A stretch of DNA of 64,000 bases from Comamonas sp. (GTDB lineage Bacteria; Pseudomonadota; Gammaproteobacteria; Burkholderiales; Burkholderiaceae_C), in NCBI GenBank assembly GCA_028690035.1, contig JAQVCA010000001.1, positions 8,410 to 72,409 of the forward strand. Reading direction: 5' to 3'. This document shows positions 1-64,000 of this stretch, in pieces. The translations under genes were made by a program, and so were the position numbers. Within the stretch, counting starts at the first letter, position 1, and every line of letters starts with the position of its first letter. The notes beneath the pieces were generated by a model. The model was given only the letters and a program-made list of their open reading frames with translations, was not told the origin of the DNA and ran no database searches.

Positions 1-121
1 ACTGTTGCAATGGCTGGGTGTCTGCCTGCGCCGCTGCCTCATCAATGGCGGGGACCGTGGGCACTGCCGCCTTGGTCTTGGCCGCCTTGGCGGCTTTGGT
101 TGTCTTGGTGGTTTCGGTCAT
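1..121 (-). CDS. Phage hypothetical protein, N-terminal part (runs off window)
   Basis: ATG at 121 with GGAG SD; MTETTKTTKAAKAAKTKAAVPTVPAIDE..., open to the window edge; follows the 145..789 gene in the late operon. Confidence 0.6.
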   Translation of the reverse strand, partial: MTETTKTTKAAKAAKTKAAVPTVPAIDEAAAQADTQPLQQ

Positions 122-144
122 CACAGTTGCTCCAAACTGGGGGA

Positions 145-789
145 TCAAGCAATGGGTCCAGGCATCAGGGCAGCACCACTGCGCACCCACTCCTCATTGC
201 GCACCGAGGCCTTGCTGCCAAACTCGGCCTCAAACTGCTGCAGCGCAATCGCGGCTTTGGCATCGTTGTAGAGGTCGTTGTCCATGCGGCTGTAGGCGCG
301 GTACAGCATCCAGTGCACCAAAGCGGGATGCGCTTCTTGGCGAATTTCTGGTTCGTCTTGGCTGTCTTGAAGCTGGCATTTAGGCAGGCGCTGCACAGTC
401 ATGCACAGTTCACCGGGCTGGCTTGGTCGTGGCCACAGGTAAACAGCCCCAGTGGCAACGCCAGACACAAGGTGCTGCACCTGGCGCTGTGGGTCGTTGA
501 ACTGCCAGCCGGGGTACAGGCCATCCATTTCTTCGGCGCTGATCAAGTGCACCGTATGGCCGTCCACAAATGCGCGGGTGACGCGCAGTGCTGTAGATGC
601 CAGCTTGACCAGCTCCTGCCCAGCCTGCAGCTGCACGCGCGAAGCATCAAGCAGCAGCTGGCCACGGCGACATGCCTCTATCTGTGCCTCATTGGCATAG
701 AGGGTCAACAGCTCGTCATCGCAGAAGTACGGCTCAGCCGCGTCGCCTGCCTGTGCGCGATACAGCGCGATCAATTCGCCCAGGGTCAT
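145..789 (-). CDS. Phage virion protein, probable head-tail adaptor/connector
   Basis: 214 aa downstream of the capsid gene; MTLGELI..YR..AGD...Y.N.AQ.E.CRR N-terminus typical of adaptor proteins. Confidence 0.6.
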   Translation of the reverse strand: MTLGELIALYRAQAGDAAEPYFCDDELLTLYANEAQIEACRRGQLLLDASRVQLQAGQELVKLASTALRVTRAFVDGHTVHLISAEEMDGLYPGWQFNDPQRQVQHLVSGVATGAVYLWPRPSQPGELCMTVQRLPKCQLQDSQDEPEIRQEAHPALVHWMLYRAYSRMDNDLYNDAKAAIALQQFEAEFGSKASVRNEEWVRSGAALMPGPIA

Positions 790-797
790 GGCCTGCC

Positions 798-1286
798 TTA
801 GCGTGCTTCAGCCAAGACGCCCACCAGCCAAGCGCCACCGTTGGGGTTGGCGTCACGCACCACGCTGAAGGGATAGCGCAGCGAGTGCATCGCGTGCAGG
901 TGGTTCATGCGCTCACCCAAGCGTTCGTCCAGAGTTTGGCCAAAGTCTGTGCGCTTGGCGCGTGCCAAAACTTCCACGTACTTGCGCTTGACCGTAAAGG
1001 GTTCGCCACGGGGGATGAACTGGGTCGTGCCGTTGACCCCCACTTGCACCAGCTTGGGGTCTTCGGGGTCTTGGGATGGGTTAATCACGATGGTGACCAG
1101 CTCATTGAGGAAGGCTTCCATCTCCAAAGCCCCCTTGGGCATCGGTTTGTCCACCACGTCAATACCGGCCACGCCGGTGATTTCGCCGATGGTGCCTGCA
1201 TGTTCATCGCCCAGGTACTGTGCGCCAGCGTCAATGTGTCCTGCGTTGTGGCTGATGATGGGCGTGGTGCGGTTACGGGTTGCCAT
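798..1286 (-). CDS. Phage hypothetical late protein
   Basis: Start reassigned to MATRNRTT at 1286 (AAGGA SD); lies between capsid and adaptor genes. Confidence 0.7.
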   Translation of the reverse strand: MATRNRTTPIISHNAGHIDAGAQYLGDEHAGTIGEITGVAGIDVVDKPMPKGALEMEAFLNELVTIVINPSQDPEDPKLVQVGVNGTTQFIPRGEPFTVKRKYVEVLARAKRTDFGQTLDERLGERMNHLHAMHSLRYPFSVVRDANPNGGAWLVGVLAEAR

Positions 1287-1353
1287 GCTGAGTTTTCCTT
1301 GAATACTGGCCCAGCGCACTCAAAAGCGCGCCGGGTCTTGGGGTGGTCTGTGG

Positions 1354-2388
1354 TTAGAGCGCCGAAACGCCAGCTTCAGCGACGGCCATCCAGCCCTCGT
1401 TGAGCAGCACCGCGTTCATGTAGAACTTGGCACCGATGTAGCCGCGCTGGCCCAGCGGGTCGGACTTGTCTTTCTGTCCAGGGGGGATGTAGGTGGGATC
1501 GATCGAATCGGCACCGCGCAAAGCCAGCTGGCCCCAGGCATCCTCACCGCACACGATGAATGGGTACACGTCCACCTTGGTTGCACCAGTCAAGCCCGTA
1601 CTCCCAATGTCTGCGCCAGCACCCACATAGGGAGCCAGCTCAGGCGAGGTGGTGAAGCGGAAGTTCTCGCAGCTCCCCAGCTCTTGGGCATGCACAGGCT
1701 TGCGGTTGCCGTACTCGCTCACGTGGATAAAGCCCTTGAGGTCGCGCACATCGGCTTCGGCATCGGTGTGCACAAACACCAGGTACGAGGCTTCCACGGG
1801 GCGCGTGGCAATCTTGGGGCTGGCATCGAGCACGCCCGTGATGCGCTTGGCATGGTTGGCTTGCAGGTTGCGGCTGATCTTGCGCAGCAGGTTCAGCGAA
1901 ATAGCCTCAGCCACCGTGGCGCGCGAGCTGCCGCCTGCGTAGAACACGTTGGTGCAGCCCTTGACCACGCCGTAGCGGATCATTTCGCGCAGCAGGCCCA
2001 CGCGCTCGCCACAGTGCTTTTTCATCTCGGCGGGCACATCGTCCTCGTAGGTATCCACCACCTGGTCAGTCAGCTGATACAGGCAGCCGTACTGCTTGAT
2101 CACCGCGGTAATGTCCTGCGGGGTCAGGCTATCTGCCGTGGGCGTCACGCCCTCGGTCAGCTCATGGGTGGCTGCATCCACCACAGGGCGGTTGCGGGTG
2201 TCCCAGTTGGTGTTGAGCGCGCCATGCGGCAGATAGCGGCGGTACACCACCGTCTTGCCTTGGTTTTTGGGCAGCCCTTTTTGCTGCCCGCAGATGCCCA
2301 GCACCTCGGTAGCAATGGCGTGGGCAAGGATCTCGCCCTTGATTTTGCCAATGCGGGCGGCTGGAGTGGTACTCGTAAATTGAGCCAT
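1354..2388 (-). CDS. Major capsid protein, N4-gp56 family
   Basis: 344 aa; LPKNQGKTVVYRRY, LTEGVTP, KQYG and DPLGQRGYIGAKF motifs; AGGAG SD. Confidence 0.9.
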   Translation of the reverse strand: MAQFTSTTPAARIGKIKGEILAHAIATEVLGICGQQKGLPKNQGKTVVYRRYLPHGALNTNWDTRNRPVVDAATHELTEGVTPTADSLTPQDITAVIKQYGCLYQLTDQVVDTYEDDVPAEMKKHCGERVGLLREMIRYGVVKGCTNVFYAGGSSRATVAEAISLNLLRKISRNLQANHAKRITGVLDASPKIATRPVEASYLVFVHTDAEADVRDLKGFIHVSEYGNRKPVHAQELGSCENFRFTTSPELAPYVGAGADIGSTGLTGATKVDVYPFIVCGEDAWGQLALRGADSIDPTYIPPGQKDKSDPLGQRGYIGAKFYMNAVLLNEGWMAVAEAGVSAL

Positions 2389-2414
2389 GATGTTCTCCTT
2401 GTGGGCCTACCGGC

Positions 2415-3341
2415 TTAGCGGCGGCCCATGACTGTGTTGAAGCCCATTTCAAAGGCCTGTTCTTCGGTCAGCGCGGCTTGAGGCTGCGGCGCGTTGCCTT
2501 GGGGCGTGACGGCTGCAGCCAAGCGCTGCTTGCCCTTGACGTGCTTTTGCGCCTGGGCAGCCTTGGCTGCGCCCCACTGGTCAAACTGGTCAATCACCGC
2601 AGCCATGGCCTGGGCCGTATCGGCTGCGGCAAAAGCGGACTGCACCTCTTGGCCCTGGGCAGCCAGCCACAAACCAAACTCTTGGCCTGTGACTTTTTCG
2701 CGCCAACCGCTGTGCATGCGATCCATCACCGCCAACTCAATCGCCACGGGATCCAGCTCGGCCGACGCTGGAGCTGCAGCCGTGGCCACGGTCTGCCCTT
2801 CCTGCGCTGGCGGCGCTGCCTGTGCGGCTGGTTGCTGGGCTTGGAACAGTGCTTTGGCGTAGGCGGCAAATTCGGGGAAGTCCTGCTCAAACTGCACCAG
2901 CTCTGGTGGCAACTCGGGTGCAGCGGTGTGCACCGGCGCTGCCTGCTGCACGGGTGGCGTCTGCAACTTGCTGCCGAGATCGCCAATTTTTCCGTGCGCC
3001 TTGCGCAGCTGCAGTTCAAGGTCCGGCACTTTCGATGCCTGTTCCAGCAAGCGCTTGACTTCGCTGCGCTTGAAGCCATCCAGCACCACGGGGTCGTCTT
3101 CCGGGTCGTTGCTGCTTCCCTGCCCTGCTGGCGCTTGTGCCCCATCAGGTTGGTTGCTGGCGTCGGGCTGGTCATCGACGGCTTCGGTGGTGACAGAGGC
3201 ATCAGGCTGCGCACCTTCCGTGGCCGTATCCACCCCTGCATCGGCTGCTGTCGCCTCGGATGCGGGGATGGGCTGGCCGCTGGCTTGGGCAAAGCCTTGC
3301 TCAAACGCCTCGTTCTCTGCTTGCTGGTCTTCTACGCTCAT
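2415..3341 (-). CDS. Probable capsid scaffolding protein
   Basis: 308 aa acidic, Ala/Gln-rich, coiled-coil; immediately upstream of MCP. Confidence 0.65.
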   Translation of the reverse strand: MSVEDQQAENEAFEQGFAQASGQPIPASEATAADAGVDTATEGAQPDASVTTEAVDDQPDASNQPDGAQAPAGQGSSNDPEDDPVVLDGFKRSEVKRLLEQASKVPDLELQLRKAHGKIGDLGSKLQTPPVQQAAPVHTAAPELPPELVQFEQDFPEFAAYAKALFQAQQPAAQAAPPAQEGQTVATAAAPASAELDPVAIELAVMDRMHSGWREKVTGQEFGLWLAAQGQEVQSAFAAADTAQAMAAVIDQFDQWGAAKAAQAQKHVKGKQRLAAAVTPQGNAPQPQAALTEEQAFEMGFNTVMGRR

Positions 3342-3379
3342 GCTTCATGCACTCCTGTTCTCACTATTCACCCTCGGCC

Positions 3380-3595
3380 TTAGTAGGCGGCGGGCTCTTG
3401 CTCTGGGGCCGGCCTAGGTTCGGCCAGCGCCAGCAACTCTTTCCACGCTGCAATGCGGCCCCGCTTGTTGGCGGTGGCTATGGCATCCAGCGTCGGGCTA
3501 TCGTTTTGCTCACGCAGCTGGGCCACCTTCTGGGCGGCCAGCGCTTGCACGGCGTGCCAGGTGGGTGAGGTGAAATCAATAGCCGGTTTGCTCAT
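3380..3595 (-). CDS. Small phage head-module protein (Bbp19-like)
   Basis: SPTW..VQ...QLREQND...T...RGRIAAWKELL pattern, between portal and scaffold; start at 3595 follows the conserved upstream motif. Confidence 0.65.
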   Translation of the reverse strand: MSKPAIDFTSPTWHAVQALAAQKVAQLREQNDSPTLDAIATANKRGRIAAWKELLALAEPRPAPEQEPAAY

Positions 3596-3645
3596 GCCCC
3601 GCAGTGTTCCCATTTACACAGCAGGGCGCGAACCCTAGCCGGGGG
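3596..3645 (-). promoter_or_regulatory. Bipartite late-gene motif copy 1: CCCCCGGCTAGGGTTCGCGCC-N14-GGAACACTGCGGGG before ATG
   Basis: Near-identical to the element at 7831-7881 with identical 14-nt spacing. Confidence 0.65.
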
Positions 3646-5824
3646 ATGCCTCTGGCTGCACACCATCCGCCACAGGTGTTTCAATGCCCTGCAGCAAGCC
3701 AACGGCAGGATTAGCCGGTGTCAGTGGGTTGGTATTGCTGGGCAAGTCCACGCCCTGCCCTGGGCCTGCCGCCTGCGGCACGATAGGGGCGGCATCTCTG
3801 TCCTCGTAGCCAGCAGAGCGAAGCAACCCGTCTGCCGTGGTGGCCGTGGCCGGAATCTGCTCAATCACCTGGGCCGCCTGCACCGCGCCATACTGCGCCT
3901 CCACCGCCTTATTCACAGCTTCAGCCTGCACCTTGGTGGCCTGCGCTTCCAGCAGCTTGGTCTTGGCCTGTAGCGTGGGGTCTTGCCCTTGCTGCGCTTG
4001 CTGGGCCTTCTTGTCCTCGGACAGCTGGAAGTTCTTGGGATCAAGCCGCTGCCCACGGCACAGCTCGGCTGCCAGCTTGGCCGGGTCAAGCTCGTACACA
4101 GGATTGGCCGCTGCCTGCAGCAAACTCATGAGGAACTGCTGCTGCGCATCGCGCTCCACCAGCGCCGACGATGCACGCACATCGATCTGGAAGTCCCCCT
4201 TGATGCTCTCGTCCTCGTTGTAGGCCATCATCCAGTCGAAATAGCGCTGAATGTGCGGGCGCGTCATATAGTCGTCAAAGCGCTTAGCCAAACGGCGCAG
4301 CACGCTCGTGGCATTGTTGTTTTGCATCTGCATGCCGCCCAGCGTGTTGGGCGCATCACCGCGAATGCCTTGCAACATGGCTGGCATGCCCGTGGTGTCC
4401 TCGGCCATCTTGAGCGCGAAGTTGATGATGTTCATCAGCTCGCCCTGCACGCTGGTGACGGCAAAGCTTGCGAAAGCGCCACGCACATCAGATACATCGC
4501 TACTCGTCTCTGCCCGCCACACCTTGCCTGGGCGCAGCGTCCAGTTGCCATCCACCGGAGTGATGCCGTTGCCAATGACCACCTGGGGCGATGCCGACAG
4601 GCCGCTGTTGTCCATCATGGCGCGCACAGCCCCATTGAGCATGCGCTGCACGGTACGAATCTGTCGGCTGATACCCATGCCCCACGGCATACCGGGGCGG
4701 CGCTGCCAGGCCAGCACGTCATACGGGAACTCACCGCTCTCGATGGGGCTGAGCACGCACTTGACCAGGCGGTCATTGATCATCACCGCCATGGCGGGCA
4801 TCTGCTCATCCACATCATCATCCAGCGCCACGCCCATAGCCTGCAGCTGCTGGCGCATGCAGTGGCCGTGAAAAATCCACATCTCATACTCATCGTCGCT
4901 GCGCCGGTACACAGCCTCGGTGCCCTCGCGCGTCTTCGCAGGGCCTTCCCGCAGCGCGGCCAGCAGCTCTGCTTGGTCGTAGCTCTGGTCTTTGAGCATT
5001 TCCTTGAGCTGGCGCTTGCCGATGTACTCGCGCTCCCATGTGTAACTGCCGCCGTGGATGTTCTCGCCGCAGGCAGGGTCGGGGAAGAAATTCCAGAAGT
5101 CGATGCGCTTGGAGCCAGGCTTGATCTCGTCCAGCTTGATTTGCGACTTGATCTTTGTCACCGGGTCTTCGCGCGTCATGCGCACCGAGCGCATCACGGG
5201 ATACGGGCCCTTGAACACGCCTGACCCGCAGCGTGCAGCATCTTCAATCACTTGCCGCACCTCCCCATGCCAATTACTCTCCACCAGCGGGTCTTCAATG
5301 GCCTTCTGCATCTTCTTGGCTGCCTCGGCTGCCTGCTCTGCCTGCAGCTCCAGCGCCTGCTGGGCCTGCACAGGGTCATCCATCTGCATGGCCTGGGCCA
5401 GCTGCGTGAGCTGGTGCTGGCTCAGCGTAGGCAGTGGCGTGGCCTTGATCTCCCAAGCCCGGTCATCCGTGGGCAGCAGCATGTCAGACACCCGCGCACT
5501 GGCCGCATCCACATAGGGGCGGGTGATGTTCAGGAAGACCACCGAGCGTGTCGCTTGCTCGCTCTTGCGCTCGTTGCCCAGCACGGCCTTGGATTTGCTG
5601 CGGTAGAGCATGTTGGACGTTTGAAAAGCCCGGTTGGCATCGTCAATGCCTTGGTAGTGCTCTTCGTCCTCGGTCCACTCCTCCTCGATGCCCGAGCCCG
5701 CGCGACCAGCGATGGCTTCGCGGCGCTTGGCCAGCAGGTTTTGCAGCAGCACCTGGCGGTCGTCAAAGGCAGGTGTGTCGTCGTTGTGGGGCTGCAAGCC
5801 CCCTTGGTTGAAGGTTGCTTGCAT
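3635..5824 (-). CDS. Portal protein
   Basis: 729 aa directly after TerL; P22/podovirus-like portal size; FFPDP and GEFPY..WQRRPG.PWG.G motifs. Confidence 0.85.
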   Translation of the reverse strand: MQATFNQGGLQPHNDDTPAFDDRQVLLQNLLAKRREAIAGRAGSGIEEEWTEDEEHYQGIDDANRAFQTSNMLYRSKSKAVLGNERKSEQATRSVVFLNITRPYVDAASARVSDMLLPTDDRAWEIKATPLPTLSQHQLTQLAQAMQMDDPVQAQQALELQAEQAAEAAKKMQKAIEDPLVESNWHGEVRQVIEDAARCGSGVFKGPYPVMRSVRMTREDPVTKIKSQIKLDEIKPGSKRIDFWNFFPDPACGENIHGGSYTWEREYIGKRQLKEMLKDQSYDQAELLAALREGPAKTREGTEAVYRRSDDEYEMWIFHGHCMRQQLQAMGVALDDDVDEQMPAMAVMINDRLVKCVLSPIESGEFPYDVLAWQRRPGMPWGMGISRQIRTVQRMLNGAVRAMMDNSGLSASPQVVIGNGITPVDGNWTLRPGKVWRAETSSDVSDVRGAFASFAVTSVQGELMNIINFALKMAEDTTGMPAMLQGIRGDAPNTLGGMQMQNNNATSVLRRLAKRFDDYMTRPHIQRYFDWMMAYNEDESIKGDFQIDVRASSALVERDAQQQFLMSLLQAAANPVYELDPAKLAAELCRGQRLDPKNFQLSEDKKAQQAQQGQDPTLQAKTKLLEAQATKVQAEAVNKAVEAQYGAVQAAQVIEQIPATATTADGLLRSAGYEDRDAAPIVPQAAGPGQGVDLPSNTNPLTPANPAVGLLQGIETPVADGVQPEASPG

Positions 5825-5825
5825 G

Positions 5826-7136
5826 TCAGTACCCGATCTCGCGGTCTAAAGGTGTCCAATTGCCACTTGCCTGCACCACAGGCTGTGCTTGCTGGGCACG
5901 GTACATGTGCTCCACAGACATCCCCACATAGCGGAATGCGTCAGCACCGTGGCTGTATTCGTCGTGCAGCGGAGCATTGCCCTCGCCTGCCTTATTCAAA
6001 GCCCGCTGGTAGCGCTTCAGGCACTCCAGCAGCCGCGCAGTCTTGTTGGCGTCAAAGTAGCACCGGGGAAATGCCATACGCGCCAGCTTGATGCCCTCTT
6101 CCACGCCCAGTGCTGCATTGCACCGTACCTGACGGCGACCCAGCTGCTTGAGCCGCTGCTCTGTGCTCATGCCCGTTTGAAAATTGCCGTTCTTGCCGTC
6201 GTGCGGCAGATAGTCCCAGCCCCAGCGATATGGGCGCTTCTCCAGCTGCGCCACGTACCAATCCAGCGTTCGATGGCTATCCTCAAGGTAGTCAATGACC
6301 CGTACATCCTGCGCGCTGCCGACCTGCACCATGACAATGGCCATGGCATCGTTCCAGCCCAAGTCCCAGACGGTGTGCACCGGCAAGCGTGGGTCGTAGG
6401 GCACTTTGCACGCGCGGCCATCGGCATACAGTGCTTCCACTTCGTAGCGATAGATAGCGCCAGCAGCAACCTTTCTGGCCTTGCCTTCCCAGATGTGCTC
6501 GAAGTCATCCTTGCTCATACTCCGCTTGGCTTTCTTGCGCTCTTCGTCCAGTACCGATGGAAACCAGGGGTTGTCGCGCCAGTTGATTTCCACAACCCAG
6601 GTATCTGGACTGGGCGAAGCGATAAAGCGTTGGTACGTCTCATCGGATTCCATGTCCGGGTTGAGCGTCAGCCAAATCTCAGAACCTTCTTTTCGGATCG
6701 TGGGAATCAGCACATCCCAGCTCTTCTTGCTCACGCCATGGGCTTCTTCTACCCAAACGATGTCGCAGCCCTCAAAGGACTTGATGGAGTCCACGGTATG
6801 GGACTGCAAGCCAGCGAACAGGAAAAGCGAGCCATTGACACCACGAATCTCTGTTTCCAGCACTTCAAAGAATGCCCCAAGGCCCAAGCGTGCGATTTGG
6901 TCGGTCAAAAGCTGGTGCACCGACTGCTTGATCGACTTCTGCACCTCACGAGCACAGAGCACGCGCAGTGGATGCTGTGCAGCCATTGCCAGAAGCACCC
7001 CAGCCACAGTCCACGACTTACCGCCGCCGCGCCCCCCATGCATGACCTTGTATCGCTTGGGCTGCCAGATGGGCGCCAGCTTCTGCGGCACCTGCAGCAC
7101 GGGTGCATCTTGTGCATCACTCGCCTGCATCGTCAT
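5826..7136 (-). CDS. terL: Terminase large subunit (PBSX family)
   Basis: Walker A GGRGGGKS, Walker B WVEEA, LTLNP, nuclease WDLGWND and HGADAFRY. Confidence 0.93.
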   Translation of the reverse strand: MTMQASDAQDAPVLQVPQKLAPIWQPKRYKVMHGGRGGGKSWTVAGVLLAMAAQHPLRVLCAREVQKSIKQSVHQLLTDQIARLGLGAFFEVLETEIRGVNGSLFLFAGLQSHTVDSIKSFEGCDIVWVEEAHGVSKKSWDVLIPTIRKEGSEIWLTLNPDMESDETYQRFIASPSPDTWVVEINWRDNPWFPSVLDEERKKAKRSMSKDDFEHIWEGKARKVAAGAIYRYEVEALYADGRACKVPYDPRLPVHTVWDLGWNDAMAIVMVQVGSAQDVRVIDYLEDSHRTLDWYVAQLEKRPYRWGWDYLPHDGKNGNFQTGMSTEQRLKQLGRRQVRCNAALGVEEGIKLARMAFPRCYFDANKTARLLECLKRYQRALNKAGEGNAPLHDEYSHGADAFRYVGMSVEHMYRAQQAQPVVQASGNWTPLDREIGY

Positions 7137-7830
7137 CCTCCTGACGCGCGGGTGCAGTCACGTGCACCACACGGATAGCTGGCGGCACATAGCCTGCTGT
7201 ACCAGGTGCTGCACCATCCGCGCCCTTGGCGTCCATACCGAAGGCCTGACGTTCCATGTCCACAGTGATTCGCAGCGTCTCGGCCAAAGTCTTTGCCGTC
7301 TTCGCACGCTCGGGCAAGCTGATGATCTTGCGGTACAGGTCGTTGAGCTTGTCTTGGCCGTTCTCGTCTGGGTTGCGTAGCATGTCGCCCAAGTCGGCCA
7401 ACAGAGCTGCATTCTCTGGGCCTACCTGCGCTTCCAGCTCCTGCATCAGGCTTTCCACGATGGCTTGCTTACGCTGGATCAGCTTCCTCTGCGCCAGCTG
7501 AACATCTGCAATCGCCCTGGCATTTGCATCCACAAGTACGCGCTCGGAAACAGAGGATTCCTTGCGTACCAAGTTGCGTACCGCCTCATTGCGTACCAGC
7601 TGATCTGCCTTTTCCTGGATGCGCTCGGACAGGTCGCGTGTCCAGTCATCACGCTTTGCACGCTTGCGGATGGCACCTTCAGTGATGCCGTTCTCACCGG
7701 CAATCTGCCGCAGCGTCTTGATGCCCGCCCGGTAGTCCAGCTCGATGCGCTCCCAGTCCACCGCCTTGGTGCTGGGAGCCTTACCCCCTGGGGCCGGGGG
7801 TGATGGTGGGGTTTGTGGTTTCTTGGTCAT
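7117..7830 (-). CDS. terS: Terminase small subunit
   Basis: N-terminal HTH DWERIELDYRAGIKTLRQIA..GITEGAIRKRAKRDDW; overlaps the terL start. Confidence 0.8.
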   Translation of the reverse strand: MTKKPQTPPSPPAPGGKAPSTKAVDWERIELDYRAGIKTLRQIAGENGITEGAIRKRAKRDDWTRDLSERIQEKADQLVRNEAVRNLVRKESSVSERVLVDANARAIADVQLAQRKLIQRKQAIVESLMQELEAQVGPENAALLADLGDMLRNPDENGQDKLNDLYRKIISLPERAKTAKTLAETLRITVDMERQAFGMDAKGADGAAPGTAGYVPPAIRVVHVTAPARQEDDDAGE

Positions 7831-7881
7831 TACCCCGGAGTGTTCCGGGGATGCTTCTCAGGCGCGAACCCTAGGCGGGGG
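7831..7881 (-). promoter_or_regulatory. Bipartite late-gene motif copy 2: CCCCCGCCTAGGGTTCGCGCC-N14-GGAACACTCCGGGG before the terS ATG
   Basis: Repeat of 3596-3645; sits just downstream of an intrinsic terminator. Confidence 0.65.
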
Positions 7882-7907
7882 AAAAGAAAGCCCGCACGAT
7901 GGCGGGC
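7881..7907 (-). terminator. Intrinsic terminator between rha and terS
   Basis: GCCCGC-CATCGT-GCGGGC stem followed by TTTTCTTTT on the minus strand. Confidence 0.75.
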
Positions 7908-7930
7908 AAATTTTTGAATAAAAAATGACT

Positions 7931-7965
7931 TTACCGCTTACTGGGTAAGCGCTGACAGCTATTGA
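7931..7965. repeat. Host-type REP-like palindrome inside the prophage
   Basis: CGCTTA-CTGGG-TAAGCG-CTGACAGCTAT matches host copies at 45908, 50229 and 63838. Confidence 0.65.
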
Positions 7966-7968
7966 TTT

Positions 7969-8925
7969 TTAGCTGCAGTTACCCACCGTACCACCTCGGC
8001 CCTGCCAGCGGTTGAGGAAGTGCATGGCAGTGTGCATCTTGCTCAATGCTTCATCCACTTCGGTCCAGCCACTGACCAGCAGGTCGTGCAGCGTTTGTGC
8101 TGCATCGTGCAGATCTTGGCGGGCCTGGGCGGTGGGCAGGTGGTCGCTCCAGTTCAGGATATCCAAGGCGATGCTCTTGGCAACTTCAATGGTTCGGCCA
8201 TTGCGCGGGTAAGGGTTGGCCGGGTTGTAGCGGTAAGTGCCAACCGGGGGCGGCTGCATGTGCAGATCCAGACGCGGCAGTTGCAGTGCTGCCTGACTCT
8301 GGATGGCGGGTTGTGTGGATTCATCCACCAACTCCCACTGGGCAATGTGGCGGGCAATGATGGACAGGGCTTCCTCAAACTCGCTGGCTGGTATCTGGCG
8401 ATAGGGCACTTTGAAGTGCGACTTGAGTTTGCTCCAGCCCTGGCGCATTGCCTCACCGCGTCTTCCCATGGGCAAGCGCTTGACGTTGCTTTCCAGCAGG
8501 GCGCGCAGGGCAATTTGTTGGGCTTCGTTCAGAGTGTCGCCGGGCTGCGTGGTGTAGGGAGCCTTGCGCAACAGCTCTGCTTCCATCGCGTTGAAGGCGG
8601 TGATGTAGGCCAACTTCCATTGCAGCGCCTCTTTGCCGGTGAAGCCCATGGCCAGCAGCGTGAAGCCATCGCGGGTGATGCGGTAAGCTGGGTCTTTACG
8701 GGTGCGACCCATGCCCAAATCGACGTCGATTTGTATGAGCGCAAAATTGCGCTGATACCCCTCTGGCAATTCTTTCAGCAGATTCTTGATGGCGCGAAGC
8801 ACGTCCTTGTGCTGCTTGCCGAAGTGCTCCGCGATTTGCAGGCTGGTGGTGGTGATTTGACCGTCGATGATTTTGAGGTCAGGGGTTGCGATAGCAACGG
8901 ACGTGCCAGTGGTGGTGTCAGCCAT
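7969..8925 (-). CDS. rha: Rha-family regulatory protein with ORF6C-like domain (antirepressor-like)
   Basis: ITTTSLQIAEHFGKQHKDVLRAI...Y.ITRDGFTLLAMGFTGKEALQWKLAYI.AFN (Rha); WSKLKSHFKVPYRQIPASEFEEA (ORF6C-like); start MADTTTG with AAAGGAG SD. Confidence 0.88.
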   Translation of the reverse strand: MADTTTGTSVAIATPDLKIIDGQITTTSLQIAEHFGKQHKDVLRAIKNLLKELPEGYQRNFALIQIDVDLGMGRTRKDPAYRITRDGFTLLAMGFTGKEALQWKLAYITAFNAMEAELLRKAPYTTQPGDTLNEAQQIALRALLESNVKRLPMGRRGEAMRQGWSKLKSHFKVPYRQIPASEFEEALSIIARHIAQWELVDESTQPAIQSQAALQLPRLDLHMQPPPVGTYRYNPANPYPRNGRTIEVAKSIALDILNWSDHLPTAQARQDLHDAAQTLHDLLVSGWTEVDEALSKMHTAMHFLNRWQGRGGTVGNCS

Positions 8926-8933
8926 GGTTGGCT

Positions 8934-8973
8934 CCTTTGTGACAAGTTTTGAACCTGTCATACCTCCCGCCAA
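8934..8973 (-). promoter_or_regulatory. c4 target pair a2/b2 (UUGGCGG ... ACAAAGG), b2 overlapping the rha SD
   Basis: Plus-strand CCGCCAA 8967-8973 and CCTTTGT 8934-8940. Confidence 0.75.
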
Positions 8974-8987
8974 GGAGGGGTGACAGA

Positions 8988-9049
8988 CCGTGTGGGGTTG
9001 GCGGACCGGACAAAGGAACCGGCGCACCCTTGCGGGTGCCCCCACACGG
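8988..9049 (-). ncRNA. c4-like antisense RNA (P1 c4 / P4 CI type)
   Basis: 10-bp closing stem 8988-8997/9040-9049, inner hairpin 9024-9039, and single-stranded CCUUUGU and CCGCCAA complementary to two flanking target pairs. Confidence 0.8.
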
Positions 9050-9081
9050 CCCGTCGTAAACGGAGCCATGCTGCACAAATG

Positions 9082-9142
9082 AAAAAAGCCGCTACCTGAA
9101 TGGCGCGGCTTTTGCCTCTGCGCCTTTGTTGCGGGCCGCCAA
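9082..9142 (-). promoter_or_regulatory. c4 target pair a1/b1 followed by an intrinsic terminator/attenuator
   Basis: CCGCCAA 9136-9142, CCTTTGT 9123-9129; AAAAGCCGC...GCGGCTTTTTT hairpin 9082-9113. Confidence 0.72.
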
Positions 9143-9199
9143 GCCCGTGCCCTGTTTTGCAGGGACGGGCGCAGTATGCCACAACAACAACTTTTGACG

Positions 9200-9415
9200 C
9201 TACTCTTTCTCCGTAAAGCCAAGGATGACTGAGCCAAAGTATGCAGGAGCCATCCAACCAATTGCTAGCACTATGAAGAGCAGCATATCCCCTCCGCCAC
9301 AGCTTCTAGACTTCACACATGCCGTCGAAAAAATACCAATAATCGTGAGCACGATCCATATCGCAGCAGCGACGTAATACCCTTTTTGCGTTAGTTTGCT
9401 CAATTGCGGCTCCAT
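9200..9415 (-). CDS. Small two-TM membrane protein (moron)
   Basis: 71 aa, two hydrophobic helices around a C-x5-C loop; lower GC than the flanking genes. Confidence 0.6.
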   Translation of the reverse strand: MEPQLSKLTQKGYYVAAAIWIVLTIIGIFSTACVKSRSCGGGDMLLFIVLAIGWMAPAYFGSVILGFTEKE

Positions 9416-9479
9416 GCAGAACTTTAGAACTGGACCAGAGGGTCACAAGCACCGGCGCAGTATATCTATCGTGACATGC

Positions 9480-10016
9480 TCACCCCAGCGCCAACGCTCC
9501 CTGCACAGGAGCCTCGGCCACCTTCAGCTTCAATTGCTGATTTTCAGCCTCCAGCGCGGCCAGGCGCTGCGACAGCTCTCGCTTGGCTGCTTTTAGCTCC
9601 AGCAGCAGGTCTTGCGCCACCATCCCAAACTGATGCTTGTGCTCCAACATCAGCACCTGGGCATAGCTGCCGCTCAGGCGCTCGGCAATCTTGCGAGTAA
9701 CCCGGTGGTCATCGAGCACCAGCTTGCCGCAGCCCTCCACCTCAATGACCAAAGCGCCATCATCCAAGTCAGAAAAATGCACGGGAGGCATCCTGCCCAC
9801 TCCCATAACCAGCTGGTACACACCCGGGCGAACGCGGCGCAGCACCCCCTCTTCGTCGATCATCCTTGTCACATGGTCGTCGATGATGTGCATAGTCAGG
9901 CCCGTGGCCGCCTGTAAATTCTCTCGCGTGATGAGATGCTCCAAGCTGTTCAGCTCCTGAATTGCATCCAGGACGATCTGGCGGCTTGTGCGGTTGTCTT
10001 TTGTCTGCGTCGTCAT
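9480..10016 (-). CDS. Winged-helix DNA-binding protein, candidate late regulator
   Basis: Start MTTQTKDN with GGAGG SD; ITRENLQAATGLTMHIIDDHVTRM..EGVLRRVRPGVY wHTH pattern; C-terminal coiled coil; occupies the lambda-Q position. Confidence 0.65.
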   Translation of the reverse strand: MTTQTKDNRTSRQIVLDAIQELNSLEHLITRENLQAATGLTMHIIDDHVTRMIDEEGVLRRVRPGVYQLVMGVGRMPPVHFSDLDDGALVIEVEGCGKLVLDDHRVTRKIAERLSGSYAQVLMLEHKHQFGMVAQDLLLELKAAKRELSQRLAALEAENQQLKLKVAEAPVQGALALG

Positions 10017-10096
10017 GTGATGTGCACCTCCGGTAAACTGCTGCTTGTCCAGAGCGCAGCTCGGCGGGAGGCTCACTTTTGTGGGCCTTTTGCTTT

Positions 10097-10441
10097 TCAG
10101 AACGCCTCCACTTCCCAGCCGCCGCCATATTTCTTTGTGCGTGCCTTCACAGCGATGAAGCGAAACGGGTAAAGGTCGGCTGCCACCTTGATCTTTGCGC
10201 GGGCATCGTCTTGCCAGTGGCCTTTGACCTCGTGGCACTCAATCACCCCATCTGCGGCCATCACAGCAAAGTCCGGCGTGTAAAACGTGTTATCGGCCAG
10301 GCGCAGCTTTAGCCCCTCGAACTTGCGCCACTGGATCTGCCCAGCGTGCTGGAGCGCTGCCAGGTGCGCGTCGTAGGCCTGCTCAGTCTTGTTCATCTGG
10401 CCCGTCTTGAGACGGCCCAGGGCGTACATTGCTTTGCTCAT
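10097..10441 (-). CDS. DUF1064-like PD-(D/E)XK nuclease-fold phage protein
   Basis: MNKTE..Y, YTPDF, ECHEVKG, ARAKIK motifs. Confidence 0.75.
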   Translation of the reverse strand: MSKAMYALGRLKTGQMNKTEQAYDAHLAALQHAGQIQWRKFEGLKLRLADNTFYTPDFAVMAADGVIECHEVKGHWQDDARAKIKVAADLYPFRFIAVKARTKKYGGGWEVEAF

Positions 10442-10845
10442 TGACCCTCCCAGAGGTCATAAAAAACAACCCCCAGCTCAGAGGCGGCGTAGGCCTCCAC
10501 CTTGGTGCAAAAATCGGAAAACTCGGCGGTGGTCAGCCCCGTGCTGCTTTTGCCGATCACTGAGCCGTCGGGCAGTTCTTCCACGCCGATGAACATGCGC
10601 TTGAAGAGCTCGTGCCACGTCTCAGCGCTGTACTGCTTGCCATTGACCACTGCTTGCTGTGCCACCTGGGCCAACACGCCATTGCCCCAGTAGCGTCGGT
10701 TCTGGGCACTGGTGCGCTTGCGGCGCTTGACCTCCAGCACCCAGCGGCCACCGCCCTGCAGCACAGTCTTCAAAAACGGGAAAAGCTGCCCTTTGATGGC
10801 CACCCATGCCTGCTGGCGGTTGAAGAGTTCAATTTCCAGGCGCAT
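10438..10845 (-). CDS. ninB: NinB-family recombination protein
   Basis: KRTSAQNRRYW, YSAETWHELFK, STTGLTTAEFSDF...EAYAA..LGV. Confidence 0.85.
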   Translation of the reverse strand: MRLEIELFNRQQAWVAIKGQLFPFLKTVLQGGGRWVLEVKRRKRTSAQNRRYWGNGVLAQVAQQAVVNGKQYSAETWHELFKRMFIGVEELPDGSVIGKSSTGLTTAEFSDFCTKVEAYAASELGVVFYDLWEGQ

Positions 10846-10957
10846 CTGTCTCATCCTCTTGCATGCCACAACTCCACGCCAGCGCCACAAGGCCGACGAA
10901 CACGGTCAATGCGCCACCGCCTATGGCGCCCAGGACAACCAACTGCCAGTCGCTCAT
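10829..10957 (-). CDS. 42-aa single-TM peptide
   Basis: ATGA overlap with the DnaC-like stop; MSDWQLVVLGAIGGGALTVFVGLVALAWSCGMQEDETDAPGN. Confidence 0.5.
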   Translation of the reverse strand: MSDWQLVVLGAIGGGALTVFVGLVALAWSCGMQEDETDAPGN

Positions 10958-11754
10958 GCGGCCACCTTCTTGCGATAGCTCTCCCAAGTGAATGGGATCA
11001 CTTGCCCTCCGTCTTCACGCAGTCGGTCCATGACCCGCTCCCCGAGGAACTCGGTCACCTCTGCCTTGGTCAAGTTGGACAAAAACAGCGTGGGCTTGCG
11101 GCGCTCGTAACGCTCATTCAGGACATCGAACATCGTGTTGCGCTCAAAATCTGAGCCAAACTGCACACCCACCTCGTCGAGGATCAGCAGGTCTGGGGCC
11201 ACAAGCGCCGCAATGGCCTGGGACTCGCTCGTCTCCGAGCCTTTGACCCAGGTGTCCTTGATCGAGCGCATAGCCCGCATCACCGTGATGAACAGCACCG
11301 TGGCATCGGTGTGGTGCATGACGTGCTTAGCGATACCGCACGCTAGGTGGGTCTTGCCGGTACCAGGGCGACCCAGGAAAACGGCGCTAAGCCCTGTGCG
11401 GCGCACTTTGTCGAAGCTGGCTGCATAGTCCTTGGCGAACTGCAAGGCCGTCTGCTGGGCGCTGTTCTGGGCAGCAAAGCTGTCGAGCGAGCGATCCAAA
11501 AAGCGCTCAGGGATACCGGCTCTGCCCAGCGTGCGGGCAATGCTCGCCTCCTTGGCGCGACGTGCAGCCTCGCGGCGCTGCTCTTCCTCCTGGCGCTCAA
11601 TCTCCTTGGCGCACTCCGGGCAGCCACTCCAGCGTTTGCCGATGAGATGGCGCGCCTGGTATTCGCCGTGCTTGGCGCAGGTGCGAGCTTCGTAGGTGGG
11701 CGCTTGGGACAGCTTGGCCCACAGGGGATGGTTGAGGGTGCCAATCGCTTGCAT
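10954..11754 (-). CDS. DnaC/IstB-like helicase loader ATPase
   Basis: C..HG...C.EC Zn site, Walker A GRPGTGKT, Walker B LLILDEVG; start overlaps the initiator stop. Confidence 0.9.
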   Translation of the reverse strand: MQAIGTLNHPLWAKLSQAPTYEARTCAKHGEYQARHLIGKRWSGCPECAKEIERQEEEQRREAARRAKEASIARTLGRAGIPERFLDRSLDSFAAQNSAQQTALQFAKDYAASFDKVRRTGLSAVFLGRPGTGKTHLACGIAKHVMHHTDATVLFITVMRAMRSIKDTWVKGSETSESQAIAALVAPDLLILDEVGVQFGSDFERNTMFDVLNERYERRKPTLFLSNLTKAEVTEFLGERVMDRLREDGGQVIPFTWESYRKKVAA

Positions 11755-12668
11755 CACACAGCCTCCACGCCATTGCCGTAGTCTTTTTCGGCAAAGTTTT
11801 CGGCCTTTGGGGCGCGCTTGCCCGCAGGCCGTGTGCCACTCCCTGCGCACGCCTTCACCAGCCATGCCCTTGCGTCGGCAGGCTGGGTGACCACCGCCTC
11901 ACGTACCGCCTCCAGCACCGTGTCGTTGCCGTGATCTCGGACCAGCTTGCCCATGAGGGTGCGAGCCTGCTGCTCGTCGATGCCCTGGCCACCCAACAGG
12001 GCAACTGCTGAGCGCCAAAGCTCCTGCTTGGCCTGCTCCTCAGGCGACTTGGTGCTTGGCGCCTGCTGCAGCTGCGGCACCGCCGCCGTACCGATAGGTA
12101 CGGAACTAATAGAAGATGAAGAAGAAGATGAAGGGGCGGGGGTTTTTTGTTCGTTAAGGGGGGGGTTATTTGCGTCTGCATGGGGGGGTATTTGTTTGCG
12201 TGGACGCCCCCCCTTTTTGCCGTGCTCTGCTCCTAAATAACCAGCACTCTTTCCTTTGTGGCCGTGCTCTGCACCCTTGTGTCCATGTGATGCACGCATG
12301 TTGCGCACCGCCTCATCTTTGACCATTCGGCGGCTATAAATAGTGCCGTCAGCCGTGCGAGAAAACACGCCAGCCTCTTCCAATTCTTTGAGGATTTTTT
12401 TCAAAAAAGTTGGAGATTCCCCGACGATTCGCGCAATCTGCTCCACCGTCATGGCTCTGCCATTGATAGACAAGTGGCCATAGCGATCGGACTCATGGGC
12501 TATGCAAAGCATCTCCATCCACAGGCCGCGCGCCGCCAGCGAGCACGCATTCAGGGATGGGTCGCGCCTCCAGTCTCCTGGATAGAACTGAAATGATGGT
12601 CGTCGAGTTGAAGCCACTTTGGGCGTTGCCTCTTCCATGGGAAACTGGTAAATTTGAGCTAAGGCCAT
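11754..12668 (-). CDS. Phage replication initiator (O-like)
   Basis: RPSFQFYPGDW..D..L..CS.AARGLW N-terminus, KGGRP linker, upstream of the DnaC-like loader; internal repeats 12158-12272. Confidence 0.8.
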   Translation of the reverse strand: MALAQIYQFPMEEATPKVASTRRPSFQFYPGDWRRDPSLNACSLAARGLWMEMLCIAHESDRYGHLSINGRAMTVEQIARIVGESPTFLKKILKELEEAGVFSRTADGTIYSRRMVKDEAVRNMRASHGHKGAEHGHKGKSAGYLGAEHGKKGGRPRKQIPPHADANNPPLNEQKTPAPSSSSSSSISSVPIGTAAVPQLQQAPSTKSPEEQAKQELWRSAVALLGGQGIDEQQARTLMGKLVRDHGNDTVLEAVREAVVTQPADARAWLVKACAGSGTRPAGKRAPKAENFAEKDYGNGVEAV

Positions 12669-12695
12669 TTGTTCATTCCTGTTGGCTGGTTGTTA

Positions 12696-12735
12696 AAGCC
12701 CCGGCCTGTTCGTGCAGTCCGGGGTTTTTCTTTTC
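12696..12735. terminator. Hairpin with T tract (AAAGCCCCGG...CCGGGGTTTTT)
   Basis: GC stem flanked by A and T tracts. Confidence 0.5.
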
Positions 12736-12741
12736 CTGGTT

Positions 12742-13008
12742 CTAAATCCGGCTCCAGCGCATGGCCATGCGCTTCTCAGCATCACGGCGGCTTGCCGCGC
12801 TATTGATGGTGATGCCGGGGCCTGGCACGTAGCGTTGGCGTGGCTTGACGGCCAGCGTTACCGTGCTCGTGGTGCCAGGGCCATCGAAAGCCGTACGGGC
12901 CTTCTTTCCTGCGGTGGATTGGGTGCTGGTAGAGATGTCGCGCAGATCGGGCTTGCCTGCGGGTGCAAGGCTGGCGCACAGGCCTATCCAAGACGCGGTG
13001 GTGCTCAT
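12742..13008 (-). CDS. Phage hypothetical protein
   Basis: 88 aa; ATGA overlap with the upstream gene. Confidence 0.55.
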   Translation of the reverse strand: MSTTASWIGLCASLAPAGKPDLRDISTSTQSTAGKKARTAFDGPGTTSTVTLAVKPRQRYVPGPGITINSAASRRDAEKRMAMRWSRI

Positions 13009-13268
13009 GCCTGTTGCCCTCCAATGTCTTCCGAGAGCAATGGATTGCCCCGCAGTGCGCGAACCAAGACACTGGCCTTATGCACTTCCTCTTCCACATG
13101 AGCCCCCAGGACTTGGTTGACGTACGCGGTACGGTCCAAGCCGCGCGCCATGGCCAGGGCGTCCAATGCCGTCACGATGTGCGTGGGACACATGCCGCGC
13201 AGCTCCATGCTTGGTGGTGGATTGCCCGTGCGGGCACGACTGAATACGGGGGTGTTGTCTGGAGCCAT
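13005..13268 (-). CDS. Small regulator, CII-position, ribbon-helix-helix-like
   Basis: ELRGMCPTHIVTALDALAMARGLDRTAYVNQVL strand-helix-helix pattern; AAGGAGG SD. Confidence 0.6.
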   Translation of the reverse strand: MAPDNTPVFSRARTGNPPPSMELRGMCPTHIVTALDALAMARGLDRTAYVNQVLGAHVEEEVHKASVLVRALRGNPLLSEDIGGQQA

Positions 13269-13356
13269 AAATCAGGCCTCCTTGCTGTAAAGGGTGCCCG
13301 CCCTACCCTGGGCTACGATGGAAGCTCCTACACAACCAACGCCAAGGAGGGCGGAC

Positions 13357-13653
13357 ATGAACGAGGCAGAACAGCTCAAGGTGTTACAAGAGCACATCAA
13401 GGTCTTGGAAGAGCGAATCCAGCTTCTAGAAGCTCCTGTCGTCGACAACGCAGCAAGAAACATGGCGCTCATGACCGTTCTCCGGGCGTGCATCCAGTGT
13501 TCTGGCAATCAGCCTGCAATTGCGCAGATGTGCGACAACATGTACGCCATGATTCAGGCCCAACCCGGCACTCTTCTAGGAGACAAGAAAATCTTCGAGG
13601 CGATGAAGCAGCATGCTGCGTGGATGCTGAAACCGGAGCAGCCACTGACCTAA
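13357..13653 (+). CDS. Counter-oriented small helical protein (moron 1)
   Basis: 98 aa; AAGGAGG SD; preceded by the conserved leader 13314-13350. Confidence 0.7.
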   Translation: MNEAEQLKVLQEHIKVLEERIQLLEAPVVDNAARNMALMTVLRACIQCSGNQPAIAQMCDNMYAMIQAQPGTLLGDKKIFEAMKQHAAWMLKPEQPLT

Positions 13654-13936
13654 CCTCGTCCGACTGCAACGCTGCGTACAGAGCGGCAACCTCTTGGCGC
13701 AGCGCCTGGCCCTCCGCCAAAGCTGCGGCGCCACCACCCAGCGATGGGAGCGGCTTCGGAGCCTCTATAGGTGCGTCAGCGGGGTCGGCGTCGGGCGTGC
13801 TCGGTGGTGTTCCACGGATCAAACGCCAGTTGGCAGGATGGCATTCCACCTGGGTGGCATGCTGCAGCACGAAAGGCAGGCCGTTTCGGTGGCAGACACT
13901 GCCTGCTGGCAAGGTGAAGGTTTGCAGGTCAGGCAT
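13469..13936 (-). CDS. Phage hypothetical protein
   Basis: AGGAGG SD; 3' 185 nt overlap moron 1 in antisense. Confidence 0.5.
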   Translation of the reverse strand: MPDLQTFTLPAGSVCHRNGLPFVLQHATQVECHPANWRLIRGTPPSTPDADPADAPIEAPKPLPSLGGGAAALAEGQALRQEVAALYAALQSDEVRSVAAPVSASTQHAASSPRRFSCLLEECRVGPESWRTCCRTSAQLQADCQNTGCTPGERS

Positions 13937-14019
13937 GGGAAGCCTCCTGGTTGTCAGGGGAGGCCAAGGTCACTTTGCAAAAATGGGAGTTCCTCAACAC
14001 CCACGCAAAGGCCTTGACC

Positions 14020-14253
14020 ATGATCGAAATAAAGTGGCAACCACATCCGGCGCACCAGCAGCGCATACGCTGCGTGCAGCACACCAGCACGGAAGAAGAG
14101 GCTCCAAAAGAAGGCGATGTCATCACGCGTCCTTTTCTTGTGGATCGAGAGCATCAGCAACCAGTCCCTCTGGAAGCATCCACCGTCGTTCATGTGCATT
14201 CCAGCGAGGGCATCCACAGTGCGGTGGTGCACTTGAAGCGACTTTCGGATTAG
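14020..14253 (+). CDS. Counter-oriented small protein (moron 2)
   Basis: 77 aa from MIEIKWQ; preceded by leader copy 13983-14011. Confidence 0.55.
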   Translation: MIEIKWQPHPAHQQRIRCVQHTSTEEEAPKEGDVITRPFLVDREHQQPVPLEASTVVHVHSSEGIHSAVVHLKRLSD

Positions 14254-14506
14254 CCGCGCGCCAAGCCAGAATCCTCTCCTCCGGCATCACGGGGCTGTAC
14301 AAAATCACCTCTTTGCCGCTTTTGGAGATCACGCCCGCGCCGCCACGTGTAAAACGGATGGGTTCGCCATCGGGATGGAATACCGGCGGCAAAAACTTCG
14401 GTACCGGCGTGCCGTCCAAAAAGAATCCAGGCACCCAATCTGGGTTCACCTCGGGCTCGTAGTCATGCGGTGCGTCTTCTGCAGGGTCGTATGCGACAGC
14501 GGTCAT
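14123..14506 (-). CDS. Phage hypothetical protein downstream of cro
   Basis: GGAGG SD; 3' end overlaps moron 2 in antisense. Confidence 0.55.
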   Translation of the reverse strand: MTAVAYDPAEDAPHDYEPEVNPDWVPGFFLDGTPVPKFLPPVFHPDGEPIRFTRGGAGVISKSGKEVILYSPVMPEERILAWRAANPKVASSAPPHCGCPRWNAHERRWMLPEGLVADALDPQEKDA

Positions 14507-14509
14507 AGG

Positions 14510-14815
14510 TCATGCCTCCTGGGGGATAGATGCGGATGCAGTGCTGGTGGATGCTGGAGGGCAAAAGTCCAACGCAGGGCGGCCCAGTGGATGCGGCCAT
14601 GCCGCATCTGGGATGCGATACCAAGTCACATGCGGGAGAAGTTCCTCGCATGTCACAGCGCCACCAGTGGCGCGCTCGATAGATGGGCAGCGAGCACTTG
14701 GGATGGGGCGAGAGCCATCACTCCATTGACCAATCAGTTGAGGAGGGACATCCAAGTCAGATGCCAGTCTTGCCTTCCTGCCACGCTCGATAGAAGTGAA
14801 TTCGCTCAATTTCAT
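14510..14815 (-). CDS. cro: Cro-like (YdaS-family) HTH regulator
   Basis: KARLASDLDVPPQLIGQWSDGSRPIPSARCPSIERATGGAVTCEEL.P; divergent from cI. Confidence 0.88.
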   Translation of the reverse strand: MKLSEFTSIERGRKARLASDLDVPPQLIGQWSDGSRPIPSARCPSIERATGGAVTCEELLPHVTWYRIPDAAWPHPLGRPALDFCPPASTSTASASIPQEA

Positions 14816-14822
14816 GGGCATC

Positions 14823-14887
14823 ATGATAAGCGATTCGCTTATTCATATCAAGCGTGACGCTTCTTCAAATGTGTAAGCATTTCGCTT
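14823..14887. promoter_or_regulatory. OR region: PR (minus strand TTGATA-17-TATCAT) and three operators AAGC-N5-GCTT
   Basis: TAAGCGATTCGCTTA 14827-14841, AAGCGTGACGCTT 14850-14862, AAGCATTTCGCTT 14875-14887; -35 at 14846-14851, -10 at 14823-14828. Confidence 0.85.
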
Positions 14888-14898
14888 CAAATATGTAC

Positions 14899-15348
14899 AT
14901 GAAGACGATTTCAGACATCAGGCGCGAGAACTTGGATGCACTCGCTCGCCAGCTAGGCTCAGTTGACGCGGTTGCGGCAGCGTCATCGACGTCGCCTGTG
15001 TACCTGAGTCAAATCAAAAACCAGGCTTTGGACTCGAAGACAGGGAAGCCGAGGCAGATGGGGAGCGCTCTGGCGAGAAAGTTGGAAGTTGGCTGCAATA
15101 AGCCATCTGGATGGATGGATACGGATCACCAGTCGCCGCCTAACGTAGAGATAAGTTCCACAGAAATATCCCTAGGGCAGACTTTGGCGCGGCTGGGTCA
15201 GGCGCTGGAGCGTGCCAAGCCGCAGACACGCGCTGCTGTGGCCGACCTACTGAGCCGTTACGCTCAAGACCCGGCGCAGGGCAAATCCCTTGCACAAGCC
15301 ATTGAAATGCTGGTGCAGTCCGATATAGACAAAAAAGCTGACGCATGA
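14899..15348 (+). CDS. cI: CI-like repressor without an S24 peptidase domain
   Basis: IRRENL..L...GS..A.A...TSPVYLSQI......R.MG..LARKLE...KPSGWMD HTH; 149 aa; no SD before the ATG (lambda cI-like leaderless start). Confidence 0.85.
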   Translation: MKTISDIRRENLDALARQLGSVDAVAAASSTSPVYLSQIKNQALDSKTGKPRQMGSALARKLEVGCNKPSGWMDTDHQSPPNVEISSTEISLGQTLARLGQALERAKPQTRAAVADLLSRYAQDPAQGKSLAQAIEMLVQSDIDKKADA

Positions 15349-15821
15349 TCCCGCCATTGGACGAGCGCGGCTTGCTGCCGCCCGGCTGCCACCGCTGCAA
15401 AGACTGGGCTGAGCTGGAAGAAAGATTTGCCTTTAATCCCTACCGCCAGCGCCTACTAGGGCAGGCTATGCAATTCGTGCAGCATCGCTTGACCCCATTG
15501 GCCGGTGGGCTCAGACTGGTGGTCGCAGGCAGTTACTTGAGCGACAAGGCGCAGCCTGGCGACGTAGAGATGCTGGTGTCTTTGCCAATGCACAGCATTG
15601 GGCAGCACGTGGGCCTGTTGGATATGTTCGATAAAGAGGGCGGCAAGCGCAGCATCTGGACAACCCACAGAGTGGACTTTTATGTTCAGTTAGAAGGCTT
15701 TGGCGGTAACGACTTGGCCCTGTTTTTCCAGTACGTTGGAGAGAAAACCGCCGCAGACAAAGGGCTAGACGCCAAGGACAAACGCGGCACAATCGAGATC
15801 GAATCATGGACACTGCCGTAA
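15345..15821 (+). CDS. Minimal nucleotidyltransferase, Pol-beta superfamily (DUF6932-like)
   Basis: IPPLDERGLLPPG.H N-terminus; hGS-x9-D-h-E (AGSYLSDKAQPGDVEM) plus a later RVDF; ATGA overlap with cI. Confidence 0.75.
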   Translation: MIPPLDERGLLPPGCHRCKDWAELEERFAFNPYRQRLLGQAMQFVQHRLTPLAGGLRLVVAGSYLSDKAQPGDVEMLVSLPMHSIGQHVGLLDMFDKEGGKRSIWTTHRVDFYVQLEGFGGNDLALFFQYVGEKTAADKGLDAKDKRGTIEIESWTLP

Positions 15822-16795
15822 ATCACCTGCACCACCGCGCCACACTGCTGCTGCAGCAGATCGCCATGGCCATGCAGGCGCAAAGCAGCCAGGGCGTGGA
15901 CATGAGCGGCTTCATTGCAAGCTACCAGCGCAAGCTGCAAGAGCTGTACAGCGAAGAGCTGCCTCTAGCCATACTGCGCGATACCAGCGACATCATTTTG
16001 CATGTTGAAGGCCCCGCAGCACGCCACTACGCAGCAGGCAGCGGCATGGTGGCTTGGCTGTGTGGCGAGGCAGAAAAGCGTATCCGCCAGCTGGGTATGT
16101 CTGCCATCAAAACCAATGGCAGCAGCGCAGAATCGGCAGAAAGCGACTTGCGCGTGCTACTCAATGGCTTGGCTCCTGGCAGCCTGTACTTGGGTTTCTC
16201 CGTCGATTCGGCCCAGCGTATGGCGGTGCAGCAGCAAGATGCACTGGCGCTGCCTGATGGCGATGTCATGGCATCCATCCGTGGTGCGGTGCGTACCCTG
16301 CCGTTGGTGCAGCAGTTTGTGGAAGACGAATCCATCAACCCAGCCATCTCTGAGGCCATCGCTGACGCCCAAGTGCGAGACGCCTCCCTGATGGCTGCCT
16401 ACCACCTATCGCCCACCGGGCGGCGCGGCATCCACACCATAGAGATCAGCGCACCCGGCTCCCACCAGACGCCCGCCGCCTTCACCAACCGCGAGCGCGT
16501 GGTGCTGCGCGAAAGCGCCCTGCGCGCCCCCGTGATGCGCACCATGACATCAGGCACATTTGTGGGTGAACTGCGCGAGGTGGACTTGGATGCCAAACGC
16601 TTTCACCTGCGCGACGTACCAGGCATTGGCGGCATCCGCTGCGTGCTTGGCAATCTCAATGCCGACACCGCCCGCAAACTCATCGGCCATGGCGTGCGCG
16701 TCAGTGGTGAGTACGAGGCCGACGCCGACGGCAAACCTCGCCTGATGCGCGTGCAGACGGTAGAGCCATATCAAACCCAGAAATCCCTGCAATAA
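15806..16795 (+). CDS. 329-aa hypothetical protein with predicted C-terminal OB-like beta-barrel
   Basis: 16-nt overlap with the NTase; helical N-terminus, APGS motif, C-terminal GTFVGELREVDLDAKRFHL...GVRVSGEY...RLMRVQTVE strand pattern. Confidence 0.7.
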   Translation: MDTAVNHLHHRATLLLQQIAMAMQAQSSQGVDMSGFIASYQRKLQELYSEELPLAILRDTSDIILHVEGPAARHYAAGSGMVAWLCGEAEKRIRQLGMSAIKTNGSSAESAESDLRVLLNGLAPGSLYLGFSVDSAQRMAVQQQDALALPDGDVMASIRGAVRTLPLVQQFVEDESINPAISEAIADAQVRDASLMAAYHLSPTGRRGIHTIEISAPGSHQTPAAFTNRERVVLRESALRAPVMRTMTSGTFVGELREVDLDAKRFHLRDVPGIGGIRCVLGNLNADTARKLIGHGVRVSGEYEADADGKPRLMRVQTVEPYQTQKSLQ

Positions 16796-16801
16796 TTATT
16801 C

Positions 16802-17293
16802 ATGCCAGCCATTTACAGCCCCGACATTGCCAGCATGACGCCTCTTGGCGCGCAGGCTTTTGCCGCGCGCAATCTAGAGCTGCTGGCAGCCATTGAAAAC
16901 ACGCTCGACGGTCTCAGCGCGGACACTCAACTGCTGCGCGCCATCCACGACGGCTACCAAGAAATACAGCAACGCCTTGTCGGAACCAATGGCTCCATTG
17001 ATGACAGTGGTCGGATACAGGCCAAGCTGGACAAAGCCAGCGCCGCCTGCGCTCGCATTTACCAAGATGCATGCCGGCGCCACCAAAGTGCCTGCAAAGA
17101 CCCACAACTACACCCCGACGATGGCGTGGCCGATGCTTACGGCGCCTTCATCGAGGCGCTGGGCCAGCTGCACGACACCATAGAGGCTCTGCGCGAATGG
17201 ATTGCCACGCACGATGCCGTGCTGCAGCCCGCCACGGATGCCGTGTACTCCAGTGCGGACGACTTGTTTGCCGCTTTGCTACCCCAGCAGTGA
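16802..17293 (+). CDS. Putative antitoxin, all-helical, 163 aa
   Basis: GTGA overlap with the downstream toxin; C-terminal VYSSADDLFAAL resembles toxin-binding tails of RelB/DinJ-type antitoxins. Confidence 0.6.
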   Translation: MPAIYSPDIASMTPLGAQAFAARNLELLAAIENTLDGLSADTQLLRAIHDGYQEIQQRLVGTNGSIDDSGRIQAKLDKASAACARIYQDACRRHQSACKDPQLHPDDGVADAYGAFIEALGQLHDTIEALREWIATHDAVLQPATDAVYSSADDLFAALLPQQ

Positions 17294-17586
17294 CGCGCCG
17301 TATAGCAATCACCGGGTTCGCTCACTCTGAGCGCTTTGCCTCAGACCTACGCAGCGCCCCGCCAGAAGTGCAGCGCGCCACCCTGGAGGCGCTTAAGCAG
17401 CTGCAAGCCCACCCCAGCGCCAAGTCACTGCGCCTGCACACCTTAAGCGGCATGCCCAAGCCCACCATTTGGAAGATCGACGTGTACGCAAACCACGCTT
17501 GGCAAGTGACATTTGAGCTAAACGGCACCGTGGCCGAGCTCAAGCGCCTCGGCACACATAAAACCATTGACCGCGACCCGCGCTAA
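17290..17586 (+). CDS. RelE/YafQ-superfamily toxin
   Basis: GTG start; SERF..DL...P..VQ.A...AL.QL...P.AKSLRLHTLSG..WKI.V...WQVTF...LKRLGTH; 98 aa. Confidence 0.72.
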   Translation: MTRRIAITGFAHSERFASDLRSAPPEVQRATLEALKQLQAHPSAKSLRLHTLSGMPKPTIWKIDVYANHAWQVTFELNGTVAELKRLGTHKTIDRDPR

Positions 17587-17604
17587 AGAGCACCCAGTTC
17601 AACC

Positions 17605-17627
17605 AACCGCCTTCGGGCGGTTTTTTT
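17605..17627 (+). terminator. Intrinsic terminator ending the cI-cargo operon
   Basis: AACCGCC-TTCG-GGCGGTTTTTTT. Confidence 0.85.
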
Positions 17628-17632
17628 ATCCT

Positions 17633-17661
17633 TTGCAATCTATACGCAAGCTACGTACAAT
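17633..17661 (+). promoter_or_regulatory. Sigma70 promoter of higBA
   Basis: TTGCAA-17-TACAAT, with an imperfect TACG-N7-CGTA palindrome in the spacer; ATG 7 nt after the -10. Confidence 0.75.
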
Positions 17662-17668
17662 AATCCGA

Positions 17669-18007
17669 ATGAAAGCAGTCTTTGTAGAGCTACCGGCCTT
17701 TGAGCGATACCGCGCTGACTATCTGGACGACGAGAACTTTCGCAACCTGCAAGACAGCCTGATGAAAAACCCAGAAGCCGGTGATGTGATCGAAGGCACA
17801 GGCGGCCTGCGCAAAGTACGCCACGCAGACCCTAGACGGGGCAAAGGCAAGCGCGGAGGCCTGCGAGTGATCTACTACTGGTGGGATGGCAAGAACCAGT
17901 TTTGGCTCTTCACCCTCTACGACAAAGACGAACTTGATGACTTGAGCCCAAAGCAAAGGACTGCGCTCAAGACCATGCTCAAGGCAGAACTGGAGGCTCG
18001 ACAATGA
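17669..18007 (+). CDS. higB: HigB/RelE-family toxin (toxin-first TA)
   Basis: FVELPAF, NPEAGDVIEGTGGLRKVR, KGKRGGLRVIYY, LFTLYDK. Confidence 0.9.
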   Translation: MKAVFVELPAFERYRADYLDDENFRNLQDSLMKNPEAGDVIEGTGGLRKVRHADPRRGKGKRGGLRVIYYWWDGKNQFWLFTLYDKDELDDLSPKQRTALKTMLKAELEARQ

Positions 18008-18318
18008 CCAAACGCGACATCTTTGCAGAACTGACCGAAGGATTTGAAGCCTTAAAGGAACAGCGCACCGGTAAGCGCACCTTGCGCACCCATGAGGTGC
18101 AGATCAAACCAGAGGTGAAAATCGAAGCCGCTGAGATCGTTTCCCTGCGGGATAGCTTGGGCCTGTCCCGCGCTGTGTTCGCTCGCTATCTGCGCACCAA
18201 CCCTCGCACCCTAGAAAACTGGGAACAAGGCAGGGCCAAGCCTAACGCCCAGGCTGCGCTCATCATGCGCCTGGTTGAAAAGTATCCAGACACGGTCAAG
18301 CGTCTAGCTGCCGTCTAA
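18004..18318 (+). CDS. higA: HigA-family HTH antitoxin
   Basis: EIVSLRDSLGLSRAVFARYLRTNPRTLENWEQGRAKP; ATGA overlap with the toxin. Confidence 0.9.
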   Translation: MTKRDIFAELTEGFEALKEQRTGKRTLRTHEVQIKPEVKIEAAEIVSLRDSLGLSRAVFARYLRTNPRTLENWEQGRAKPNAQAALIMRLVEKYPDTVKRLAAV

Positions 18319-18323
18319 ACTGG

Positions 18324-18344
18324 CGCCCCCCAGGGCGGTTTTTT
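18324..18344 (+). terminator. Probable terminator after higA
   Basis: CGCCC-CCCA-GGGCG followed by GTTTTTT. Confidence 0.55.
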
Positions 18345-18407
18345 GCCCAAGAAAAACCCTCTCGGCTTACGATGGAGGCTCCTCAACTTCCATCCCGAGA
18401 GGGTTTT

Positions 18408-18644
18408 ATGACTCAGCAGAATAACACCGAGCACCCATTAGATATGCAAGCAGCATATGCCGTCACCGCGCTTGCTGCGGCACTTTGCAAGCAGCCAGGT
18501 ATTGATGGCCAGAAGCTGCGTCTCGACTTCCTTGACGCCATGGAAGGGATTGCAAAGTCTCCGCAGGGTGTTGAAACTGTAGGGCGCTCTATTGCGGCCC
18601 TGATGGCTACTGTTTTGGATGCGCGCACTGCCGGTATTGATTAA
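18408..18644 (+). CDS. Small helical protein (moron 3)
   Basis: 78 aa, GAGAGG SD, preceded by leader copy 18368-18403. Confidence 0.62.
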   Translation: MTQQNNTEHPLDMQAAYAVTALAAALCKQPGIDGQKLRLDFLDAMEGIAKSPQGVETVGRSIAALMATVLDARTAGID

Positions 18645-18807
18645 CGGATTCCTCAAACCCCTTCAGACTCTGCGCTTGAGTCTGGTCAAGCTCAGACTTG
18701 CAACCTTTGTAGGCTTGCGCCACAGCAACGCCGAGCCTCCAGCCATCGGGCTCACCACAGCAATCCACCTTGAGCGCCGCGATCAAGGGCAGTAAAAACT
18801 TCAACAT
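18607..18807 (-). CDS. Small hypothetical protein convergent with moron 3
   Basis: GGAGG SD, MLKFLLPLIAAL...; 38-nt 3' overlap. Confidence 0.4.
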   Translation of the reverse strand: MLKFLLPLIAALKVDCCGEPDGWRLGVAVAQAYKGCKSELDQTQAQSLKGFEESVNQYRQCAHPKQ

Positions 18808-18819
18808 CTCATCCTCCAG

Positions 18820-18845
18820 ACCGCCCACCTCGGGCGGTTTTTTTG
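18820..18845 (+). terminator. Intrinsic terminator upstream of PL
   Basis: ACCGCCC-ACCTC-GGGCGGTTTTTTT. Confidence 0.8.
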
Positions 18846-18885
18846 TGCCCAGGCCATCCAGGCACAACGGCAGTTTAGCGAAAAA

Positions 18886-18926
18886 TAAGCGAAATGCTTG
18901 ACGCTGTTAAGCGTATCGCTTACATT
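18886..18926 (+). promoter_or_regulatory. PL-equivalent promoter with two operators (OL)
   Basis: TTGACG(18898-18903)-17-TACATT(18921-18926); TAAGCGAAATGCTTG and TAAGCGTATCGCTTA match the OR consensus. Confidence 0.88.
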
Positions 18927-19031
18927 GCTTCCATCGCAGCACAAAAGCGTTACGCAAAAGCGCTGCGATGGGCGCCAAGTGATCGGACTGACCGCCCTGG
19001 GTCTTTAACAAGCGGCTGAGAGTGATTTGGA

Positions 19032-19134
19032 GAGGTGGCGGCGTGGAAGGACACGCGAAGCTGTAGCAGCGGCAGGTAGGCGCAACGCGCTGAACGCAGC
19101 CACTGGAGCCGGTACCAAGCCCGGCCCACCTCCC
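19032..19134 (+). ncRNA. tRNA-like structured RNA in the PL leader
   Basis: 7-bp stem GAGGTGG/CCACCTC, D-arm-like GCGTG-GAAGGA-CACGC, T-arm-like GCCGG-TACCAAGC-CCGGC; no canonical anticodon arm. Confidence 0.45.
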
Positions 19135-19318
19135 TAAATCAAATCTCAGCCGCGCACGACCAGCCGATGTTGCTCCCCTACCTGTCTGGGGTTCGTCCGG
19201 CTCAATAGCACCTGCGGGCATGGTCGCAGCTCTGCGCGGTATCCCTGCCGTCCACAGTCCGCCCAAGCGCGGTAAACGGGCAACAGGGTGAGGTGAAGAC
19301 GGCCAAGAGCAAAACGGT

Positions 19319-19402
19319 CACGCTGGATGGAATGCCAGCAACGCCCGCCCCGAGCGCATCGGGGAGTCAACCCAGAGCCTTGTGACAGAGGGCTGCGGTT
19401 TG
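19319..19402 (+). repeat. Structured direct repeat copy 1 (three hairpins)
   Basis: CACGCTGGATGGAATGCCAGC..CGCCCGCCCCGAGCG..ATCGGGGAG..CCAGAGCCTTGTGA..GAGGG..GGTTTG. Confidence 0.85.
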
Positions 19403-19416
19403 ACAAGGAGAGAGGC

Positions 19417-19743
19417 ATGGAGCCAATGCAACGAGTAGAGATCGTGCGGATGTGTAAAACAGACGTGTGGATTGAAGATGATTTTTTTGGCGGTCGGCAT
19501 GTAGTGGTGCAGCACGAAGGATGCGCCCCATTCACATATGCGTCATTCAACTATGACTATCGGTACACCAGCAACGCTGAGACGCTATCAGCGGCGACAG
19601 AGTTGGCTATGCAACTTGGTGCAACCACGCCGGTGGCGCGCAAGTCTAGGGCGCCAGAAGCTCTCAATAAAGAAGAAATCAAGCGGCAAATTGAGGTGCT
19701 GCAAGACCTGCTGCTCAAGCTGAATAAGCAAAACGGAACATAA
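19417..19743 (+). CDS. Phage hypothetical protein bracketed by the direct repeats
   Basis: 108 aa, AAGGAG SD directly after repeat copy 1. Confidence 0.65.
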   Translation: MEPMQRVEIVRMCKTDVWIEDDFFGGRHVVVQHEGCAPFTYASFNYDYRYTSNAETLSAATELAMQLGATTPVARKSRAPEALNKEEIKRQIEVLQDLLLKLNKQNGT

Positions 19744-19750
19744 AAATGGC

Positions 19751-19835
19751 CACGCTGGATGGAATGCCAGCCCGCCCGCCCCGAGCGGTCAATCGGGGAG
19801 CAAACCAGAGCCTTGTGATGGAGGGTTGTGGTTTG
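19751..19835 (+). repeat. Structured direct repeat copy 2
   Basis: Highly similar to 19319-19402; differences fall mostly in loops and linkers. Confidence 0.85.
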
Positions 19836-19887
19836 CTTACTAACCGCCTCCTCTGATACGCTCGCCCCATAAAAACTAGGAGAAGTT

Positions 19888-20166
19888 ATGAAAAAAGCTA
19901 TTTGGATAGTTGCTTGCTTGGTCACTTTGGCAGGCTGTGCAACAAGCTCAACAGGGGTCGCCCCGCTCGGCGATGGTCGTTATATGTTGCACGGCTCCGA
20001 CCTGACTGGCTGGGGTACTGCGAACGAAGTCAAGGCTGCCTTATTGAAAGAAGCTGGAGAATTTTGCGCCAAACAGGGTAAGGAACTTTCTCAGGTGTAT
20101 CACAGCGGCAAGGAGATGGGATTCATCACCTCAGCAAATGCTGACATTACCTTTCGCTGTAAGTAA
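19888..20166 (+). CDS. Lipoprotein (moron; possible superinfection exclusion)
   Basis: Signal peptide II with LAGC lipobox; AGGAG SD; AT-richer; downstream terminator 20225-20255. Confidence 0.8.
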   Translation: MKKAIWIVACLVTLAGCATSSTGVAPLGDGRYMLHGSDLTGWGTANEVKAALLKEAGEFCAKQGKELSQVYHSGKEMGFITSANADITFRCK

Positions 20167-20369
20167 GGCCACTCTTGGCATCTAAATCAGGCCGCTGGTC
20201 GGCTGCTGGTTATGCCCAAACAAAAAGCGCTTCCCTAATCCGGAGGCGTTTTTTGTTTGAGTTTCTAGCCGGGTCGTGGTGCATCTCTTCCCTTCCTCTC
20301 AAACTTCCCATGACATGCCCGATGGGCACCGGCTCTTCATGTCTCCCCGCTGACCTTTAACCAGCGGTT

Positions 20370-20391
20370 GCCCACTTCGGTGGGCTTTTTT
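20370..20391 (+). terminator. Intrinsic terminator immediately upstream of the tRNA
   Basis: GCCCAC-TTCG-GTGGGCTTTTTT. Confidence 0.8.
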
Positions 20392-20396
20392 ATTCA

Positions 20397-20472
20397 GCGT
20401 CAGTAGCTCAACGGATAGAGCACCGGTCTTCTACATCGTGGGTTGCAGGTTCGAGTCCTGCCTGACGCGCCA
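20397..20472 (+). tRNA. tRNA-Arg (anticodon UCU), phage encoded
   Basis: Cloverleaf: acceptor GCGTCAG/CTGACGC, D-arm GCTC/GAGC, loop CT-TCT-AC, T-loop TTCGAGT, encoded CCA; one mismatch in the anticodon stem. Confidence 0.93.
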
Positions 20473-20547
20473 CCCACCCGCCCCGAGCAATCGCGGCGGG
20501 TTTTCTTTTTGCCCAATTACCCCAATCACTACCAAAAGGAGATGCCC

Positions 20548-20928
20548 ATGCTGCACCCTGTTAGCCACACTCCAATCGACCCTGTGGACATTGACCTCGG
20601 TCACCACATGGACGCGGCAGACGCCGAAGAGGAGCGACAAGCCGCAATCGACGCCCTGGTCAAGTCCGACTACATCGACACAGACTTGCTCTCAGAAGGC
20701 GGCTTTGTCGCGGAGTTTTTTGAAGAGCTGATGCCAGACCTGCCCACCGCCTTGGTGAAAAAGCTGGAGAAGGCCAGCCAAGGCTACAAGTGCCAGCACC
20801 ACGGTGGCCCACATACCAGTACGGCAATGGCCTGCTCCCGCGTCGGGCGCGTGCTGCTGGACTGGATGTTCGATCGCGCCCATGAGATTGCCGAAGAGCG
20901 TCTGAAAAAGGAGTTTCCCCATGCATGA
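20548..20928 (+). CDS. Phage hypothetical protein
   Basis: AAGGAG SD; acidic 126 aa. Confidence 0.65.
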   Translation: MLHPVSHTPIDPVDIDLGHHMDAADAEEERQAAIDALVKSDYIDTDLLSEGGFVAEFFEELMPDLPTALVKKLEKASQGYKCQHHGGPHTSTAMACSRVGRVLLDWMFDRAHEIAEERLKKEFPHA

Positions 20929-21070
20929 CTGCTTCACAACAGCCCTGATGGCCCAGTTCCTGGCCGTGCAGCCAGAGGCCGAGCCACAGATCAAGCCGCC
21001 GCCTACGCCGCCTGAGCTGGTGCGCGAGCAGCTGCAGCCCGAAACCGAACACCAGTGCGAAGCAATTTAG
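20921..21070 (+). CDS. Small phage hypothetical protein (49 aa)
   Basis: AAGGAG SD within the upstream gene; overlapping start. Confidence 0.45.
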   Translation: MHDCFTTALMAQFLAVQPEAEPQIKPPPTPPELVREQLQPETEHQCEAI

Positions 21071-21081
21071 GAGGACACAGC

Positions 21082-21231
21082 ATGCGCAAGTGCCTTGTAA
21101 AAGTGACGCTCCCAAGAGGTGCGCCCATCTACTACACCTGCATTCAGCCCAGCACGGCTGATGCCACGATCGACGCAATGGATCGCTACGGCCACTTGGC
21201 CAAGATCAGCGCGAAGCGATTGGGAGCCTGA
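21082..21231 (+). CDS. Small phage hypothetical protein (49 aa)
   Basis: AGGAGG SD; MRKCLVKVTLP... Confidence 0.55.
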   Translation: MRKCLVKVTLPRGAPIYYTCIQPSTADATIDAMDRYGHLAKISAKRLGA

Positions 21232-21366
21232 CATGGTGCCCATCCAACTCCAGCGCATATCAAAGCGCCGTCACTTCAAGCCCGCCACTGTGCGGGCTTT
21301 GTTTTTCTGGCTGGCCACATCCGCACTTTCCCTGGGCAGCGCCGCGCTGATGGTGCTCTACGCGCC

Positions 21367-21582
21367 ATGACTGCGCCCAAGCCGTGCCCCACCGGCAAGG
21401 TGCCACTGGATGCCCAACGTGCCCAGCAGCTGGCGCGCCGCTCCAGCGCTGCATACACACGCCCCATGACCGCCTACAAGTGCCCCGAGTGCGGCGCGTG
21501 GCACCTGGGCCAGCCCGGCAGGCTGCGCCGCCCTCTTCCTTTGATCAACAGAAACCACCAAGTGAATGTGAGGTTTTTATGA
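21367..21582 (+). CDS. Small Zn-ribbon-like phage protein
   Basis: CPTGK...AYKCPECGAWHLG motif; ATGA overlap with the recT start. Confidence 0.65.
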   Translation: MTAPKPCPTGKVPLDAQRAQQLARRSSAAYTRPMTAYKCPECGAWHLGQPGRLRRPLPLINRNHQVNVRFL

Positions 21583-22556
21583 ACGCACTAGCCACCCAGA
21601 CCAACACAGCCCTGCGCCCAGCAGGCGGCTTCGACCTGAGTCCTCAGACTTTCGAGCAGGCGCTGACCTTCTCGCAGTACCTGGCCGACAGCGACATGGT
21701 GCCCAAAGACTTTAAGGGCAAGCCCGGTAATTGCCTTATTGCCATGCAATGGGGTAGCGAGTTGGGCCTCAAGCCGCTGCAGTCCCTGCAGAACTTGGCG
21801 GTCATCAATGGCCGCCCTGCCCTTTGGGGTGATGCTGTGATTGCCCTGGTGCTCTCTAGCCCTGCATGCGAATACGTCACCGAGGACGACGACGGCCACA
21901 CCGCATACTGCCGCGTCAAGCGTAAAGGGGCGCCCGAGCAGGTGCGCACCTTCAGCATCGACGATGCACGCGCTGCGGGCTTGAGCGGCAAGCAAGGCCC
22001 GTGGACGCAATACCCAAAGCGCATGCGCCAAATGCGGGCACGTGCCTTTGCCCTGCGTGACGTTTTCCCCGATGTGCTGCGCGGCATGCCCGTTGCGGAG
22101 GAGCTGCAGGACATGGAGGCCAGCAATGCAGCTGGTGCAGGTGAAAAACACATGGGTCCTGCCGAAGTGGTGCCGCAGCAACTGCCCGAATGGCCCGCCG
22201 ACCGCTGGGCAGCAGGCCTGCCCAAGTGGCTCAAGGGCATCGCAGACGGCAAGCCGCTGGACGAAGTGCTGGCTTGGCTGCGTTCCAAGGGCGCCGTCAC
22301 ACCAGCGCAAGAACAACAGCTGCGCGCCGAGGCCGCCCGGCAGCAAGCGCCAGCACCTGCCGCACCTGCCGCACCAGCAGCAACCGGCGCGCCCACGGTG
22401 GATGCAGAGCAACTGGCCCAGCGCATGCAGGCCTGCACCGACACCGAAGCCCTGTATGAGCTGGGCAACCTGATGGATGCCGTCACCGACCCAGAGCAGA
22501 ACCGGCGTCTGGGTGAAATCTTCGATGCCAAGCTGGCAGAACTTGAAGCCGCTTAA
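21579..22556 (+). CDS. recT: RecT-family single-strand annealing protein
   Basis: VPKDFKGKPGNCLIAMQWGSELGLKPLQ, GRPALWGD, PWTQYPKRM.QMRARAFALRD.FPD. Confidence 0.88.
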   Translation: MNALATQTNTALRPAGGFDLSPQTFEQALTFSQYLADSDMVPKDFKGKPGNCLIAMQWGSELGLKPLQSLQNLAVINGRPALWGDAVIALVLSSPACEYVTEDDDGHTAYCRVKRKGAPEQVRTFSIDDARAAGLSGKQGPWTQYPKRMRQMRARAFALRDVFPDVLRGMPVAEELQDMEASNAAGAGEKHMGPAEVVPQQLPEWPADRWAAGLPKWLKGIADGKPLDEVLAWLRSKGAVTPAQEQQLRAEAARQQAPAPAAPAAPAATGAPTVDAEQLAQRMQACTDTEALYELGNLMDAVTDPEQNRRLGEIFDAKLAELEAA

Positions 22557-22614
22557 GCACCCTCGCTCACCCAAGCCCGCCCGCCAGCGGGCTTTTTTTC
22601 GCCCAGGAGGCACC

Positions 22615-24309
22615 ATGCAAATCGTAAATCTCATTCAGGGCACGCCCGAGTGGCACGCCCATCGCGCCAAGCACTTCAATGCCAGCGATGCCTCTGCCAT
22701 GATGGGCTGCAGCAGCTACAAGAGTCGCTCCCAGCTCATCAAGGAGCTGGCCACCGGCCTTGGTCAAGAGGTGGACGCATCCACACAGCGCCGCTTCGAT
22801 GACGGCCACCGCTTTGAAGCCTTGGCCCGTCCACTGGCAGAGAAAATCATTGGCGACGACGAAGGCCTCTCTGCCTGCGTTGGAGTACGAGGCAAATACT
22901 CCGCCAGTTTTGACGGCCTGACCTTCATGTACGACGTGGCCTTTGAGCACAAAACGCTCAATAAGGCCTTGCGCGCAGCAATGGTCGAAGGCTGCACCGG
23001 CGCCGATCTGCCTCTGCAGTACAAAGTCCAAATGGAGCACCAAGCCATGGTGTCGGGCTGTGATCGCATCCTGTTCATGGCCAGCGAGTGGGCCGGCGAC
23101 GGCCAGCTTGTTGAGGAACGCCACTGCTGGTACTACCCCAACCCAGAGCTGCGCGCCCAGATCATCGCGGGCTGGGAGCAGTTGGAAAAGGACGTGGCCG
23201 CCTACGACCCCACCGCCGAGCGCCCTGCCCCCGCCGTGGCCGCACCTATGGAAAGCCTGCCCGCCGTCGTGGTGCAAGTGCAAGGCCAACTTACCGTAGG
23301 CGGAAACCTACCAGCCTTCGGCGCTGCGCTGCGTGCGTTCATCGAGCGCATTCCGGCCAAGCCCAGCACCGACCAGGAATTTGCCGATGCCGACGCAGCT
23401 TGCAAAGCCCTAAAAAAAGCAGAGGATGCACTGGCCCAGGCAGAGGAAAGCGCACTGGCGCAGGTTGGCGATGTAGAGGCGATGCGCCGCATGGTTGCCG
23501 ATCTCAAAGCCCTGGCCCGCGCCACACGCTTGGCTACTGAAAAGCTGGTCAAGGCTGAAAAAGAAGCCCGGCGCGTTGAAATCGTCACCAACGCAAAGAT
23601 GGCGTTCAACACCCATGTGCAGCGCCTGGAGGTGGAACTGAAAGGCATCCGCCTGCAGATTGCACCGCCTGACTTCGCCGGGGCCATCAAGGGCTTGAGC
23701 AGCGTATCCAGCATGGAAGAGAAACTCACCGCAGCGCTGCTAGAGGGCAAGGCCCAGGCCAACACCCTTGCCAGCCGCGTTGCCGATAACCTGCGCATGC
23801 TGGACAGTGTGAGTGAATACGCCTTCCTCTTTCCTGACCGCCAAGACTTGGCCAACAAGGACAGCGAAGTGCTGGAACTGCTGATCCACAAGCGCGTGGC
23901 AGATCACCAGGCCGCCGAAGCCGCCCGCCTGGAAGCGGAGCGCGAGCGCATCCGCGCCGAGGAAGCGGCCAAGCTGCACGCCCAGGCCGCCATCGAAGCG
24001 GCAGCAAAAACCGAAGCACCCAGCGCACAGCCTGAGCCGGTTGCAGAAGCAAAAGCGCCTGAAACCGTTGTCCAGCAAGCGCAGGCAGCTCCTGCAAATG
24101 AAGCAGCGGACGACGGTGACACCCTCACCCTGGGCCAGATCAACAGCCTGATTGCACCGCTCAAGGTGGATGCCGCAGGCCTAGCAGAGCTGGGCTTCGA
24201 GGCACGCAAGGTGGAGAAATCCACGGCCAAGCACTACCGCACCAGCGACCTTCCGGCCATCGTTCAAACCCTGGTCACCCACCTGCAGGGCGTTCTCGCC
24301 ACTGCATAA
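22615..24309 (+). CDS. YqaJ-like viral exonuclease with long coiled-coil C-terminus
   Basis: QGTPEWHAHRA..FNASDA, GH.FE, SASFDGL, FEHK, Q.EHQ..VSG; AGGAGG SD. Confidence 0.88.
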   Translation: MQIVNLIQGTPEWHAHRAKHFNASDASAMMGCSSYKSRSQLIKELATGLGQEVDASTQRRFDDGHRFEALARPLAEKIIGDDEGLSACVGVRGKYSASFDGLTFMYDVAFEHKTLNKALRAAMVEGCTGADLPLQYKVQMEHQAMVSGCDRILFMASEWAGDGQLVEERHCWYYPNPELRAQIIAGWEQLEKDVAAYDPTAERPAPAVAAPMESLPAVVVQVQGQLTVGGNLPAFGAALRAFIERIPAKPSTDQEFADADAACKALKKAEDALAQAEESALAQVGDVEAMRRMVADLKALARATRLATEKLVKAEKEARRVEIVTNAKMAFNTHVQRLEVELKGIRLQIAPPDFAGAIKGLSSVSSMEEKLTAALLEGKAQANTLASRVADNLRMLDSVSEYAFLFPDRQDLANKDSEVLELLIHKRVADHQAAEAARLEAERERIRAEEAAKLHAQAAIEAAAKTEAPSAQPEPVAEAKAPETVVQQAQAAPANEAADDGDTLTLGQINSLIAPLKVDAAGLAELGFEARKVEKSTAKHYRTSDLPAIVQTLVTHLQGVLATA

Positions 24310-24332
24310 CCCGCCACCGAAAGGACACCACC

Positions 24333-24608
24333 ATGACCACCAAGAAAGACCTGATTGCCGCTATCGCCAAGCGCACCGGAGAGAAGAAAGCCACTGTGGA
24401 GCACGTGTTTAACGCCACCCTGACTGAGATCGAGAATGCCTTGCTGATTGGTGATGCCGTCGCTATCAACGGCTTTGGCACCTTCGAGACCAAGCAGCGC
24501 GAAGCCCGCACCGGGCGCAACCCGCGCACCGGTGAGCCGGTAGAGATTGCCGCCAGCACCAGTGTGGCATTCAAGCCCGCCAAGGCGCTCAAAGACGCGC
24601 TGAACTGA
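24333..24608 (+). CDS. HU-family DNA-binding protein (phage encoded)
   Basis: TKKDLIAAIA, GFGTFETKQREARTGRNPRTGE, VAFKPAKALKDALN. Confidence 0.93.
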   Translation: MTTKKDLIAAIAKRTGEKKATVEHVFNATLTEIENALLIGDAVAINGFGTFETKQREARTGRNPRTGEPVEIAASTSVAFKPAKALKDALN

Positions 24609-24672
24609 TTGCCTGCCAGCGTCCCTCCACAACAAGCCCCGCACTGCCGGGGCTTTTTCTTTTGCCGCAGTT

Positions 24673-25146
24673 ATGACCGACCAGACACCCGCACGCCCCA
24701 GATTCAAGGTGCAAGGCCTCGCCTCCATCAAGCACATCAACGTGCGTAAAGAAGGCCCCGACGAAGAGAAAATCCTGGCCGTTGACGTGAAGCTCATGTT
24801 CAAGAAAGTGGATCGCCGCCTGTGCGATTACTTCGACGATGCGCTGCAGGCATTTCTGTGGCGTGGCGATACCGATGCGCTCATTGTGCGCAACACCCAC
24901 CTGTCGCCTGTGTCCTACGCAACAAGCATTCTTGGCGCCGAGGTGGAAATCGGAATGCTGAAGTTCTTTGGCTGCGACGTGCGCAAGTTCGTAATCGAAC
25001 CGCAGGATGGTGGCGTCATCACGCTGACCTGCAGCACCACGATCTACCCCGGCACCGACGAAGTGTCCAGGCTGGCCAACCTGGTGCAAGACGAAGAGCG
25101 CGTAAGCATCGAAGGGCCGCCAGACCTATTTGATAGCGCAGCATGA
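24673..25146 (+). CDS. Phage hypothetical protein
   Basis: 157 aa ORF in operon; ends with a PDLF motif. Confidence 0.7.
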   Translation: MTDQTPARPRFKVQGLASIKHINVRKEGPDEEKILAVDVKLMFKKVDRRLCDYFDDALQAFLWRGDTDALIVRNTHLSPVSYATSILGAEVEIGMLKFFGCDVRKFVIEPQDGGVITLTCSTTIYPGTDEVSRLANLVQDEERVSIEGPPDLFDSAA

Positions 25147-25349
25147 ACACTTGGACCCCTGCCTACATCCGCTGGCGCTGCGAGCGCCTGGAGCAGCTGC
25201 TGCGCACGATGCCACGCCTTGAAGCCCTGGCTGTTGTCAAACAAGAAGAGGCGCTACAGCCCTGGATGCACGATCCGCGCCCAGCGCCACCGCCCTTGCC
25301 TTTGGGCGGGCCGCACGGCCTCAATCCACCACACCTACAGCCCGCGTGA
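25143..25349 (+). CDS. Small phage hypothetical protein
   Basis: ATGA overlap with the upstream gene. Confidence 0.45.
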   Translation: MNTWTPAYIRWRCERLEQLLRTMPRLEALAVVKQEEALQPWMHDPRPAPPPLPLGGPHGLNPPHLQPA

Positions 25350-25378
25350 CAGCGGGCTTTTTTGTTTCTGGAGACGCC

Positions 25379-26227
25379 ATGACCGTAACCGCTCCTGCCC
25401 TGCGATACCACGGCGCCAAGTTTCGGCTAGCGCCGTGGATCATGAGTTTCTTCCCATCGCACCGCTGCTACGTTGAGCCATTCGGCGGCGCAGCAGGCGT
25501 GCTACTGCAAAAACCTCGCGCCTACGCTGAGGTTTACAACGACCTGGACGACGAAATCACCAACTTTTTCCGCGTGCTGCGCGAGCAACCAGATGCTTTG
25601 ATCGAGCAGATCCAGCTGACACCATACGCCCGTGCCGAGTTTGATCTGGCCTATGAGTCAACAACGTGTCCGATTGAACGCGCCCGACGTACCGCTGTGC
25701 GCGCCCAGATGGGGTTTGGATCAGCCGGAGCCACCAAGGGCACTACCGGCTTTCGCATCGACACTAAACGCCCCTACGCAACAGCCCAGCATCTTTGGGA
25801 GCGATACCCCGAGCAGATAGCTGCTGTGGCTGCACGCATGCAGGGGGTGCTGATCGAAAACCGGCCTGCCATCGAAGTTATGCAAGCGCATGACGAACCG
25901 GAAACCCTGCACTTTGTAGATCCGCCCTACGTCTTCGAGACACGCTCTGAGCGCAATGTGGCCCAAGGCTGCTATCGACATGAAATGACCGACGCCCAGC
26001 ATGCAGAGCTACTGAACACTCTTGAGCAACTGCAGGGCATGGTTGTGCTGTGCGGCTACCCATCAAAGCTGTACAGCGAACGCCTGCCGCACTGGCGACA
26101 ACACAGCACGACCGCACGCATGTCAGCTGGCCGCGGTACAGGCCTGCGCACCGAATGCGTCTGGATCAACCCTGCGTGCCAACGCGGCCTGCAGCAGCCC
26201 GGCTTCCAACAGCCGCAACTTTTCTAG
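25379..26227 (+). CDS. DNA N6-adenine methyltransferase (Dam/D12 class)
   Basis: RYHGAKFRLA, YVEPFGGAAGV (motif I), EVYNDLD, VDPPY (motif IV). Confidence 0.92.
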   Translation: MTVTAPALRYHGAKFRLAPWIMSFFPSHRCYVEPFGGAAGVLLQKPRAYAEVYNDLDDEITNFFRVLREQPDALIEQIQLTPYARAEFDLAYESTTCPIERARRTAVRAQMGFGSAGATKGTTGFRIDTKRPYATAQHLWERYPEQIAAVAARMQGVLIENRPAIEVMQAHDEPETLHFVDPPYVFETRSERNVAQGCYRHEMTDAQHAELLNTLEQLQGMVVLCGYPSKLYSERLPHWRQHSTTARMSAGRGTGLRTECVWINPACQRGLQQPGFQQPQLF

Positions 26228-26277
26228 ATCGAGCAACCACCTGCCCGCTAAGCGGGCTTTGTTTTTTGGAGCCTTGA

Positions 26278-27936
26278 ATGCTTTCCCCTCAATACCTACT
26301 GCCGATGCACACCGAACTGGTGGTCGATCTTTTCGCCGGCGGCGGTGGGGCATCCACCGGCATCGAGCAGGCCATTGGCCGCCATGTGGACATCGCCATC
26401 AATCACAGCGCAGACGCAATCGGGATGCACGAAGTCAATCACCCGCAGACCCGGCATTACTGTGCAGACGTTTTTGAGATTGATCCGCGCATGGCCACCA
26501 TGGGGCAGCCGGTGGGCCTGCTACATGCAAGCCCAGATTGCACCCACTTCAGCCAAGCCAAGGGCGGACAGCCGCGAAGCAAGGAAATTCGCTCCCTGGC
26601 ATGGGTGGTGATTCGCTGGGCCGGGACGGTGCGCCCGGACGTAATCACGCTGGAAAATGTCGAGCAGATGCTGCAATGGTCGCCCCTGGTTGCTAAGCGC
26701 TGCCCGAGCACTGGGCGCGTGGTCACGCTGGACGAAGTGACCGACCCCGCCACCGGCAAGGCCACTTACCGCGTGGCTGCTCCTGGCGAGGTCGTGCCGC
26801 GCAGCAATCAATTCCTGATACCCAGCAAAAAGCACATGGGCCGCAACTGGGGCCACTTTGTGCAGGCCCTGCGTGACCTGGGATATGCCGTGCAGTGGCG
26901 CGTGATCTGCAATGCCGACCTGGGCGCACACAGCACCCGCACACGGCTCTACATGATCGCCCGCTGCGACGGCCTGCCGATTGTTTGGCCTGAGCAGACC
27001 CACGCCAAAAAGCCCAAGGCCGGACAGGCACGCCACCGGCCCGCTGCCGATTGCATCGACTGGAGCATCCAGGGCAAAAGCATTTTTGACCGCGACAAGC
27101 CCCTGGCCGAGGCGACTCAGCGACGCATCGCCCACGGCGTAAAAAAGTTTGTGCTGGACAGCCCGCAGCCGTTCATAGTCCCCGGAAAAACCGCCCCCGT
27201 CCTGGTGCAAATGGGCCACGGCCAGGGCAGTGGAGCAACCGCCCGGCGCAGCTACGGCGCGAACGACATTACCGGCCCGCTGGGCACCGTAACCGCCAGC
27301 GGCGGTGGCCATGGCATCGCTGCAGCAACTCTGGTGCAGATGGGCTACGGCGAGCGCCCAGGGCAGGCCCCGCGCGTACCCGGCCTGGATAAACCCCTTG
27401 GCACGATAGTGGCCGGAGGTGGCAAGCACAGCCTGACGACCGCTTTTATGGTGCAAGCCAACGGCGGCTTTAATGCCACACCGGCCCGGGCCATGGACAC
27501 CCCTATGTCCACAGTGACCACCAGCGGCAGCCAGCAGCAGCTTTGCACACTGCAACTGAGCCAGGACGATGAGGCTGGAGCCCTGCGCTGCGCCGCCTTC
27601 TTGATGCGCTATCACGGCAATGGCGGCCAGTGGAGCGATCTGCGCGAGCCGATGACGACCATCACCACCCGCGATCGACTGGGCCTGGTGACCGTGTGGC
27701 TGAAGGGAGGGCCCTGGGTCATCGTGGACATCACCTTGCGAATGCTGACCCCGCGCGAGCTTTACAACGCCCAGGACTTCCCGCCTGGCTACGTCATCGA
27801 CCGCACAGCGGCAGGCAAGCCGCTGACAAAGACCGCCCAGGTGCGGATGGCTGGCAACAGCGTCAGTCCTCTACCCATGCGACTAATCGTCGCCGCAAAT
27901 TACACCGAAGCCGCGCTGCAGCGCAAAGCGGCTTGA
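26278..27936 (+). CDS. DNA C5-cytosine methyltransferase
   Basis: DLFAGGGG, SPDCTHFS, LENVE, R.RL, MAGNSV motifs. Confidence 0.92.
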   Translation: MLSPQYLLPMHTELVVDLFAGGGGASTGIEQAIGRHVDIAINHSADAIGMHEVNHPQTRHYCADVFEIDPRMATMGQPVGLLHASPDCTHFSQAKGGQPRSKEIRSLAWVVIRWAGTVRPDVITLENVEQMLQWSPLVAKRCPSTGRVVTLDEVTDPATGKATYRVAAPGEVVPRSNQFLIPSKKHMGRNWGHFVQALRDLGYAVQWRVICNADLGAHSTRTRLYMIARCDGLPIVWPEQTHAKKPKAGQARHRPAADCIDWSIQGKSIFDRDKPLAEATQRRIAHGVKKFVLDSPQPFIVPGKTAPVLVQMGHGQGSGATARRSYGANDITGPLGTVTASGGGHGIAAATLVQMGYGERPGQAPRVPGLDKPLGTIVAGGGKHSLTTAFMVQANGGFNATPARAMDTPMSTVTTSGSQQQLCTLQLSQDDEAGALRCAAFLMRYHGNGGQWSDLREPMTTITTRDRLGLVTVWLKGGPWVIVDITLRMLTPRELYNAQDFPPGYVIDRTAAGKPLTKTAQVRMAGNSVSPLPMRLIVAANYTEAALQRKAA

Positions 27937-27948
27937 GAAAGGAATCCT

Positions 27949-28341
27949 ATGACCCAACAGCAACCCCAACAACAACTCCTGCCATGCCCTTTCTGCGGGA
28001 CTGTGCCGCGCATGACCGGTCCCTGGGAGATAGGTACCAGCGACACGTATGAAGCGGTCGTTGAATGCCCTGGCTGCGAGGCACAGATTTCCCGACAAGC
28101 AGCAAGCCGCAATACCGTGCAAAAAGCAGTTGAAGAAATCTGGAATGTCAGATCACAAGCGCCTGAAAAAGCGCTGCAACGCCAAATGGACGACATGGCT
28201 CTACTGATGCGCCGGCTAGTCCAATCACTCAATAAAGCCGCGCCAGGGCACGAGCGTGCAAAAGCAGCACTGGACTACCTCAAACGCCACGGACTGCAGG
28301 GCAACCCGCTACGCACCACCACGCAGGAGCAAAGCACATGA
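27949..28341 (+). CDS. Lar-family restriction-alleviation-like protein
   Basis: LLPCPFCG...VECPGC...EIWN.R Zn-finger pattern. Confidence 0.7.
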   Translation: MTQQQPQQQLLPCPFCGTVPRMTGPWEIGTSDTYEAVVECPGCEAQISRQAASRNTVQKAVEEIWNVRSQAPEKALQRQMDDMALLMRRLVQSLNKAAPGHERAKAALDYLKRHGLQGNPLRTTTQEQST

Positions 28342-28451
28342 TCCAAGCAAGCCGCCGCGCACGCCAGCGCGGAGACAAACGAGACCGCTGGAAAGACCCC
28401 AGCGACGAAGACTGACCGCCCCGCAAAGGGCTTTTTTATTGCCTGATCACT

Positions 28452-28703
28452 ATGAACACTCTTTTTGCCCTACTCGCCAAATTCGGTGACGTGAATATCC
28501 CGCTAGAGAAAATCAGCAAGGACTTCTTTGGCATGGAGCCCAAAAAGGCCAACGAGCGCGCGTGCCTACAGGACTTGCCTATCCCCGCTTACAAACTTGG
28601 CGGGCAGCGCAGCCCGTGGCTAGTGGATGCCCATAAACTGGCTGAGTACATCGACCAAAAAAAGCAAGAGGCTTCAAACGACTGGGAGCGTATGCGTGCT
28701 TAA
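28452..28703 (+). CDS. PrtN-family regulator / probable excisionase (RDF)
   Basis: MNTLFALLAKF...IPLE....FFG......LPIPAY.LG.Q.SPWLVD...LAEYID; converges on the integrase. Confidence 0.8.
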   Translation: MNTLFALLAKFGDVNIPLEKISKDFFGMEPKKANERACLQDLPIPAYKLGGQRSPWLVDAHKLAEYIDQKKQEASNDWERMRA

Positions 28704-29749
28704 CGCTCAGGCACATGTTCAGGCTTCAGGTGGGTATAGCGTTTGAGGGTTGACCACGATTCGTGCAACGTGAACTGTGCCACCTCTTGAATGCTGTACC
28801 CCTTCTCAAACAATCGGCTTGTCGCTTCATGGCGCAGGTCGTGAAAATGCAAACCCTCAATTCCCAAGAAGTGACAGGCTCGTGTAAAAGCTGCTCCCAC
28901 ACTCTTGGAGTTGTACGGGAAAACCTCTGCAGCCTTCTTTGGTTGTGCCTGCATCAGATCCAGCGCTGGTTTCAAAACACGAAACTCGCGCCTGTTCCCT
29001 TTCTTCTGCGTTGGATGCTTCACGTCATCCAGCCAGCATGTCCCTTTTTCAAAATCAATATCCTCCCACTTGATGCGGCAAATCTCCTCTTGCCGCCTGG
29101 CTGACAGGAGTGCGAACTTAAAGATGTCCAGCATCGGAATCTGGGCGCGCGCATCTCTGCTACTGAAGTGATCCGTCAGCTTTTGCTCCTCCTCCGGCGA
29201 CAGTCTGCGCTTACGCTGCACAGGTTTGGCAATCACCTTTGTCCTGAGTAACTCGACTTTTGCAGCATCCGCAGCTATCACCGGCTGCTTGATGTCATAT
29301 ACCAATGCGCCTGACAAAAAAGCCTGGCGCAGCCAGATGATGTCGTTGAGTACCGTGGCCGGACCAGCGCCATCGTTGATGCGCCGCCCTTTCGCATACT
29401 CGATCAAGTCCGCTGCACAGAGCTGGCGAGAGTCTTTATCTGCCAGGCCCGAGGCGCGCAGTCTTGCGATGTCAGCTTTCTTTGACCTGCCCCACTCTGT
29501 AATACCCTCCGCCTGTTTGACGTAGGAGTCCAGCATATCCCCGACTGTGACAATCGACTGATTGAGTATGCCGCTTGCTCGCTGCTCCTGCAGCTCTGCT
29601 TCTCTGCGCTTCATCCACGCCTGAGCCAAAGCCTTACGTGAAAAAGTCTGCGACTCTGTGTGCACAATCACGCCGTTTTCTTTCAAGCGAATCTGTGCTG
29701 TGTACGCGGTAGTTTTATCCGCGCGCTTTCGTGCCGAAATGGTCCCCAT
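28700..29749 (-). CDS. int: Tyrosine integrase, dusA-associated type
   Basis: SARRQEEI (R), HFHDLRHEA (HxxR), LKRYTHL (Y); MGTI.ARKR...T.YTAQIR N-terminus; adjacent to the 5' end of dusA. Confidence 0.93.
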   Translation of the reverse strand: MGTISARKRADKTTAYTAQIRLKENGVIVHTESQTFSRKALAQAWMKRREAELQEQRASGILNQSIVTVGDMLDSYVKQAEGITEWGRSKKADIARLRASGLADKDSRQLCAADLIEYAKGRRINDGAGPATVLNDIIWLRQAFLSGALVYDIKQPVIAADAAKVELLRTKVIAKPVQRKRRLSPEEEQKLTDHFSSRDARAQIPMLDIFKFALLSARRQEEICRIKWEDIDFEKGTCWLDDVKHPTQKKGNRREFRVLKPALDLMQAQPKKAAEVFPYNSKSVGAAFTRACHFLGIEGLHFHDLRHEATSRLFEKGYSIQEVAQFTLHESWSTLKRYTHLKPEHVPER

Positions 29750-29757
29750 GGTGTCTC

Positions 29758-29853
29758 AGTGCTACAAGCCTCGTTCGTAGCACTGAATGTAGCACTGACT
29801 AGATGAAATCGGGGTTTTTTGGTGTTTTTCGGGGTGCTACGCACAGTGCTACA
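29758..29853. repeat. Five GTAGCAC/GTGCTAC repeats, probable integrase arm-type sites of the att region
   Basis: Copies at 29759-29765, 29777-29783, 29789-29795, 29834-29840 and 29846-29852. Confidence 0.65.
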
Positions 29854-29870
29854 GGCCGCAAAAGCCACCA

Positions 29871-30896
29871 ATGAATACAGAAAAAGATACTAAAAAACAA
29901 CAACTTAATTCCTATCCCCGCATGAGCGTCGCGCCCATGCTGGATTGGACCGATCGGCATTGCCGCTACCTGCACCGCCTGCTGTCGCGCCATGCGCTGC
30001 TCTATACCGAGATGGTGACCACCGGCGCCCTCCTGCATGGCGATGTGGCGCGCCACCTGCGCTTCAACGCCGAGGAACACCCCGTCGCCCTGCAGCTGGG
30101 CGGCAGCGAGCCGGCCGATCTGGCGCAGGCGGCCAAGTTGGGCCAAGCATGGGGCTACGACGAGATCAACCTCAACTGCGGCTGCCCCAGCGAGCGCGTG
30201 CAGCGCGGCGCGTTTGGGGCGTGCCTGATGCGCGAGCCCGCGCTGGTGGCCGATGGCGTCAAGGCCATGCGCGATGTGGTGGAGGTGCCGGTCACCGTCA
30301 AGCACCGCATCGGCATCGACAAGGAAGAAAGCTACGCCTTTGTGCGCGATTTTGTCGGCACGGTGGCCGAGGCCGGCTGCTCGGTGTTCATCGTGCATGC
30401 GCGCAATGCCTGGCTCAAGGGCCTGTCGCCCAAAGAAAACCGCGACATTCCGCCGCTGCGTTATGGCGTGGTGGCGCAGCTGAAGCAGGATTTTCCGCAC
30501 CTGACCATCGCCATCAATGGCGGCATCCGCGACAGCGCTGCGGTGGCCGCGCAGCTGCAGCAGGTCGATGGCGTGATGGTGGGGCGCGAGGCGTACCACA
30601 ACCCCTGGTGGCTCACGCAGTGGGATGCGCAGTTCTTTGGCGCCGCGCCGTTTGCGCTCAACCACCTGGAGGTGGAAGAGCAAATGGTGGCCTACATGGA
30701 GCGCGAAGCCGCCACGCAGGGCACGCACTGGTACGCGATTGCGCGCCACATGCTGGGCCTGCGCCACGGCCTGCCCGGTGCGCGCCACTGGCGTCAGGTG
30801 TGGAGCAACCACCGCCTCAAGGAACTGAGCGCGCGCGAGGTATCGCAGCTGGCCAACACCAAACCTGTCAAGCCCACAAAAAATAAGAGCACCTAG
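29871..30896 (+). CDS. dusA: tRNA-dihydrouridine synthase A
   Basis: SVAPMLDWTDRH, LQLGGS, INLNCGCPS, VTVKHRIG, HAR, VMVGREAY. Confidence 0.95.
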   Translation: MNTEKDTKKQQLNSYPRMSVAPMLDWTDRHCRYLHRLLSRHALLYTEMVTTGALLHGDVARHLRFNAEEHPVALQLGGSEPADLAQAAKLGQAWGYDEINLNCGCPSERVQRGAFGACLMREPALVADGVKAMRDVVEVPVTVKHRIGIDKEESYAFVRDFVGTVAEAGCSVFIVHARNAWLKGLSPKENRDIPPLRYGVVAQLKQDFPHLTIAINGGIRDSAAVAAQLQQVDGVMVGREAYHNPWWLTQWDAQFFGAAPFALNHLEVEEQMVAYMEREAATQGTHWYAIARHMLGLRHGLPGARHWRQVWSNHRLKELSAREVSQLANTKPVKPTKNKST

Positions 30897-30970
30897 CGCT
30901 CATTCAGCAAAGGATTCAGGTCGATAAATATGCAAAACGCCCGCATAACGGGCGCTGGCAGCTCTTTTTT
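30885..30970. repeat. REP-like inverted pair
   Basis: GAGCACCTAGCGCTCA ... GGGCGCTGGCAGCTC. Confidence 0.55.
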
Positions 30971-31000
30971 AAAGAGCAAAAAGACAGTAATGCCGAACGA

Positions 31001-31639
31001 TCAGCGCAGCAGCGGCACGCCGGTTTTGGACTGAATCTCTTCAAACGTCACCTCAGGGGCCAGCTCCACGAGCTTGAGGCCCTCAGGCGTGACATCCATC
31101 ACGCCCAGGTCGGTGATGATGCGATCGACAACGCCCTTGCCGGTCAGTGGCAGCGTGCATTCGGGCAGGATCTTCAGGTCGGTGGTGCCGTCTTTTTTCT
31201 TGGCCACATGCTCCATCAGGACGATGACGCGCTTGACGCCCGCCACCAGATCCATGGCACCGCCCATGCCCTTGACCATCTTGCCCGGAATCATCCAGTT
31301 GGCCAGGTCGCCCTGGGCAGTCACTTGCATGGCCCCCAGAATGGACAGGTTGATCTTGCCGCCACGGATCATGGCAAACGACTGGTCGGAGCTGAAAATC
31401 GACGAGCCCGGCAGCGTGGTCACGGTTTGCTTGCCGGCGTTGATCAGGTCGGCATCGACCTCGTCCTCAGTAGGAAAGGGGCCAATGCCCAGCATGCCGT
31501 TTTCCGACTGCAGCCACACCTCCTTGTCGCCGGTATGGTTGGCCACCAGCGTGGGAATGCCAATACCCAGGTTCACGTAAAAGCCGTCTTGCAGCTCTTG
31601 GGCCGCGCGCGCGGCCATTTGGTCTTGCGTCCAGGCCAT
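31001..31639 (-). CDS. scoB: 3-oxoacid CoA-transferase subunit B
   Basis: [14 protein letters not shown] catalytic Glu, GMGGAMDL. Confidence 0.93.
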
Positions 31640-31641
31640 GG

Positions 31642-32349
31642 TCAGTCTCCTTTGTTCTCGCGCAGGGTGCGCTTTTCGATGCGTTTTTCTGGCGTGGGGT
31701 TGTGCACGATGCGGTGTACGTAGATGCCGGGCAGGTGAATGTCGTCGGGAGCGATCTCGCCCACTTCGACGATTTCTTCCACTTCCACAATGCAAATCTT
31801 GCCCGCCGTGGCCGCCGCAGGGTTGAAGTTGCGTGCCGTCAGGCGAAATTGCAGGTTGCCGCTCTTGTCGGCACGGTGCGCCTTGATGAGCGACACGTCG
31901 GTGACGATGGAGCGCTCCATCACATAGGTTTCACCATCAAATTCGCGCAGCTCCTTGCCCTCGGCCACCAGGGTGCCCACGCCCGTTTTGGTAAAGAAAG
32001 CCGGAATGCCCGCGCCGCCAGCGCGCAGCTTCTCGGCCAGCGTGCCTTGGGGGGTGAACTCCAGTTCCAGCTCGCCAGCCAGGTACTGGCGCTCGAACTC
32101 TTTGTTCTCGCCCACGTACGAGCTGATCATCTTCTTGATCTGGCGGGTCTCCAGCAACTTGCCCAGGCCAAACCCATCGACCCCGGCGTTGTTGGATACC
32201 ACCGTCAGGTGCTTCACGCCGCTGTCGCGCAGGGCATCGATCAAGGCTTCGGGGATGCCGCACAGGCCAAAGCCGCCCACGGCCAGCAGCTGGCCATCGG
32301 CGACCACGCCTTGCAGCGCTGCGGTGGCACTCGGGAAGAGTTTTTTCAC
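31642..32349 (-). CDS. scoA: 3-oxoacid CoA-transferase subunit A
   Basis: [29 protein letters not shown]; GTG start with AAGGAG SD. Confidence 0.93.
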
Positions 32350-32384
32350 AATGTCTCCTTGTTGGAATGGATGGTGCGTAAGAT

Positions 32385-32417
32385 ACTACGTAACAGGTTA
32401 CGTAGTGGTTACGTAGT
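32385..32417. promoter_or_regulatory. Probable operator between scoA and the divergent LuxR-type regulator
   Basis: Perfect inverted repeat ACTACGTAAC-AG-GTTACGTAGT plus a third GTTACGTAGT copy. Confidence 0.6.
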
Positions 32418-32472
32418 ATTTCCTAGCCATCAACCCTGAACCCAAAATCTTGAACCTTGAAGCAACCTTCCC

Positions 32473-33018
32473 ATGGACTTGGATTACCGTTTGGCTTTCG
32501 ATATGGCCCCTGTCGGGCTGGTGATTTCGCGCAACCGCCATATGGTGGACTGCAACCAGCGCCTGTGCGAGATGTTTGGCACTTCGCGCGAGCTGCTGGT
32601 CGGGCAGTCGTTTTTGCTGCTCTACCCCAGCGCCGATGAGTACGAACGCCAAGGCGCGCGCATGGCACCCATCCTGAACGCCAAGGGTTTTTACAGCGAC
32701 AACCGCATCATGAAACGCGCCAATGGCGAAACGTTTTGGTGCCATGTCACCGGGCGCGCCTTGGAGCGCAGCAACCCACACGCCAGCGGTATTTGGAGCT
32801 TTGAGGACTTGAGCCAGCAGCGTCCGGTCAAGGCCGACCTGACCGGGCGCGAGCGCGAAGTGGCCGCGCGCCTGCTCGATGGCCTGACCTCCAAGGAAAT
32901 TGGCCGTGTGCTGGGCATCAGCCACCGTACGGTGGAAATTTACCGCGCACGCCTGATCCGCAAGTACGGCGCCAACACCACGGCCGATTTGGTCCACAAG
33001 CTGGTGGGTGCGGGTTAA
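32473..33018 (+). CDS. PAS + LuxR-HTH transcriptional regulator
   Basis: N-terminal PAS; C-terminal LTGREREVA..LLDGLTSKEIG..LGISHRTVE.YR. Confidence 0.9.
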   Translation: MDLDYRLAFDMAPVGLVISRNRHMVDCNQRLCEMFGTSRELLVGQSFLLLYPSADEYERQGARMAPILNAKGFYSDNRIMKRANGETFWCHVTGRALERSNPHASGIWSFEDLSQQRPVKADLTGREREVAARLLDGLTSKEIGRVLGISHRTVEIYRARLIRKYGANTTADLVHKLVGAG

Positions 33019-33117
33019 TCGGGAGGTTTGACCCCCACCGGCGCCATGGTGGTGCCAAAGGTTTACTGCTATGCTGCCGCGCAGCCCAACTGCGTGCAAA
33101 AAATAGGAGACAAAACC

Positions 33118-33717
33118 ATGGAAAACCCAAGCCCAGCAAGCGCACAACGCTACCCTTTTCCTGACCTCAACACCTTGCCAGAAGACATCCAGCAGCGCAT
33201 TTTGGCGGTGCAGGAAAAAGTCGGCTTCATCCCCAACATTTTTTTGGGCCTGGCACGCCGCCCAGACGAGTGGCGCGCCTTTTTTGCCTACCACGACGCG
33301 CTCATGCTCAAAGAAAGTGGCAACCTGACCAAGGGCGAGCGCGAGATGATCGTCACCGCCACCAGCAGCGCCAACGCCTGTTTGTACTGCGTGGTGGCCC
33401 ACGGCGCGGTGTTGCGCATCTACGAAAAACAGCCGCTGCTGGCCGACCAAATTGCCGTTAACTACCGCAAGGCCGACATCACCCCACGCCAGCGCGCCAT
33501 GCTGGACTTCGCCATGAAGGTGTGCCAACGCAGCCACGAAATCGACGGTCAAGACTTTGCCAGCATGCACAGCCATGGCTTTGACGATGAAGACATGTGG
33601 GACATTGCTGCCATCACTGCGTTTTTTGCGCTCTCTAATCGCCTGGTCAGCTTCAGCGGTATGCAGCCCAACCCGGAGTTTTACTTGCTGGGACGCGTTC
33701 CAAAAACCAAAAACTGA
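33118..33717 (+). CDS. Peroxidase-related AhpD/CMD-family protein
   Basis: EMIVTATSSANACLYCVVAHG CxxC motif; AGGAG SD. Confidence 0.88.
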   Translation: MENPSPASAQRYPFPDLNTLPEDIQQRILAVQEKVGFIPNIFLGLARRPDEWRAFFAYHDALMLKESGNLTKGEREMIVTATSSANACLYCVVAHGAVLRIYEKQPLLADQIAVNYRKADITPRQRAMLDFAMKVCQRSHEIDGQDFASMHSHGFDDEDMWDIAAITAFFALSNRLVSFSGMQPNPEFYLLGRVPKTKN

Positions 33718-33845
33718 TGTAGGTCTGATGCCGCTGATGGCATCCGCCATGGCGGTCTGCGTAGAACGCATAGAATGCGGGCCATTTTGCGGCAACGCAA
33801 CAAGAACGATCGTTCTATTTCCAACCTCAGAGAGACACTTTCAGC

Positions 33846-35546
33846 ATGACCAACGAAGAGATCCTGGCCCAATACGGGCCGCGCGAAGCCATGGAATACG
33901 ACGTGGTGATCGTCGGCGGCGGGCCCGCTGGCTTGGCTACGGCCATCCGCCTCAAGCAACTGGCCGCAGAAAAAGACCAGGATGTCTCGGTGGTGGTGCT
34001 GGAAAAAGGCTCCGAGCCGGGCGCGCACACTCTGTCGGGCGCCATCATGGACCCGCAGGCGCTGACCGAGCTGATCCCCGACTGGAAAGCCAAGGGCGCG
34101 CCACTGAATCAGCCGGTCACCGAAGATGCGATGGTCTTTCTGGGTGAAAAATCTTCGCTGCGCACCCCCAACTTTTTGCTGCCCAAGTGCTTTCATAACG
34201 AAGGCAATTACATTGTGCGCCTGGGCTTTGTCACCAAGTGGCTGGCCGATCAGGCCGAGGCGCTGGGCGTAGAAATTTTCCCCGGTTTTGCCGCCGCAGA
34301 AGTACTGTTCCACGACAACGGCAGCATCCAGGGCGTGGCCACTGGCAACATGGGTGTCGGCAAAGACGGCGAGCCGACCGGCGACTTCCAGTTGGGCATG
34401 GAGCTGCACGGCAAGTACACCATCTTTGCCGAAGGTGCGCGCGGCCATCTGGGCAAGCAACTCATCGCCAAATACAAGCTGGACGCTGGCAAAGATCCAC
34501 AAACCTACGGTATCGGCATCAAAGAGCTGTGGGAAATCGATCCCGCACGCCACAAGCCCGGCATGGTGCTGCACACCGGCGGCTGGCCCATGGACAGCAG
34601 CACCTACGGCGGCGGCTTCCTGTACCACCTGGAAGGCAACTTGGTCACGCTGGGCTACGTCGTCGGTCTGGACTACGCCAACCCCTACCTGTCGCCGTTT
34701 GAAGAAATGCAGCGTTGGAAGACGCACCCCAATATCCGCTGGTATCTGGAAGGCGATGAAGCCAAAGGCATCAAGCCTGCCAAGCGCATCTCCTATGGCG
34801 CGCGCGCCATCACGGCGGGTGGCATCTTGAGCTTGCCCAAGTTCGTCTTCCCCGGTGGCGCACTGGTGGGGTGCGATGCGGGCTTCTTGAACGTCAGCCG
34901 CATCAAGGGCAGCCATGCTGCCATCAAGACCGGCATGATGGCCGCCCAAGCCGCGTACGAGGCCATTGTGGCCGGGCGTCAGGGTGACGTGTTGAACGCC
35001 TACGAAGCCGCCTTTGAAAACAGCTGGCTGTACGACGAGCTGTACAAGGCGCGCAACTTCAAGGCTTGGTTCAAGAAGGGCCTGTCCACAGCCACGGTGA
35101 TGAATGGCGTGGAGCAGTTTTTGCTCAAGGGCAATATCCCCTGGACGCTGCACCGCGACAAGCCCGACCATGTCTATCTGAAACCTGCTGCCCAATGCCA
35201 GCCCATTGAGTACCCCAAACCCGATGGCAAGCTGACGTTTGACCGCCTCTCCAGCGTGTTCATCAGCGGCACCAACCACAGCGAAGACCAACCCGCACAC
35301 CTGACCTTGAAAGATGCCAACGTGCCGGTGAGCGTCAACCTGGCCAAGTACGCCGGGCCCGAAAGCCGCTACTGCCCTGCGGGCGTGTACGAGTTTGTGG
35401 ACGACGAGGACAAAAGCGGCAAGCGCCTGCAGATCAACGCGCAAAACTGCGTACATTGCAAAACCTGTGACATCAAGGATCCGACGCAAAACATCGTCTG
35501 GATCACCCCGGAAGGCGGCGGCGGCCCCACCTACGCGGGCATGTAG
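33846..35546 (+). CDS. Electron transfer flavoprotein-ubiquinone oxidoreductase
   Basis: VIVGGGPAGL FAD motif; C-terminal YCPAGVYE and NCVHCKTCDIKDP 4Fe-4S ligands. Confidence 0.95.
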   Translation: MTNEEILAQYGPREAMEYDVVIVGGGPAGLATAIRLKQLAAEKDQDVSVVVLEKGSEPGAHTLSGAIMDPQALTELIPDWKAKGAPLNQPVTEDAMVFLGEKSSLRTPNFLLPKCFHNEGNYIVRLGFVTKWLADQAEALGVEIFPGFAAAEVLFHDNGSIQGVATGNMGVGKDGEPTGDFQLGMELHGKYTIFAEGARGHLGKQLIAKYKLDAGKDPQTYGIGIKELWEIDPARHKPGMVLHTGGWPMDSSTYGGGFLYHLEGNLVTLGYVVGLDYANPYLSPFEEMQRWKTHPNIRWYLEGDEAKGIKPAKRISYGARAITAGGILSLPKFVFPGGALVGCDAGFLNVSRIKGSHAAIKTGMMAAQAAYEAIVAGRQGDVLNAYEAAFENSWLYDELYKARNFKAWFKKGLSTATVMNGVEQFLLKGNIPWTLHRDKPDHVYLKPAAQCQPIEYPKPDGKLTFDRLSSVFISGTNHSEDQPAHLTLKDANVPVSVNLAKYAGPESRYCPAGVYEFVDDEDKSGKRLQINAQNCVHCKTCDIKDPTQNIVWITPEGGGGPTYAGM

Positions 35547-35669
35547 CATGCAAGGCGGCTTTGCCGCCTTTTGCCTTGTTGCGCGGCGACCCCGTTGCTT
35601 TGTTGTATCGTTTCATGTTCCAACGTTTTTTAACGTTTTTCAACGTTTCCATCCCCTCGGAGATACCGC

Positions 35670-36632
35670 ATGCAATTCAAAACCCTGGCTTCTGCCGTGG
35701 CCCTGGCCCTTGTCGGCCTGACCAGCGCCCACGCGGCGGAAGAAAAGTCGGTGGCCGTCACCGCCATCGTGGAACATCCCGCCCTGGACGCTGTGCGCGA
35801 TGGCATCCAGGATGCGCTGAAAAAGGCGGGTTATGAATCGGGCAAAAACCTGAAGTGGCAGTACCAGAGCGCACAGGGCAACACCGGCACGGCAGCGCAA
35901 ATTGCGCGCAAGTTCATCGGTGACAAACCCGACGCCATCGTCGCCATTGCCACACCTTCCGCGCAGGCTGCAGTGGCTGCCACCAAGACCGTGCCCGTGG
36001 TGTTCTCTGCCGTGACCGATCCGGTGGTGGCCAAGCTGGTGAGCAGCTGGGAGCCGTCCAAGACCAACGTCACCGGCATCTCGGACATGCTGGCCTTGGA
36101 AAAGCAAATCGCCCTGATCCAGCAGGTGGTGCCAGGCGTCAAACGCGTGGGCATGGTCTATAACCCTGGTGAGGCCAACTCGGTGGTGGTGGTCAAGCAA
36201 CTGCAAAAGCTGCTGCCTGAGCACGGCATGACCCTGGTCGAGGCCGCCGCTCCGCGCACCGTGGACGTAGGCAGCGCCGCCCGTAGCCTGGTAGGCAAGG
36301 TGGACGTGATTTATACGAATACGGACAACAACGTGGTGTCCGCCTACGAAGCGCTGGTCAAGGTGGGCCAAGAGGCCAAGATTGCGCTGGTGGCCTCGGA
36401 TACCGATTCGGTCAAGCGTGGCGCGATTGCCGCTTTGGGCATCAACTACCGCGACCTGGGCGAGCAGACCGGCCGGATGGTGGTGCGCATCCTCCAGGGT
36501 GAAAAGCCTGGCGATATCGCTGTGGAAAGCAGCGACAAACTGGAGCTGTACGTCAACCCGAGTGCAGCCGAAAAGCAGGGCGTTAAGCTCAGCCCCGCCC
36601 TAATCAACAGCGCGGCCCAGGTCGTGCAGTAA
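35670..36632 (+). CDS. ABC transporter substrate-binding protein (COG2984-like; aromatic amino acid type)
   Basis: Signal peptide; IVEHPALDA, ATPSAQA, VFSAVTDPV, NTDN motifs. Confidence 0.88.
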   Translation: MQFKTLASAVALALVGLTSAHAAEEKSVAVTAIVEHPALDAVRDGIQDALKKAGYESGKNLKWQYQSAQGNTGTAAQIARKFIGDKPDAIVAIATPSAQAAVAATKTVPVVFSAVTDPVVAKLVSSWEPSKTNVTGISDMLALEKQIALIQQVVPGVKRVGMVYNPGEANSVVVVKQLQKLLPEHGMTLVEAAAPRTVDVGSAARSLVGKVDVIYTNTDNNVVSAYEALVKVGQEAKIALVASDTDSVKRGAIAALGINYRDLGEQTGRMVVRILQGEKPGDIAVESSDKLELYVNPSAAEKQGVKLSPALINSAAQVVQ

Positions 36633-36762
36633 GCCCGTACGCTAGTCACCCGCCCGGGCTGCTGGCACAAGGCAAGGCAGGTGCCACCATGGGGGCCTGC
36701 CTTTTTTCTTTGGGCTCTGCCCCCCAGCGCAGTGCCTCTCCATCCCGACCTGATCTACCACC

Positions 36763-37650
36763 ATGTCTTTGTTTTCTTTCTTCGGCGCGGTTGAAATCGG
36801 CCTGATCTTTTCCCTGGTTGCCCTGGGCGTGTATCTGTCATTTCGTCTGTTGCGCTTTCCTGACCTGACGGTCGATGGCAGCTTCCCTCTGGGGGGCGCT
36901 GTCTGCGCGGTGATGATCGTGGCTGGTTTCAACCCCTGGGTCGCCACCGCAGGCGCCACCCTGGCCGGGGCAGCCGCAGGCCTGCTGACGGGCTGGCTCA
37001 ATGTGCGCCTCAAGATCATGGATCTGCTGGCCTCCATCTTGGTCATGATTGGCCTGTACTCGGTCAATCTGCGCATCATGGATGGCCCCAACGTGCCCCT
37101 GATCACCGACCCCACCCTGTTCACCCTGCTACAGCCCGACGATCTGCCGGACTACATCCTGCGCCCCATGGTGCTGCTGGTCATCGTGGTGCTGGCCAAG
37201 CTGGGGCTGGACTGGTTCTTTGCCACCGAGCGCGGCCTGGCCATCCGGGCCACCGGCTCCAACGCCCGCATGGCCCGTGCCCAGGGCATCAACACCGGGG
37301 CGATGGTGCTGCTGGGTATGGCCATCTCCAACGGACTGGTCGGATTGGCTGGAGCGTTGTTCGTGCAGACACAGGGCGGCGCCGACATTTCCATGGGCAT
37401 TGGCACCATCGTGATCGGCCTGGCCGCCGTCATTGTGGGCGAATCGATCCTGCCCTCGCGGCGCATCGTCTGGGCCACGCTGGCCGTGGTGCTGGGTGCC
37501 ATCGTGTACCGCTTCTTCATTGCCGCCGCGCTCAACAGCGACTTCATTGGCCTCAAAGCGCAAGACCTGAACCTGGTCACCGCCTTGCTGGTCACGCTGG
37601 CGCTGGTGCTGCCCCGTCTCAAGCGCAAGCGCAACGTGCGCGCGTCCTAA
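36763..37650 (+). CDS. ABC transporter permease
   Basis: FPDLTVDGSFPLGGAV, GLAIRATGSN; multiple TMs. Confidence 0.88.
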   Translation: MSLFSFFGAVEIGLIFSLVALGVYLSFRLLRFPDLTVDGSFPLGGAVCAVMIVAGFNPWVATAGATLAGAAAGLLTGWLNVRLKIMDLLASILVMIGLYSVNLRIMDGPNVPLITDPTLFTLLQPDDLPDYILRPMVLLVIVVLAKLGLDWFFATERGLAIRATGSNARMARAQGINTGAMVLLGMAISNGLVGLAGALFVQTQGGADISMGIGTIVIGLAAVIVGESILPSRRIVWATLAVVLGAIVYRFFIAAALNSDFIGLKAQDLNLVTALLVTLALVLPRLKRKRNVRAS

Positions 37651-37680
37651 TCCGGTGCTACATACCAAGGAAACCCCACC

Positions 37681-38475
37681 ATGCTGAGCGCACAAGATCT
37701 TCGCCTGACGTTCAACCCGGGCACCCCCATCGAAACCAAAGCCCTGCGCGGCCTGTCGCTGGACATTCCCACGGGGCAGTTTGTTACCGTGATTGGCTCC
37801 AACGGAGCGGGCAAATCGACGTTTTTAAACTCGGTTTCGGGCGACCAAAGCATCGACAGCGGCACGATCAAGATCGATGGCCTGGACGTCACCGAGATGC
37901 CCGTCTGGGCCCGCGCCGAGCGCGTGGCGCGCGTGTTTCAAGACCCGATGGCGGGCACCTGCGAGGATTTGACTATCGAAGAAAACATGGCCCTGGCACA
38001 GCGCCGGGGCAGTTTTCGCCGCCTCGCGCGCGCCGTCCAAACGGAAATGCGCGACTTGTTTCGCGAGCGCCTGGCCATGCTGGGCCTGGGGCTGGAAAAC
38101 CGCCTGAGCGACCGCATCGGCCTGCTCTCGGGCGGGCAACGTCAGGCCATCAGCCTGTTGATGGCGGCGCTGCAGCCCTCGCGCATTTTGCTGCTCGATG
38201 AACACACTGCCGCGCTGGACCCGCGCACCGCCGATTTTGTGCTGCAGCTGACCTGCCGCATCGTCGAAGAGTCCCAACTCACCACCATGATGGTCACGCA
38301 CAGCATGCGCCAGGCGCTGGATGTGGGCACGCGCACCATCATGCTGCACCAGGGGCAGGTGGTGCTGGACGTTTCCGGTGCAGAGCGCGCGCGCATGGAC
38401 GTGCCCGATCTGCTGCAGATGTTTGAAAAAGTGCGCGGCGAAAAGCTCTCGGACGACGCTTTGCTGCTGAGCTGA
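37681..38475 (+). CDS. ABC transporter ATP-binding protein
   Basis: GSNGAGKST, LSGGQRQ, LLLDEHTAALD. Confidence 0.93.
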   Translation: MLSAQDLRLTFNPGTPIETKALRGLSLDIPTGQFVTVIGSNGAGKSTFLNSVSGDQSIDSGTIKIDGLDVTEMPVWARAERVARVFQDPMAGTCEDLTIEENMALAQRRGSFRRLARAVQTEMRDLFRERLAMLGLGLENRLSDRIGLLSGGQRQAISLLMAALQPSRILLLDEHTAALDPRTADFVLQLTCRIVEESQLTTMMVTHSMRQALDVGTRTIMLHQGQVVLDVSGAERARMDVPDLLQMFEKVRGEKLSDDALLLS

Positions 38476-38485
38476 TCGAAAAAAA

Positions 38486-38570
38486 GAGCTGCCAGCGCTT
38501 ATTCCCAAAGGAATTCAGCATGAATACTGCCTGAAATACTTATCCAGCCAGCGGATGCAGCTCTTATTTT
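38486..38570. repeat. REP-like inverted pair / bidirectional terminator
   Basis: GAGCTGCCAGCGCTTAT ... CCAGCGGATGCAGCTC. Confidence 0.55.
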
Positions 38571-38648
38571 TTAAATTTCGCCCCATGCAGGCATAAAAAA
38601 ACCGGCCCCTTTTGAGGGGCCGGTGTGCTTGGTGCGCTGGCCTGGGGC

Positions 38649-40982
38649 TTACACCTGCGCTGGCGACGGTGCGGCGCCGCTGTTGTGCGGAGCCTGGGCA
38701 TCGTCACTGGGGTGGATGTCCAAGCGCACATCGCCTGCGCCCTCCTTGGCGGCAGCGTCCCAATCCACCTCCAGACGCCCCCCCTGTACCAGACGGCCAA
38801 AGAGCAGCTCGTCGGCCAGACTGCGGCGGATGGTGTCTTGGATCAGGCGCTGCATGGGGCGCGCGCCCATCAGCGGATCAAAGCCCTTCTTGGCCAGGTG
38901 CTTGCGCAGCGCGTCGGTGAAGGTGACTTCCACCTTCTTCTCGGCGAGCTGCTGCTCCAGCTGCAGCAGGAACTTATCGACCACGCGCAGGATGACCTGC
39001 TCATCCAGCGGCTTGAAGCTGACGATGGCATCCAGCCGGTTGCGGAACTCGGGCGTGAACAGACGCTTGATATCGGCCATCTCGTCACCGGCCTGGCGCT
39101 GGGTGGTAAAGCCGATCACCGCCTTGTTCATCGCTTCGGCGCCCGCATTGGTGGTCATGATGATGATGACGTTGCGGAAGTCCGCCTTGCGTCCGTTGTT
39201 GTCGGTGAGTGTGCCGTGGTCCATCACCTGCAGCAGGACGTTGAAAATGTCCGGGTGGGCTTTTTCGATTTCGTCGAGCAGCAGCACGCAGTGCGGCTTT
39301 TTGGTGATGGCTTCGGTCAGCAAGCCACCCTGGTCGTAACCCACATAGCCGGGAGGCGCGCCGATCAGGCGGCTCACGGCATGGCGCTCCATGTACTCGG
39401 ACATGTCAAAACGCACCAAGTCCACGCCCAGGATGTAGGCCAGCTGCTTGGCGGCCTCGGTCTTGCCCACACCGGTGGGGCCGCTGAACAAGAAGCTGCC
39501 AATCGGCTTTTCGGGCTTGCCCAGGCCCGAGCGCGCCATCTTCACGGCGCTGGCCAGCACTTCCAGCGCCGGATCCTGGCCAAAGACCACGCTCTTCAAA
39601 TCACGCTCCAGCGTTTGCAGCTTGCTGCGATCGTCCTGCGAGACATTGGCCGGGGGAATGCGCGCAATCTTGGCCACGATGGCTTCGATTTCGCTGCGCT
39701 CAATGCACTGCTTGCGCTTGTCCACCGGCTGAATGCGCTGGGCGGCACCGGCCTCGTCGATGACGTCGATGGCCTTGTCGGGCAATTGGCGGTCGTTGAT
39801 ATATTTGGCCGACAGCTCGGCCGCGGCCTGCAGCGCCTCGGGGGCGTAGGCAATGCCGTGGTGCTCTTCAAAACGCGCCTGCAAACCTTTGAGGATTTCC
39901 ACGGTCTCGGCAATGCTGGGCTCGACCACATCCACCTTCTGAAAGCGCCGCGACAGGGCCGAGTCTTTTTCAAAGATGCCACGGTATTCGGTGAAGGTGG
40001 TGGCGCCAATGCACTTGAGCTGGCCGCTGGACAGCGCCGGTTTGAGCAGATTGCTGGCATCCAGCGTGCCGCCCGAGGCGGCGCCCGCCCCAATCAGGGT
40101 GTGGATTTCGTCGATGAACAGGATGGCGTTGGGGCGGTCTTTGAGCACCTTGATCACGCCTTTCAAGCGCTGCTCAAAGTCGCCCCGGTACTTGGTGCCT
40201 GCCAGCAGCGCGCCCATGTCCAGCGAGTAGACGATGGCGTCTTGCAGCACTTCGGGTACGGTGCCTTCGGTGATGCGCCAGGCCAAGCCCTCGGCAATCG
40301 CCGTTTTGCCCACACCGGCCTCACCGACCAGCAGCGGGTTGTTCTTGCGGCGGCGGCACAGGATTTGGATAGTGCGCTCCACTTCGTAATCGCGCCCGAT
40401 GAGCGGATCGATCTTGCCGTCCTTGGCGGCTTGGTTCAGGTTGAGCGTGTACTGCTCCAGCGGCGAGGCTTTCTCGCTACGTTCGCTGCCTGCGGCCTCT
40501 TCGCTTTCAGCGGCGCTGTCGGCCTTGGCAGGTTCGGACGTCTCGCCCTTGCGGATGCCGTGGGCAATGAAATTGACCACATCCAGGCGCGTTACCCCTT
40601 GCTGGTGCAGGTAGTACACGGCGTGCGAGTCTTTCTCACCAAAAATGGCCACCAGCACGTTGGCACCGGTGACCTCTTTTTTGCCATTGCCCGTGGACTG
40701 CACGTGCATGATGGCGCGCTGAATCACACGCTGAAAGCCCAGCGTGGGCTGGGTATCGACCTCGCCCTCGCCGCCAATTTGCGGCGTGTTGTCTTTGATG
40801 AAGTGGGTCAGGGCGCTGCGCAGATCGTCCATGTTCGCCGCGCAGGCGCGCAGCACTTCAGAAGCGCTGGGGTTGTCCAGCAACGCCAGTAGCAGGTGTT
40901 CGACGGTGATGAATTCGTGGCGCTGCTGTCGAGCGTCGACAAACGCCATGTGCAAGCTCACTTCCAGTTCTTGAGCAATCAT
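38649..40982 (-). CDS. clpA: ATP-dependent Clp protease ATP-binding subunit ClpA
   Basis: [19 protein letters not shown]; two AAA+ modules ([16 protein letters not shown]). Confidence 0.96.
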
Positions 40983-41063
40983 GTGTGGACTCCTTTGCGC
41001 TTGCGGGGGTGGTAACAAAACCTACGGTAGGTCATTGTGAGCAAATATAAGGCCAGTCGGCCA

Positions 41064-41420
41064 TCATTCAACAGGTTCACTGACGGCTTGCAGGGGATGC
41101 CCGGCCTGTTGGGCCGCTTCCAGCACCTGATCGACCTTGGTGGCGGCCACATCGCGCGAGTACACGCCGCACACGCCGCGCCCATCCAAGTGGATTTTGA
41201 GCATGATGCGCGTGGCCTCTTCCTTGTCTTTGGCAAACAGCTCTTGCAGCACGGCAATCACAAACTCCATGGGCGTGAAATCGTCGTTGAGCATGACCAC
41301 CTGGTACATCGGCGGGGGTTGCAGTTGCAGCGTCTGGCGCTCCAGCACCGCCGCATCGCCGCCTTCATGCTGCGGAAAGAACTCGGGGGGACGGGGTGTG
41401 GTGGGTGGTTGACTGGCCAT
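41064..41420 (-). CDS. clpS: Clp adaptor ClpS
   Basis: [31 protein letters not shown]. Confidence 0.95.
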
Positions 41421-41463
41421 GGGATATCGATAAAAAACGGATGAACAAAAAGAACAAACAGGC

Positions 41464-44400
41464 TCAGGCGCGCCAGACCAGTCGGCAGGCGCTGCTGCCC
41501 ACTTGGGAACGCCAGTCGGCCAACGCGGTATCGCTGGGGTAACACAGGTGTTCTGGGCCCAGCTCCAGCTCCACGCTGGCACCTGCATCGGGTGCGCGGC
41601 AGTGCAGCAGCAGGCGCACACGCACACCCAGCGCCACCGGCACACCATCGTCGCCCAAGCGCTGCTGCGCGGGGTAGGCCTGCAGCAAGCGCTCCAGCTG
41701 GGGGCGTTGGTCGCCCGCTTCAACCAGCAGATAGCGCGCAAAGCTGCAGCGCGCATCGGCCAGGCTCCAGACCTGGGTGGCCTTGATGCGCAAGCCACCG
41801 CTGAAGTGGTCGTGCTGTACCCGCCCTTGCAGGACGACAAATTCATCGTCCTTGAGCGTGTCTTTGGCGGCCTGCAGCGTGGCTTCATCGACCGAAGCCT
41901 CCAGCACGGTGCTTTTGTCGTCGATCTTGAACAGGCACAGCTTGCCGCGCTGGCCGTTGATCACGCGCAGATCGCTGACGATGCCTGCCAGCAGCTGGGG
42001 CTCGCGGCTGTCTTTGAGTTCGGCCAGGGGCGTGCGCACAAAACGGCGCACTTCTTCTTCCACCTCGTCAAACAAATGTCCCGACAGGTAAAAGCCGATG
42101 GCGGTTTTTTCGTGCATCAGCTGTTCACGCACGCCCCAAGGCAGCACGGGTGCCAGGGGCGGCTCCTGGGTGCTGGAGCCCTGGGCGTCGTCGCCCATCA
42201 TGTCGAACAGGCCGCCCTGGTTGGCGTTGGCCAGCTGGGCGTTGGCGTATTCAAAGGCATCTTCCATCGAGGCCTGCAGCGCGGCCCGATTGCGTTCGAT
42301 GGCATCGAAAGCCCCGGCTTTGATGAGCGCTTCCAGGGTGCGTTTGTTGAGCTTGGTGCGGTCCACACGCACGCAAAAATCCCACAGGCTCTTGAACGGC
42401 CCCTGCACATGGCCCTGTGGCCCAACGCCTTGGCCGTTGCGCGCGGCCACGATGGCCTCAATGGCTGCCTGCCCAGTGCCTTTGATGGCGCCCAACCCAT
42501 AGCGGATCACATGATCGGTCACTGGCTCAAAGCGGTAATGGCCCCGGTTGACGTCGGGCGGCTCAAAGCTCAGACCCATCTTCAACGCATCCTCGTGCAA
42601 CACCTTGAGCTTGTCGGTGTTGTCCATTTCCACGGTCATGTTGCCGCAGAAAAACTCGGCGGTGAAATGCACCTTCAGCCAAGCTGTGTGGTACGCCAGC
42701 AGCGAATACGCTGCCGCGTGCGACTTGTTGAAGCCATAGCCGGCAAATTTTTCCATGAGGTCAAACACCTCATCGGCCTTTTCCGCGCTGATGCCCTGCT
42801 TGCCCGCCCCTTCCCGGAACAGCAGGCGGTGCTGGGCCATCTCTTCGGGCTTTTTCTTGCCCATGGCGCGGCGCAGCAGGTCGGCACCACCGAGCGAGTA
42901 GCCACCCAGCACCTGTGCGGTCTGCATCACCTGCTCTTGATAGACCATGATGCCGTAGGTCTCGGCCAGCACCTTTTCCACCAAGGGGTGCGGGTAGACG
43001 ATTTCCTCGCGCCCGTGCTTGCGCTCCACGAACGAGGGGATCAGATCCATGGGGCCGGGGCGGTACAGCGCATTCAAGGCGATCAGGTCTTCCAGCCGGC
43101 TGGGCTTGGCTTCGCGCAGCATGCCCTGCATACCGCGCGATTCAAACTGGAACACCGCCTCGGTCTTGCCCTCCTGAAACAGCTGGTAGGTGGACCAATC
43201 GTCCAGCGGGATGTCTTCAAACTTGAAGTGTTCGCGCCCCTTGTGGCGCTTTTGGATAAATTCGCGCGCAATTTCCAGAATGGTCAACGTGGCCAGGCCC
43301 AAGAAGTCGAACTTCACCAGACCAATCTGCTCGACGTCGTCCTTGTCGAACATGGACACTGCCGACTCGCTGCCCGGCTGCTGGTACAGCGGGCAAAAAT
43401 CGGTGAGCTTGCCCGGCGCAATCACCACCCCGCCCGCGTGCATGCCGATGTTGCGCGTGATGCCCTCCAGCTTCTGCGCCATTTCGATGAGGTTTTTCAC
43501 ATCCTCTTCCTGGGCAATGCGCTGGGCCAGCACCGGCTCGGCCTCGATGGCATAGGTGTATTTATCCCCTTCTTTGGGCGGATTGGGCGGATAGCGCAGG
43601 GTGACGTTCAACCCGGGCTTGTTGGGAATCAGCTTGGAGATACCGTCGCAAAAGCCGTAGCCCAAGTCCATTACCCGGCCCACATCGCGGATCACCGCGC
43701 GCGCGGCCATGGTGCCAAAGGTGGCGATCTGGCTGACGGCGTTTTTGCCGTATTTTTCCTTCACGTAGTCGATGACGCGGTCGCGGTTGGCCTGGCAAAA
43801 GTCCACGTCAAAGTCGGGCATGGAGACGCGCTCTGGGTTCAAAAAGCGCTCAAACAGCAAGTTGTAGTGGATCGGATCCAGGTCGGTGATCTTGAGCACA
43901 TACGCCACCAGCGAACCGGCTCCCGAGCCGCGCCCTGGCCCCACCGGGCAGCCGTGGTTTTTGGCCCAGTTGATGAAGTCCGCCACGATCAGAAAGTAGC
44001 CCGGAAAGCCCATCTTCAAAATGATGGCCAGCTCAAACTCCAGGCGCTCCAGATAGCGCGGGCGCTGCGCATCGCGCTCCGGGATTTCTGGGTAGAGCTG
44101 TGCCAGTCGCTCTTCCAGACCACGCAGCGACTCCTGGCGGAAAAACTCCTCCGGCGTCATGCCTTCGGGGGTGGGAAAGTCGGGCAGAAAATTCTTGCCC
44201 AGCACCAGACTCACGCTGCAGCGGCGCGCAATCTCCACGGTGTTGGCCAGGGCCGAGGGCACATCGGCAAACAGCGCTTGCATTTGCGCGCTGCTCTTGA
44301 AGTACTGCTCGCGCGTAAAGCGGCGCGGGCGCTTGGGATTGGCCAGCACCTCTCCTTCGGCAATGCAGACGCGCGCTTCGTGGGCCTCGAAATCGTTCGG

Positions 44401-45009
44401 CGTCAAAAACTGGATGGGCTGGGTGGCGACCACGGGCAGTTGCAGGCGCGCGGCCAGCTGCACCGTGTGTTCGACCAGTGCCGCATCCTCACTGCGCCCG
44501 GCGCGCTGCAGCTCCAGATAAAAGCGGTGCGGAAACATCTGCGCCAAGCGCAACGCCTGGGCGCTGGCGGCATCGGCATCGCCACGCAGCAGCGCTTGTC
44601 CCACCGGCCCGGCATTGGCACCGGACAGCAGCACCAACCCCTCGCCCAGCTCCTGCAGCCAGGCCCAGTCCACTTGGGCCTGCGCTTGGTTTTTGGCGGC
44701 GTTCTCCGTCCAAGCGCGCGCCAAGATTTCCGACAGGTTGTGGTAGCCCTGCTGCGATTGCACCAGCACCAGCACCCTGCTGGGCGGGGCACTGCCCTCA
44801 CCAGCCATCACCAGCTCAGCGCCCAGCAGCGGTTTGACGCCTTTGCTGCGCGCGCTTTTATAAAACTTGAGACCGCCAAAGAGGTTGTTCAAGTCGGTGA
44901 TGGCCAGCGCTGGCTGTCCATCTGCGGCAGCGGCCTTTAAAACGTCGTCGATACGGCAGGTTCCGTCCACGACGGAAAACTCGGAATGCAGGCGCAGATG
45001 AACAAACAT
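41464..45009 (-). CDS. dnaE: DNA polymerase III alpha subunit
   Basis: [12 protein letters not shown] domain, [32 protein letters not shown]. Confidence 0.97.
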
Positions 45010-45089
45010 AGGGGGGCGATTGTATGGCCCACCGCTACAATCGCCCCTTCACCCAGGCCCCACACCCTTACCCGAAAGCTGTTTGCCCC

Positions 45090-45884
45090 ATGCTGCGTTG
45101 CTCCCGCCCTGCCCTTGCTCTTGCCCTTGTTGCCGGTGTACTGGCCGGATGCTCTGCGATCGAAGAAGACAAAACCGCCAACTGGACCCCCGAGCGCATC
45201 TACACCGAGGCGCGCGATGAATCCAACGCTGGCGGCTACGACAAGGCGGTGCCGCTGTTTGAGAAGCTCGAGGGCCGCGCCGCGGGCACGCCGCTGGCCC
45301 AGCAGGCCCAGCTGGAAAAAGCCTACGCCCAGTACAAGGGCGGTGAGCGGCCCGAAGCCATCGCCACGCTGGACCGCTTCATGAAGCTGCACCCCAGCAG
45401 CCCGGCCTACGACTACGCGCTGTACCTGAAGGGCCTGGCCAACTTCAACGAAAACCTGGGGCTGTTTGCCTGGCTGTCGCGCCAAGACCTGTCCGAACGC
45501 GACCAGAAAGCGGCCAAAGAATCCTACGAATCGTTTGCCGAGCTGGTGCAGCGCTTTCCCAGCTCGCGCTATGCGCCCGATGCGCAGCAGCGCATGACCT
45601 ACATCGTCAACTCCCTGGCCCAGTACGAGGTGCATGTGGCGCGCTACTACTACCAGCGCGGTGCGTACGTGGCCGCCATTGCGCGCGCGCAGGCGGCACT
45701 GGCCGATTACCAGGGCGTTCCCGCCAGCGAAGAAGCGCTGCGCATTCTGGCCAATTCGTACGAGCAGCTGGGCATGACCGACCTGCGCGACGATGCCCTG
45801 CGGGTGCTCAAAGCCAACTTCTCCGCCGACAGCGCCGAAACGGCCCTGCAAAAGAACGCCAAGCCCTGGTGGCAGCTCTGGTAA
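45090..45884 (+). CDS. bamD: Outer membrane protein assembly factor BamD
   Basis: LAGC lipobox; TPR repeats; YALYLKGL, RFPSSRYAPDA. Confidence 0.93.
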   Translation: MLRCSRPALALALVAGVLAGCSAIEEDKTANWTPERIYTEARDESNAGGYDKAVPLFEKLEGRAAGTPLAQQAQLEKAYAQYKGGERPEAIATLDRFMKLHPSSPAYDYALYLKGLANFNENLGLFAWLSRQDLSERDQKAAKESYESFAELVQRFPSSRYAPDAQQRMTYIVNSLAQYEVHVARYYYQRGAYVAAIARAQAALADYQGVPASEEALRILANSYEQLGMTDLRDDALRVLKANFSADSAETALQKNAKPWWQLW

Positions 45885-45907
45885 AAACAAAGATAAATAT
45901 ATATAAA

Positions 45908-45952
45908 AAGTGGCTCTAGCGCTTACCCAGCAAGCGCGAGCAGCTCACTTTT
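45908..45952. repeat. REP-like palindrome
   Basis: AGTGGCTCTAGCGCTTA-CCCAG-CAAGCGCGAGCAGCTCACT. Confidence 0.7.
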
Positions 45953-47975
45953 TCATATGTTTCAAACGCTCCAGCTCGGCCTGCCACGCTGCGGGGCTGA
46001 TCAGCAGGCGCATGGGGGGCAAGGCCGCCAGCAGGCGTGGCCCGTAGCCTTTTTCCAACAGACGGGCATCGGCAATCACCACCATACCGCGATCGGTTTC
46101 GCTGCGAATCAACCGCCCCACCCCCTGCTTGAGTGCCATAGCCGCCTCGGGCAGCAGGTAATCGTGAAACGCGTTCAGCCCCAAGCCCTCCTGTTGGCGT
46201 GAGCGTGCCTGCACCAGGGGATCATCTGGCGGGGCAAACGGCAGTTTGTCGATGATGAGCAGCTGCAGCGCATCGCCGGTGATGTCCACCCCTTCCCAAA
46301 ACGTGGCCGAGGCCACCAGCATGCAGCCACGCCCACGCAATGTCCCGGCCCGAAAGCGCTCCAACAGCGCATGGCGTGAGCCTTGGCCCTGCACCAACAC
46401 ATCGATGGGCTCCAGCATCCCCAGCTGCCGCTGCAGCTGGGTGCCAATGGCGCGCAGCGCTTTGAGCGTGGTCGTCAGCACCAAGGTGCGCCCGCCCAGC
46501 TGCTGGGCTCCCACGCTGGCCAACGCCGCCACAAACGCGCTGTGCTCGGCTTGGGCATACACCGGCGGCGCATAGGGCGGCACGTACAGACTGGCCTGCT
46601 CGGGGTAATTGAAGGGACTGGCCACACGCAAGGTGCGTGCGCCTTGCAACCCACAGGTGTGGGTGAACCAGTGCAAGTCGGGCGTATCGCCCAGCGTGGC
46701 CGAAGTGAAGACCCAGGCCTGCCGGGGCACAGCCCCTGGGGCGGGCTGCACCATGGCCTGCAGCAGTGCCGCCACCGTCAAGGGTGCCTGGGTCAGTGCG
46801 ATATGGCGTATCTGGCGATCCAACCAGCGCACAGCATCCACAGGCGTGGGCCGGGCAAACAGCGCCAGCGTCTGCAGCAACTGCCCGGTGCGTTCTTGCA
46901 GCTGCTGCAGCGGCGGCGCTGCCTCGGCCACGCTGCCCAGCGCCTGCCACAGCCAATGCAGGCTGCGCCCCACGGCCTGCAGCTGGCACTGCCAGGCGGC
47001 AGCGTCCACCCCGTCGGGCGCAGCGCCCTGCCAGGGGTGGCGGGTGCCCACGGGCAGCGCTGCCGCCTCAGCGCTCCATTGCAGCACGGCCTGCTCCATG
47101 CCCACCAGCGCCTCCAGCCACGGATGCAGGCCGCGCGCGTGCTGGGTGGTCACCTTCATGGCATCGCGGGCAAAGCCCAGCAATTGGCGCGTACTCAGGG
47201 TGATACCGGCAAACTGCACGCCGGTGTCGTTGAGCTGGTGTGCCTCATCCACCACCACCACCCCGGCCTGGGGCAACAGCGGCGGCACGCCCTCCTCTTG
47301 CAACTGCTGGTCGGCAAACAGCAGGTGGTGGTTGACCACACACACCTCGGCGTCCAGCGCCTGGGCCCGGGCATGGTTGATGTGGCAGCTCTGCCAAAAC
47401 GCACAGGCATGTCCCACACAGTTGCTGCGCGTGGAGGTGACCAAAGGCAGCAAGTCCTCCGGCAAGCCCGGCAGCTCAGACAGGTCGCCGCTGGTGGTCG
47501 AGGGCAACCACTGCTGCACCTGGGCCAGGGCACGCAGCACCTGCGGATCGTGCGCTGCTTGCCCTTGGTGGATATGGGCCAGCCGGTGCTGGCACACGTA
47601 GCTGCTGCGCCCCTTGAGCCGGGCTGCGCGCAGGGGCAAGCCCAGCTGCTCGAGCAAACGCGGCAGGTCGCGCTCAAACAGCTGATCTTGCAAGGCTTTG
47701 GTGGCCGTCGAGATCACCACTTTGTAGCCACTGAGCAGCGCAGGCACCAGATAGGCAAAGGTTTTACCTACGCCGGTACCGGCCTCCACGACCAGCAGCT
47801 GCGCCTCGTCGATGGCCTGAGCGACGGCCTCGGCCATGGCCAACTGCCCGGCACGCGGTCGAAACTGGGGCTGCCCGCGCTCCAGCCAGCCCCCGGGAGC
47901 AAAAGCAGCCTGCACCTGCTGCACAAGGGTCGATGGTGTTTGCATAAAACGCTGCGCTAAGACCTGGGCGTACAC
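45945..47975 (-). CDS. DinG/YoaA-family ATP-dependent helicase
   Basis: EAGTGVGKT, Fe-S cysteines, VVDEAH, FTSATL, FWEGVD, QGVGRLIR. Confidence 0.92.
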   Translation of the reverse strand: MYAQVLAQRFMQTPSTLVQQVQAAFAPGGWLERGQPQFRPRAGQLAMAEAVAQAIDEAQLLVVEAGTGVGKTFAYLVPALLSGYKVVISTATKALQDQLFERDLPRLLEQLGLPLRAARLKGRSSYVCQHRLAHIHQGQAAHDPQVLRALAQVQQWLPSTTSGDLSELPGLPEDLLPLVTSTRSNCVGHACAFWQSCHINHARAQALDAEVCVVNHHLLFADQQLQEEGVPPLLPQAGVVVVDEAHQLNDTGVQFAGITLSTRQLLGFARDAMKVTTQHARGLHPWLEALVGMEQAVLQWSAEAAALPVGTRHPWQGAAPDGVDAAAWQCQLQAVGRSLHWLWQALGSVAEAAPPLQQLQERTGQLLQTLALFARPTPVDAVRWLDRQIRHIALTQAPLTVAALLQAMVQPAPGAVPRQAWVFTSATLGDTPDLHWFTHTCGLQGARTLRVASPFNYPEQASLYVPPYAPPVYAQAEHSAFVAALASVGAQQLGGRTLVLTTTLKALRAIGTQLQRQLGMLEPIDVLVQGQGSRHALLERFRAGTLRGRGCMLVASATFWEGVDITGDALQLLIIDKLPFAPPDDPLVQARSRQQEGLGLNAFHDYLLPEAAMALKQGVGRLIRSETDRGMVVIADARLLEKGYGPRLLAALPPMRLLISPAAWQAELERLKHMKK

Positions 47976-48033
47976 CGTGCATGCCTCCAGTTTGGGCTAG
48001 GATGCGCGGCCTCTGTGTTTCGTGGTGAGCTGT

Positions 48034-48378
48034 ATGCGCCCTGCCTATTGGACGATTCTGTTGCTCCTGATGAGCAATGTCTTCATGACTTTTGCCTGGT
48101 ACGCCCACCTGCGCGACCTCAGCACCAAGCCCTGGTTCATCGCCGCGCTGGTGAGCTGGGGCATTGCGCTGTTCGAGTACCTGCTGCAAGTGCCCGCCAA
48201 CCGCATCGGCTACCAAGAGCTGAGCCTGGGCCAGCTAAAAATCCTGCAAGAGGTGCTGACCCTGACGGTGTTCGTGCCCTTTGCGGTGTTCTACATGAAA
48301 GAGCCGCTCAAACTCGACTACCTCTGGGCCGGACTGTGCCTGCTGGGGGCGGTGTACTTTATTTTTCGAGGGGACTGA
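48034..48378 (+). CDS. DMT-family small membrane protein (DUF486-like)
   Basis: SNVFMTFAWYAHL, FEYLLQVPANRIG, QLKILQE. Confidence 0.85.
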   Translation: MRPAYWTILLLLMSNVFMTFAWYAHLRDLSTKPWFIAALVSWGIALFEYLLQVPANRIGYQELSLGQLKILQEVLTLTVFVPFAVFYMKEPLKLDYLWAGLCLLGAVYFIFRGD

Positions 48379-49000
48379 CCCCCAGCGGCGGCACCGGCAG
48401 CGGCTGGCCACGCGCGGGCTGGGCCTGCTGGGCTTTGGCGCGGTGCTCTTGGGCACGGCGCTGCTTGTCTTGCCAGTCCTGCTCGGCCTGACGGCGGCGT
48501 TCGGCCTGCGCGGCTTCCTGGACCTGCAGCTGCTGGGCATGATCGGCCTGGCGCTGGCGCTGCTGGGCCGCGCGTGCGGCCGCCTCCTGGGCGCGGGCGC
48601 CCTCTTGCTGCTGCAGCGTGGCCGCATCGGGCACCGGCTTGCGTGTGCGCGACTGCACGGGCAGCGGGGGCACGGTCTGGGCCTGCTTGGCCTCGATAGC
48701 GCGCAACCGCTGGGCCGCACGTTCCTGGCGCTCTTGCTGATTCAGCTCCAGCTCGCGCGCGCGCAGAGGCGCCAGCTGGCTGCGTGCTTGTGCGCGCGCC
48801 GCCTCCAGGCAATCTTCCACCGCAAAGCGCTGCCAGCAGGCTTTTTCTGTACTGGCTTGCTCAGCGGTAATCGCTGCACGCTGCTGTGCGATGCGGCTAC
48901 GCTCAGCCTCGCGCGCCTGCGCAGTGTCCCCTTGTGCCTGCCCTGTTCCATAAGCCGCCAGGCAGATTGCGGCCATCCATACTCGGTGCATGGCGTGCAT
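48359..49000 (-). CDS. Exported coiled-coil hypothetical protein
   Basis: Signal-like N-terminus; ACWQRFAVEDCL motif; Q/A/R-rich. Confidence 0.65.
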   Translation of the reverse strand: MHAMHRVWMAAICLAAYGTGQAQGDTAQAREAERSRIAQQRAAITAEQASTEKACWQRFAVEDCLEAARAQARSQLAPLRARELELNQQERQERAAQRLRAIEAKQAQTVPPLPVQSRTRKPVPDAATLQQQEGARAQEAAARAAQQRQRQADHAQQLQVQEAAQAERRRQAEQDWQDKQRRAQEHRAKAQQAQPARGQPLPVPPLGVSPLEK

Positions 49001-49002
49001 TA

Positions 49003-50100
49003 TCAGGTCAGGGCCGTGTCCACGTCGCGGCGCTCCAGGCTCAGGAACTCTTGCGACTGCATCTCGTTGAGGCGCGAAACCGTGCGCGGAAACTCGTGCG
49101 ACAGCGGCCCTTCGGTATAAAGCTGCTCGGGCGGCACGGCAGCGCTCATGATGAGCTTGACGCGCCGGTCGTACAGCACGTCGATCAGCCACGTAAAGCG
49201 ACGTGCAGGCGATGCCATATTCACTGGCATGTACGGCACGTTGGAGAGCATCACCGTGTGGAATTGGCTGGCAATTTCCAGGTAGTCGTTTTGCGAACGC
49301 GGCCCGCCGCACAGCTCGCGAAAATCGAACCAGATGGTCTTGCCCGCGCGGCGCAGCGCCGGAATCTGGCGCGACTCGATGGTGAACACGGGCTTTTCAT
49401 CGGGCACGGATTCGAGTTGCTCAAAAGCCTGCTGCATGGCGGCATCGGCCTGTGGCCCCAGCGGGCAGTGGTAGAGCTGCACCATCTCCAGCGTGCGCTG
49501 GCGGTAGTCGGTGCCGTTGTCCACGTTGATGACGTCCATGCGCTCGTTGAGCAAAGCAATCGCCGGCAGGATGCGGTCGCGGTGCAGCCCGTCGGGGTAC
49601 AGACCATCGGGTGTGAAGTTGGAAGTGGTGACAAAGCCCACGCCGTTGTCAAACAATGCCAGCAGCAGCCGGTACAAGATCATGGCGTCGGTGATGTCGG
49701 CGACGTGGAACTCGTCAAAGCAAATCAGCTTGTAGCGCTTGGCAATCTTGGCGCCCAAGGCATCGAGCGGATTTTGCGTGCCTTGCAGGGCATTGAGCTC
49801 GCGGTGCACCTCGCGCATGAACTCGTGAAAGTGCAGGCGCACCTTGCGCTTGATGGGCACGCTGTTGAAAAAGCAGTCCATCAAAAAGCTCTTGCCGCGC
49901 CCGACGCCGCCGTACATATACACACCCTTGGGAATCTCGGGCTTGTGCAGCAGTTTTTTGAGTGCGTTGGAGCGTTTGGCTTTGTACGCAGCCCAATCGT
50001 CGGCGCAGCGCTGCAAGGCGGCCACAGCACGCAGCTGCGCCGGGTCGGCGCTAAAGCCTTTGGCGGCCAGCTCGGCTTGGTAGGCTTGTTCTACGTTCAC
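49003..50100 (-). CDS. zapE: Cell division protein ZapE (AFG1-like ATPase)
   Basis: GGVGRGKSFLMD, HFHEFM, FDEFHV, TTSN, RRFTWLID.LYD. Confidence 0.93.
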   Translation of the reverse strand: MNVEQAYQAELAAKGFSADPAQLRAVAALQRCADDWAAYKAKRSNALKKLLHKPEIPKGVYMYGGVGRGKSFLMDCFFNSVPIKRKVRLHFHEFMREVHRELNALQGTQNPLDALGAKIAKRYKLICFDEFHVADITDAMILYRLLLALFDNGVGFVTTSNFTPDGLYPDGLHRDRILPAIALLNERMDVINVDNGTDYRQRTLEMVQLYHCPLGPQADAAMQQAFEQLESVPDEKPVFTIESRQIPALRRAGKTIWFDFRELCGGPRSQNDYLEIASQFHTVMLSNVPYMPVNMASPARRFTWLIDVLYDRRVKLIMSAAVPPEQLYTEGPLSHEFPRTVSRLNEMQSQEFLSLERRDVDTALT

Positions 50101-50117
50101 GACCCTCTCCTTTTAAA

Positions 50118-50267
50118 AAGATAGCTATTACCGCTTGATCAGATTCGTTTTCAGATGGATTTCATTCTGAAATGACTACCCGTCAGCGCCAATAGCTATC
50201 TTTTTTACAAATATTGAATATAAAAAGTATAGCTGCCAGCGCTTATTAAATAAGCGTTGGCAGCTAT
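50118..50267. repeat. Cluster of REP-like elements
   Basis: ATAGCTATTACCGCTT...AGCGCCAATAGCTAT pair around an inner hairpin, and the palindrome ATAGCTGCCAGCGCTTAT-TAA-ATAAGCGTTGGCAGCTAT (50229-50267). Confidence 0.75.
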
Positions 50268-50282
50268 TTTTAGCAACTGAAA

Positions 50283-51710
50283 TTAGAAGTTCAGTGTGCG
50301 CTTGTCAACCGCCAGAGCTGCCTCTTTGGTCGATTCCGACAGCGAGGGGTGAGCGTGGCAAATGCGAGCGATGTCTTCGGCGCTGGCCTTGAATTCCATC
50401 GCGACCACGGCTTCAGCGATCAGCTCGGAAACCATGGGGCCAACCATGTGCACACCCAGGATTTCGTCGGTCTGAGCATCGGCCAGGAACTTCACAAAGC
50501 CCGTGGTGTCGCCCAGTGCGCGTGCGCGGCCATTGGCCATGAAGGGGAAGCTGCCAGCCTTGTACTTGACGCCATCGGCCTTGAGCTGCTGCTCGGTGCG
50601 ACCCACCCAGGCGATTTCGGGGCTGGTGTAGATCACCCAGGGAATGGTGTTGAAGTTCACATGGCCATGCTGACCGGCCATGCGCTCGGCCACGGCCACG
50701 CCCTCTTCTTCAGCCTTGTGCGCCAGCATGGGGCCACGCACCACGTCGCCCACGGCCCAGACGCCGGGCAGGTTGGTTTGGCACAGGTCATTGACCACAA
50801 TCGCGCCGCGCTCGTCCAGTTGCAGGCCCACGGCTTCGGCATTCAGGCCGTTGGTGTTGGGCACGCGACCAATCGAAACAATCAGCTTGTCCACGGCCAG
50901 GTTCACCGCTTCGCCTTTGGCGTTGGTGTAGGCCACGGTCACGCCTTTTTTGGATTTTTTGATGTCGCCAATCTTCACGCCCAGCTCAATCTTCAGGCCC
51001 TGCTTGTCGAAGGCTTTTTTGGCTTCTTTGGCCACTTGCTCGTCCACGGCGGCCAGGAAGGTGGGCATGCCTTCCAGCACGGTCACATCCGCGCCCAGGC
51101 GGCGCCAGACGCTGCCCATTTCCAGACCGATCACGCCCGAGCCGATCACGCCCAGCTTTTTCGGCACAGCACCAATGGCCAGCGCGCCGTCGTTGGACAG
51201 AATTTGCTGCTCATCGAACTCCACACCGGGCAGCGCACGCGCATTGGAGCCGGTGGCCACGATGACCTGTTTGGCCACCAGGGTCTCGGCGTTTTTGCCG
51301 GTCACCTGGATTTCATACCCACCCTCTACGGCTTTGCTGAAAGCGCCCCGGCCGTGGAAGAAGGTGACCTTGTTCTTCTTGAACAGGTACAGGATGCCGT
51401 CGTTGTTTTGTTTGACGATGGCGTCCTTGCGGGCAATCATTTTGCTCACGTCGATGGCCACCTTGCCGGTGCTGATGCCGTGCTCGTCAAAGTGCAGCTG
51501 GGCGTGTTCAAAGTGCTCGGACGACTGCAGCAGCGCCTTGGAAGGAATGCAGCCCACGTTGGTGCAGGTGCCGCCGGGGGCTGCGCCGCCCTGGGCGTTC
51601 TGGGCTTCGTCGATACAGGCCACGTTCATGCCCAGCTGGGCAGCGCGAATGGCGGCAATGTAGCCACCAGGGCCTGCGCCGATCACGACAACATCAAATT
51701 GCTTGCTCAT
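50283..51710 (-). CDS. lpdA: Dihydrolipoyl dehydrogenase
   Basis: [27 protein letters not shown]. Confidence 0.96.
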
Positions 51711-51793
51711 AAAAAATCTTTCTCTTGCTTGAAAAAGCCCACCGCCGGAATCCGAGGGTGGGCCGCATTGTGATTAAACCCGGACGATCTGGA

Positions 51794-53038
51794 TTACAGA
51801 TCGAACAGCAGGCGCGAAGGATCTTCCAGCGCGTCTTTCATGGCCACCAGGCCCAGCACGGCTTCGCGGCCGTCGATGATGCGGTGGTCGTAGGACATGG
51901 CCAGGTAGTTCATCGGGCGCACCACCACTTGGCCGTTTTCGACCACGGCGCGGTCCTTGGTGGCGTGTACGCCCAGGATGGCCGATTGCGGGGGGTTGAT
52001 GATGGGGGTGGACATCATCGAGCCGAAGGTGCCGCCGTTGGAGATGGAGAAGGTGCCGCCGGTCATCTCTTCAATGCCCAGCTTGCCGTCGGCAGCCTTT
52101 TTGCCAAATTCAGCGATCTTTTTCTCGATGTCGGCAAAGCTCATCTGGTCGGCGTTGCGCAGGATGGGCACCACCAGGCCACGGGGCGAACCCACGGCGA
52201 TACCGATGTCGAAGTAGCCGTGGTAGATGATGTCGTTGCCATCGACCGAAGCGTTCAGCACGGGGTACTTCTTCAAGGCGTGCACGGCCGCTTTCACGAA
52301 GAAGGACATAAAGCCCAGCTTGACGCCATGTTCTTTGGTGAAGGCATCTTGGAACTTCTTGCGCAGCTCCATCACGGGGGCCATGTTCACTTCGTTGAAC
52401 GTGGTCAGGATGGCGTTGGTCGATTGCGATTGCAGCAGACGCTCGGCCACGCGGGCGCGCAGACGGGTCATGGGCACGCGCTGCTCAGGGCGATCGCCCA
52501 GGTTTTGCGGTGCGGGCGCGGCCACTTGGGGCAGCGTGGCCTTGGGTGCGCCGGTGGGGATGGCAGCAGCGGCGGCAATGGCAGCCAGGGCATCGCCCTT
52601 GGTCACGCGGCCATCTTTGCCCGAGCCAGCCACGTTGGCAGCGCTCAGGTTGTTTTCTGCCAGGATTTTGGCGGCAGCGGGCATGGCCACACCGCCCTTG
52701 TTGCCTGCAACAGGGGCTGCGGCAGGAGCAGGAGCAGCGGCGGGCGCAACAGCCTGGGCAGCGGCAGCAGGTGCTGCGGCCACAGCACCGGCGACAGCGG
52801 CAGTGTCGATCTTGGCAATCAGCTGCTCGGCGGTGACGGTGGCACCGTCGCCTTGCAGGATTTCGGTCAACACGCCCGCAGCGGGAGCAGGCACTTCCAG
52901 CACGACTTTGTCGGTTTCGATCTCGATCAGGATTTCATCGACAGCGACGGCCTCGCCAGCTTTCTTTTTCCAGTTGAGCATGGTCGCTTCGGCGATGGAT
53001 TCCGACAGCTGGGGCACTTTGACTTCTACGATGGCCAT
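51794..53038 (-). CDS. sucB: 2-oxoglutarate dehydrogenase E2 (dihydrolipoyl succinyltransferase)
   Basis: Lipoyl domain [14 protein letters not shown]. Confidence 0.96.
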
Positions 53039-53170
53039 GGAATATCTCTCTTGAGTAAATAGGGGCGTAAAACGTGGAAACGTGGAAACGTGAATGACAG
53101 GAATGGTTCTTTGCGGTATGCACACTAAAACCCCATGCACTGGGCATGGGGTTGGGCTGCAAAGCCGTGC

Positions 53171-56050
53171 TTATTTATTCAGCACAAAGCCCTTGAGCTT
53201 GGCAAAAGCGGCTTCCACCAAGGTCTTTTGCTGCTCGACGTGCAGGTGGGCATAGCCACAAGCGGGGCTGGCGCTGGCCGGGCGACCGGCGTAACCCAGC
53301 TTCTGACCTGCGAGCATGTTCTCGTAGATGTTGTGCTGGATGAAGAACCATGCACCCTGGTTTTGCGGCTCGTCTTGGCACCACACAATGTCGGTGGCCT
53401 TGCTGTATTTTTTCAACTCGGCAGCAAACGCCTTGTGCGGGAAGGGATAAAGCTGCTCAACGCGAATGATGGCCACGTCCTGCTCACCGCTTTCTTCGCG
53501 CTTTTTCACCAGGTCGTAGTACACCTTGCCCGAGCAAGCGATGACGCGCTTGACCTTGGCGGCGTTTTTCACGATGGCTTCGTTTTGCTCCGGAATCACG
53601 GTCTGGAAGCCACCCTTGGTGAATTCAGACAGCGGCGAAGTGGCATCCTTGTTGCGCAGCAGCGACTTGGGCGTGAAGATGACCAAGGGCTTGCGCAGGT
53701 TGCGCACCATTTGACGACGCAGCACGTGGAAGATCTGGCTGGCCGTGGTGGGCTGCACGAGCTGCATGTTGGTGTCGGCGGCCAGCTGCATGAAGCGCTC
53801 CAGACGTGCCGAGCTGTGCTCGGGGCCCTGGCCTTCGTAGCCGTGCGGCAGCATCAAGGTCAGACCGTTGATACGGCCCCACTTGACCTCGCCCGAGGCA
53901 ATGAACTGGTCGATCACCACCTGCGCGCCGTTGGCAAAGTCGCCAAACTGCGCTTCCCAGATCACCAGGGAGTTGGGATCGTTGGAGGCGTAGCCGTATT
54001 CAAAGCCCAGCACGGCCTCTTCGGACAGGATGGAGTCGATGACGACAAACGGTGCCTGGTTTTCAGCAACGTTTTGCAGCGGGATGTAATAGCCCTCGTC
54101 CCAGCGGTTGCGCTTCTGGTCGTGGATCACGGCGTGGCGGTGCGTGAAGGTGCCACGGCCACAGTCTTCGCCCGACAGGCGCACGGGATAGCCCGACGCC
54201 ACCAGCGAGGCAAAAGCCATGTGCTCGCCCATGCCCCAGTCCACGTTCATTTCGCCACGGCCCATGGCAGCGCGGTCGGCATAGACCTTTTTCACCAGGG
54301 TGTGGGGCGTGACGGATTCCGGCAGGGTGGTGATTTTCTCGGCCAGACGCTTCCATTCGGTCAGGGGAATGGCCGTATCGGCAGTGTCGGTCCACTTCTG
54401 GTTCAGGAAGGGGCTCCAGTCCACGGCGTACTGGCTCTTGAAGTTGGTCAGCACGGGATCCACGGTGTGGCGGCCTTCATCCAGCGCAGCGCGGTAGGCC
54501 TTGACCATGTCGTCGCCCAGCGACTCGCCCAAGCCTTGCGCAGCCAGCTTGTCGGCGTACAGCTTGCGCGTGCCAGGGTGGGCAGCGATTTTGGTGTACA
54601 TCAGCGGCTGGGTGAGCATGGGGGTGTCTTGCTCGTTGTGGCCCAGCTTGCGGAAGCACACCACGTCCACCACCACGTCCTGCTGGAACTCCATGCGGTA
54701 TTCCAGCGCCAGCTGCATGCACAGCGCCACGGCTTCGGGATCGTCGCCATTGACGTGCAGCACAGGCGATTCGACCATCTTCACGATGTCGGTGCAGTAG
54801 GTGGTTGAACCTTTGTCGCGCGGATCGGAGGTGGTGAAGCCGATCTGGTTGTTGATGATGATGTGTACCGTGCCGCCGGTGGAGTAGCCACGGGTCTGCA
54901 TCAGTGCCAGGGTTTCTTGGTTCACGCCCTGGCCAGCAAAAGCGGCGTCGCCATGCACCAGCACGGGCAGCACCTGCTTGCCTTGCGGGTCACCACGGCG
55001 ATCCATGCGCGAACGCACCGAACCTTCCACCACGGGATTGACGATTTCCAGGTGCGAGGGGTTGAATGCCAGCGACAAGTGCACCGGACCACCCGCAGTG
55101 GATACATCCGAGCTAAAGCCTTGGTGGTACTTCACGTCACCTGCGGGCAGGTCTTCAGGGGCGGTGTGCTCAAACTCGGCAAACAGATCCTTGGGCATTT
55201 TGCCCAGGGTGTTGACCAGCACGTTCAGACGGCCCCGGTGGGCCATGCCGATCACCACTTCCTGCACGCCCTTTTGGCCGGCAGCGTTGATCAGCTCGTC
55301 CATGGCAACGATGAAGCTCTCACCACCTTCCAGCGAGAAGCGCTTTTGACCGACGTACTTGGTGTGCAAATAGCGTTCCAGACCCTCGGCAGCGGTCAGG
55401 CGATCGAGGATGCGCTTTTTCTGTTCGGCATTGAACACGGGCTTGGAGCGGGAGGACTCCAGCTTTTGCTGCCACCAACGCTTTTGCACCTGGTCGGTGG
55501 TGTACATGTACTCCACACCAATCGTGCCGCAGTAGGTTTCGCGCAGGGCATTGAGCAACTCGCGCAGGGGCAAGGTTTCTTTGCCGAAGAACGTGTTGCC
55601 TACATTGAACACGGTCTCTTGGTCGGCATCGGTGAAGCCGTAGAACGCAGGATCGAGTTCAGGAATTTCGGGACGCTCAGTGCGCTTGAGCGGATCCAGA
55701 TCGGCCCAGCGCTGGCCCACATTGCGGTAAGCGGCAATCAACTGCTGCACGGCAACGCGCTTGCGGCCTAGGTCAGAGTCGGCACCGGCGGCCACGACCA
55801 CTTGGGTGACACCCTGCTTGGCACGTTCAGCAAACGCATTGATGACGGGCAGATGGGGCACGTCCTTGGCATCGCTGCCATCAACGGCGGGCACATGCTG
55901 CAGTGCATCGAAGTATTCACGCCAGGAATCTGGCACGCTGCCGGGGTTGGCCAGATAGTTTTCATACATCTCTTCGACGTAGGGGGCGTTACCGCCAAAG
56001 AGATACGTGTTGCCTTGGTAGGCTTGGTAAACAGTGGGCTGATCGCTCAT
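53171..56050 (-). CDS. sucA: 2-oxoglutarate dehydrogenase E1
   Basis: GMAHRGRLN, GDVKYH, HGDAAFAGQG, WEAQFGDF; start MSDQPTV. Confidence 0.96.
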   Translation of the reverse strand: MSDQPTVYQAYQGNTYLFGGNAPYVEEMYENYLANPGSVPDSWREYFDALQHVPAVDGSDAKDVPHLPVINAFAERAKQGVTQVVVAAGADSDLGRKRVAVQQLIAAYRNVGQRWADLDPLKRTERPEIPELDPAFYGFTDADQETVFNVGNTFFGKETLPLRELLNALRETYCGTIGVEYMYTTDQVQKRWWQQKLESSRSKPVFNAEQKKRILDRLTAAEGLERYLHTKYVGQKRFSLEGGESFIVAMDELINAAGQKGVQEVVIGMAHRGRLNVLVNTLGKMPKDLFAEFEHTAPEDLPAGDVKYHQGFSSDVSTAGGPVHLSLAFNPSHLEIVNPVVEGSVRSRMDRRGDPQGKQVLPVLVHGDAAFAGQGVNQETLALMQTRGYSTGGTVHIIINNQIGFTTSDPRDKGSTTYCTDIVKMVESPVLHVNGDDPEAVALCMQLALEYRMEFQQDVVVDVVCFRKLGHNEQDTPMLTQPLMYTKIAAHPGTRKLYADKLAAQGLGESLGDDMVKAYRAALDEGRHTVDPVLTNFKSQYAVDWSPFLNQKWTDTADTAIPLTEWKRLAEKITTLPESVTPHTLVKKVYADRAAMGRGEMNVDWGMGEHMAFASLVASGYPVRLSGEDCGRGTFTHRHAVIHDQKRNRWDEGYYIPLQNVAENQAPFVVIDSILSEEAVLGFEYGYASNDPNSLVIWEAQFGDFANGAQVVIDQFIASGEVKWGRINGLTLMLPHGYEGQGPEHSSARLERFMQLAADTNMQLVQPTTASQIFHVLRRQMVRNLRKPLVIFTPKSLLRNKDATSPLSEFTKGGFQTVIPEQNEAIVKNAAKVKRVIACSGKVYYDLVKKREESGEQDVAIIRVEQLYPFPHKAFAAELKKYSKATDIVWCQDEPQNQGAWFFIQHNIYENMLAGQKLGYAGRPASASPACGYAHLHVEQQKTLVEAAFAKLKGFVLNK

Positions 56051-56374
56051 GCTTCGCTGACATCCGCTTTCCTGAAGAAAGCATTCGTTGGTTGGAGAAC
56101 CTCCCGCGACACGGCTGTACCGATTGGCGGATGCGACTGTGGCTGTGGAAGGGCCTGTTGTAGCGCTGGGCATTGTGCCACTGAAAGCCGCTGCCTGCGC
56201 CAACGGTCTTCCATAAGACCGCAAACCAGTCGCTTTGCACAGGGGCACTTTCCCTGTACTGGAAAACACGCAGCATGCAGACCGACGCTGCGGTCGCGCA
56301 TCGCTGCGTCCAGATGGCTTTGCGCATTCGGTTCTCGCATACCATCGGTGCCACTTTGCTCTTGGTGCCTGCTT

Positions 56375-57454
56375 ATGCGCTCTTCTAACGCCACCCACCG
56401 CACTTTTCTTTTGTTATTGACCGGCGTTAGCCTGGGTTTTGCCGCCATCCTGTGGCCTTTTCTGGGCGCCATATTCTGGGCGATGGTACTGGCCATTTTG
56501 TTTCAGCCACTCAACCGGCGCCTGCGCCTGCGCCTGCCGCGCAAACCCAATCTGGCGACGTTTGCCACCTTACTTACCTGTGTGGTCCTGGCGGTGTTTC
56601 CGTTGACGCTGATCGCCATCTCGGTGGTGCAGGAAACCACGGCCATCTACAGCCGCATGGCCAGTGGCCAGCTGAACTTTGGCGCCTACTTCCAGCAGAT
56701 TTACGCCGCTCTGCCCAGTTGGGTGGGGCAAATCCTGGAAGGCCTGGGCCTGGCCGATCTGGCCGCCATTGAGCAAAAACTCTCCAGCTTAGCCACCGAA
56801 GCGGGCAAGGTGATTGCGGGCAAAGCGGTTGAGCTGGGTAGCAACACCCTGGGCTTTGCCGTGAGCTTCAGCATCATGCTGTACCTGCTCTACTTTTTGC
56901 TGCGCGATGGCCAGGAGCTGGCACTGCGGGTGCGCGATACCTTGCCACTGGAGCGCCAGCACAAGCAAGAGCTGATCGAGAAATTTGCCACCGTCATCCG
57001 CGCTACCGTCAAAGGCAATCTGGTGGTGGCTGCAGCGCAAGGCGCACTGGGCGGACTCATTTTCTGGCTGTTGGGCATCCAGGGCGCCCTGCTGTGGGGG
57101 GTGCTGATGGCTTTTCTGTCACTGCTGCCTGCCGTGGGGGCCAGCCTGATCTGGGGTCCGGTGTGCATCTATTACCTGGCCACGGGCGACTTCACCAGAG
57201 GCCTGATCCTGGCAGCCTACGGGGTGATGGTGATTGGCTTGGTGGACAACCTGCTGCGCCCGCTGCTGGTGGGCAAAGACACCAAGTTGCCCGATTACAT
57301 CGTGTTGATTTCCACCTTGGGCGGCATGTCTTTATTTGGCTTAACCGGCTTTGTGATTGGCCCGGTCATTGCTGCCCTGTTCATTGCCTGCTGGGACATC
57401 TACAGCCAGCCCTGCCCTGCGCCGGATGCCGTTACGCAGCCTCCTTCGGCCTAA
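56375..57454 (+). CDS. AI-2E family transporter
   Basis: Multi-TM; DNLLRPLLVG, GFVIGPVI. Confidence 0.9.
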   Translation: MRSSNATHRTFLLLLTGVSLGFAAILWPFLGAIFWAMVLAILFQPLNRRLRLRLPRKPNLATFATLLTCVVLAVFPLTLIAISVVQETTAIYSRMASGQLNFGAYFQQIYAALPSWVGQILEGLGLADLAAIEQKLSSLATEAGKVIAGKAVELGSNTLGFAVSFSIMLYLLYFLLRDGQELALRVRDTLPLERQHKQELIEKFATVIRATVKGNLVVAAAQGALGGLIFWLLGIQGALLWGVLMAFLSLLPAVGASLIWGPVCIYYLATGDFTRGLILAAYGVMVIGLVDNLLRPLLVGKDTKLPDYIVLISTLGGMSLFGLTGFVIGPVIAALFIACWDIYSQPCPAPDAVTQPPSA

Positions 57455-57485
57455 ATGCGCACCCGATTTGCACATAATGCCCGCT

Positions 57486-57854
57486 ATGCCACACACCCTC
57501 TCTGCCCATTTTTTCCGCGCCCTGCCCCTGCTGCTAGGACTGACACTGCTGACCGGCTGCTTGGAGCAAGTTTCCAGCCTGGGCTTGCCGCCCAAGGTGC
57601 TGGCCAAACAAAAAGAAGATAAAGCCATTGGCAGCGCTTGCCGCTACGCCATGCGCAGCATTGAGGATTGCTACCTGCTCAACCCCAAAGCCGCTAAAAA
57701 CGATGTGTTTTCCGGTTGGAAAGAGATGGACGCCTATATGCGCGAACACAAGATCGAAGGCGTGCCCTCGGTGCTGACACCGCCGCCCGCAGCTCCTGCT
57801 CCAGCGCGCCCGGCGCAAGAAGACATCATCATCGAGCGCGCCTCGGGCAAGTAA
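57486..57854 (+). CDS. Conserved hypothetical lipoprotein
   Basis: LTGC lipobox; AIGSACRYAMRSIEDCY.LNPKA, GWKEMD.YMRE. Confidence 0.7.
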   Translation: MPHTLSAHFFRALPLLLGLTLLTGCLEQVSSLGLPPKVLAKQKEDKAIGSACRYAMRSIEDCYLLNPKAAKNDVFSGWKEMDAYMREHKIEGVPSVLTPPPAAPAPARPAQEDIIIERASGK

Positions 57855-57946
57855 GGCATGCACGCCCACAGCCGGCAGTGCTTCCAGACATCGGGACGCG
57901 TGTCGGGTGTCGGGTGCCGGGTGTGGGTCTTGCCGTTGCGGGGTGC

Positions 57947-59479
57947 TTACGCCGAGAGCAAGCGCTCAAACACGGCCATGCTTTCCACGTGGGCCGTGTG
58001 CGGGAACATGTTCACCACGCCCGCCGCCACGCAGCGGTAGCCCGCCTGGTGCACCAGCAGCCCGGCATCGCGCGCCAAAGTGGCTGGGTTGCAGCTGACG
58101 TACACGATGCGCTGTGGCGGTTGCCACGCCTCAGACCCTGCAGGCAATGCGGGCGCACCTTCCGCACCGATGCGGGCTTGGTGGATGTCGGCCAGCGCCT
58201 TGCACAGAGCAAAGGCCCCTTCGCGCGGAGGATCGACCAGCCACTTGTCGGCCACGCCATCGCCCATGAGCAACTCGGGCGTCATATTGAACAGGTTGCG
58301 TGCAACAAATTCTGTAGCTGCCAGCGCTTGCCCATCCAGCCTTTGCGCCTGATTTTTTGCATAATTTTCACGCGAGCGTGCCACCAAAGTTTCGCTACCC
58401 TCAATGCCCAGCACCTGCCCCGCCTGGGTGGCAATCGGCAGGGTGAAATTACCCAGACCACAGAACCAGTCGATCACGCGGTCGGCTTTCTGCGCGGCCA
58501 GCAGGCGCAGTGCGCGCGTCACCAGCACCTGATTGATATGCGGGTTGACCTGGGTGAAATCCGTCGGTTTGAAGGGCATGGTGATGCCGAACTCGGGCAG
58601 GCTGTAGGCCAGCTGCACTGCGCCCTCGGGATCGAGCAGATGCACCGTATCGGGCCCCTTGGGCTGCAGCCACCACTGCACGCCATGGGCAGCGGCAAAG
58701 TCGCGCAGGCGCTGCAGGTCGGGCGCGCTCAACGGTTCCAGGTGGCGCAGCACCAAGGCGGTGACGGCATCGCCACAGGCCACTTCGATTTGCGGACAGG
58801 TGTCGCGCGCATCCAGGCTGGCAATCAGCGCGCGCAGCGGCAGCAGCATGGCATCCACGTGCGGGGGCAGCACCTTGCAGGTGTGCATATCGGCGATGTA
58901 GCGGCTCTTGCGCTCGTGAAAACCGATCAGCACCTCGCCCTTTTTGATCACATGGCGCACCGCCATGCGCGCGCGGTAGCGGTAGCCCCAGGCCGGGCCT
59001 TCGATGGCGCGCAGAATGGTTTCGGCCTTGACTTTGCCCAGGTGCCACAGGTTGTCTTCCAGCACGCGCTGCTTGCTGGCCACCTGGGCGCTGATGTGCA
59101 GGTGCTGCATCTTGCAGCCGCCGCACGCGCCGGTGTGCAGGCCAAAGTGCGGGCAGCCGGGGCGCACGCGCTGCGACGAGGGGCGGTGGATGTCGGTGAG
59201 CTCGGCCTGCTCCCAGTTGTTTTTCTTGCGCTTGGTCTGGGCGCTGACCAGCTCGCCGGGCAAGGCGCCGTCGATGAACACCACCTTGCCATCGGGGCGG
59301 CGTGCTACGCCCTGGGCGTCCATGTCCATGGACTCAATCTGCAGCCAGCCCTCGGGCAGGCTGGGGCGTGCAGGACTGCTGTCGTGGTCGGCAGCGCCCG
59401 CATGGGCAGCGGCAACGCTTTCGGCAGCGGTTTCGATGAAGGGGGATGGGGGGGGAGTGGTTGCGTTCAGTTCAGACAT
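57947..59479 (-). CDS. rlmD: 23S rRNA m5U1939 methyltransferase
   Basis: TRAM domain, C..CGGC cluster, [32 protein letters not shown]. Confidence 0.93.
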
Positions 59480-59599
59480 GGTGGGCGCATTCTCTCAGAA
59501 GCGCTTGGCGTTCTGGGCCTGCCGACTGCATGCCAGATGCGTGCCAGACACGCCGCTGCCGTTTGCGGCCTGCCACCCCCAAGGGACATAAATATCAAA

Positions 59600-59690
59600 A
59601 AAGTGAGCTGCAACCGCTGGATTGGCAACGTTTCAGGTATTTTTGTACCTGAAATCGTTGCAAAACCAGCGATTGCAGCTCTCTTTTTTC
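59600..59690. repeat. REP-like inverted pair around an inner hairpin (REPIN-like)
   Basis: GAGCTGCAACCGCTGG ... TTTCAGGTAT/GTACCTGAAA ... CCAGCGATTGCAGCTC. Confidence 0.65.
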
Positions 59691-59710
59691 AAGCAACTAC
59701 GGCTGCGTTC

Positions 59711-60745
59711 TCAGCGGCGGGTGTAAATCTGATCGAAGCTGGCACCGTCGGCAAAGTGTGCCTGGCTGGCCTTGGCCCAGCCCCCAAAGTGGTCGTCGAT
59801 GGTGAGCAGCTTCACCTGGGGAAAGCGGTCGGCAAACTCGGCCTGCACCTTGGGGTCGGTCGGGCGGTAGTGGTGCTTGGCGGCAATGCGCTGGCCCTCT
59901 GGGCTGTACAGGTGCTGCAAATAGGCCTCAGCGACGGCGCGGGTGCCTTTTTTGTCCACCACCTTGTCCAGCACCGCCACCGAAGGCTGCGCCAGGATGG
60001 AGACCGAGGGCACCACGATCTCAAACTTGCCCTTGCCCAACTCTTGCTGCGCCAAGAACGCCTCGTTCTCCCAAGCCAGCAGCACATCGCCCACGCCGCG
60101 CTGCACAAAGGTGATGCTGGAGCCACGCGCGCCGGTGTCCAGCACCGGCACATTCTGGTAGAGCTGACGCACAAAATCGCGCGCCTTGTCTGCGCTGCCG
60201 TATTTGCCTTCGGCAAAGCCCCAGGCGGCCAGATAGTTCCAGCGCGCGCCGCCGCTGGTTTTGGGGTTGGGGGTGACGACTTTCACGTCCGCACGCACCA
60301 GATCGTCCCAGTCCTTGAGGCCTTTGGGGTTGCCCTTGCGCACCAGAAACACGATGGTCGAGGTGTAGGGCGCGCTGGCGTGCGGCAGCTTGCTTTGCCA
60401 ATTGGGCGCCAGATGCCCGCCGTGCTGCACCAGGGCATCGATGTCGCCGGCCAGCGCCAGGGTGGCCACATCGGCATCAATGCCATCGATGATGGAGCGC
60501 GCCTGCTTGCCCGAACCGCCATGCGATTGCTTGATCGTCACCTCCTGCCCGGTCTTGGCTTTCCAGTGCTGGGCAAACGCCTGGTTGTAGTCGGCATACA
60601 GCTCGCGCGTGGGGTCGTAGGAGACGTTGAGCAAGGTCACGGCCTGGGGCGCGGCCTGCGCCCAAGCGGCGGGGGCTGCCAAGGTCAAGCTGGCCAGCAG
60701 GGCCGCCAGCGCGGGAATCTTGATAAAGTTGCGACGGTTTTTCAT
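59711..60745 (-). CDS. sbp: Sulfate/thiosulfate ABC substrate-binding protein
   Basis: [34 protein letters not shown]. Confidence 0.93.
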
Positions 60746-60896
60746 AGCAGGCTTTCTTTGCTTTCTGTCGGAAATGCACTTGGATGCGTTCGGCACGATG
60801 CCGTTGCGCTGCATTCTCAAAGCAAGCGGTTAAAACCTGAACCAATAAAATTTCAGTTCGTTATCACAAAATCATCTAAAGCAACCAGGATCACCC

Positions 60897-61169
60897 ATGG
60901 CACGTACCGTTCACTGCATCAAACTGGGCCGCGAGGCCGAAGGCTTGGATCTGCCCCCCTACCCCGGCGCGCTGGGCCAACGCATCTTTGAAAGCGTCAG
61001 CAAAGAAGCCTGGGCCGCCTGGCTCAAGCACCAAACCATGCTGGTCAATGAAAACCGCCTGAACTTGGCCGACCTGCAAGCGCGCAAATATCTGGCCAAG
61101 CAAATGGAGGCGCATTTCTTTGGCGATGGTGCCGAACAAGTGGCAGGCTACGTGCCGCCCGAGCACTAA
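60897..61169 (+). CDS. yggX: Fe-S cluster oxidative-damage protection protein
   Basis: [35 protein letters not shown]. Confidence 0.95.
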
Positions 61170-61193
61170 GCCGCGTGCCATAATCGGGCGTTT

Positions 61194-61398
61194 TTGCGGG
61201 AGAGAGGGCCACTGCACCACCGGGCAGATGGCTCCGCCGAAGGCGCAAACTCCCATAATCGCTCAGGCCCATATACCGCAAAAAAAATTTCGCCGACTGG
61301 AGAGCAGCCACCCCCACCCCGCGCTGGGCGCTGTGGCTCACCGAAGGGGCAAGTGCGCGCCAGCGCGCACGCAACTCTCAGGTACCAAGGACAGAGGG
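61194..61398 (+). ncRNA. Tandem glycine riboswitch
   Basis: Two aptamers, each with GGAGAG...CCGAAGG.GCA...CTCAGG; CATAAT -10 at 61179-61184. Confidence 0.9.
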
Positions 61399-61441
61399 AG
61401 AGGCATGTTTGTGTCCCCATCCCTCACTGAACAGGTGCCGT

Positions 61442-62110
61442 ATGTTGCTGCCTTCTGCCTCCTTGCTGGAAACCTCCCAAGCCACCCCCGTGACCACCAT
61501 GCTGGTCATTTATCTGGTGGCCATCACCGCTGAAGCCATGTCGGGCGCGTTGGCCGCTGGGCGGCGCAATATGGACATCTTTGGTGTGGCCGTGATCGCC
61601 TTTGTCACCGCACTGGGCGGCGGCACCATCCGCGACATGGTGCTGGGCCACTACCCGATTGGCTGGACGCAGCACCCCGAATACGTGTACCTGGTCATCA
61701 GCGCGGGCTTGCTTACCACCATCGTGGCGCGCTATATGCGCCGTCTCAAGCAGGTGTTTTTGCTGCTCGATGCCATGGGGCTGATTGCTTTCTCGCTCAT
61801 CGGCTGCAGCGTGGCCCTGCAGCACGACTACCCGCGCGTGGTGGTCATCATGGCGGGCATGCTCACCGGCATCAGCGGCGGCATCGTGCGCGATGTGCTG
61901 TGCAACCAGGTGCCCGTGGTGTTCCGCCGCGAGCTGTACGCCAGCGTTTCGCTGGCCGTGTGCCTGCTGTACTGGGCGCTGGAGGTGCTGCAGGTCAACC
62001 ACGACGTCAGCATCGCTGTGTGCTTTGCCGGTGGCCTGGCGTTTCGCCTGCTGGCCATCCGCTTTGGCTGGCGTTTGCCGGTGTTCTCGTACCAAGAGCG
62101 CTGGGAATGA
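61442..62110 (+). CDS. TRIC/UPF0126 membrane protein (glycine-utilisation associated)
   Basis: AMSGALAA..MDIFG..TALGGGTIRD.VLG repeat duplicated (GISGGIVRDVL); start 61442 or 61499 uncertain. Confidence 0.9.
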   Translation: MLLPSASLLETSQATPVTTMLVIYLVAITAEAMSGALAAGRRNMDIFGVAVIAFVTALGGGTIRDMVLGHYPIGWTQHPEYVYLVISAGLLTTIVARYMRRLKQVFLLLDAMGLIAFSLIGCSVALQHDYPRVVVIMAGMLTGISGGIVRDVLCNQVPVVFRRELYASVSLAVCLLYWALEVLQVNHDVSIAVCFAGGLAFRLLAIRFGWRLPVFSYQERWE

Positions 62111-63822
62111 GTGGTCTGCTGCCAAACTGGCTGGCCCCCTTGCCCCGCGCTTGGGCGCAGCACGCCACGTGGCGCGTGTTGGATGTCAGCGGCAATGCCG
62201 ACGCCCTGCTCGCCCTGCACCGGGCTGTTTTCAGGGCGGCCCCACCGCCGCCGCCGCGCCCAGCCCCCCCAGCGGTACTGCATTACGTGCTGGTGCTGAG
62301 CGATGCCCAGGCCTTGCAAACCCAAGCCCCGGCGGCTTGGCAGCCCTGCTTGCAAGGCCTGTTACCCGGTGTCCACCGGCTGGCACTGGAAGGCGGTGCG
62401 CTGCAATTGACCTTGTGGCTGGGCCCGCCAGAGAGCGTGCTGCGCCAGCAAAGCATGGTGGCCGACACCATTTTGATTGGCAGCGCTGAGGGTGCTTCGG
62501 CCTGGCTCGCCCCCCATGCCCTCAAACCGCTGCTGCGCCACTGCCAGCGCGGCACCCAATTTTTAGGAGCAGCTCACGCAGAACTGGCCACGCTATTGAC
62601 CAAAAATGGCTGCACGATTGCCCCTGAAACACCCGCCCTGCACGCCCGCTTTGACCCGCCCTGGACGCTGCGCAAAACCCCACCCCCAAGCGCCCCACCC
62701 GGCACCGCCTTGGTCATAGGCGCGGGGCTGGCTGGCAGCAGCGCCGCCTGGAGCCTGGCGCAACGCGGCTGGCACGTCACCGTTTTGGGCCAAAGCGCAG
62801 CGCCTGCCGATGGGGCCTCGGGCCTGCCCGCCGGTTTATTTTGCCCGCACACCTCGCCGGACGACTGCGTACTGTCGCGCCTGTCGCGTGCTGGATTGCA
62901 AACGCTGTTACCCCGTTTAGAACAGCTCTGCCAGCGCGACCACGATTGGGCGCAAAGTGGCGTTTTAGAGCACGATGCGCTGCAGCCAAGCTATCTTGCA
63001 TGGAAAAACGGCCCTGGATCAGCTTGGAGCCAAGCGGCAACAGCTACTCAATGTGTAGCAGCTGGCCTCCCCCCCGATGCCCGCGCGGTGTGGCACCACC
63101 GTGCCGGTTGGCTGCGCCCGGCCGCCTTGGTGGCGGCGCAGCTCAAGCACCCGCGCATTCGCTTTATCGGCCAAGCCCCTGTGGCCCAGCTGCGCCATGA
63201 AGGCGGCCAATGGCAGGCGCAAAACGCACAAGGCCAGCCGCTGGCCGCCGGGGCCAACATCGCCATCGTGGCCGCAGGCATGGGCAGCAGCGCCTTTTTG
63301 CCTGCGCTTTGGCGTTTGCAAGCCCTGCGCGGGCAAGTCACCGTGGGGCCGGCAGATAACGCCGCTGCCCTACCGCCCTTCCCCGTGAATGGCAGTGGCA
63401 ATTTGGTGCCGCAAGTGCCAGGCCCGGACGGCGCTTTCTGGGTCATGGGCTCCACCTTTGAGCGCGATGTCAGCGCCCTGCCCGTCTCTGCCGCAGACCA
63501 AGCCAGCGCCCACGCCCACAACCTGGGCAAGCTGGCCCAATTGCTGCCCGCCACAGCGCAGCAGCTGCAAGCGGCCTTCACCCCTGGCGACCCCGCCTGC
63601 CAGCCCACCTGGGCACGGGTGCGCGTGGCCAGCCACGACCGCCTGCCCATCGTCGGCCCCGTGCTGCCCAGCCTGGGGCTGTTTGCCCTTACTGCTTTGG
63701 GGGCACGCGGCATCACCTTGTCGGCGCTGTGCGGCGAGCTGCTGGCCGCCCAATTGCACGCCGAGCCCCTGCCCCTGGAAGCTCAACTGGCCCAACACCT
63801 GGGCACCCATCGTTTAGGCTAA
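62107..63822 (+). CDS. mnmC: MnmC-like FAD-dependent cmnm5s2U oxidoreductase with a degenerate N-terminal methyltransferase domain
   Basis: VIGAGLAG FAD motif, DGASGLPAG, RGQV, DRLPIVG, LGARGIT; ATGA overlap with TRIC. Confidence 0.85.
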   Translation: MSGLLPNWLAPLPRAWAQHATWRVLDVSGNADALLALHRAVFRAAPPPPPRPAPPAVLHYVLVLSDAQALQTQAPAAWQPCLQGLLPGVHRLALEGGALQLTLWLGPPESVLRQQSMVADTILIGSAEGASAWLAPHALKPLLRHCQRGTQFLGAAHAELATLLTKNGCTIAPETPALHARFDPPWTLRKTPPPSAPPGTALVIGAGLAGSSAAWSLAQRGWHVTVLGQSAAPADGASGLPAGLFCPHTSPDDCVLSRLSRAGLQTLLPRLEQLCQRDHDWAQSGVLEHDALQPSYLAWKNGPGSAWSQAATATQCVAAGLPPDARAVWHHRAGWLRPAALVAAQLKHPRIRFIGQAPVAQLRHEGGQWQAQNAQGQPLAAGANIAIVAAGMGSSAFLPALWRLQALRGQVTVGPADNAAALPPFPVNGSGNLVPQVPGPDGAFWVMGSTFERDVSALPVSAADQASAHAHNLGKLAQLLPATAQQLQAAFTPGDPACQPTWARVRVASHDRLPIVGPVLPSLGLFALTALGARGITLSALCGELLAAQLHAEPLPLEAQLAQHLGTHRLG

Positions 63823-63837
63823 ACCACTTATAAACCA

Positions 63838-63878
63838 TAGCTGCTAGCGCTTAATGGGTAAGGGTTAGAGCCACTTTT
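63838..63878. repeat. REP-like palindrome
   Basis: TAGCTGCTAGCGCTTA-ATGGG-TAAGGGTTAGAGCCACT. Confidence 0.65.
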
Positions 63879-64000
63879 TATCTAAATCCCCATCCAGCGC
63901 TGCAGCGCGTGCCCCACCGCCTCGGTGGCCAGAAATTCCTGCTCCAGTCGCCCCTGGCCTTGCTGGGCCAGCCAATCGGCCAACGTTTGCTCCTGCGGCA

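What the first reader, a model, noticed from the sequence alone, without database searches (positions are those of the whole stretch)
13314..18403. Three dispersed copies of a conserved ~35-nt leader in front of three unrelated small plus-strand genes
Seen: ATGGAAGCTCCTACACAACCAACGCCAAGGAGG (13318), ATGGGAGTTCCTCAACACCCACGCAAAGG (13983) and ATGGAGGCTCCTCAACTTCCATCCCGAGAGGG (18372). Copies 1 and 3 start inside a TACGAT -10-like box. Each has a covarying stem (TGG/CCA, TGGG/CCCA, ATGGAGG/CTTCCAT) around an anti-SD-like (C/T)TCCT, then the SD and ATG (13357, 14020, 18408). The leader ATG is in frame in copies 1 and 3 but not in copy 2, favouring RNA/DNA-level conservation. Inference: a portable expression cassette or riboregulator shared by swappable morons.
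Basis: partly seen in the sequence, partly recalled or inferred. Interest (0 to 1): 0.68.

Follow-up and report, generated by a model that had tools for sequence, protein, structure and literature searches.

The report
Portable start-codon hairpin of prophage genes
The three repeats are copies of a widespread, uncatalogued ~70-base hairpin that sits directly against the start codon of many unrelated small prophage genes (and of some transposase genes in other phyla) and most likely gates their translation, probably together with an antisense transcript.

Summary
The three motifs (13318, 13983, 18372) are the only copies in the window. Each is the apex of a ~70-nt hairpin whose arms differ between copies but stay complementary. 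The 3' arm holds the Shine-Dalgarno sequence and ends at the ATG.

The same element occurs in about 70 IMG/VR contigs and in many Comamonadaceae genomes, in front of at least 44 unrelated small-protein families. A clear relative precedes ISL3 (ISPfr2-like), IS1380-like and ISAs1-like transposase genes in Actinobacteria. Covariation supports the hairpin. No Rfam family matches.

In the prophage class the reverse strand folds much better, because C·A mismatches on the gene strand become G·U pairs. In most loci a divergent gene starts only 20-35 nt beyond the hairpin, so leftward transcription must cross it.

Best reading: a portable translation-initiation gate that occludes SD and AUG, probably working as a cis-antisense module like IS10 RNA-IN/RNA-OUT. 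An internal -10-like hexamer may give a transcript lacking the 5' arm. No transcript ends could be obtained, so the promoter and antisense steps are inferred. The cross-phylum conservation of the loop is unexplained.

The parts
13288..13360 (-). Element copy 1: ~70-nt hairpin. Arms CCGCCCT.../...AGGGCGG; apex ATGGAAGCTCCTACACAACCA at 13318-13338 on the + strand.
   Evidence: CM R1 84.7 bits. The minus-strand fold is -36.0 kcal/mol, z -3.9. The plus-strand fold is -24.5, z -1.3.
13954..14023 (-). Element copy 2: hairpin with different arms (GGCCAAGG..CTTTGC / GCAAAGGCCTTGACC); apex ATGGGAGTTCCTCAACACCCA at 13983-14003 on the + strand.
   Evidence: CM R1 40.5 bits. The minus-strand fold is -30.5, z -4.1. 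The plus-strand fold is -21.6, z -1.3.
18345..18411 (-). Element copy 3: perfect 13-bp outer stem (AAAACCCTCTCGG / CCGAGAGGGTTTT); apex ATGGAGGCTCCTCAACTTCCA at 18372-18392 on the + strand. On the minus strand the hairpin is followed by UUUUUCUU, which looks like a terminator.
   Evidence: CM R1 41.1 bits. Folds: -33.6, z -4.7 on the minus strand; -32.3, z -6.1 on the plus strand. Sequence.
13314..13319 (+). -10-like hexamer TACGAT at the top of the 5' arm of copy 1. The equivalents are AAAAAT at 13979-13984 and TACGAT at 18368-18373.
   Evidence: Read directly. A hexamer of form nAnnAT occurs at this place in 97 of the 99 distinct family members tallied. Its second base, A, is invariant in the 64-sequence alignment although unpaired. 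No -35 partner was found.
13357..13653 (+). Gene A (98 aa). Its start codon abuts the 3' arm of copy 1; the SD AAGGAGGG lies inside the arm.
   Evidence: ORF list. GC by codon position is 0.61/0.32/0.67, which looks coding. Homologues in L044, L054, L072 and L110; the copies in L044, L054 and L110 directly follow an element, while the L072 copy was not positioned relative to one. No Pfam or PHROG family.
14020..14253 (+). Gene C (77 aa), starting directly after copy 2.
   Evidence: GC by codon position is 0.69/0.37/0.59. No family hit and no homologue among the fetched loci.
18408..18644 (+). Gene D (78 aa), starting directly after copy 3.
   Evidence: A copy-3-like element followed by a similar N-terminus occurs in the Comamonas MAG locus L114. 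No family hit.
13005..13268 (-). First gene of the long leftward (replication/lytic) gene block. Its ATG lies only 25 nt beyond the left foot of hairpin 1.
   Evidence: Homologues in L020, L055 and L146. Replication genes lie downstream on the same strand. A ribbon-helix-helix fold is guessed by eye only; Pfam finds nothing.
13469..13936 (-). Gene B, divergent from gene C. Its ATG lies about 22 nt left of hairpin 2. Only the N-terminal ~41 aa are conserved; the tail overlaps the 3' end of gene A.
   Evidence: tblastn gives 63-66% identity over residues 1-41 in L003, L015, L019 and L040. ORF coordinates.
18607..18867 (-). ORF E, convergent with and overlapping gene D. An ATG at 18807 with a GGAGG SD is the likelier start. 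Its transcript would run antisense through D and reach hairpin 3.
   Evidence: ORF list. GC by codon position is 0.63/0.39/0.66. A promoter-like site on the minus strand at 18910-18882, TTAACA-17-TATTTT, matches 9 of 12 positions.
18324..18337 (+). Terminator-like hairpin plus T-run that ends the upstream HigB/HTH operon just before copy 3.

Best explanation
Each copy is a portable translation-initiation gate. It is a ~70-nt inverted repeat that folds, as RNA, into a long hairpin. The 3' arm (gene strand) contains the Shine-Dalgarno sequence and ends at the start codon of whatever small gene has been joined to it.

Shown:
- the hairpin and its covariation;
- its fixed position against the SD and AUG;
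- its spread across unrelated genes and across phyla;
- its better pairing on the strand opposite the gene in the prophage class.

Inferred mechanism, modelled on IS10 RNA-IN/RNA-OUT plus fold-back inhibition:
- Transcripts entering from upstream carry both arms and are translationally closed.
- A transcript starting inside the element, downstream of the conserved nAnnAT hexamer, would lack the 5' arm and be open.
- The opposite-strand transcript is either the leader of the divergent gene or, at copy 3, the 3' end of convergent ORF E. It forms the stable hairpin, and its apical loop is complementary to the 5' end, SD and AUG of the gene's mRNA, so it represses that mRNA.
For: Hairpin with covariation:
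- At least ten unrelated arm sequences all keep complementarity around one apex.
- On a 78-sequence alignment, 81.9% of cells pair, against 72.6% in shuffles and 45-55% when partners are slid. There are 173 double-change cells against 72 in shuffles; 0 of 500 shuffles reach the observed values.
- The stem next to the apex covaries: GAATGG/CCATTC, CGATGG/CCATCG, GCTGG/CCAGC.

Position:
- The start codon lies 18 nt after CCA in 55 of 92 elements, and within 15-24 nt in 87 of 92.
- An SD-like run lies in the 3' arm in 79 of 92.

Strand:
- The reverse complement folds better in 63 of 64 elements, summing to -2403 against -1830 kcal/mol.
- With the loop replaced by GAAA, 93 elements are better on the minus strand and 15 on the plus strand.
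- Among 55 cluster representatives there are 144 minus-favoured wobble positions, 31 plus-favoured and 79 transversions.
- U·G is the commonest pair at one stem position, in 44 of 78 sequences.
- The window's copies 1 and 2 beat shuffled sequence only on the minus strand.

Geometry:
- In 50 of 87 loci a divergent ORF with an SD starts 20-35 nt left of the hairpin. That leaves no room for its promoter outside the element or the + gene.

Stand-alone copies:
- Window copy 3, L005/L154, L031, L055 and L114 have a U-run after the hairpin on the minus strand.
- At copy 3 a minus-strand promoter-like site and ORF E lie upstream of that hairpin.

Transposase context:
- The same architecture sits between the left inverted repeat and the transposase start in ISPfr2-like ISL3 elements. 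Fold-back and antisense control are established principles for IS10 and IS50 (my own knowledge).
Against: - No transcript 5' or 3' ends could be obtained. All matching RNA runs are unstranded contigs.
- No canonical sigma-70 promoter (at least 8 of 12 positions) lies within 150 nt on either strand in 43 representative loci. Both the internal sense promoter and any antisense promoter are therefore unproven.
- The nAnnAT hexamer partly overlaps the stem, so part of its conservation could be structural.
- The strand asymmetry is absent in the Actinobacterial ISL3 set (50 against 59). It is modest in the tool-based count (81.9% against 76.0%).
- Copy 3 folds equally well on both strands.
- A cis-antisense pair does not by itself explain why the ~21-nt loop is conserved across phyla.
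Confidence: 0.45

Rival explanations
1. Sense-strand riboregulator only. The whole hairpin is transcribed as the 5' leader of the + gene and hides the SD and AUG. A trans-acting factor (protein or small RNA) recognises the invariant apical loop and opens or stabilises the hairpin. There would be no internal promoter and no antisense role.
For: - The SD and AUG sit in the 3' arm in essentially all members.
- The loop is conserved while the arms vary, the usual signature of a loop-specific binder.
- The loop carries an anti-SD-like YUCCU.
- Copy 3 is very stable on the + strand (-32.3 kcal/mol, z -6.1).
Against: - + strand hairpins of copies 1 and 2 are no better than shuffled sequence (z -1.3).
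- The class has systematic C·A mismatches on the + strand.
- A factor common to Comamonadaceae phages and Actinobacterial insertion sequences would have to be a universal host component, and none was identified.
- At copy 3 a terminator immediately precedes the 5' arm, so little read-through would supply the full leader.
Confidence: 0.2
2. DNA-level control region. The conserved apex is a core promoter, or a pair of face-to-face promoters, of a phage switch. The inverted arms are dyad operators for a repressor encoded by the divergent gene.
For: - The element lies in divergent intergenic regions, next to the first gene of the leftward replication block.
- Some divergent genes give weak ribbon-helix-helix or CII-type hits.
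- -10-like hexamers are readable on both strands (nAnnAT on the + strand, CATnnT on the - strand).
- The second base of the hexamer, A, is invariant although unpaired.
Against: - The arms are complementary over 13-22 bp and are separated by about 30 bp, unlike known operators.
- The same arm sequence accompanies many different divergent genes, or none.
- The element also occurs inside insertion sequences that encode only a transposase.
- Mismatches are enriched for wobble-compatible transitions, 175 against 79 transversions.
- No -35 element was found.
Confidence: 0.12
3. An element of the leftward transcript only: a 5'-UTR or intercistronic stabiliser, a processing hairpin, or (copy-3 type) an intrinsic terminator. 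Its contact with the + gene's ATG would be a by-product of tight packing.
For: - The minus-strand fold is the stable one.
- In many loci a minus-strand SD and ATG follow 20-35 nt later.
- Stand-alone copies have a U-run after the hairpin on the minus strand.
Against: - The one association that holds nearly everywhere is the + start codon against the 3' arm (92 of 99 distinct elements). A minus-strand gene follows in only about 57% of loci and is absent in the insertion-sequence contexts checked.
- Only 14 of 92 elements have a U-run.
Confidence: 0.1
4. A recombination or cassette-boundary site: a single-stranded DNA hairpin like an integron attC, used to swap genes.
For: - Metagenome contigs share only 13277-13359 and diverge on both sides; one variant lacks the whole 13023-13941 block.
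- Tandem arrays of element plus small gene occur at 300-nt and 471-nt spacing in L003, L006, L040 and L067.
Against: - Here the apex is conserved and the base is variable, the reverse of attC.
- No recombinase is consistently adjacent.
- Breakpoints at any conserved 70-bp island are expected from ordinary homologous recombination between mosaic phages.
Confidence: 0.05

Closest known systems
IS10/Tn10 RNA-IN / RNA-OUT, with fold-back inhibition of read-through transcripts
   Same: - An inverted repeat is centred near the presumed mRNA 5' end.
- The right arm carries the SD and AUG of the mobile element's gene.
- A -10-like hexamer sits at the top of the left arm.
- The opposite strand gives a stable stem-loop whose loop would be complementary to the mRNA 5' end.
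- It is found in front of transposase genes.
   Different: - No sequence similarity.
- Promoters and transcripts are not demonstrated here.
- The loop sequence is conserved across unrelated genes and phyla, which IS10 does not require.
- The element is joined to many non-transposase phage genes.
P2/186-type switch with face-to-face promoters; P22 immI sar antisense RNA
   Same: - Divergent phage genes are separated by too little DNA for back-to-back promoters, so their 5' transcripts must overlap.
- Antisense coverage of a ribosome-binding site lies in an immunity or accessory region.
   Different: - Those systems are single-copy and phage-specific.
- They lack a shared hairpin with a conserved apex.
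- They are not portable between genes.
SD-sequestering leader hairpins (RNA thermometers; the Mu com-mom translational operator)
   Same: A stem occludes the SD and AUG. A conserved loop could be the handle for an activator.
   Different: - No ROSE or fourU signature.
- The stem is far longer and more stable (-30 to -45 kcal/mol on the minus strand).
- The better-pairing strand is the antisense one.
Rfam C4 antisense RNA (P1/P7/P4 type), present in the same prophage at 8976-9061(-)
   Same: A phage antisense RNA whose loop (GGUUCCUUUGU) masks a ribosome-binding site. That loop resembles the YUCCU of the element's + strand apex.
   Different: C4's 11-nt complement lies at the Rha/ant gene's ribosome-binding site (8940-8930), not in the element. 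Only 6 nt could pair with the element's minus strand. The structure is different.

Membership tests
Any Rfam 15 family | A covariance-model match at the gathering score, or even at E<=10. | tested here: not met
   The whole window at gathering score gives only C4, Burkholderiales-2, sucA, tRNA and the glycine riboswitch, none at the element. Window 13200-14100 (copies 1 and 2) at E<=10 gives one chance ZMP hit elsewhere; copy 3 was covered only by the gathering-score scan. Six Actinobacterial loci carrying the element give only chance hits.
IS10-type RNA-IN/RNA-OUT antisense control | The inverted repeat spans the mRNA 5' region, with the SD and AUG in the distal arm. | tested here: met
   Geometry; folds.
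IS10-type RNA-IN/RNA-OUT antisense control | A discrete antisense RNA made from an outward promoter inside the gene's 5' end. | not testable with these tools
   Only unstranded contigs were available. No canonical promoter was predicted.
IS10-type RNA-IN/RNA-OUT antisense control | The sense promoter sits inside the repeat, so that the mRNA lacks the 5' arm. | tested here: inconclusive
   The nAnnAT hexamer is conserved (97 of 99 distinct elements) and its second base is invariant. There is no -35 element and no transcription-start data.
Intrinsic (Rho-independent) terminator | A GC-rich stem immediately followed by a U-tract. | tested here: inconclusive
   Met on the minus strand for copy 3 and its class. 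Not met for copies 1 and 2. Only 14 of 92 family members have an adjacent U-run.
Integron attC site | Conserved R/L boxes at the base of an imperfect hairpin with a variable centre, and an integron integrase nearby. | tested here: not met
   The conservation pattern is inverted: the apex is conserved and the base varies. No integrase was found among the neighbouring ORFs that were scanned.
RNA thermometer (ROSE / fourU) | A short, weak SD-pairing stem with a U-rich or ROSE motif. | tested here: not met
   The stems are 17-25 bp and fold at -22 to -45 kcal/mol. There is no Rfam ROSE or fourU hit.
Protein-coding leader peptide | A conserved reading frame and substitutions biased to synonymous positions. 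| tested here: not met
   Apart from the dominant 18-nt spacing, 16 elements are in frame and 21 are out. The variable positions of the motif are not third-codon positions.

The most novel reading that the evidence does not exclude
The invariant loop (GGRAGYUCYYACAC..CC) is a recognition handle for a universal host component such as the ribosome, RNA polymerase or a conserved RNase. The element would then be a previously undescribed class of horizontally mobile translation gate, shared by temperate phages of Betaproteobacteria and insertion sequences of Actinobacteria. It would be able to put any captured gene under the same host-state-dependent control.
Probability: 0.2. Interest if true: 0.8.

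Novelty: new variant of a known kind. Interest (0 to 1): 0.62.

Why it matters
If the mechanism holds, one compact and transferable cis-module controls the expression of dozens of unrelated accessory (moron) genes in Comamonadaceae prophages, and of transposases in another phylum.

- It would give a direct handle for finding and switching on cryptic prophage accessory genes. Many such genes in other phages are defence, anti-defence or exclusion functions.
- It would add a well-populated family to the RNA-motif catalogues.
- It raises a sharp question: why a 21-nt loop is held constant across phyla while everything around it changes.
- It marks the exact junctions where these phages exchange genes.

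Tried and rejected
- **Transcript ends.** All four sequencing-run searches returned only Logan contigs. The three read-laying runs showed assembly breaks at the repeat, not RNA ends.
- **Cultured phages and plasmids.** BLAST of the region and of the family consensus against GenBank phages found nothing. The prophage-type consensus found nothing in plasmids.
- **Rfam.** No family matches.
- **Literature.** Searches for the motif strings and for ISL3 stem-loop or antisense control gave nothing relevant.
- **Plus-strand consensus folding.** RNAalifold on the + strand MAFFT alignment recovered almost no structure. The cause was the C·A mismatches and register shifts between classes.
- **Promoter scan.** Sigma-70 scans on both strands in 43 loci found essentially nothing.
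- **Rejected by reading the sequence only:** sigma-54, sigma-32 and ECF (GGAAC) promoter readings; a DnaA box; dif; a T7-like promoter; tRNA T-loop or RNase P mimicry; a CsrA site (CsrA is absent from Actinobacteria, my own knowledge); nut/boxA.
- **C4 RNA as the trans partner.** Rejected: its 11-nt target is the Rha/ant ribosome-binding site.
- **FRT resemblance.** The match to the Flp FRT arm (GAAGTTCCTATAC) is treated as coincidence.
- **Leader peptide.** Rejected on frame statistics.

Full report
**1. What is in the window**

The window's first ~20.4 kb is a prophage.
- Portal (3635-5824) and large terminase (5826-7136) are on the minus strand.
- A Rha-type antirepressor is preceded by an Rfam C4 antisense RNA at 8976-9061(-).
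- NinB, a DnaC-like loader and small early genes follow on the minus strand down from 13268.
- The + strand from about 13357 to 20166 carries small accessory genes. They include a DUF6932 nucleotidyltransferase and a HigB/RelE-like plus HTH pair.
- tRNA-Arg at 20397-20472 marks the likely boundary.

No fourth copy exists. A covariance model scored over all 64 kb without filters gives 84.7, 41.1 and 40.5 bits for the three, and 14 bits for the best other site.

**2. True anatomy**

The ~21-nt motif is the apex of a much longer hairpin.
- Copy 3: AAAACCCTCTCGG pairs perfectly with CCGAGAGGGTTTT.
- Copy 1: CCGCCCT pairs with AGGGCGG, plus further pairs.
- Copy 2: GGCCAAGG..CTTTGC pairs with GCAAAGGCCTTGACC.

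The three arm pairs are unrelated in sequence. In each copy the 3' arm carries the SD and stops at the ATG.

**3. The family**

An exact scan of IMG/VR with ATGGRRGYTCCTMMACNNCCA returned 77 loci.
- About 70 show the full architecture. The extended consensus is GGTGCCCGCCnCCTCCCGGGGCAGA-ATGGAAGYTCCTACACAACCA-TTCCCGRGAGGGGCGGAC-ATG.
- Seven are chance hits.

True members were found in Paracidovorax, Acidovorax, Comamonas, Variovorax, Alicycliphilus, Roseateles, Simplicispira, Hydrogenophaga, Delftia and Lampropedia.

Unexpectedly, the same apex inside a hairpin that ends at a start codon also precedes other mobile-element genes:
- ISL3-family transposase genes in Nocardioides, Propionibacterium, Leucobacter, Mycobacterium, Pseudoclavibacter, Demequina, Gordonia and others;
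- an IS1380-like transposase in Streptomyces;
- an ISAs1-like transposase in Actinokineospora;
- an integrase gene.

I fetched 80 metagenomic relatives of the ISL3 transposase without using the motif. About 57 of them carry the hairpin just upstream of the start codon, mostly with the loop GATGGRAGTTCTCACRCYGCCCATC. In the rest my arm anchor hit unrelated sequence and the region was not examined. Plasmid annotation calls these 'ISL3-like element ISPfr2 family transposase'.

The model also found variant-loop copies:
- a second site in L072, where CTGG..CCAG covaries and the hexamer reads TATGCT;
- third tandem copies in L003, L006 and L040, with loop CTGGTGCGGCTTACACAACCA.

**4. Is the hairpin selected?**

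Yes.
- On a 78-sequence alignment, 81.9% of cells pair. Shuffles give 72.6% and slid controls 45-55%.
- There are 173 double-change cells against 72 in shuffles; 0 of 500 shuffles reach the observed values.
- At least ten unrelated arm families keep complementarity.
- The pairs adjoining the apex covary (GAATGG/CCATTC against CGATGG/CCATCG).

**5. Which strand?**

Evidence for the strand opposite the gene:
- Folding each of 64 distinct elements shows the reverse complement more stable in 63. The sums are -2403 against -1830 kcal/mol.
- With the loop replaced by GAAA, 93 favour the minus strand and 15 the plus strand.
- A strand-neutral alignment of the arms in 55 cluster representatives gives 144 positions that are C·A on the gene strand (G·U on the other), 31 of the opposite kind, and 79 transversions.
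- At one stem position U·G is the majority pair, 44 of 78.
- The window's copies 1 and 2 are significantly stable only on the minus strand: z -3.9 and -4.1 there, against z -1.3 and -1.3 on the plus strand.
- Copy 3 is stable on both strands.

Caveats:
- The ISL3 set is symmetric, 50 against 59.
- The tool's overall pairing differs only moderately between strands, 81.9% against 76.0%.

**6. Context**

The genes joined to the element are extremely diverse: 81 distinct proteins in 44 unrelated clusters, 48-156 aa. The window's proteins A, C and D are mutually unrelated and have no Pfam or PHROG family.

In 50 of 87 loci a divergent ORF with an SD begins 20-35 nt to the left of the hairpin.
- In the window these are 13268<- (first gene of the replication block) and 13936<-. 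The N-terminus of the latter is conserved in L003 and L040.
- That leaves no room for the leftward promoter outside the element, so leftward transcripts must cross it.
- This is the face-to-face layout known from P2 and 186 (my own knowledge).

Stand-alone copies have a U-run after the hairpin on the minus strand. These are window copy 3, L005/L154, L031, L055 and L114. At copy 3 a promoter-like site (18910-18882) and ORF E lie upstream on that strand. The hairpin would then be the 3' end of an RNA antisense to gene D.

Metagenome contigs share only 13277-13359 and diverge on either side. One variant lacks the whole 13023-13941 block. The element is therefore a mosaic junction.

**7. Promoter question**

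A hexamer of form nAnnAT ends at the AT of ATGG in 97 of the 99 distinct members tallied. Examples are TACGAT, CAGAAT, AAAAAT, GAGGAT, TATGCT, GATAAT and TAAAAT. Its second base is invariant in the 64-sequence alignment although unpaired.

No -35 partner and no canonical sigma-70 promoter is found on either strand within 150 nt. A start site in the loop is therefore plausible but unproven.

**8. Not coding, and not a catalogued family**

The leader ATG is in frame mostly because one 18-nt spacing dominates. Other spacings split 16 in frame against 21 out.

Rfam 15 has no matching family, at gathering score over the whole window and at E<=10 for copies 1 and 2. GenBank phages contain no copy. 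No paper in the library prints the motif.

**9. Verdict**

The structure, however, is a long hairpin that occludes the SD and AUG, and the better-supported RNA is the antisense or leftward one.

I favour an IS10-like sense/antisense gate with fold-back protection (confidence 0.45). A sense-only riboregulator, a DNA-level switch region, a leftward-mRNA element and a recombination site are rivals.

The cross-phylum constancy of the loop remains unexplained and is the most interesting loose end.

Noticed in passing
window 19320-19405 and 19750-19835 (+): A second, unrelated ~85-nt repeated leader (CACGCTGGATGGAATGCCAGC..CGCCCCGAGCG..CGGGGAG..AACCAGAGCCTTGTGA.GGAGGGYTGYGGTTTG). Each copy lies upstream of a small + ORF (ATG at 19418, and ATG at 19888 which starts a lipoprotein-like product). 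It may be another structured leader.
   Followed up: no
window 8976-9061 (-) and 8930-8940 (-): The Rfam C4 antisense RNA (71 bits) has a loop GGUUCCUUUGU at 9020-9010. That loop is complementary over 11 nt to ACAAAGGAGCC, the ribosome-binding site of the Rha/antirepressor gene (ATG at 8925). This is a P1/P7-type immI module in a Comamonadaceae prophage.
   Followed up: partly
window 19163-19235 (-): An Rfam Burkholderiales-2 RNA hit (82.4 bits) lies inside the prophage's accessory region, next to the repeated leaders.
   Followed up: no
window 18345-18910: Gene D (+, 18408-18644) and ORF E (-, 18807/18867-18607) are convergent and overlapping. A + terminator lies at 18818-18840 and a minus-strand promoter-like site at 18910-18882. 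The two mRNAs would be almost fully complementary, an excludon-like pair.
   Followed up: partly
window 15345-15821 and 17567-18318 (+): A DUF6932 (nucleotidyltransferase-like) gene, and a RelE/HigB-like toxin followed by an Xre/MqsA-like HTH antitoxin (PHROG 5869 and 2104), lie in the accessory arm of the prophage.
   Followed up: no
L003, L006, L040, L067 (IMG/VR contigs): Tandem arrays of three elements, 300 and 471 nt apart, each followed by a different small gene. Each element is preceded by a remnant of a divergent gene's SD and start codon (CCATGGCTCACCTCCTCGG). This suggests that the whole divergent control region is the unit that gets duplicated or recombined.
   Followed up: partly
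window 13318-13333 and family consensus: The apex GAAGTTCCTACAC matches the yeast Flp FRT arm GAAGTTCCTATAC at 12 of 13 positions. I treat this as coincidence.
   Followed up: no
window 56055-56136 (-), 61187-61288 (+): The host part of the window carries a sucA RNA motif and a glycine riboswitch (Rfam gathering-score hits). This fits a Burkholderiales chromosome. Locus L114, from a Comamonas MAG, has copy-2-like and copy-3-like elements 6 kb apart.
   Followed up: no

Follow-up and report, generated by a model that had tools for sequence, protein, structure and literature searches.

In the window, by which we mean the whole 64,000-nucleotide stretch of Comamonas DNA analyzed here, a Comamonas-like prophage carries, in its immunity region, two small overlapping genes, A and T, which follow cI and precede a second toxin-antitoxin (TA) pair. 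The locus raises the question of what kind of pair these genes form and how the product of the first would act on that of the second. The reading we prefer, at a probability of roughly three in four, is that they constitute a type II TA module carried as a prophage cassette, in which T is an mRNA-cutting toxin of the YafQ/RelE type that is neutralized by A by means of a DinJ-like tail.

Layout, pairing and genomic context of the two genes

The features on which the argument draws are collected in Table 1.

Table 1. Features of the A-T locus (positions are those of the window)
Feature	Position	Strand	Basis and remarks
Extended -10-like element TGCAATAAT	16788..16796	+	Sequence; candidate internal promoter of the cassette
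Putative antitoxin gene A	16802..17293	+	ATG start, 163 aa, acidic; sequence and family alignments
Three-helix bundle, A residues 14-141	16841..17224	+	AlphaFold2; helices 14-59, 71-99 and 109-141; net charge -8
DinJ-like C-terminal tail YSSADDLFAALLP, A residues 149-161	17246..17284	+	hhalign and PSSM against DinJ 74-86
Putative toxin gene T	17290..17586	+	GTG start, 98 aa, basic, RelE/YafQ fold
Intrinsic terminator-like hairpin AACCGCCTTCGGGCGGTT with T-run	17605..17632	+	Would end the A-T transcription unit

The stop codon of A (TGA) overlaps the start codon of T as GTGA, an overlap of 4 nt. The original prediction had placed here a 98-aa toxin-like frame with a GTG start that was absent from an ATG-based track, and its coordinates, like those of A, proved exact. 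In the mechanical ORF list the frame of T appears solely within a 171-aa ATG ORF (17071-17586), so that an ATG-based track would miscall T. The GTG start is supported by the homologues of T (91-104 aa, n=41), which align with it from residue 1. At 90% identity the sequences formed 85 clusters for T and 60 for A, and a full HMMER scan yielded about 500 clusters of A at 50% identity. Residues 1 to 10 or 11 of A are weakly conserved, and in some of its homologues the annotated start corresponds to Met11, which gives a protein of 152 aa. That T might be a chance ORF was ruled out by the conservation of its family and by its confident fold.

Members of the A family are found across the Burkholderiales, and every one of them is named hypothetical. 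Of the 19 loci fetched, 18 were checked, all but the 1.4-kb contig L015, and in each of these, as in the window, a homologue of T stands directly downstream of A. There the genes either overlap by 4 nt (GTGA or TTGA) or lie 2-21 nt apart, and the pairing persists down to approximately 26-33% identity in A; a scan of related loci with the close alignment of A returned only five. Small, adjacent, co-oriented and coupled genes with unrelated neighbors at each locus are the layout of a type II module. The homologue of T often goes uncalled because of its TTG or GTG start, and the gene is uncalled in the complete Cupriavidus gilardii and Burkholderia gladioli genomes that were examined.

Prophage repressor regions hold the pair in the window, in L001 and L002 and in L016 and L017, and the remaining contexts are diverse: L005 is an integrase island and L003 a Mob island, in L007 the pair belongs to a cluster that also contains ParDE and HicAB, and L011 and L012 are plain chromosomal sites. 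Its repeated position beside prophage repressors makes the pair a reasonable candidate for prophage stabilization or for the exclusion of other phages. A DUF6932 gene beside the window pair is a weak match to a PADLOC candidate, and for a neighboring 329-aa protein no identical sequence is recorded elsewhere. The closest relative, L008, has an intact A of 95% identity, but different sequence stands in place of the 3' end of T that would encode Arg86 and His90, and such a disruption of the toxin alone fits the decay expected of a harmful gene.

Fold and conserved residues of T

The RelE/ParE superfamily has a small α/β fold resembling that of microbial RNases, in which a β-α-α unit is followed by an antiparallel sheet. 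The AlphaFold2 model of T (pLDDT 84) has this fold, with the strands and helices in the expected order. Its best match in the PDB is E. coli YafQ (4q2u; E 2.8e-5, TM 0.70/0.74, rmsd 2.3 Å), followed by HP0894, RelE, YoeB and HigB, and all 22 PDB matches with E <= 1e-3 are RelE-superfamily toxins; against HigB, RelE, YoeB and MqsR-type toxins, the E values of the fold comparison lie between 1e-4 and about 4e-3. The protein is basic, with a pI of 10.3 and a family median of 10.0.

At the level of sequence, T is approximately 18% identical to YafQ. It reached no curated family threshold in Pfam or NCBIfam, in Pfam it did not match PF15738 (YafQ_toxin) at E <= 1, and scans of A and T alone with Pfam, NCBIfam, PADLOC and PHROGs returned nothing significant. 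PF15738 was weakly matched by 16 of its 41 relatives (best E 9.5e-5). The profile of the T family gave an E of 1.4 against the YafQ chain, its best matches in the PDB by sequence being HigB and YafQ, and several relatives carry the name YafQ in JGI. The structural match, together with the weak YafQ_toxin matches among the relatives, bears out the toxin-like character of T, and the proposal of a TA pair whose toxin has a RelE/YafQ fold is supported.

The functional residues of YafQ comprise the catalytic H50, H63, D67 and H87 and the positioning residue F91; cleavage is lost in the H87A mutant and strongly reduced in H50A (PMC4652777). The equivalent of YafQ His87 in T is His90 (17557-17559), which is invariant in the family. 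His50 (17437-17439) and Arg86, the equivalents of YafQ His50 and Arg83, are nearly invariant, and remain so when YafQ itself and relatives of 26-37% identity are added to the comparison; in one distant relative the position of His50 is occupied by Glu. We predict that His50 and His90 form the catalytic pair of T. The other three of the five important YafQ residues are not kept in the T family, where the position of H63 is taken by Tyr, Phe or His, that of D67 by Ala or Ser and that of F91 by Ile, Leu or Val.

The RelE fold is also common to the ParE toxins, which poison gyrase. T could accordingly be a ParE-like toxin that is not a nuclease (a gyrase poison, for example) or an inactive protein of RelE fold, with A serving some purpose other than blocking an RNase. 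The shared fold and the loss of those three YafQ residues would be compatible with such a protein, four of the 41 relatives weakly match the Pfam ParE_toxin family, and ParDE structures occupy ranks 42-50 of the fold list. The 41 matches that rank above them, however, have better TM values than ParE and are mRNases except for two unassigned entries, a YoeB/ParE toxin and Txp40, and no residues of the family are better conserved than the equivalents of His50 and His87, which do the chemistry in YafQ. We consider a toxin of this other kind highly improbable, and T is discussed below as an mRNA-cutting enzyme.

An acidic helical bundle with a DinJ-like tail

The AlphaFold2 model of A (mean pLDDT 86.7, above 90 over most of the bundle) consists of three long helices, a linker of low confidence (142-151) and a short C-terminal helix, with no β-strand. 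The bundle carries the conserved motifs AARNLxLLxAIExT, DDGVxDAY and LHDxIExLREWIxxHDA. Its net charge has a median of -11 and a range of -4 to -17 and is positive in none of the 90 sequences, the median pI of the family being 4.7. Helix-turn-helix (HTH), ribbon-helix-helix (RHH), AbrB and Phd signatures were sought in A with Pfam, NCBIfam and PADLOC and in the model, and none was present, which bears out the earlier claim that A has no HTH or RHH pattern; neither A nor any of its 90 relatives matched RHH or RelB, so the N-terminal RHH domain of the RelB/DinJ family is absent. Its acidity in all 90 relatives argues against DNA binding, and a role for A as a DNA-binding repressor was rejected on its charge and fold. 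An acidic bundle beside a basic toxin fits direct covering of the toxin, or a plain scaffold that does not bind DNA.

The bundle itself resembles nothing specific. A matched no family in Pfam, NCBIfam or PADLOC, and the structure search that the original prediction had called for yielded generic helical bundles in the PDB and BFVD, none with an E better than 0.15. Against PDB sequences the A profile gave coiled-coil noise, led by the VP35 oligomerization domain (E 0.007), and tblastn of A against annotated phage and plasmid collections gave no match. DUF7432 was considered as the family of A and was not accepted; it is weakly matched by 10 of 37 close relatives (best E 3.3e-4) and by one of 53 distant ones. 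The original prediction had also proposed a new antitoxin class in which the bundle serves as a sensor or lability domain. Since the helical domain falls in no annotated family, a new antitoxin architecture is a fair description, whereas the sensor role is without support so far.

The C-terminus of A, which reads ...VYSSADDLFAALLPQQ, offers a more specific likeness. Its tail matches the last 13 residues of DinJ (hhalign P 7e-4; DinJ sequence verified against 4q2u_A), and its PSSM score of 15.3 bits was reached by none of 400,000 random 13-mers, although the match spans just these 13 residues and was obtained only by direct hhalign and PSSM comparison, HMMER with the tail profile alone not having retrieved DinJ. 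The predicted toxin-binding helix comprises residues 152-159, behind the low-confidence linker. DinJ that lacks residues 77-86 no longer suppresses YafQ (PMC12301738). By this match, A 149-161 corresponds to the C-terminal neutralizing segment of RelB/DinJ antitoxins, and the tail is likely the toxin-binding element, as had been suggested from its sequence. In some pairs it has diverged, as in L005 (...AEVLSDIRASRH).

A different role for the bundle would make the pair a defense system. The bundle would then be a trigger-sensing domain, or one that mimics the ribosome or rRNA, that senses a phage product or is degraded on infection, freeing T; the pair would act by phage-activated abortive infection and represent a new class of sensor antitoxin, with a DinJ tail grafted onto a new domain. 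The strongly conserved and unexplained surface-type motifs of the bundle would suit such a role, as would the recurrence of the pair beside prophage repressors, in the part expressed in lysogens, and its position in the window next to another TA pair and to the DUF6932 gene. However, no PADLOC model matches A or T, fold searches of the PDB and BFVD showed no similarity of the bundle to any known sensor domain, and many copies of the pair occupy ordinary chromosomal sites. The computed data do not separate sensing from plain scaffolding, and on balance we regard the defense system as unlikely.

Expression, proposed mechanism and relation to known systems

The extended -10 had been described as lying 5 nt before an ATG that lacks a Shine-Dalgarno sequence. 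The element does end 5 nt before the A start, and no Shine-Dalgarno sequence is found there, but its motif occurs once in the window against 0.77 expected and is thus not above chance. It aligns with TGCTACAGT, which precedes by 10 nt an ATG without a Shine-Dalgarno sequence in L001 and L009, two unrelated contexts, and stands where the homology between these contexts starts. Other members of the A family have ordinary Shine-Dalgarno sequences, and a leaderless start of A is plausible for the clade of the window, not as a general rule. Metatranscriptome contigs span the upstream junction (16795-16802); as assembled contigs they cannot place the 5' end. Downstream, hairpins similar to that in Table 1 lie 3' of T in L001 and L007.

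As most antitoxins of type II are autoregulatory, the bundle could be imagined as a new domain that binds DNA at an operator, in a classical autoregulated TA operon, and upstream of A in L001 there is indeed an inverted repeat, CCTAATAG-N5-CTATTAGG. Across the A loci, however, upstream conservation ends at approximately 15 nt and no palindrome is shared, and the gap between A and the gene before it is just 6 nt in the window; with the uniformly acidic bundle and the missing HTH, RHH, AbrB and Phd signatures, this makes an operator-binding bundle most improbable. The features that go with autoregulation in type II modules, a DNA-binding domain and a conserved operator, are lacking, and the bundle is acidic. 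Given that A lacks a DNA-binding domain, autoregulation of the classical type is improbable for the pair. It is likely expressed with the cI operon in lysogens, from its own short extended -10 promoter, or both, and translation of T would be coupled to that of A through the GTGA overlap.

Returning to the reading of A and T as a tail-neutralized TA module, we propose the following mechanism. First, T would be a diverged endoribonuclease of the YafQ/RelE family, whose free form most likely cuts mRNA from within the ribosomal A site, with His90 as the putative general acid and His50 as the general base. Second, A would block T by direct binding, its helix ADDLFAAL taking on T the place that the ten C-terminal residues of DinJ take on YafQ, while the acidic bundle probably either makes further contacts with the basic, rRNA-binding surface of T or stabilizes the complex. 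Finally, if the supply of A stopped, because the prophage was lost or because transcription of host and prophage was shut off, T would be freed and translation would halt. Such a release would stabilize the prophage and could abort an infection.

DinJ-YafQ of E. coli (PDB 4q2u, 4ml0) is among the closest known systems. In both pairs the antitoxin gene comes first and the toxin is small, basic and of RelE fold; T is nearest to YafQ in structure and keeps the equivalents of His50, Arg83 and His87, and A ends in ...A-D-D-L-F-x-x-L..., the motif that DinJ needs to suppress YafQ. The two differ in that A has a 128-residue acidic three-helix bundle instead of the RHH domain of DinJ and, beyond the 13-residue tail, no detectable sequence similarity to DinJ or RelB, and in that T, at its low identity to YafQ and without H63, D67 and F91, remains below the Pfam YafQ_toxin threshold.

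A purely helical antitoxin without a DNA-binding domain is also found in PaaA2-ParE2 (with PaaR2) and in epsilon-zeta (with omega). These systems rely on another protein or promoter for their regulation, and PaaA2-ParE2, like the window pair, resides in a prophage. Both epsilon and the C-domain of PezA are three-helix bundles (PMC4803016). None of epsilon, PezA or PaaA2, however, appears among the top 50 fold matches of A or matches it in sequence; the partner of A is a YafQ-like toxin of RelE fold rather than a zeta/PezT kinase or ParE, and a dedicated third gene for a regulator does not accompany the pair.

HigB-HigA, RelE-RelB, YoeB-YefM and MqsR-MqsA would share with A-T a ribosome-dependent RNase of RelE fold and a tightly linked small neutralizing protein, but HigA, RelB, YefM and MqsA carry HTH, RHH, Phd or zinc-ribbon-plus-HTH domains and A carries none. 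Toxins of the RelE/YafQ kind are known with RHH, Phd, HTH, AbrB and MqsA-type antitoxins. Pairs such as A-T raise the questions of what controls them in the absence of an autorepressor and what function the bundle has, and they expose an annotation gap in which A is hypothetical everywhere and T is often uncalled. With its roughly 500 Burkholderiales clusters, A would be a further and widespread type of partner for RelE/YafQ toxins, and an example of modular evolution in which an acidic helical bundle has apparently taken the place of the DNA-binding domain while the short DinJ-type tail was retained.

Predicted fold and key residues of the putative toxin

The putative antitoxin gene, A, and the putative toxin gene, T, are joined by a GTGA overlap in which the GTG start of T shares bases with the TGA stop of A. 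A mechanical ORF list gives the frame of T solely as a 171-aa ATG ORF beginning at 17071, so that an ATG-based track would miss or miscall it, and the GTG start is supported because 41 homologues (91-104 aa) are alignable from residue 1. The ORF positions, the start codon and the omission of T from the ATG track were all as originally noted.

Window T matched nothing in Pfam, NCBIfam, PADLOC or, by sequence, the PDB, and among PHROGs its match was a 'toxin of TA system' family (E 0.085); it does not formally qualify for the YafQ family of Pfam. The T family comprises 85 clusters at 90% identity, several named YafQ by JGI, with 14 invariant alignment positions; PF15738 (YafQ_toxin) was matched weakly by 16 of 41 members, and the family profile found HigB and YafQ as its best matches among PDB sequences. 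An AlphaFold2 model computed from the family alignment (pLDDT 84, pTM 0.75) shows the beta-alpha-alpha-beta4 arrangement expected for a RelE fold. Its top PDB match in Foldseek was Escherichia coli YafQ (4q2u, E 2.8e-5, TM 0.70/0.74, rmsd 2.3 A), followed by HP0894, archaeal and bacterial RelE, YoeB and HigB, with ParE structures far lower.

In an alignment that includes YafQ and relatives of just 26-37% identity, the T residue equivalent to YafQ His87, His90, is invariant, and those equivalent to YafQ His50 and Arg83, namely His50 and Arg86, are almost so. In YafQ, H87A abolishes mRNA cleavage, H50A strongly reduces it, and H63, D67 and F91 also contribute (PMC4652777). Because the two histidines and the arginine are kept but equivalents of H63, D67 and F91 are not, T is best regarded as a divergent, YafQ-like protein within the RelE superfamily, and the RelE/YafQ-like nature first proposed for it is borne out by the modelled fold, the Foldseek rank of YafQ and these residues. 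Judged from sequence and model, T is probably an active ribosome-dependent mRNase.

The predicted antitoxin bundle and its DinJ-like tail

A had no family match in Pfam, NCBIfam, PADLOC or PHROGs, and none by sequence among solved structures in the PDB. Its AlphaFold2 model (pLDDT 86.7, pTM 0.71) predicts a three-helix bundle, a linker and a short terminal helix, and a fold search of PDB and BFVD returned generic helical bundles only (best E 0.15), with known antitoxins absent. When 1.84 billion representative proteins were scanned in full with HMMER, 500 clusters at 50% identity fell into the A family, 342 of them with E <= 1e-10; nearly all consist of single-domain proteins 160-170 aa long. 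The taxa named among them are Alicycliphilus, Comamonas, Ottowia, Limnohabitans, Rhodoferax, Burkholderia gladioli, Paraburkholderia, Cupriavidus, Massilia and Pseudoduganella, which range across the order Burkholderiales. All sources label them hypothetical, bar one metagenome protein that is evidently mislabelled cytochrome c556 by JGI. Conserved motifs lie at the start of helix 1 (AARNLxLLxAIExT), ahead of helix 3 (DDGVxDAY), at the end of helix 3 (LHDxIExLREWIxxHDA) and in the tail; the first 10-11 residues are weakly conserved and poorly modelled, and in some homologues the called start corresponds to Met11.

The tail ends in YSSADDLFAALLP(QQ) and resembles the C-terminus of E. coli DinJ (...AKDADDLFDKLGI; sequence identical to PDB chain 4q2u_A), the antitoxin of YafQ. 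hhalign aligned A 149-161 with DinJ 74-86 (P 7e-4). On a position-specific score matrix made from 37 A-family tails, DinJ 74-86 scored 15.3 bits, a value reached by none of 400,000 random 13-mers, by 16 of 179,798 13-mers from ORF pieces of the window and the fetched comparison loci, and by 16 ORF C-termini, presumably the A-family genes of those loci. DinJ lacking as few as nine C-terminal residues (DinJ delta 77-86) neither suppresses YafQ nor forms a complex with it (PMC12301738), and since YafQ is the closest structural relative of T, the predicted role of the tail as a toxin-binding element has a specific, tested precedent and is supported by analogy. Outside these 13 residues, we found no similarity of A to DinJ or RelB.

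All 90 relatives examined are strongly acidic (median pI 4.6-4.7), with a median bundle net charge of -11 that is positive in none of them, which makes it unlikely that the bundle binds DNA. The T family is basic (median pI 10.0), and direct electrostatic complementarity between the two would fit these compositions. For the original reading of the bundle as a sensor, we found no positive evidence.

Pairing, mobility and expression

The window and 18 of 19 fetched loci all have a T homologue directly behind A, with GTGA or TTGA overlaps or gaps of 2-21 nt, even where A is only ~26-33% identical to window A (L005, L013, L014, L016-L019). The nineteenth, L015, is a 1.4-kb contig encoding a 251-aa SLBB-domain protein that matches A over part of its length; the pairing count applies to the 18 loci in which the sequence behind A was inspected. 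In complete genomes of Cupriavidus gilardii and B. gladioli, T is un-annotated despite an intact ORF, and the gene appears to be missed systematically by gene calling. The neighbours of the pair vary. It lies in prophage repressor regions in the window, in L001/L002 (behind an S24 repressor) and in L016/L017 (behind an HTH_3 repressor); L009 and L010 have phage morphogenesis or ParB genes beside it, L005 and L003 have integrase and Mob_Pre islands respectively, L007 has a cluster that includes RHH-ParE and HicAB, and L011 and L012 have housekeeping genes. Because pairing is strict and neighbours differ between loci, A-T behaves, by comparison of these sequences, as a two-gene module that is autonomous and mobile. 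In the Alicycliphilus prophage of L001, bAvd and reverse transcriptase (RVT_1) genes ~2 kb downstream (7300-9010) look like a diversity-generating retroelement.

In L008, from an uncultured Comamonas MAG and the closest relative of all, A is intact and 95% identical, and T (3489-3765) has its 3' end replaced past residue 80 (…FELNGTMIEHRRRFRRK*), with loss of Arg86 and His90. The same junction occurs at window 17539 in a contig from a wastewater metatranscriptome, run X25. Decay of T only is expected if unopposed T is harmful.

The window is, by its gene content, a prophage (see table). Behind cI, tightly packed on the same strand, lie the DUF6932 gene, a 329-aa ORF, A, T, a terminator and a second TA pair, and A-T is thus placed for expression in lysogens. 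The 329-aa protein matched nothing anywhere, an exact-sequence lookup found no other record, and together with the DUF6932 gene it could make up a further two-gene system expressed in lysogens. The second pair is toxin-first, with its own promoter-like site and terminator. An in-frame deletion of 237 nt (17762-17998), present in contigs of two wastewater RNA-type runs (X26, X28), removes most of the toxin gene of this pair and leaves the antitoxin.

Features of the window, of related loci and of the A model
Feature	Position	Strand	Remarks
Portal	3635-5824	-	
Large terminase	5826-7136	-	
Rha	7969-9261	-	
DnaC/IstB-like loader	10954-11865	-	
Cro/YdaS-like	14510-14824	-	
CI-like repressor	14854-15348	+	
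DUF6932 gene	15345-15821	+	weak DNA_pol_B_palm and PADLOC PDC-M63A matches
329-aa ORF	15806-16795	+	overlaps DUF6932 gene
A	16802-17293	+	ATG start, 163 aa
T	17290-17586	+	GTG start, 98 aa
Terminator-like hairpin and T-run	17605-17632		downstream of T
Second TA pair	17632-18337		directly downstream of A-T
Promoter-like site	17632-17661		separate, for second pair
Second-pair toxin, RelE/HigB-like	17669-18007	+	PF06296 E 5.7e-5; phrog_5869 E 1.5e-30
Second-pair antitoxin, MqsA-family/HTH_3	18004-18318	+	TIGR03830 E 1.9e-10
Second-pair terminator	18324-18337		
tRNA-Arg(TCT)	20397-20472	+	between immunity/moron region and RecT-YqaJ recombination genes
RecT	21384-22556	+	
YqaJ	22477-24309	+	
T homologue, C. 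gilardii	L016/L017 4486-4767		93 aa, TTG start, 2 nt past antitoxin stop
T homologue, B. gladioli	L018 4486-4767		93 aa, TTG start, 2 nt past antitoxin stop
A three-helix bundle	residues 14-59, 71-99, 109-141		AlphaFold2
A linker	residues 142-151		AlphaFold2, low confidence
A terminal helix	residues 152-159		AlphaFold2

Six nucleotides separate A from the stop of the preceding 329-aa ORF; A has no upstream Shine-Dalgarno sequence in the window and is preceded at 5 nt by TGCAATAAT (16788-16796). The extended -10 originally proposed here is therefore present, and is echoed in L001 and L009 by TGCTACAGT 10 nt ahead of an ATG likewise devoid of a Shine-Dalgarno, but with one occurrence in the window against 0.77 expected the motif alone is no evidence. 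In upstream regions aligned from five loci, homology between unrelated contexts starts right at the TGCAATAAT element, and metatranscriptome contigs with alternative contexts part from the window at ~16770-16775. A cassette that comes with an extended -10 of its own and with a minimal leader or none would fit these alignments. A leaderless start of A is plausible; weighing against its generalization are ordinary Shine-Dalgarno sequences at the A-family genes of L003, L005, L007 and L013, metatranscriptome contigs spanning the 16795-16802 junction, and the poorly conserved N-terminus with its Met11-equivalent starts. In L010, an Ottowia MAG, an 18-codon ORF begins 9 nt behind TGCTACAGT and stops 2 nt short of the antitoxin ATG (region ~2905-2995); it could be translated as a small upstream ORF without a leader.

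Proposed mechanism and known systems

The mechanism we propose builds on a basic protein of RelE/YafQ fold in which two His and one Arg are conserved, its acidic helical partner with a DinJ-type tail, and their strict pairing, mobility and location in a prophage immunity region. By analogy, helix 152-159 of A would bind T as DinJ 77-86 binds YafQ, while the acidic bundle could add contacts to the basic rRNA-binding face of T or oligomerize the complex. Since A has no DNA-binding domain, the pair would not be classically autoregulated and would rely on the cI operon, its own small promoter, or both. Should the supply of A be lost, through prophage loss or an incoming phage that shuts off transcription, T would be freed and could cleave ribosome-bound mRNA, resulting in prophage stabilization and possibly abortive infection.

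The pair should be of moderate interest to specialists in TA systems and phage defence and has a practical consequence for annotation. Its nearest known system is DinJ-YafQ, which it resembles in toxin fold, key histidines, order of the genes and tail of the antitoxin; where DinJ has an RHH domain, however, A has a bundle without detectable relatives. Antitoxins without a DNA-binding domain are already known in epsilon and PaaA2 (PMC4803016), but these are unrelated to A in sequence and fold and partner other toxins. Large surveys of the NetFlax type contain many unnamed antitoxin nodes, some of which partner RelE/ParE-fold toxins (PMC10440598), and the A family may be present, unnamed, in such surveys.
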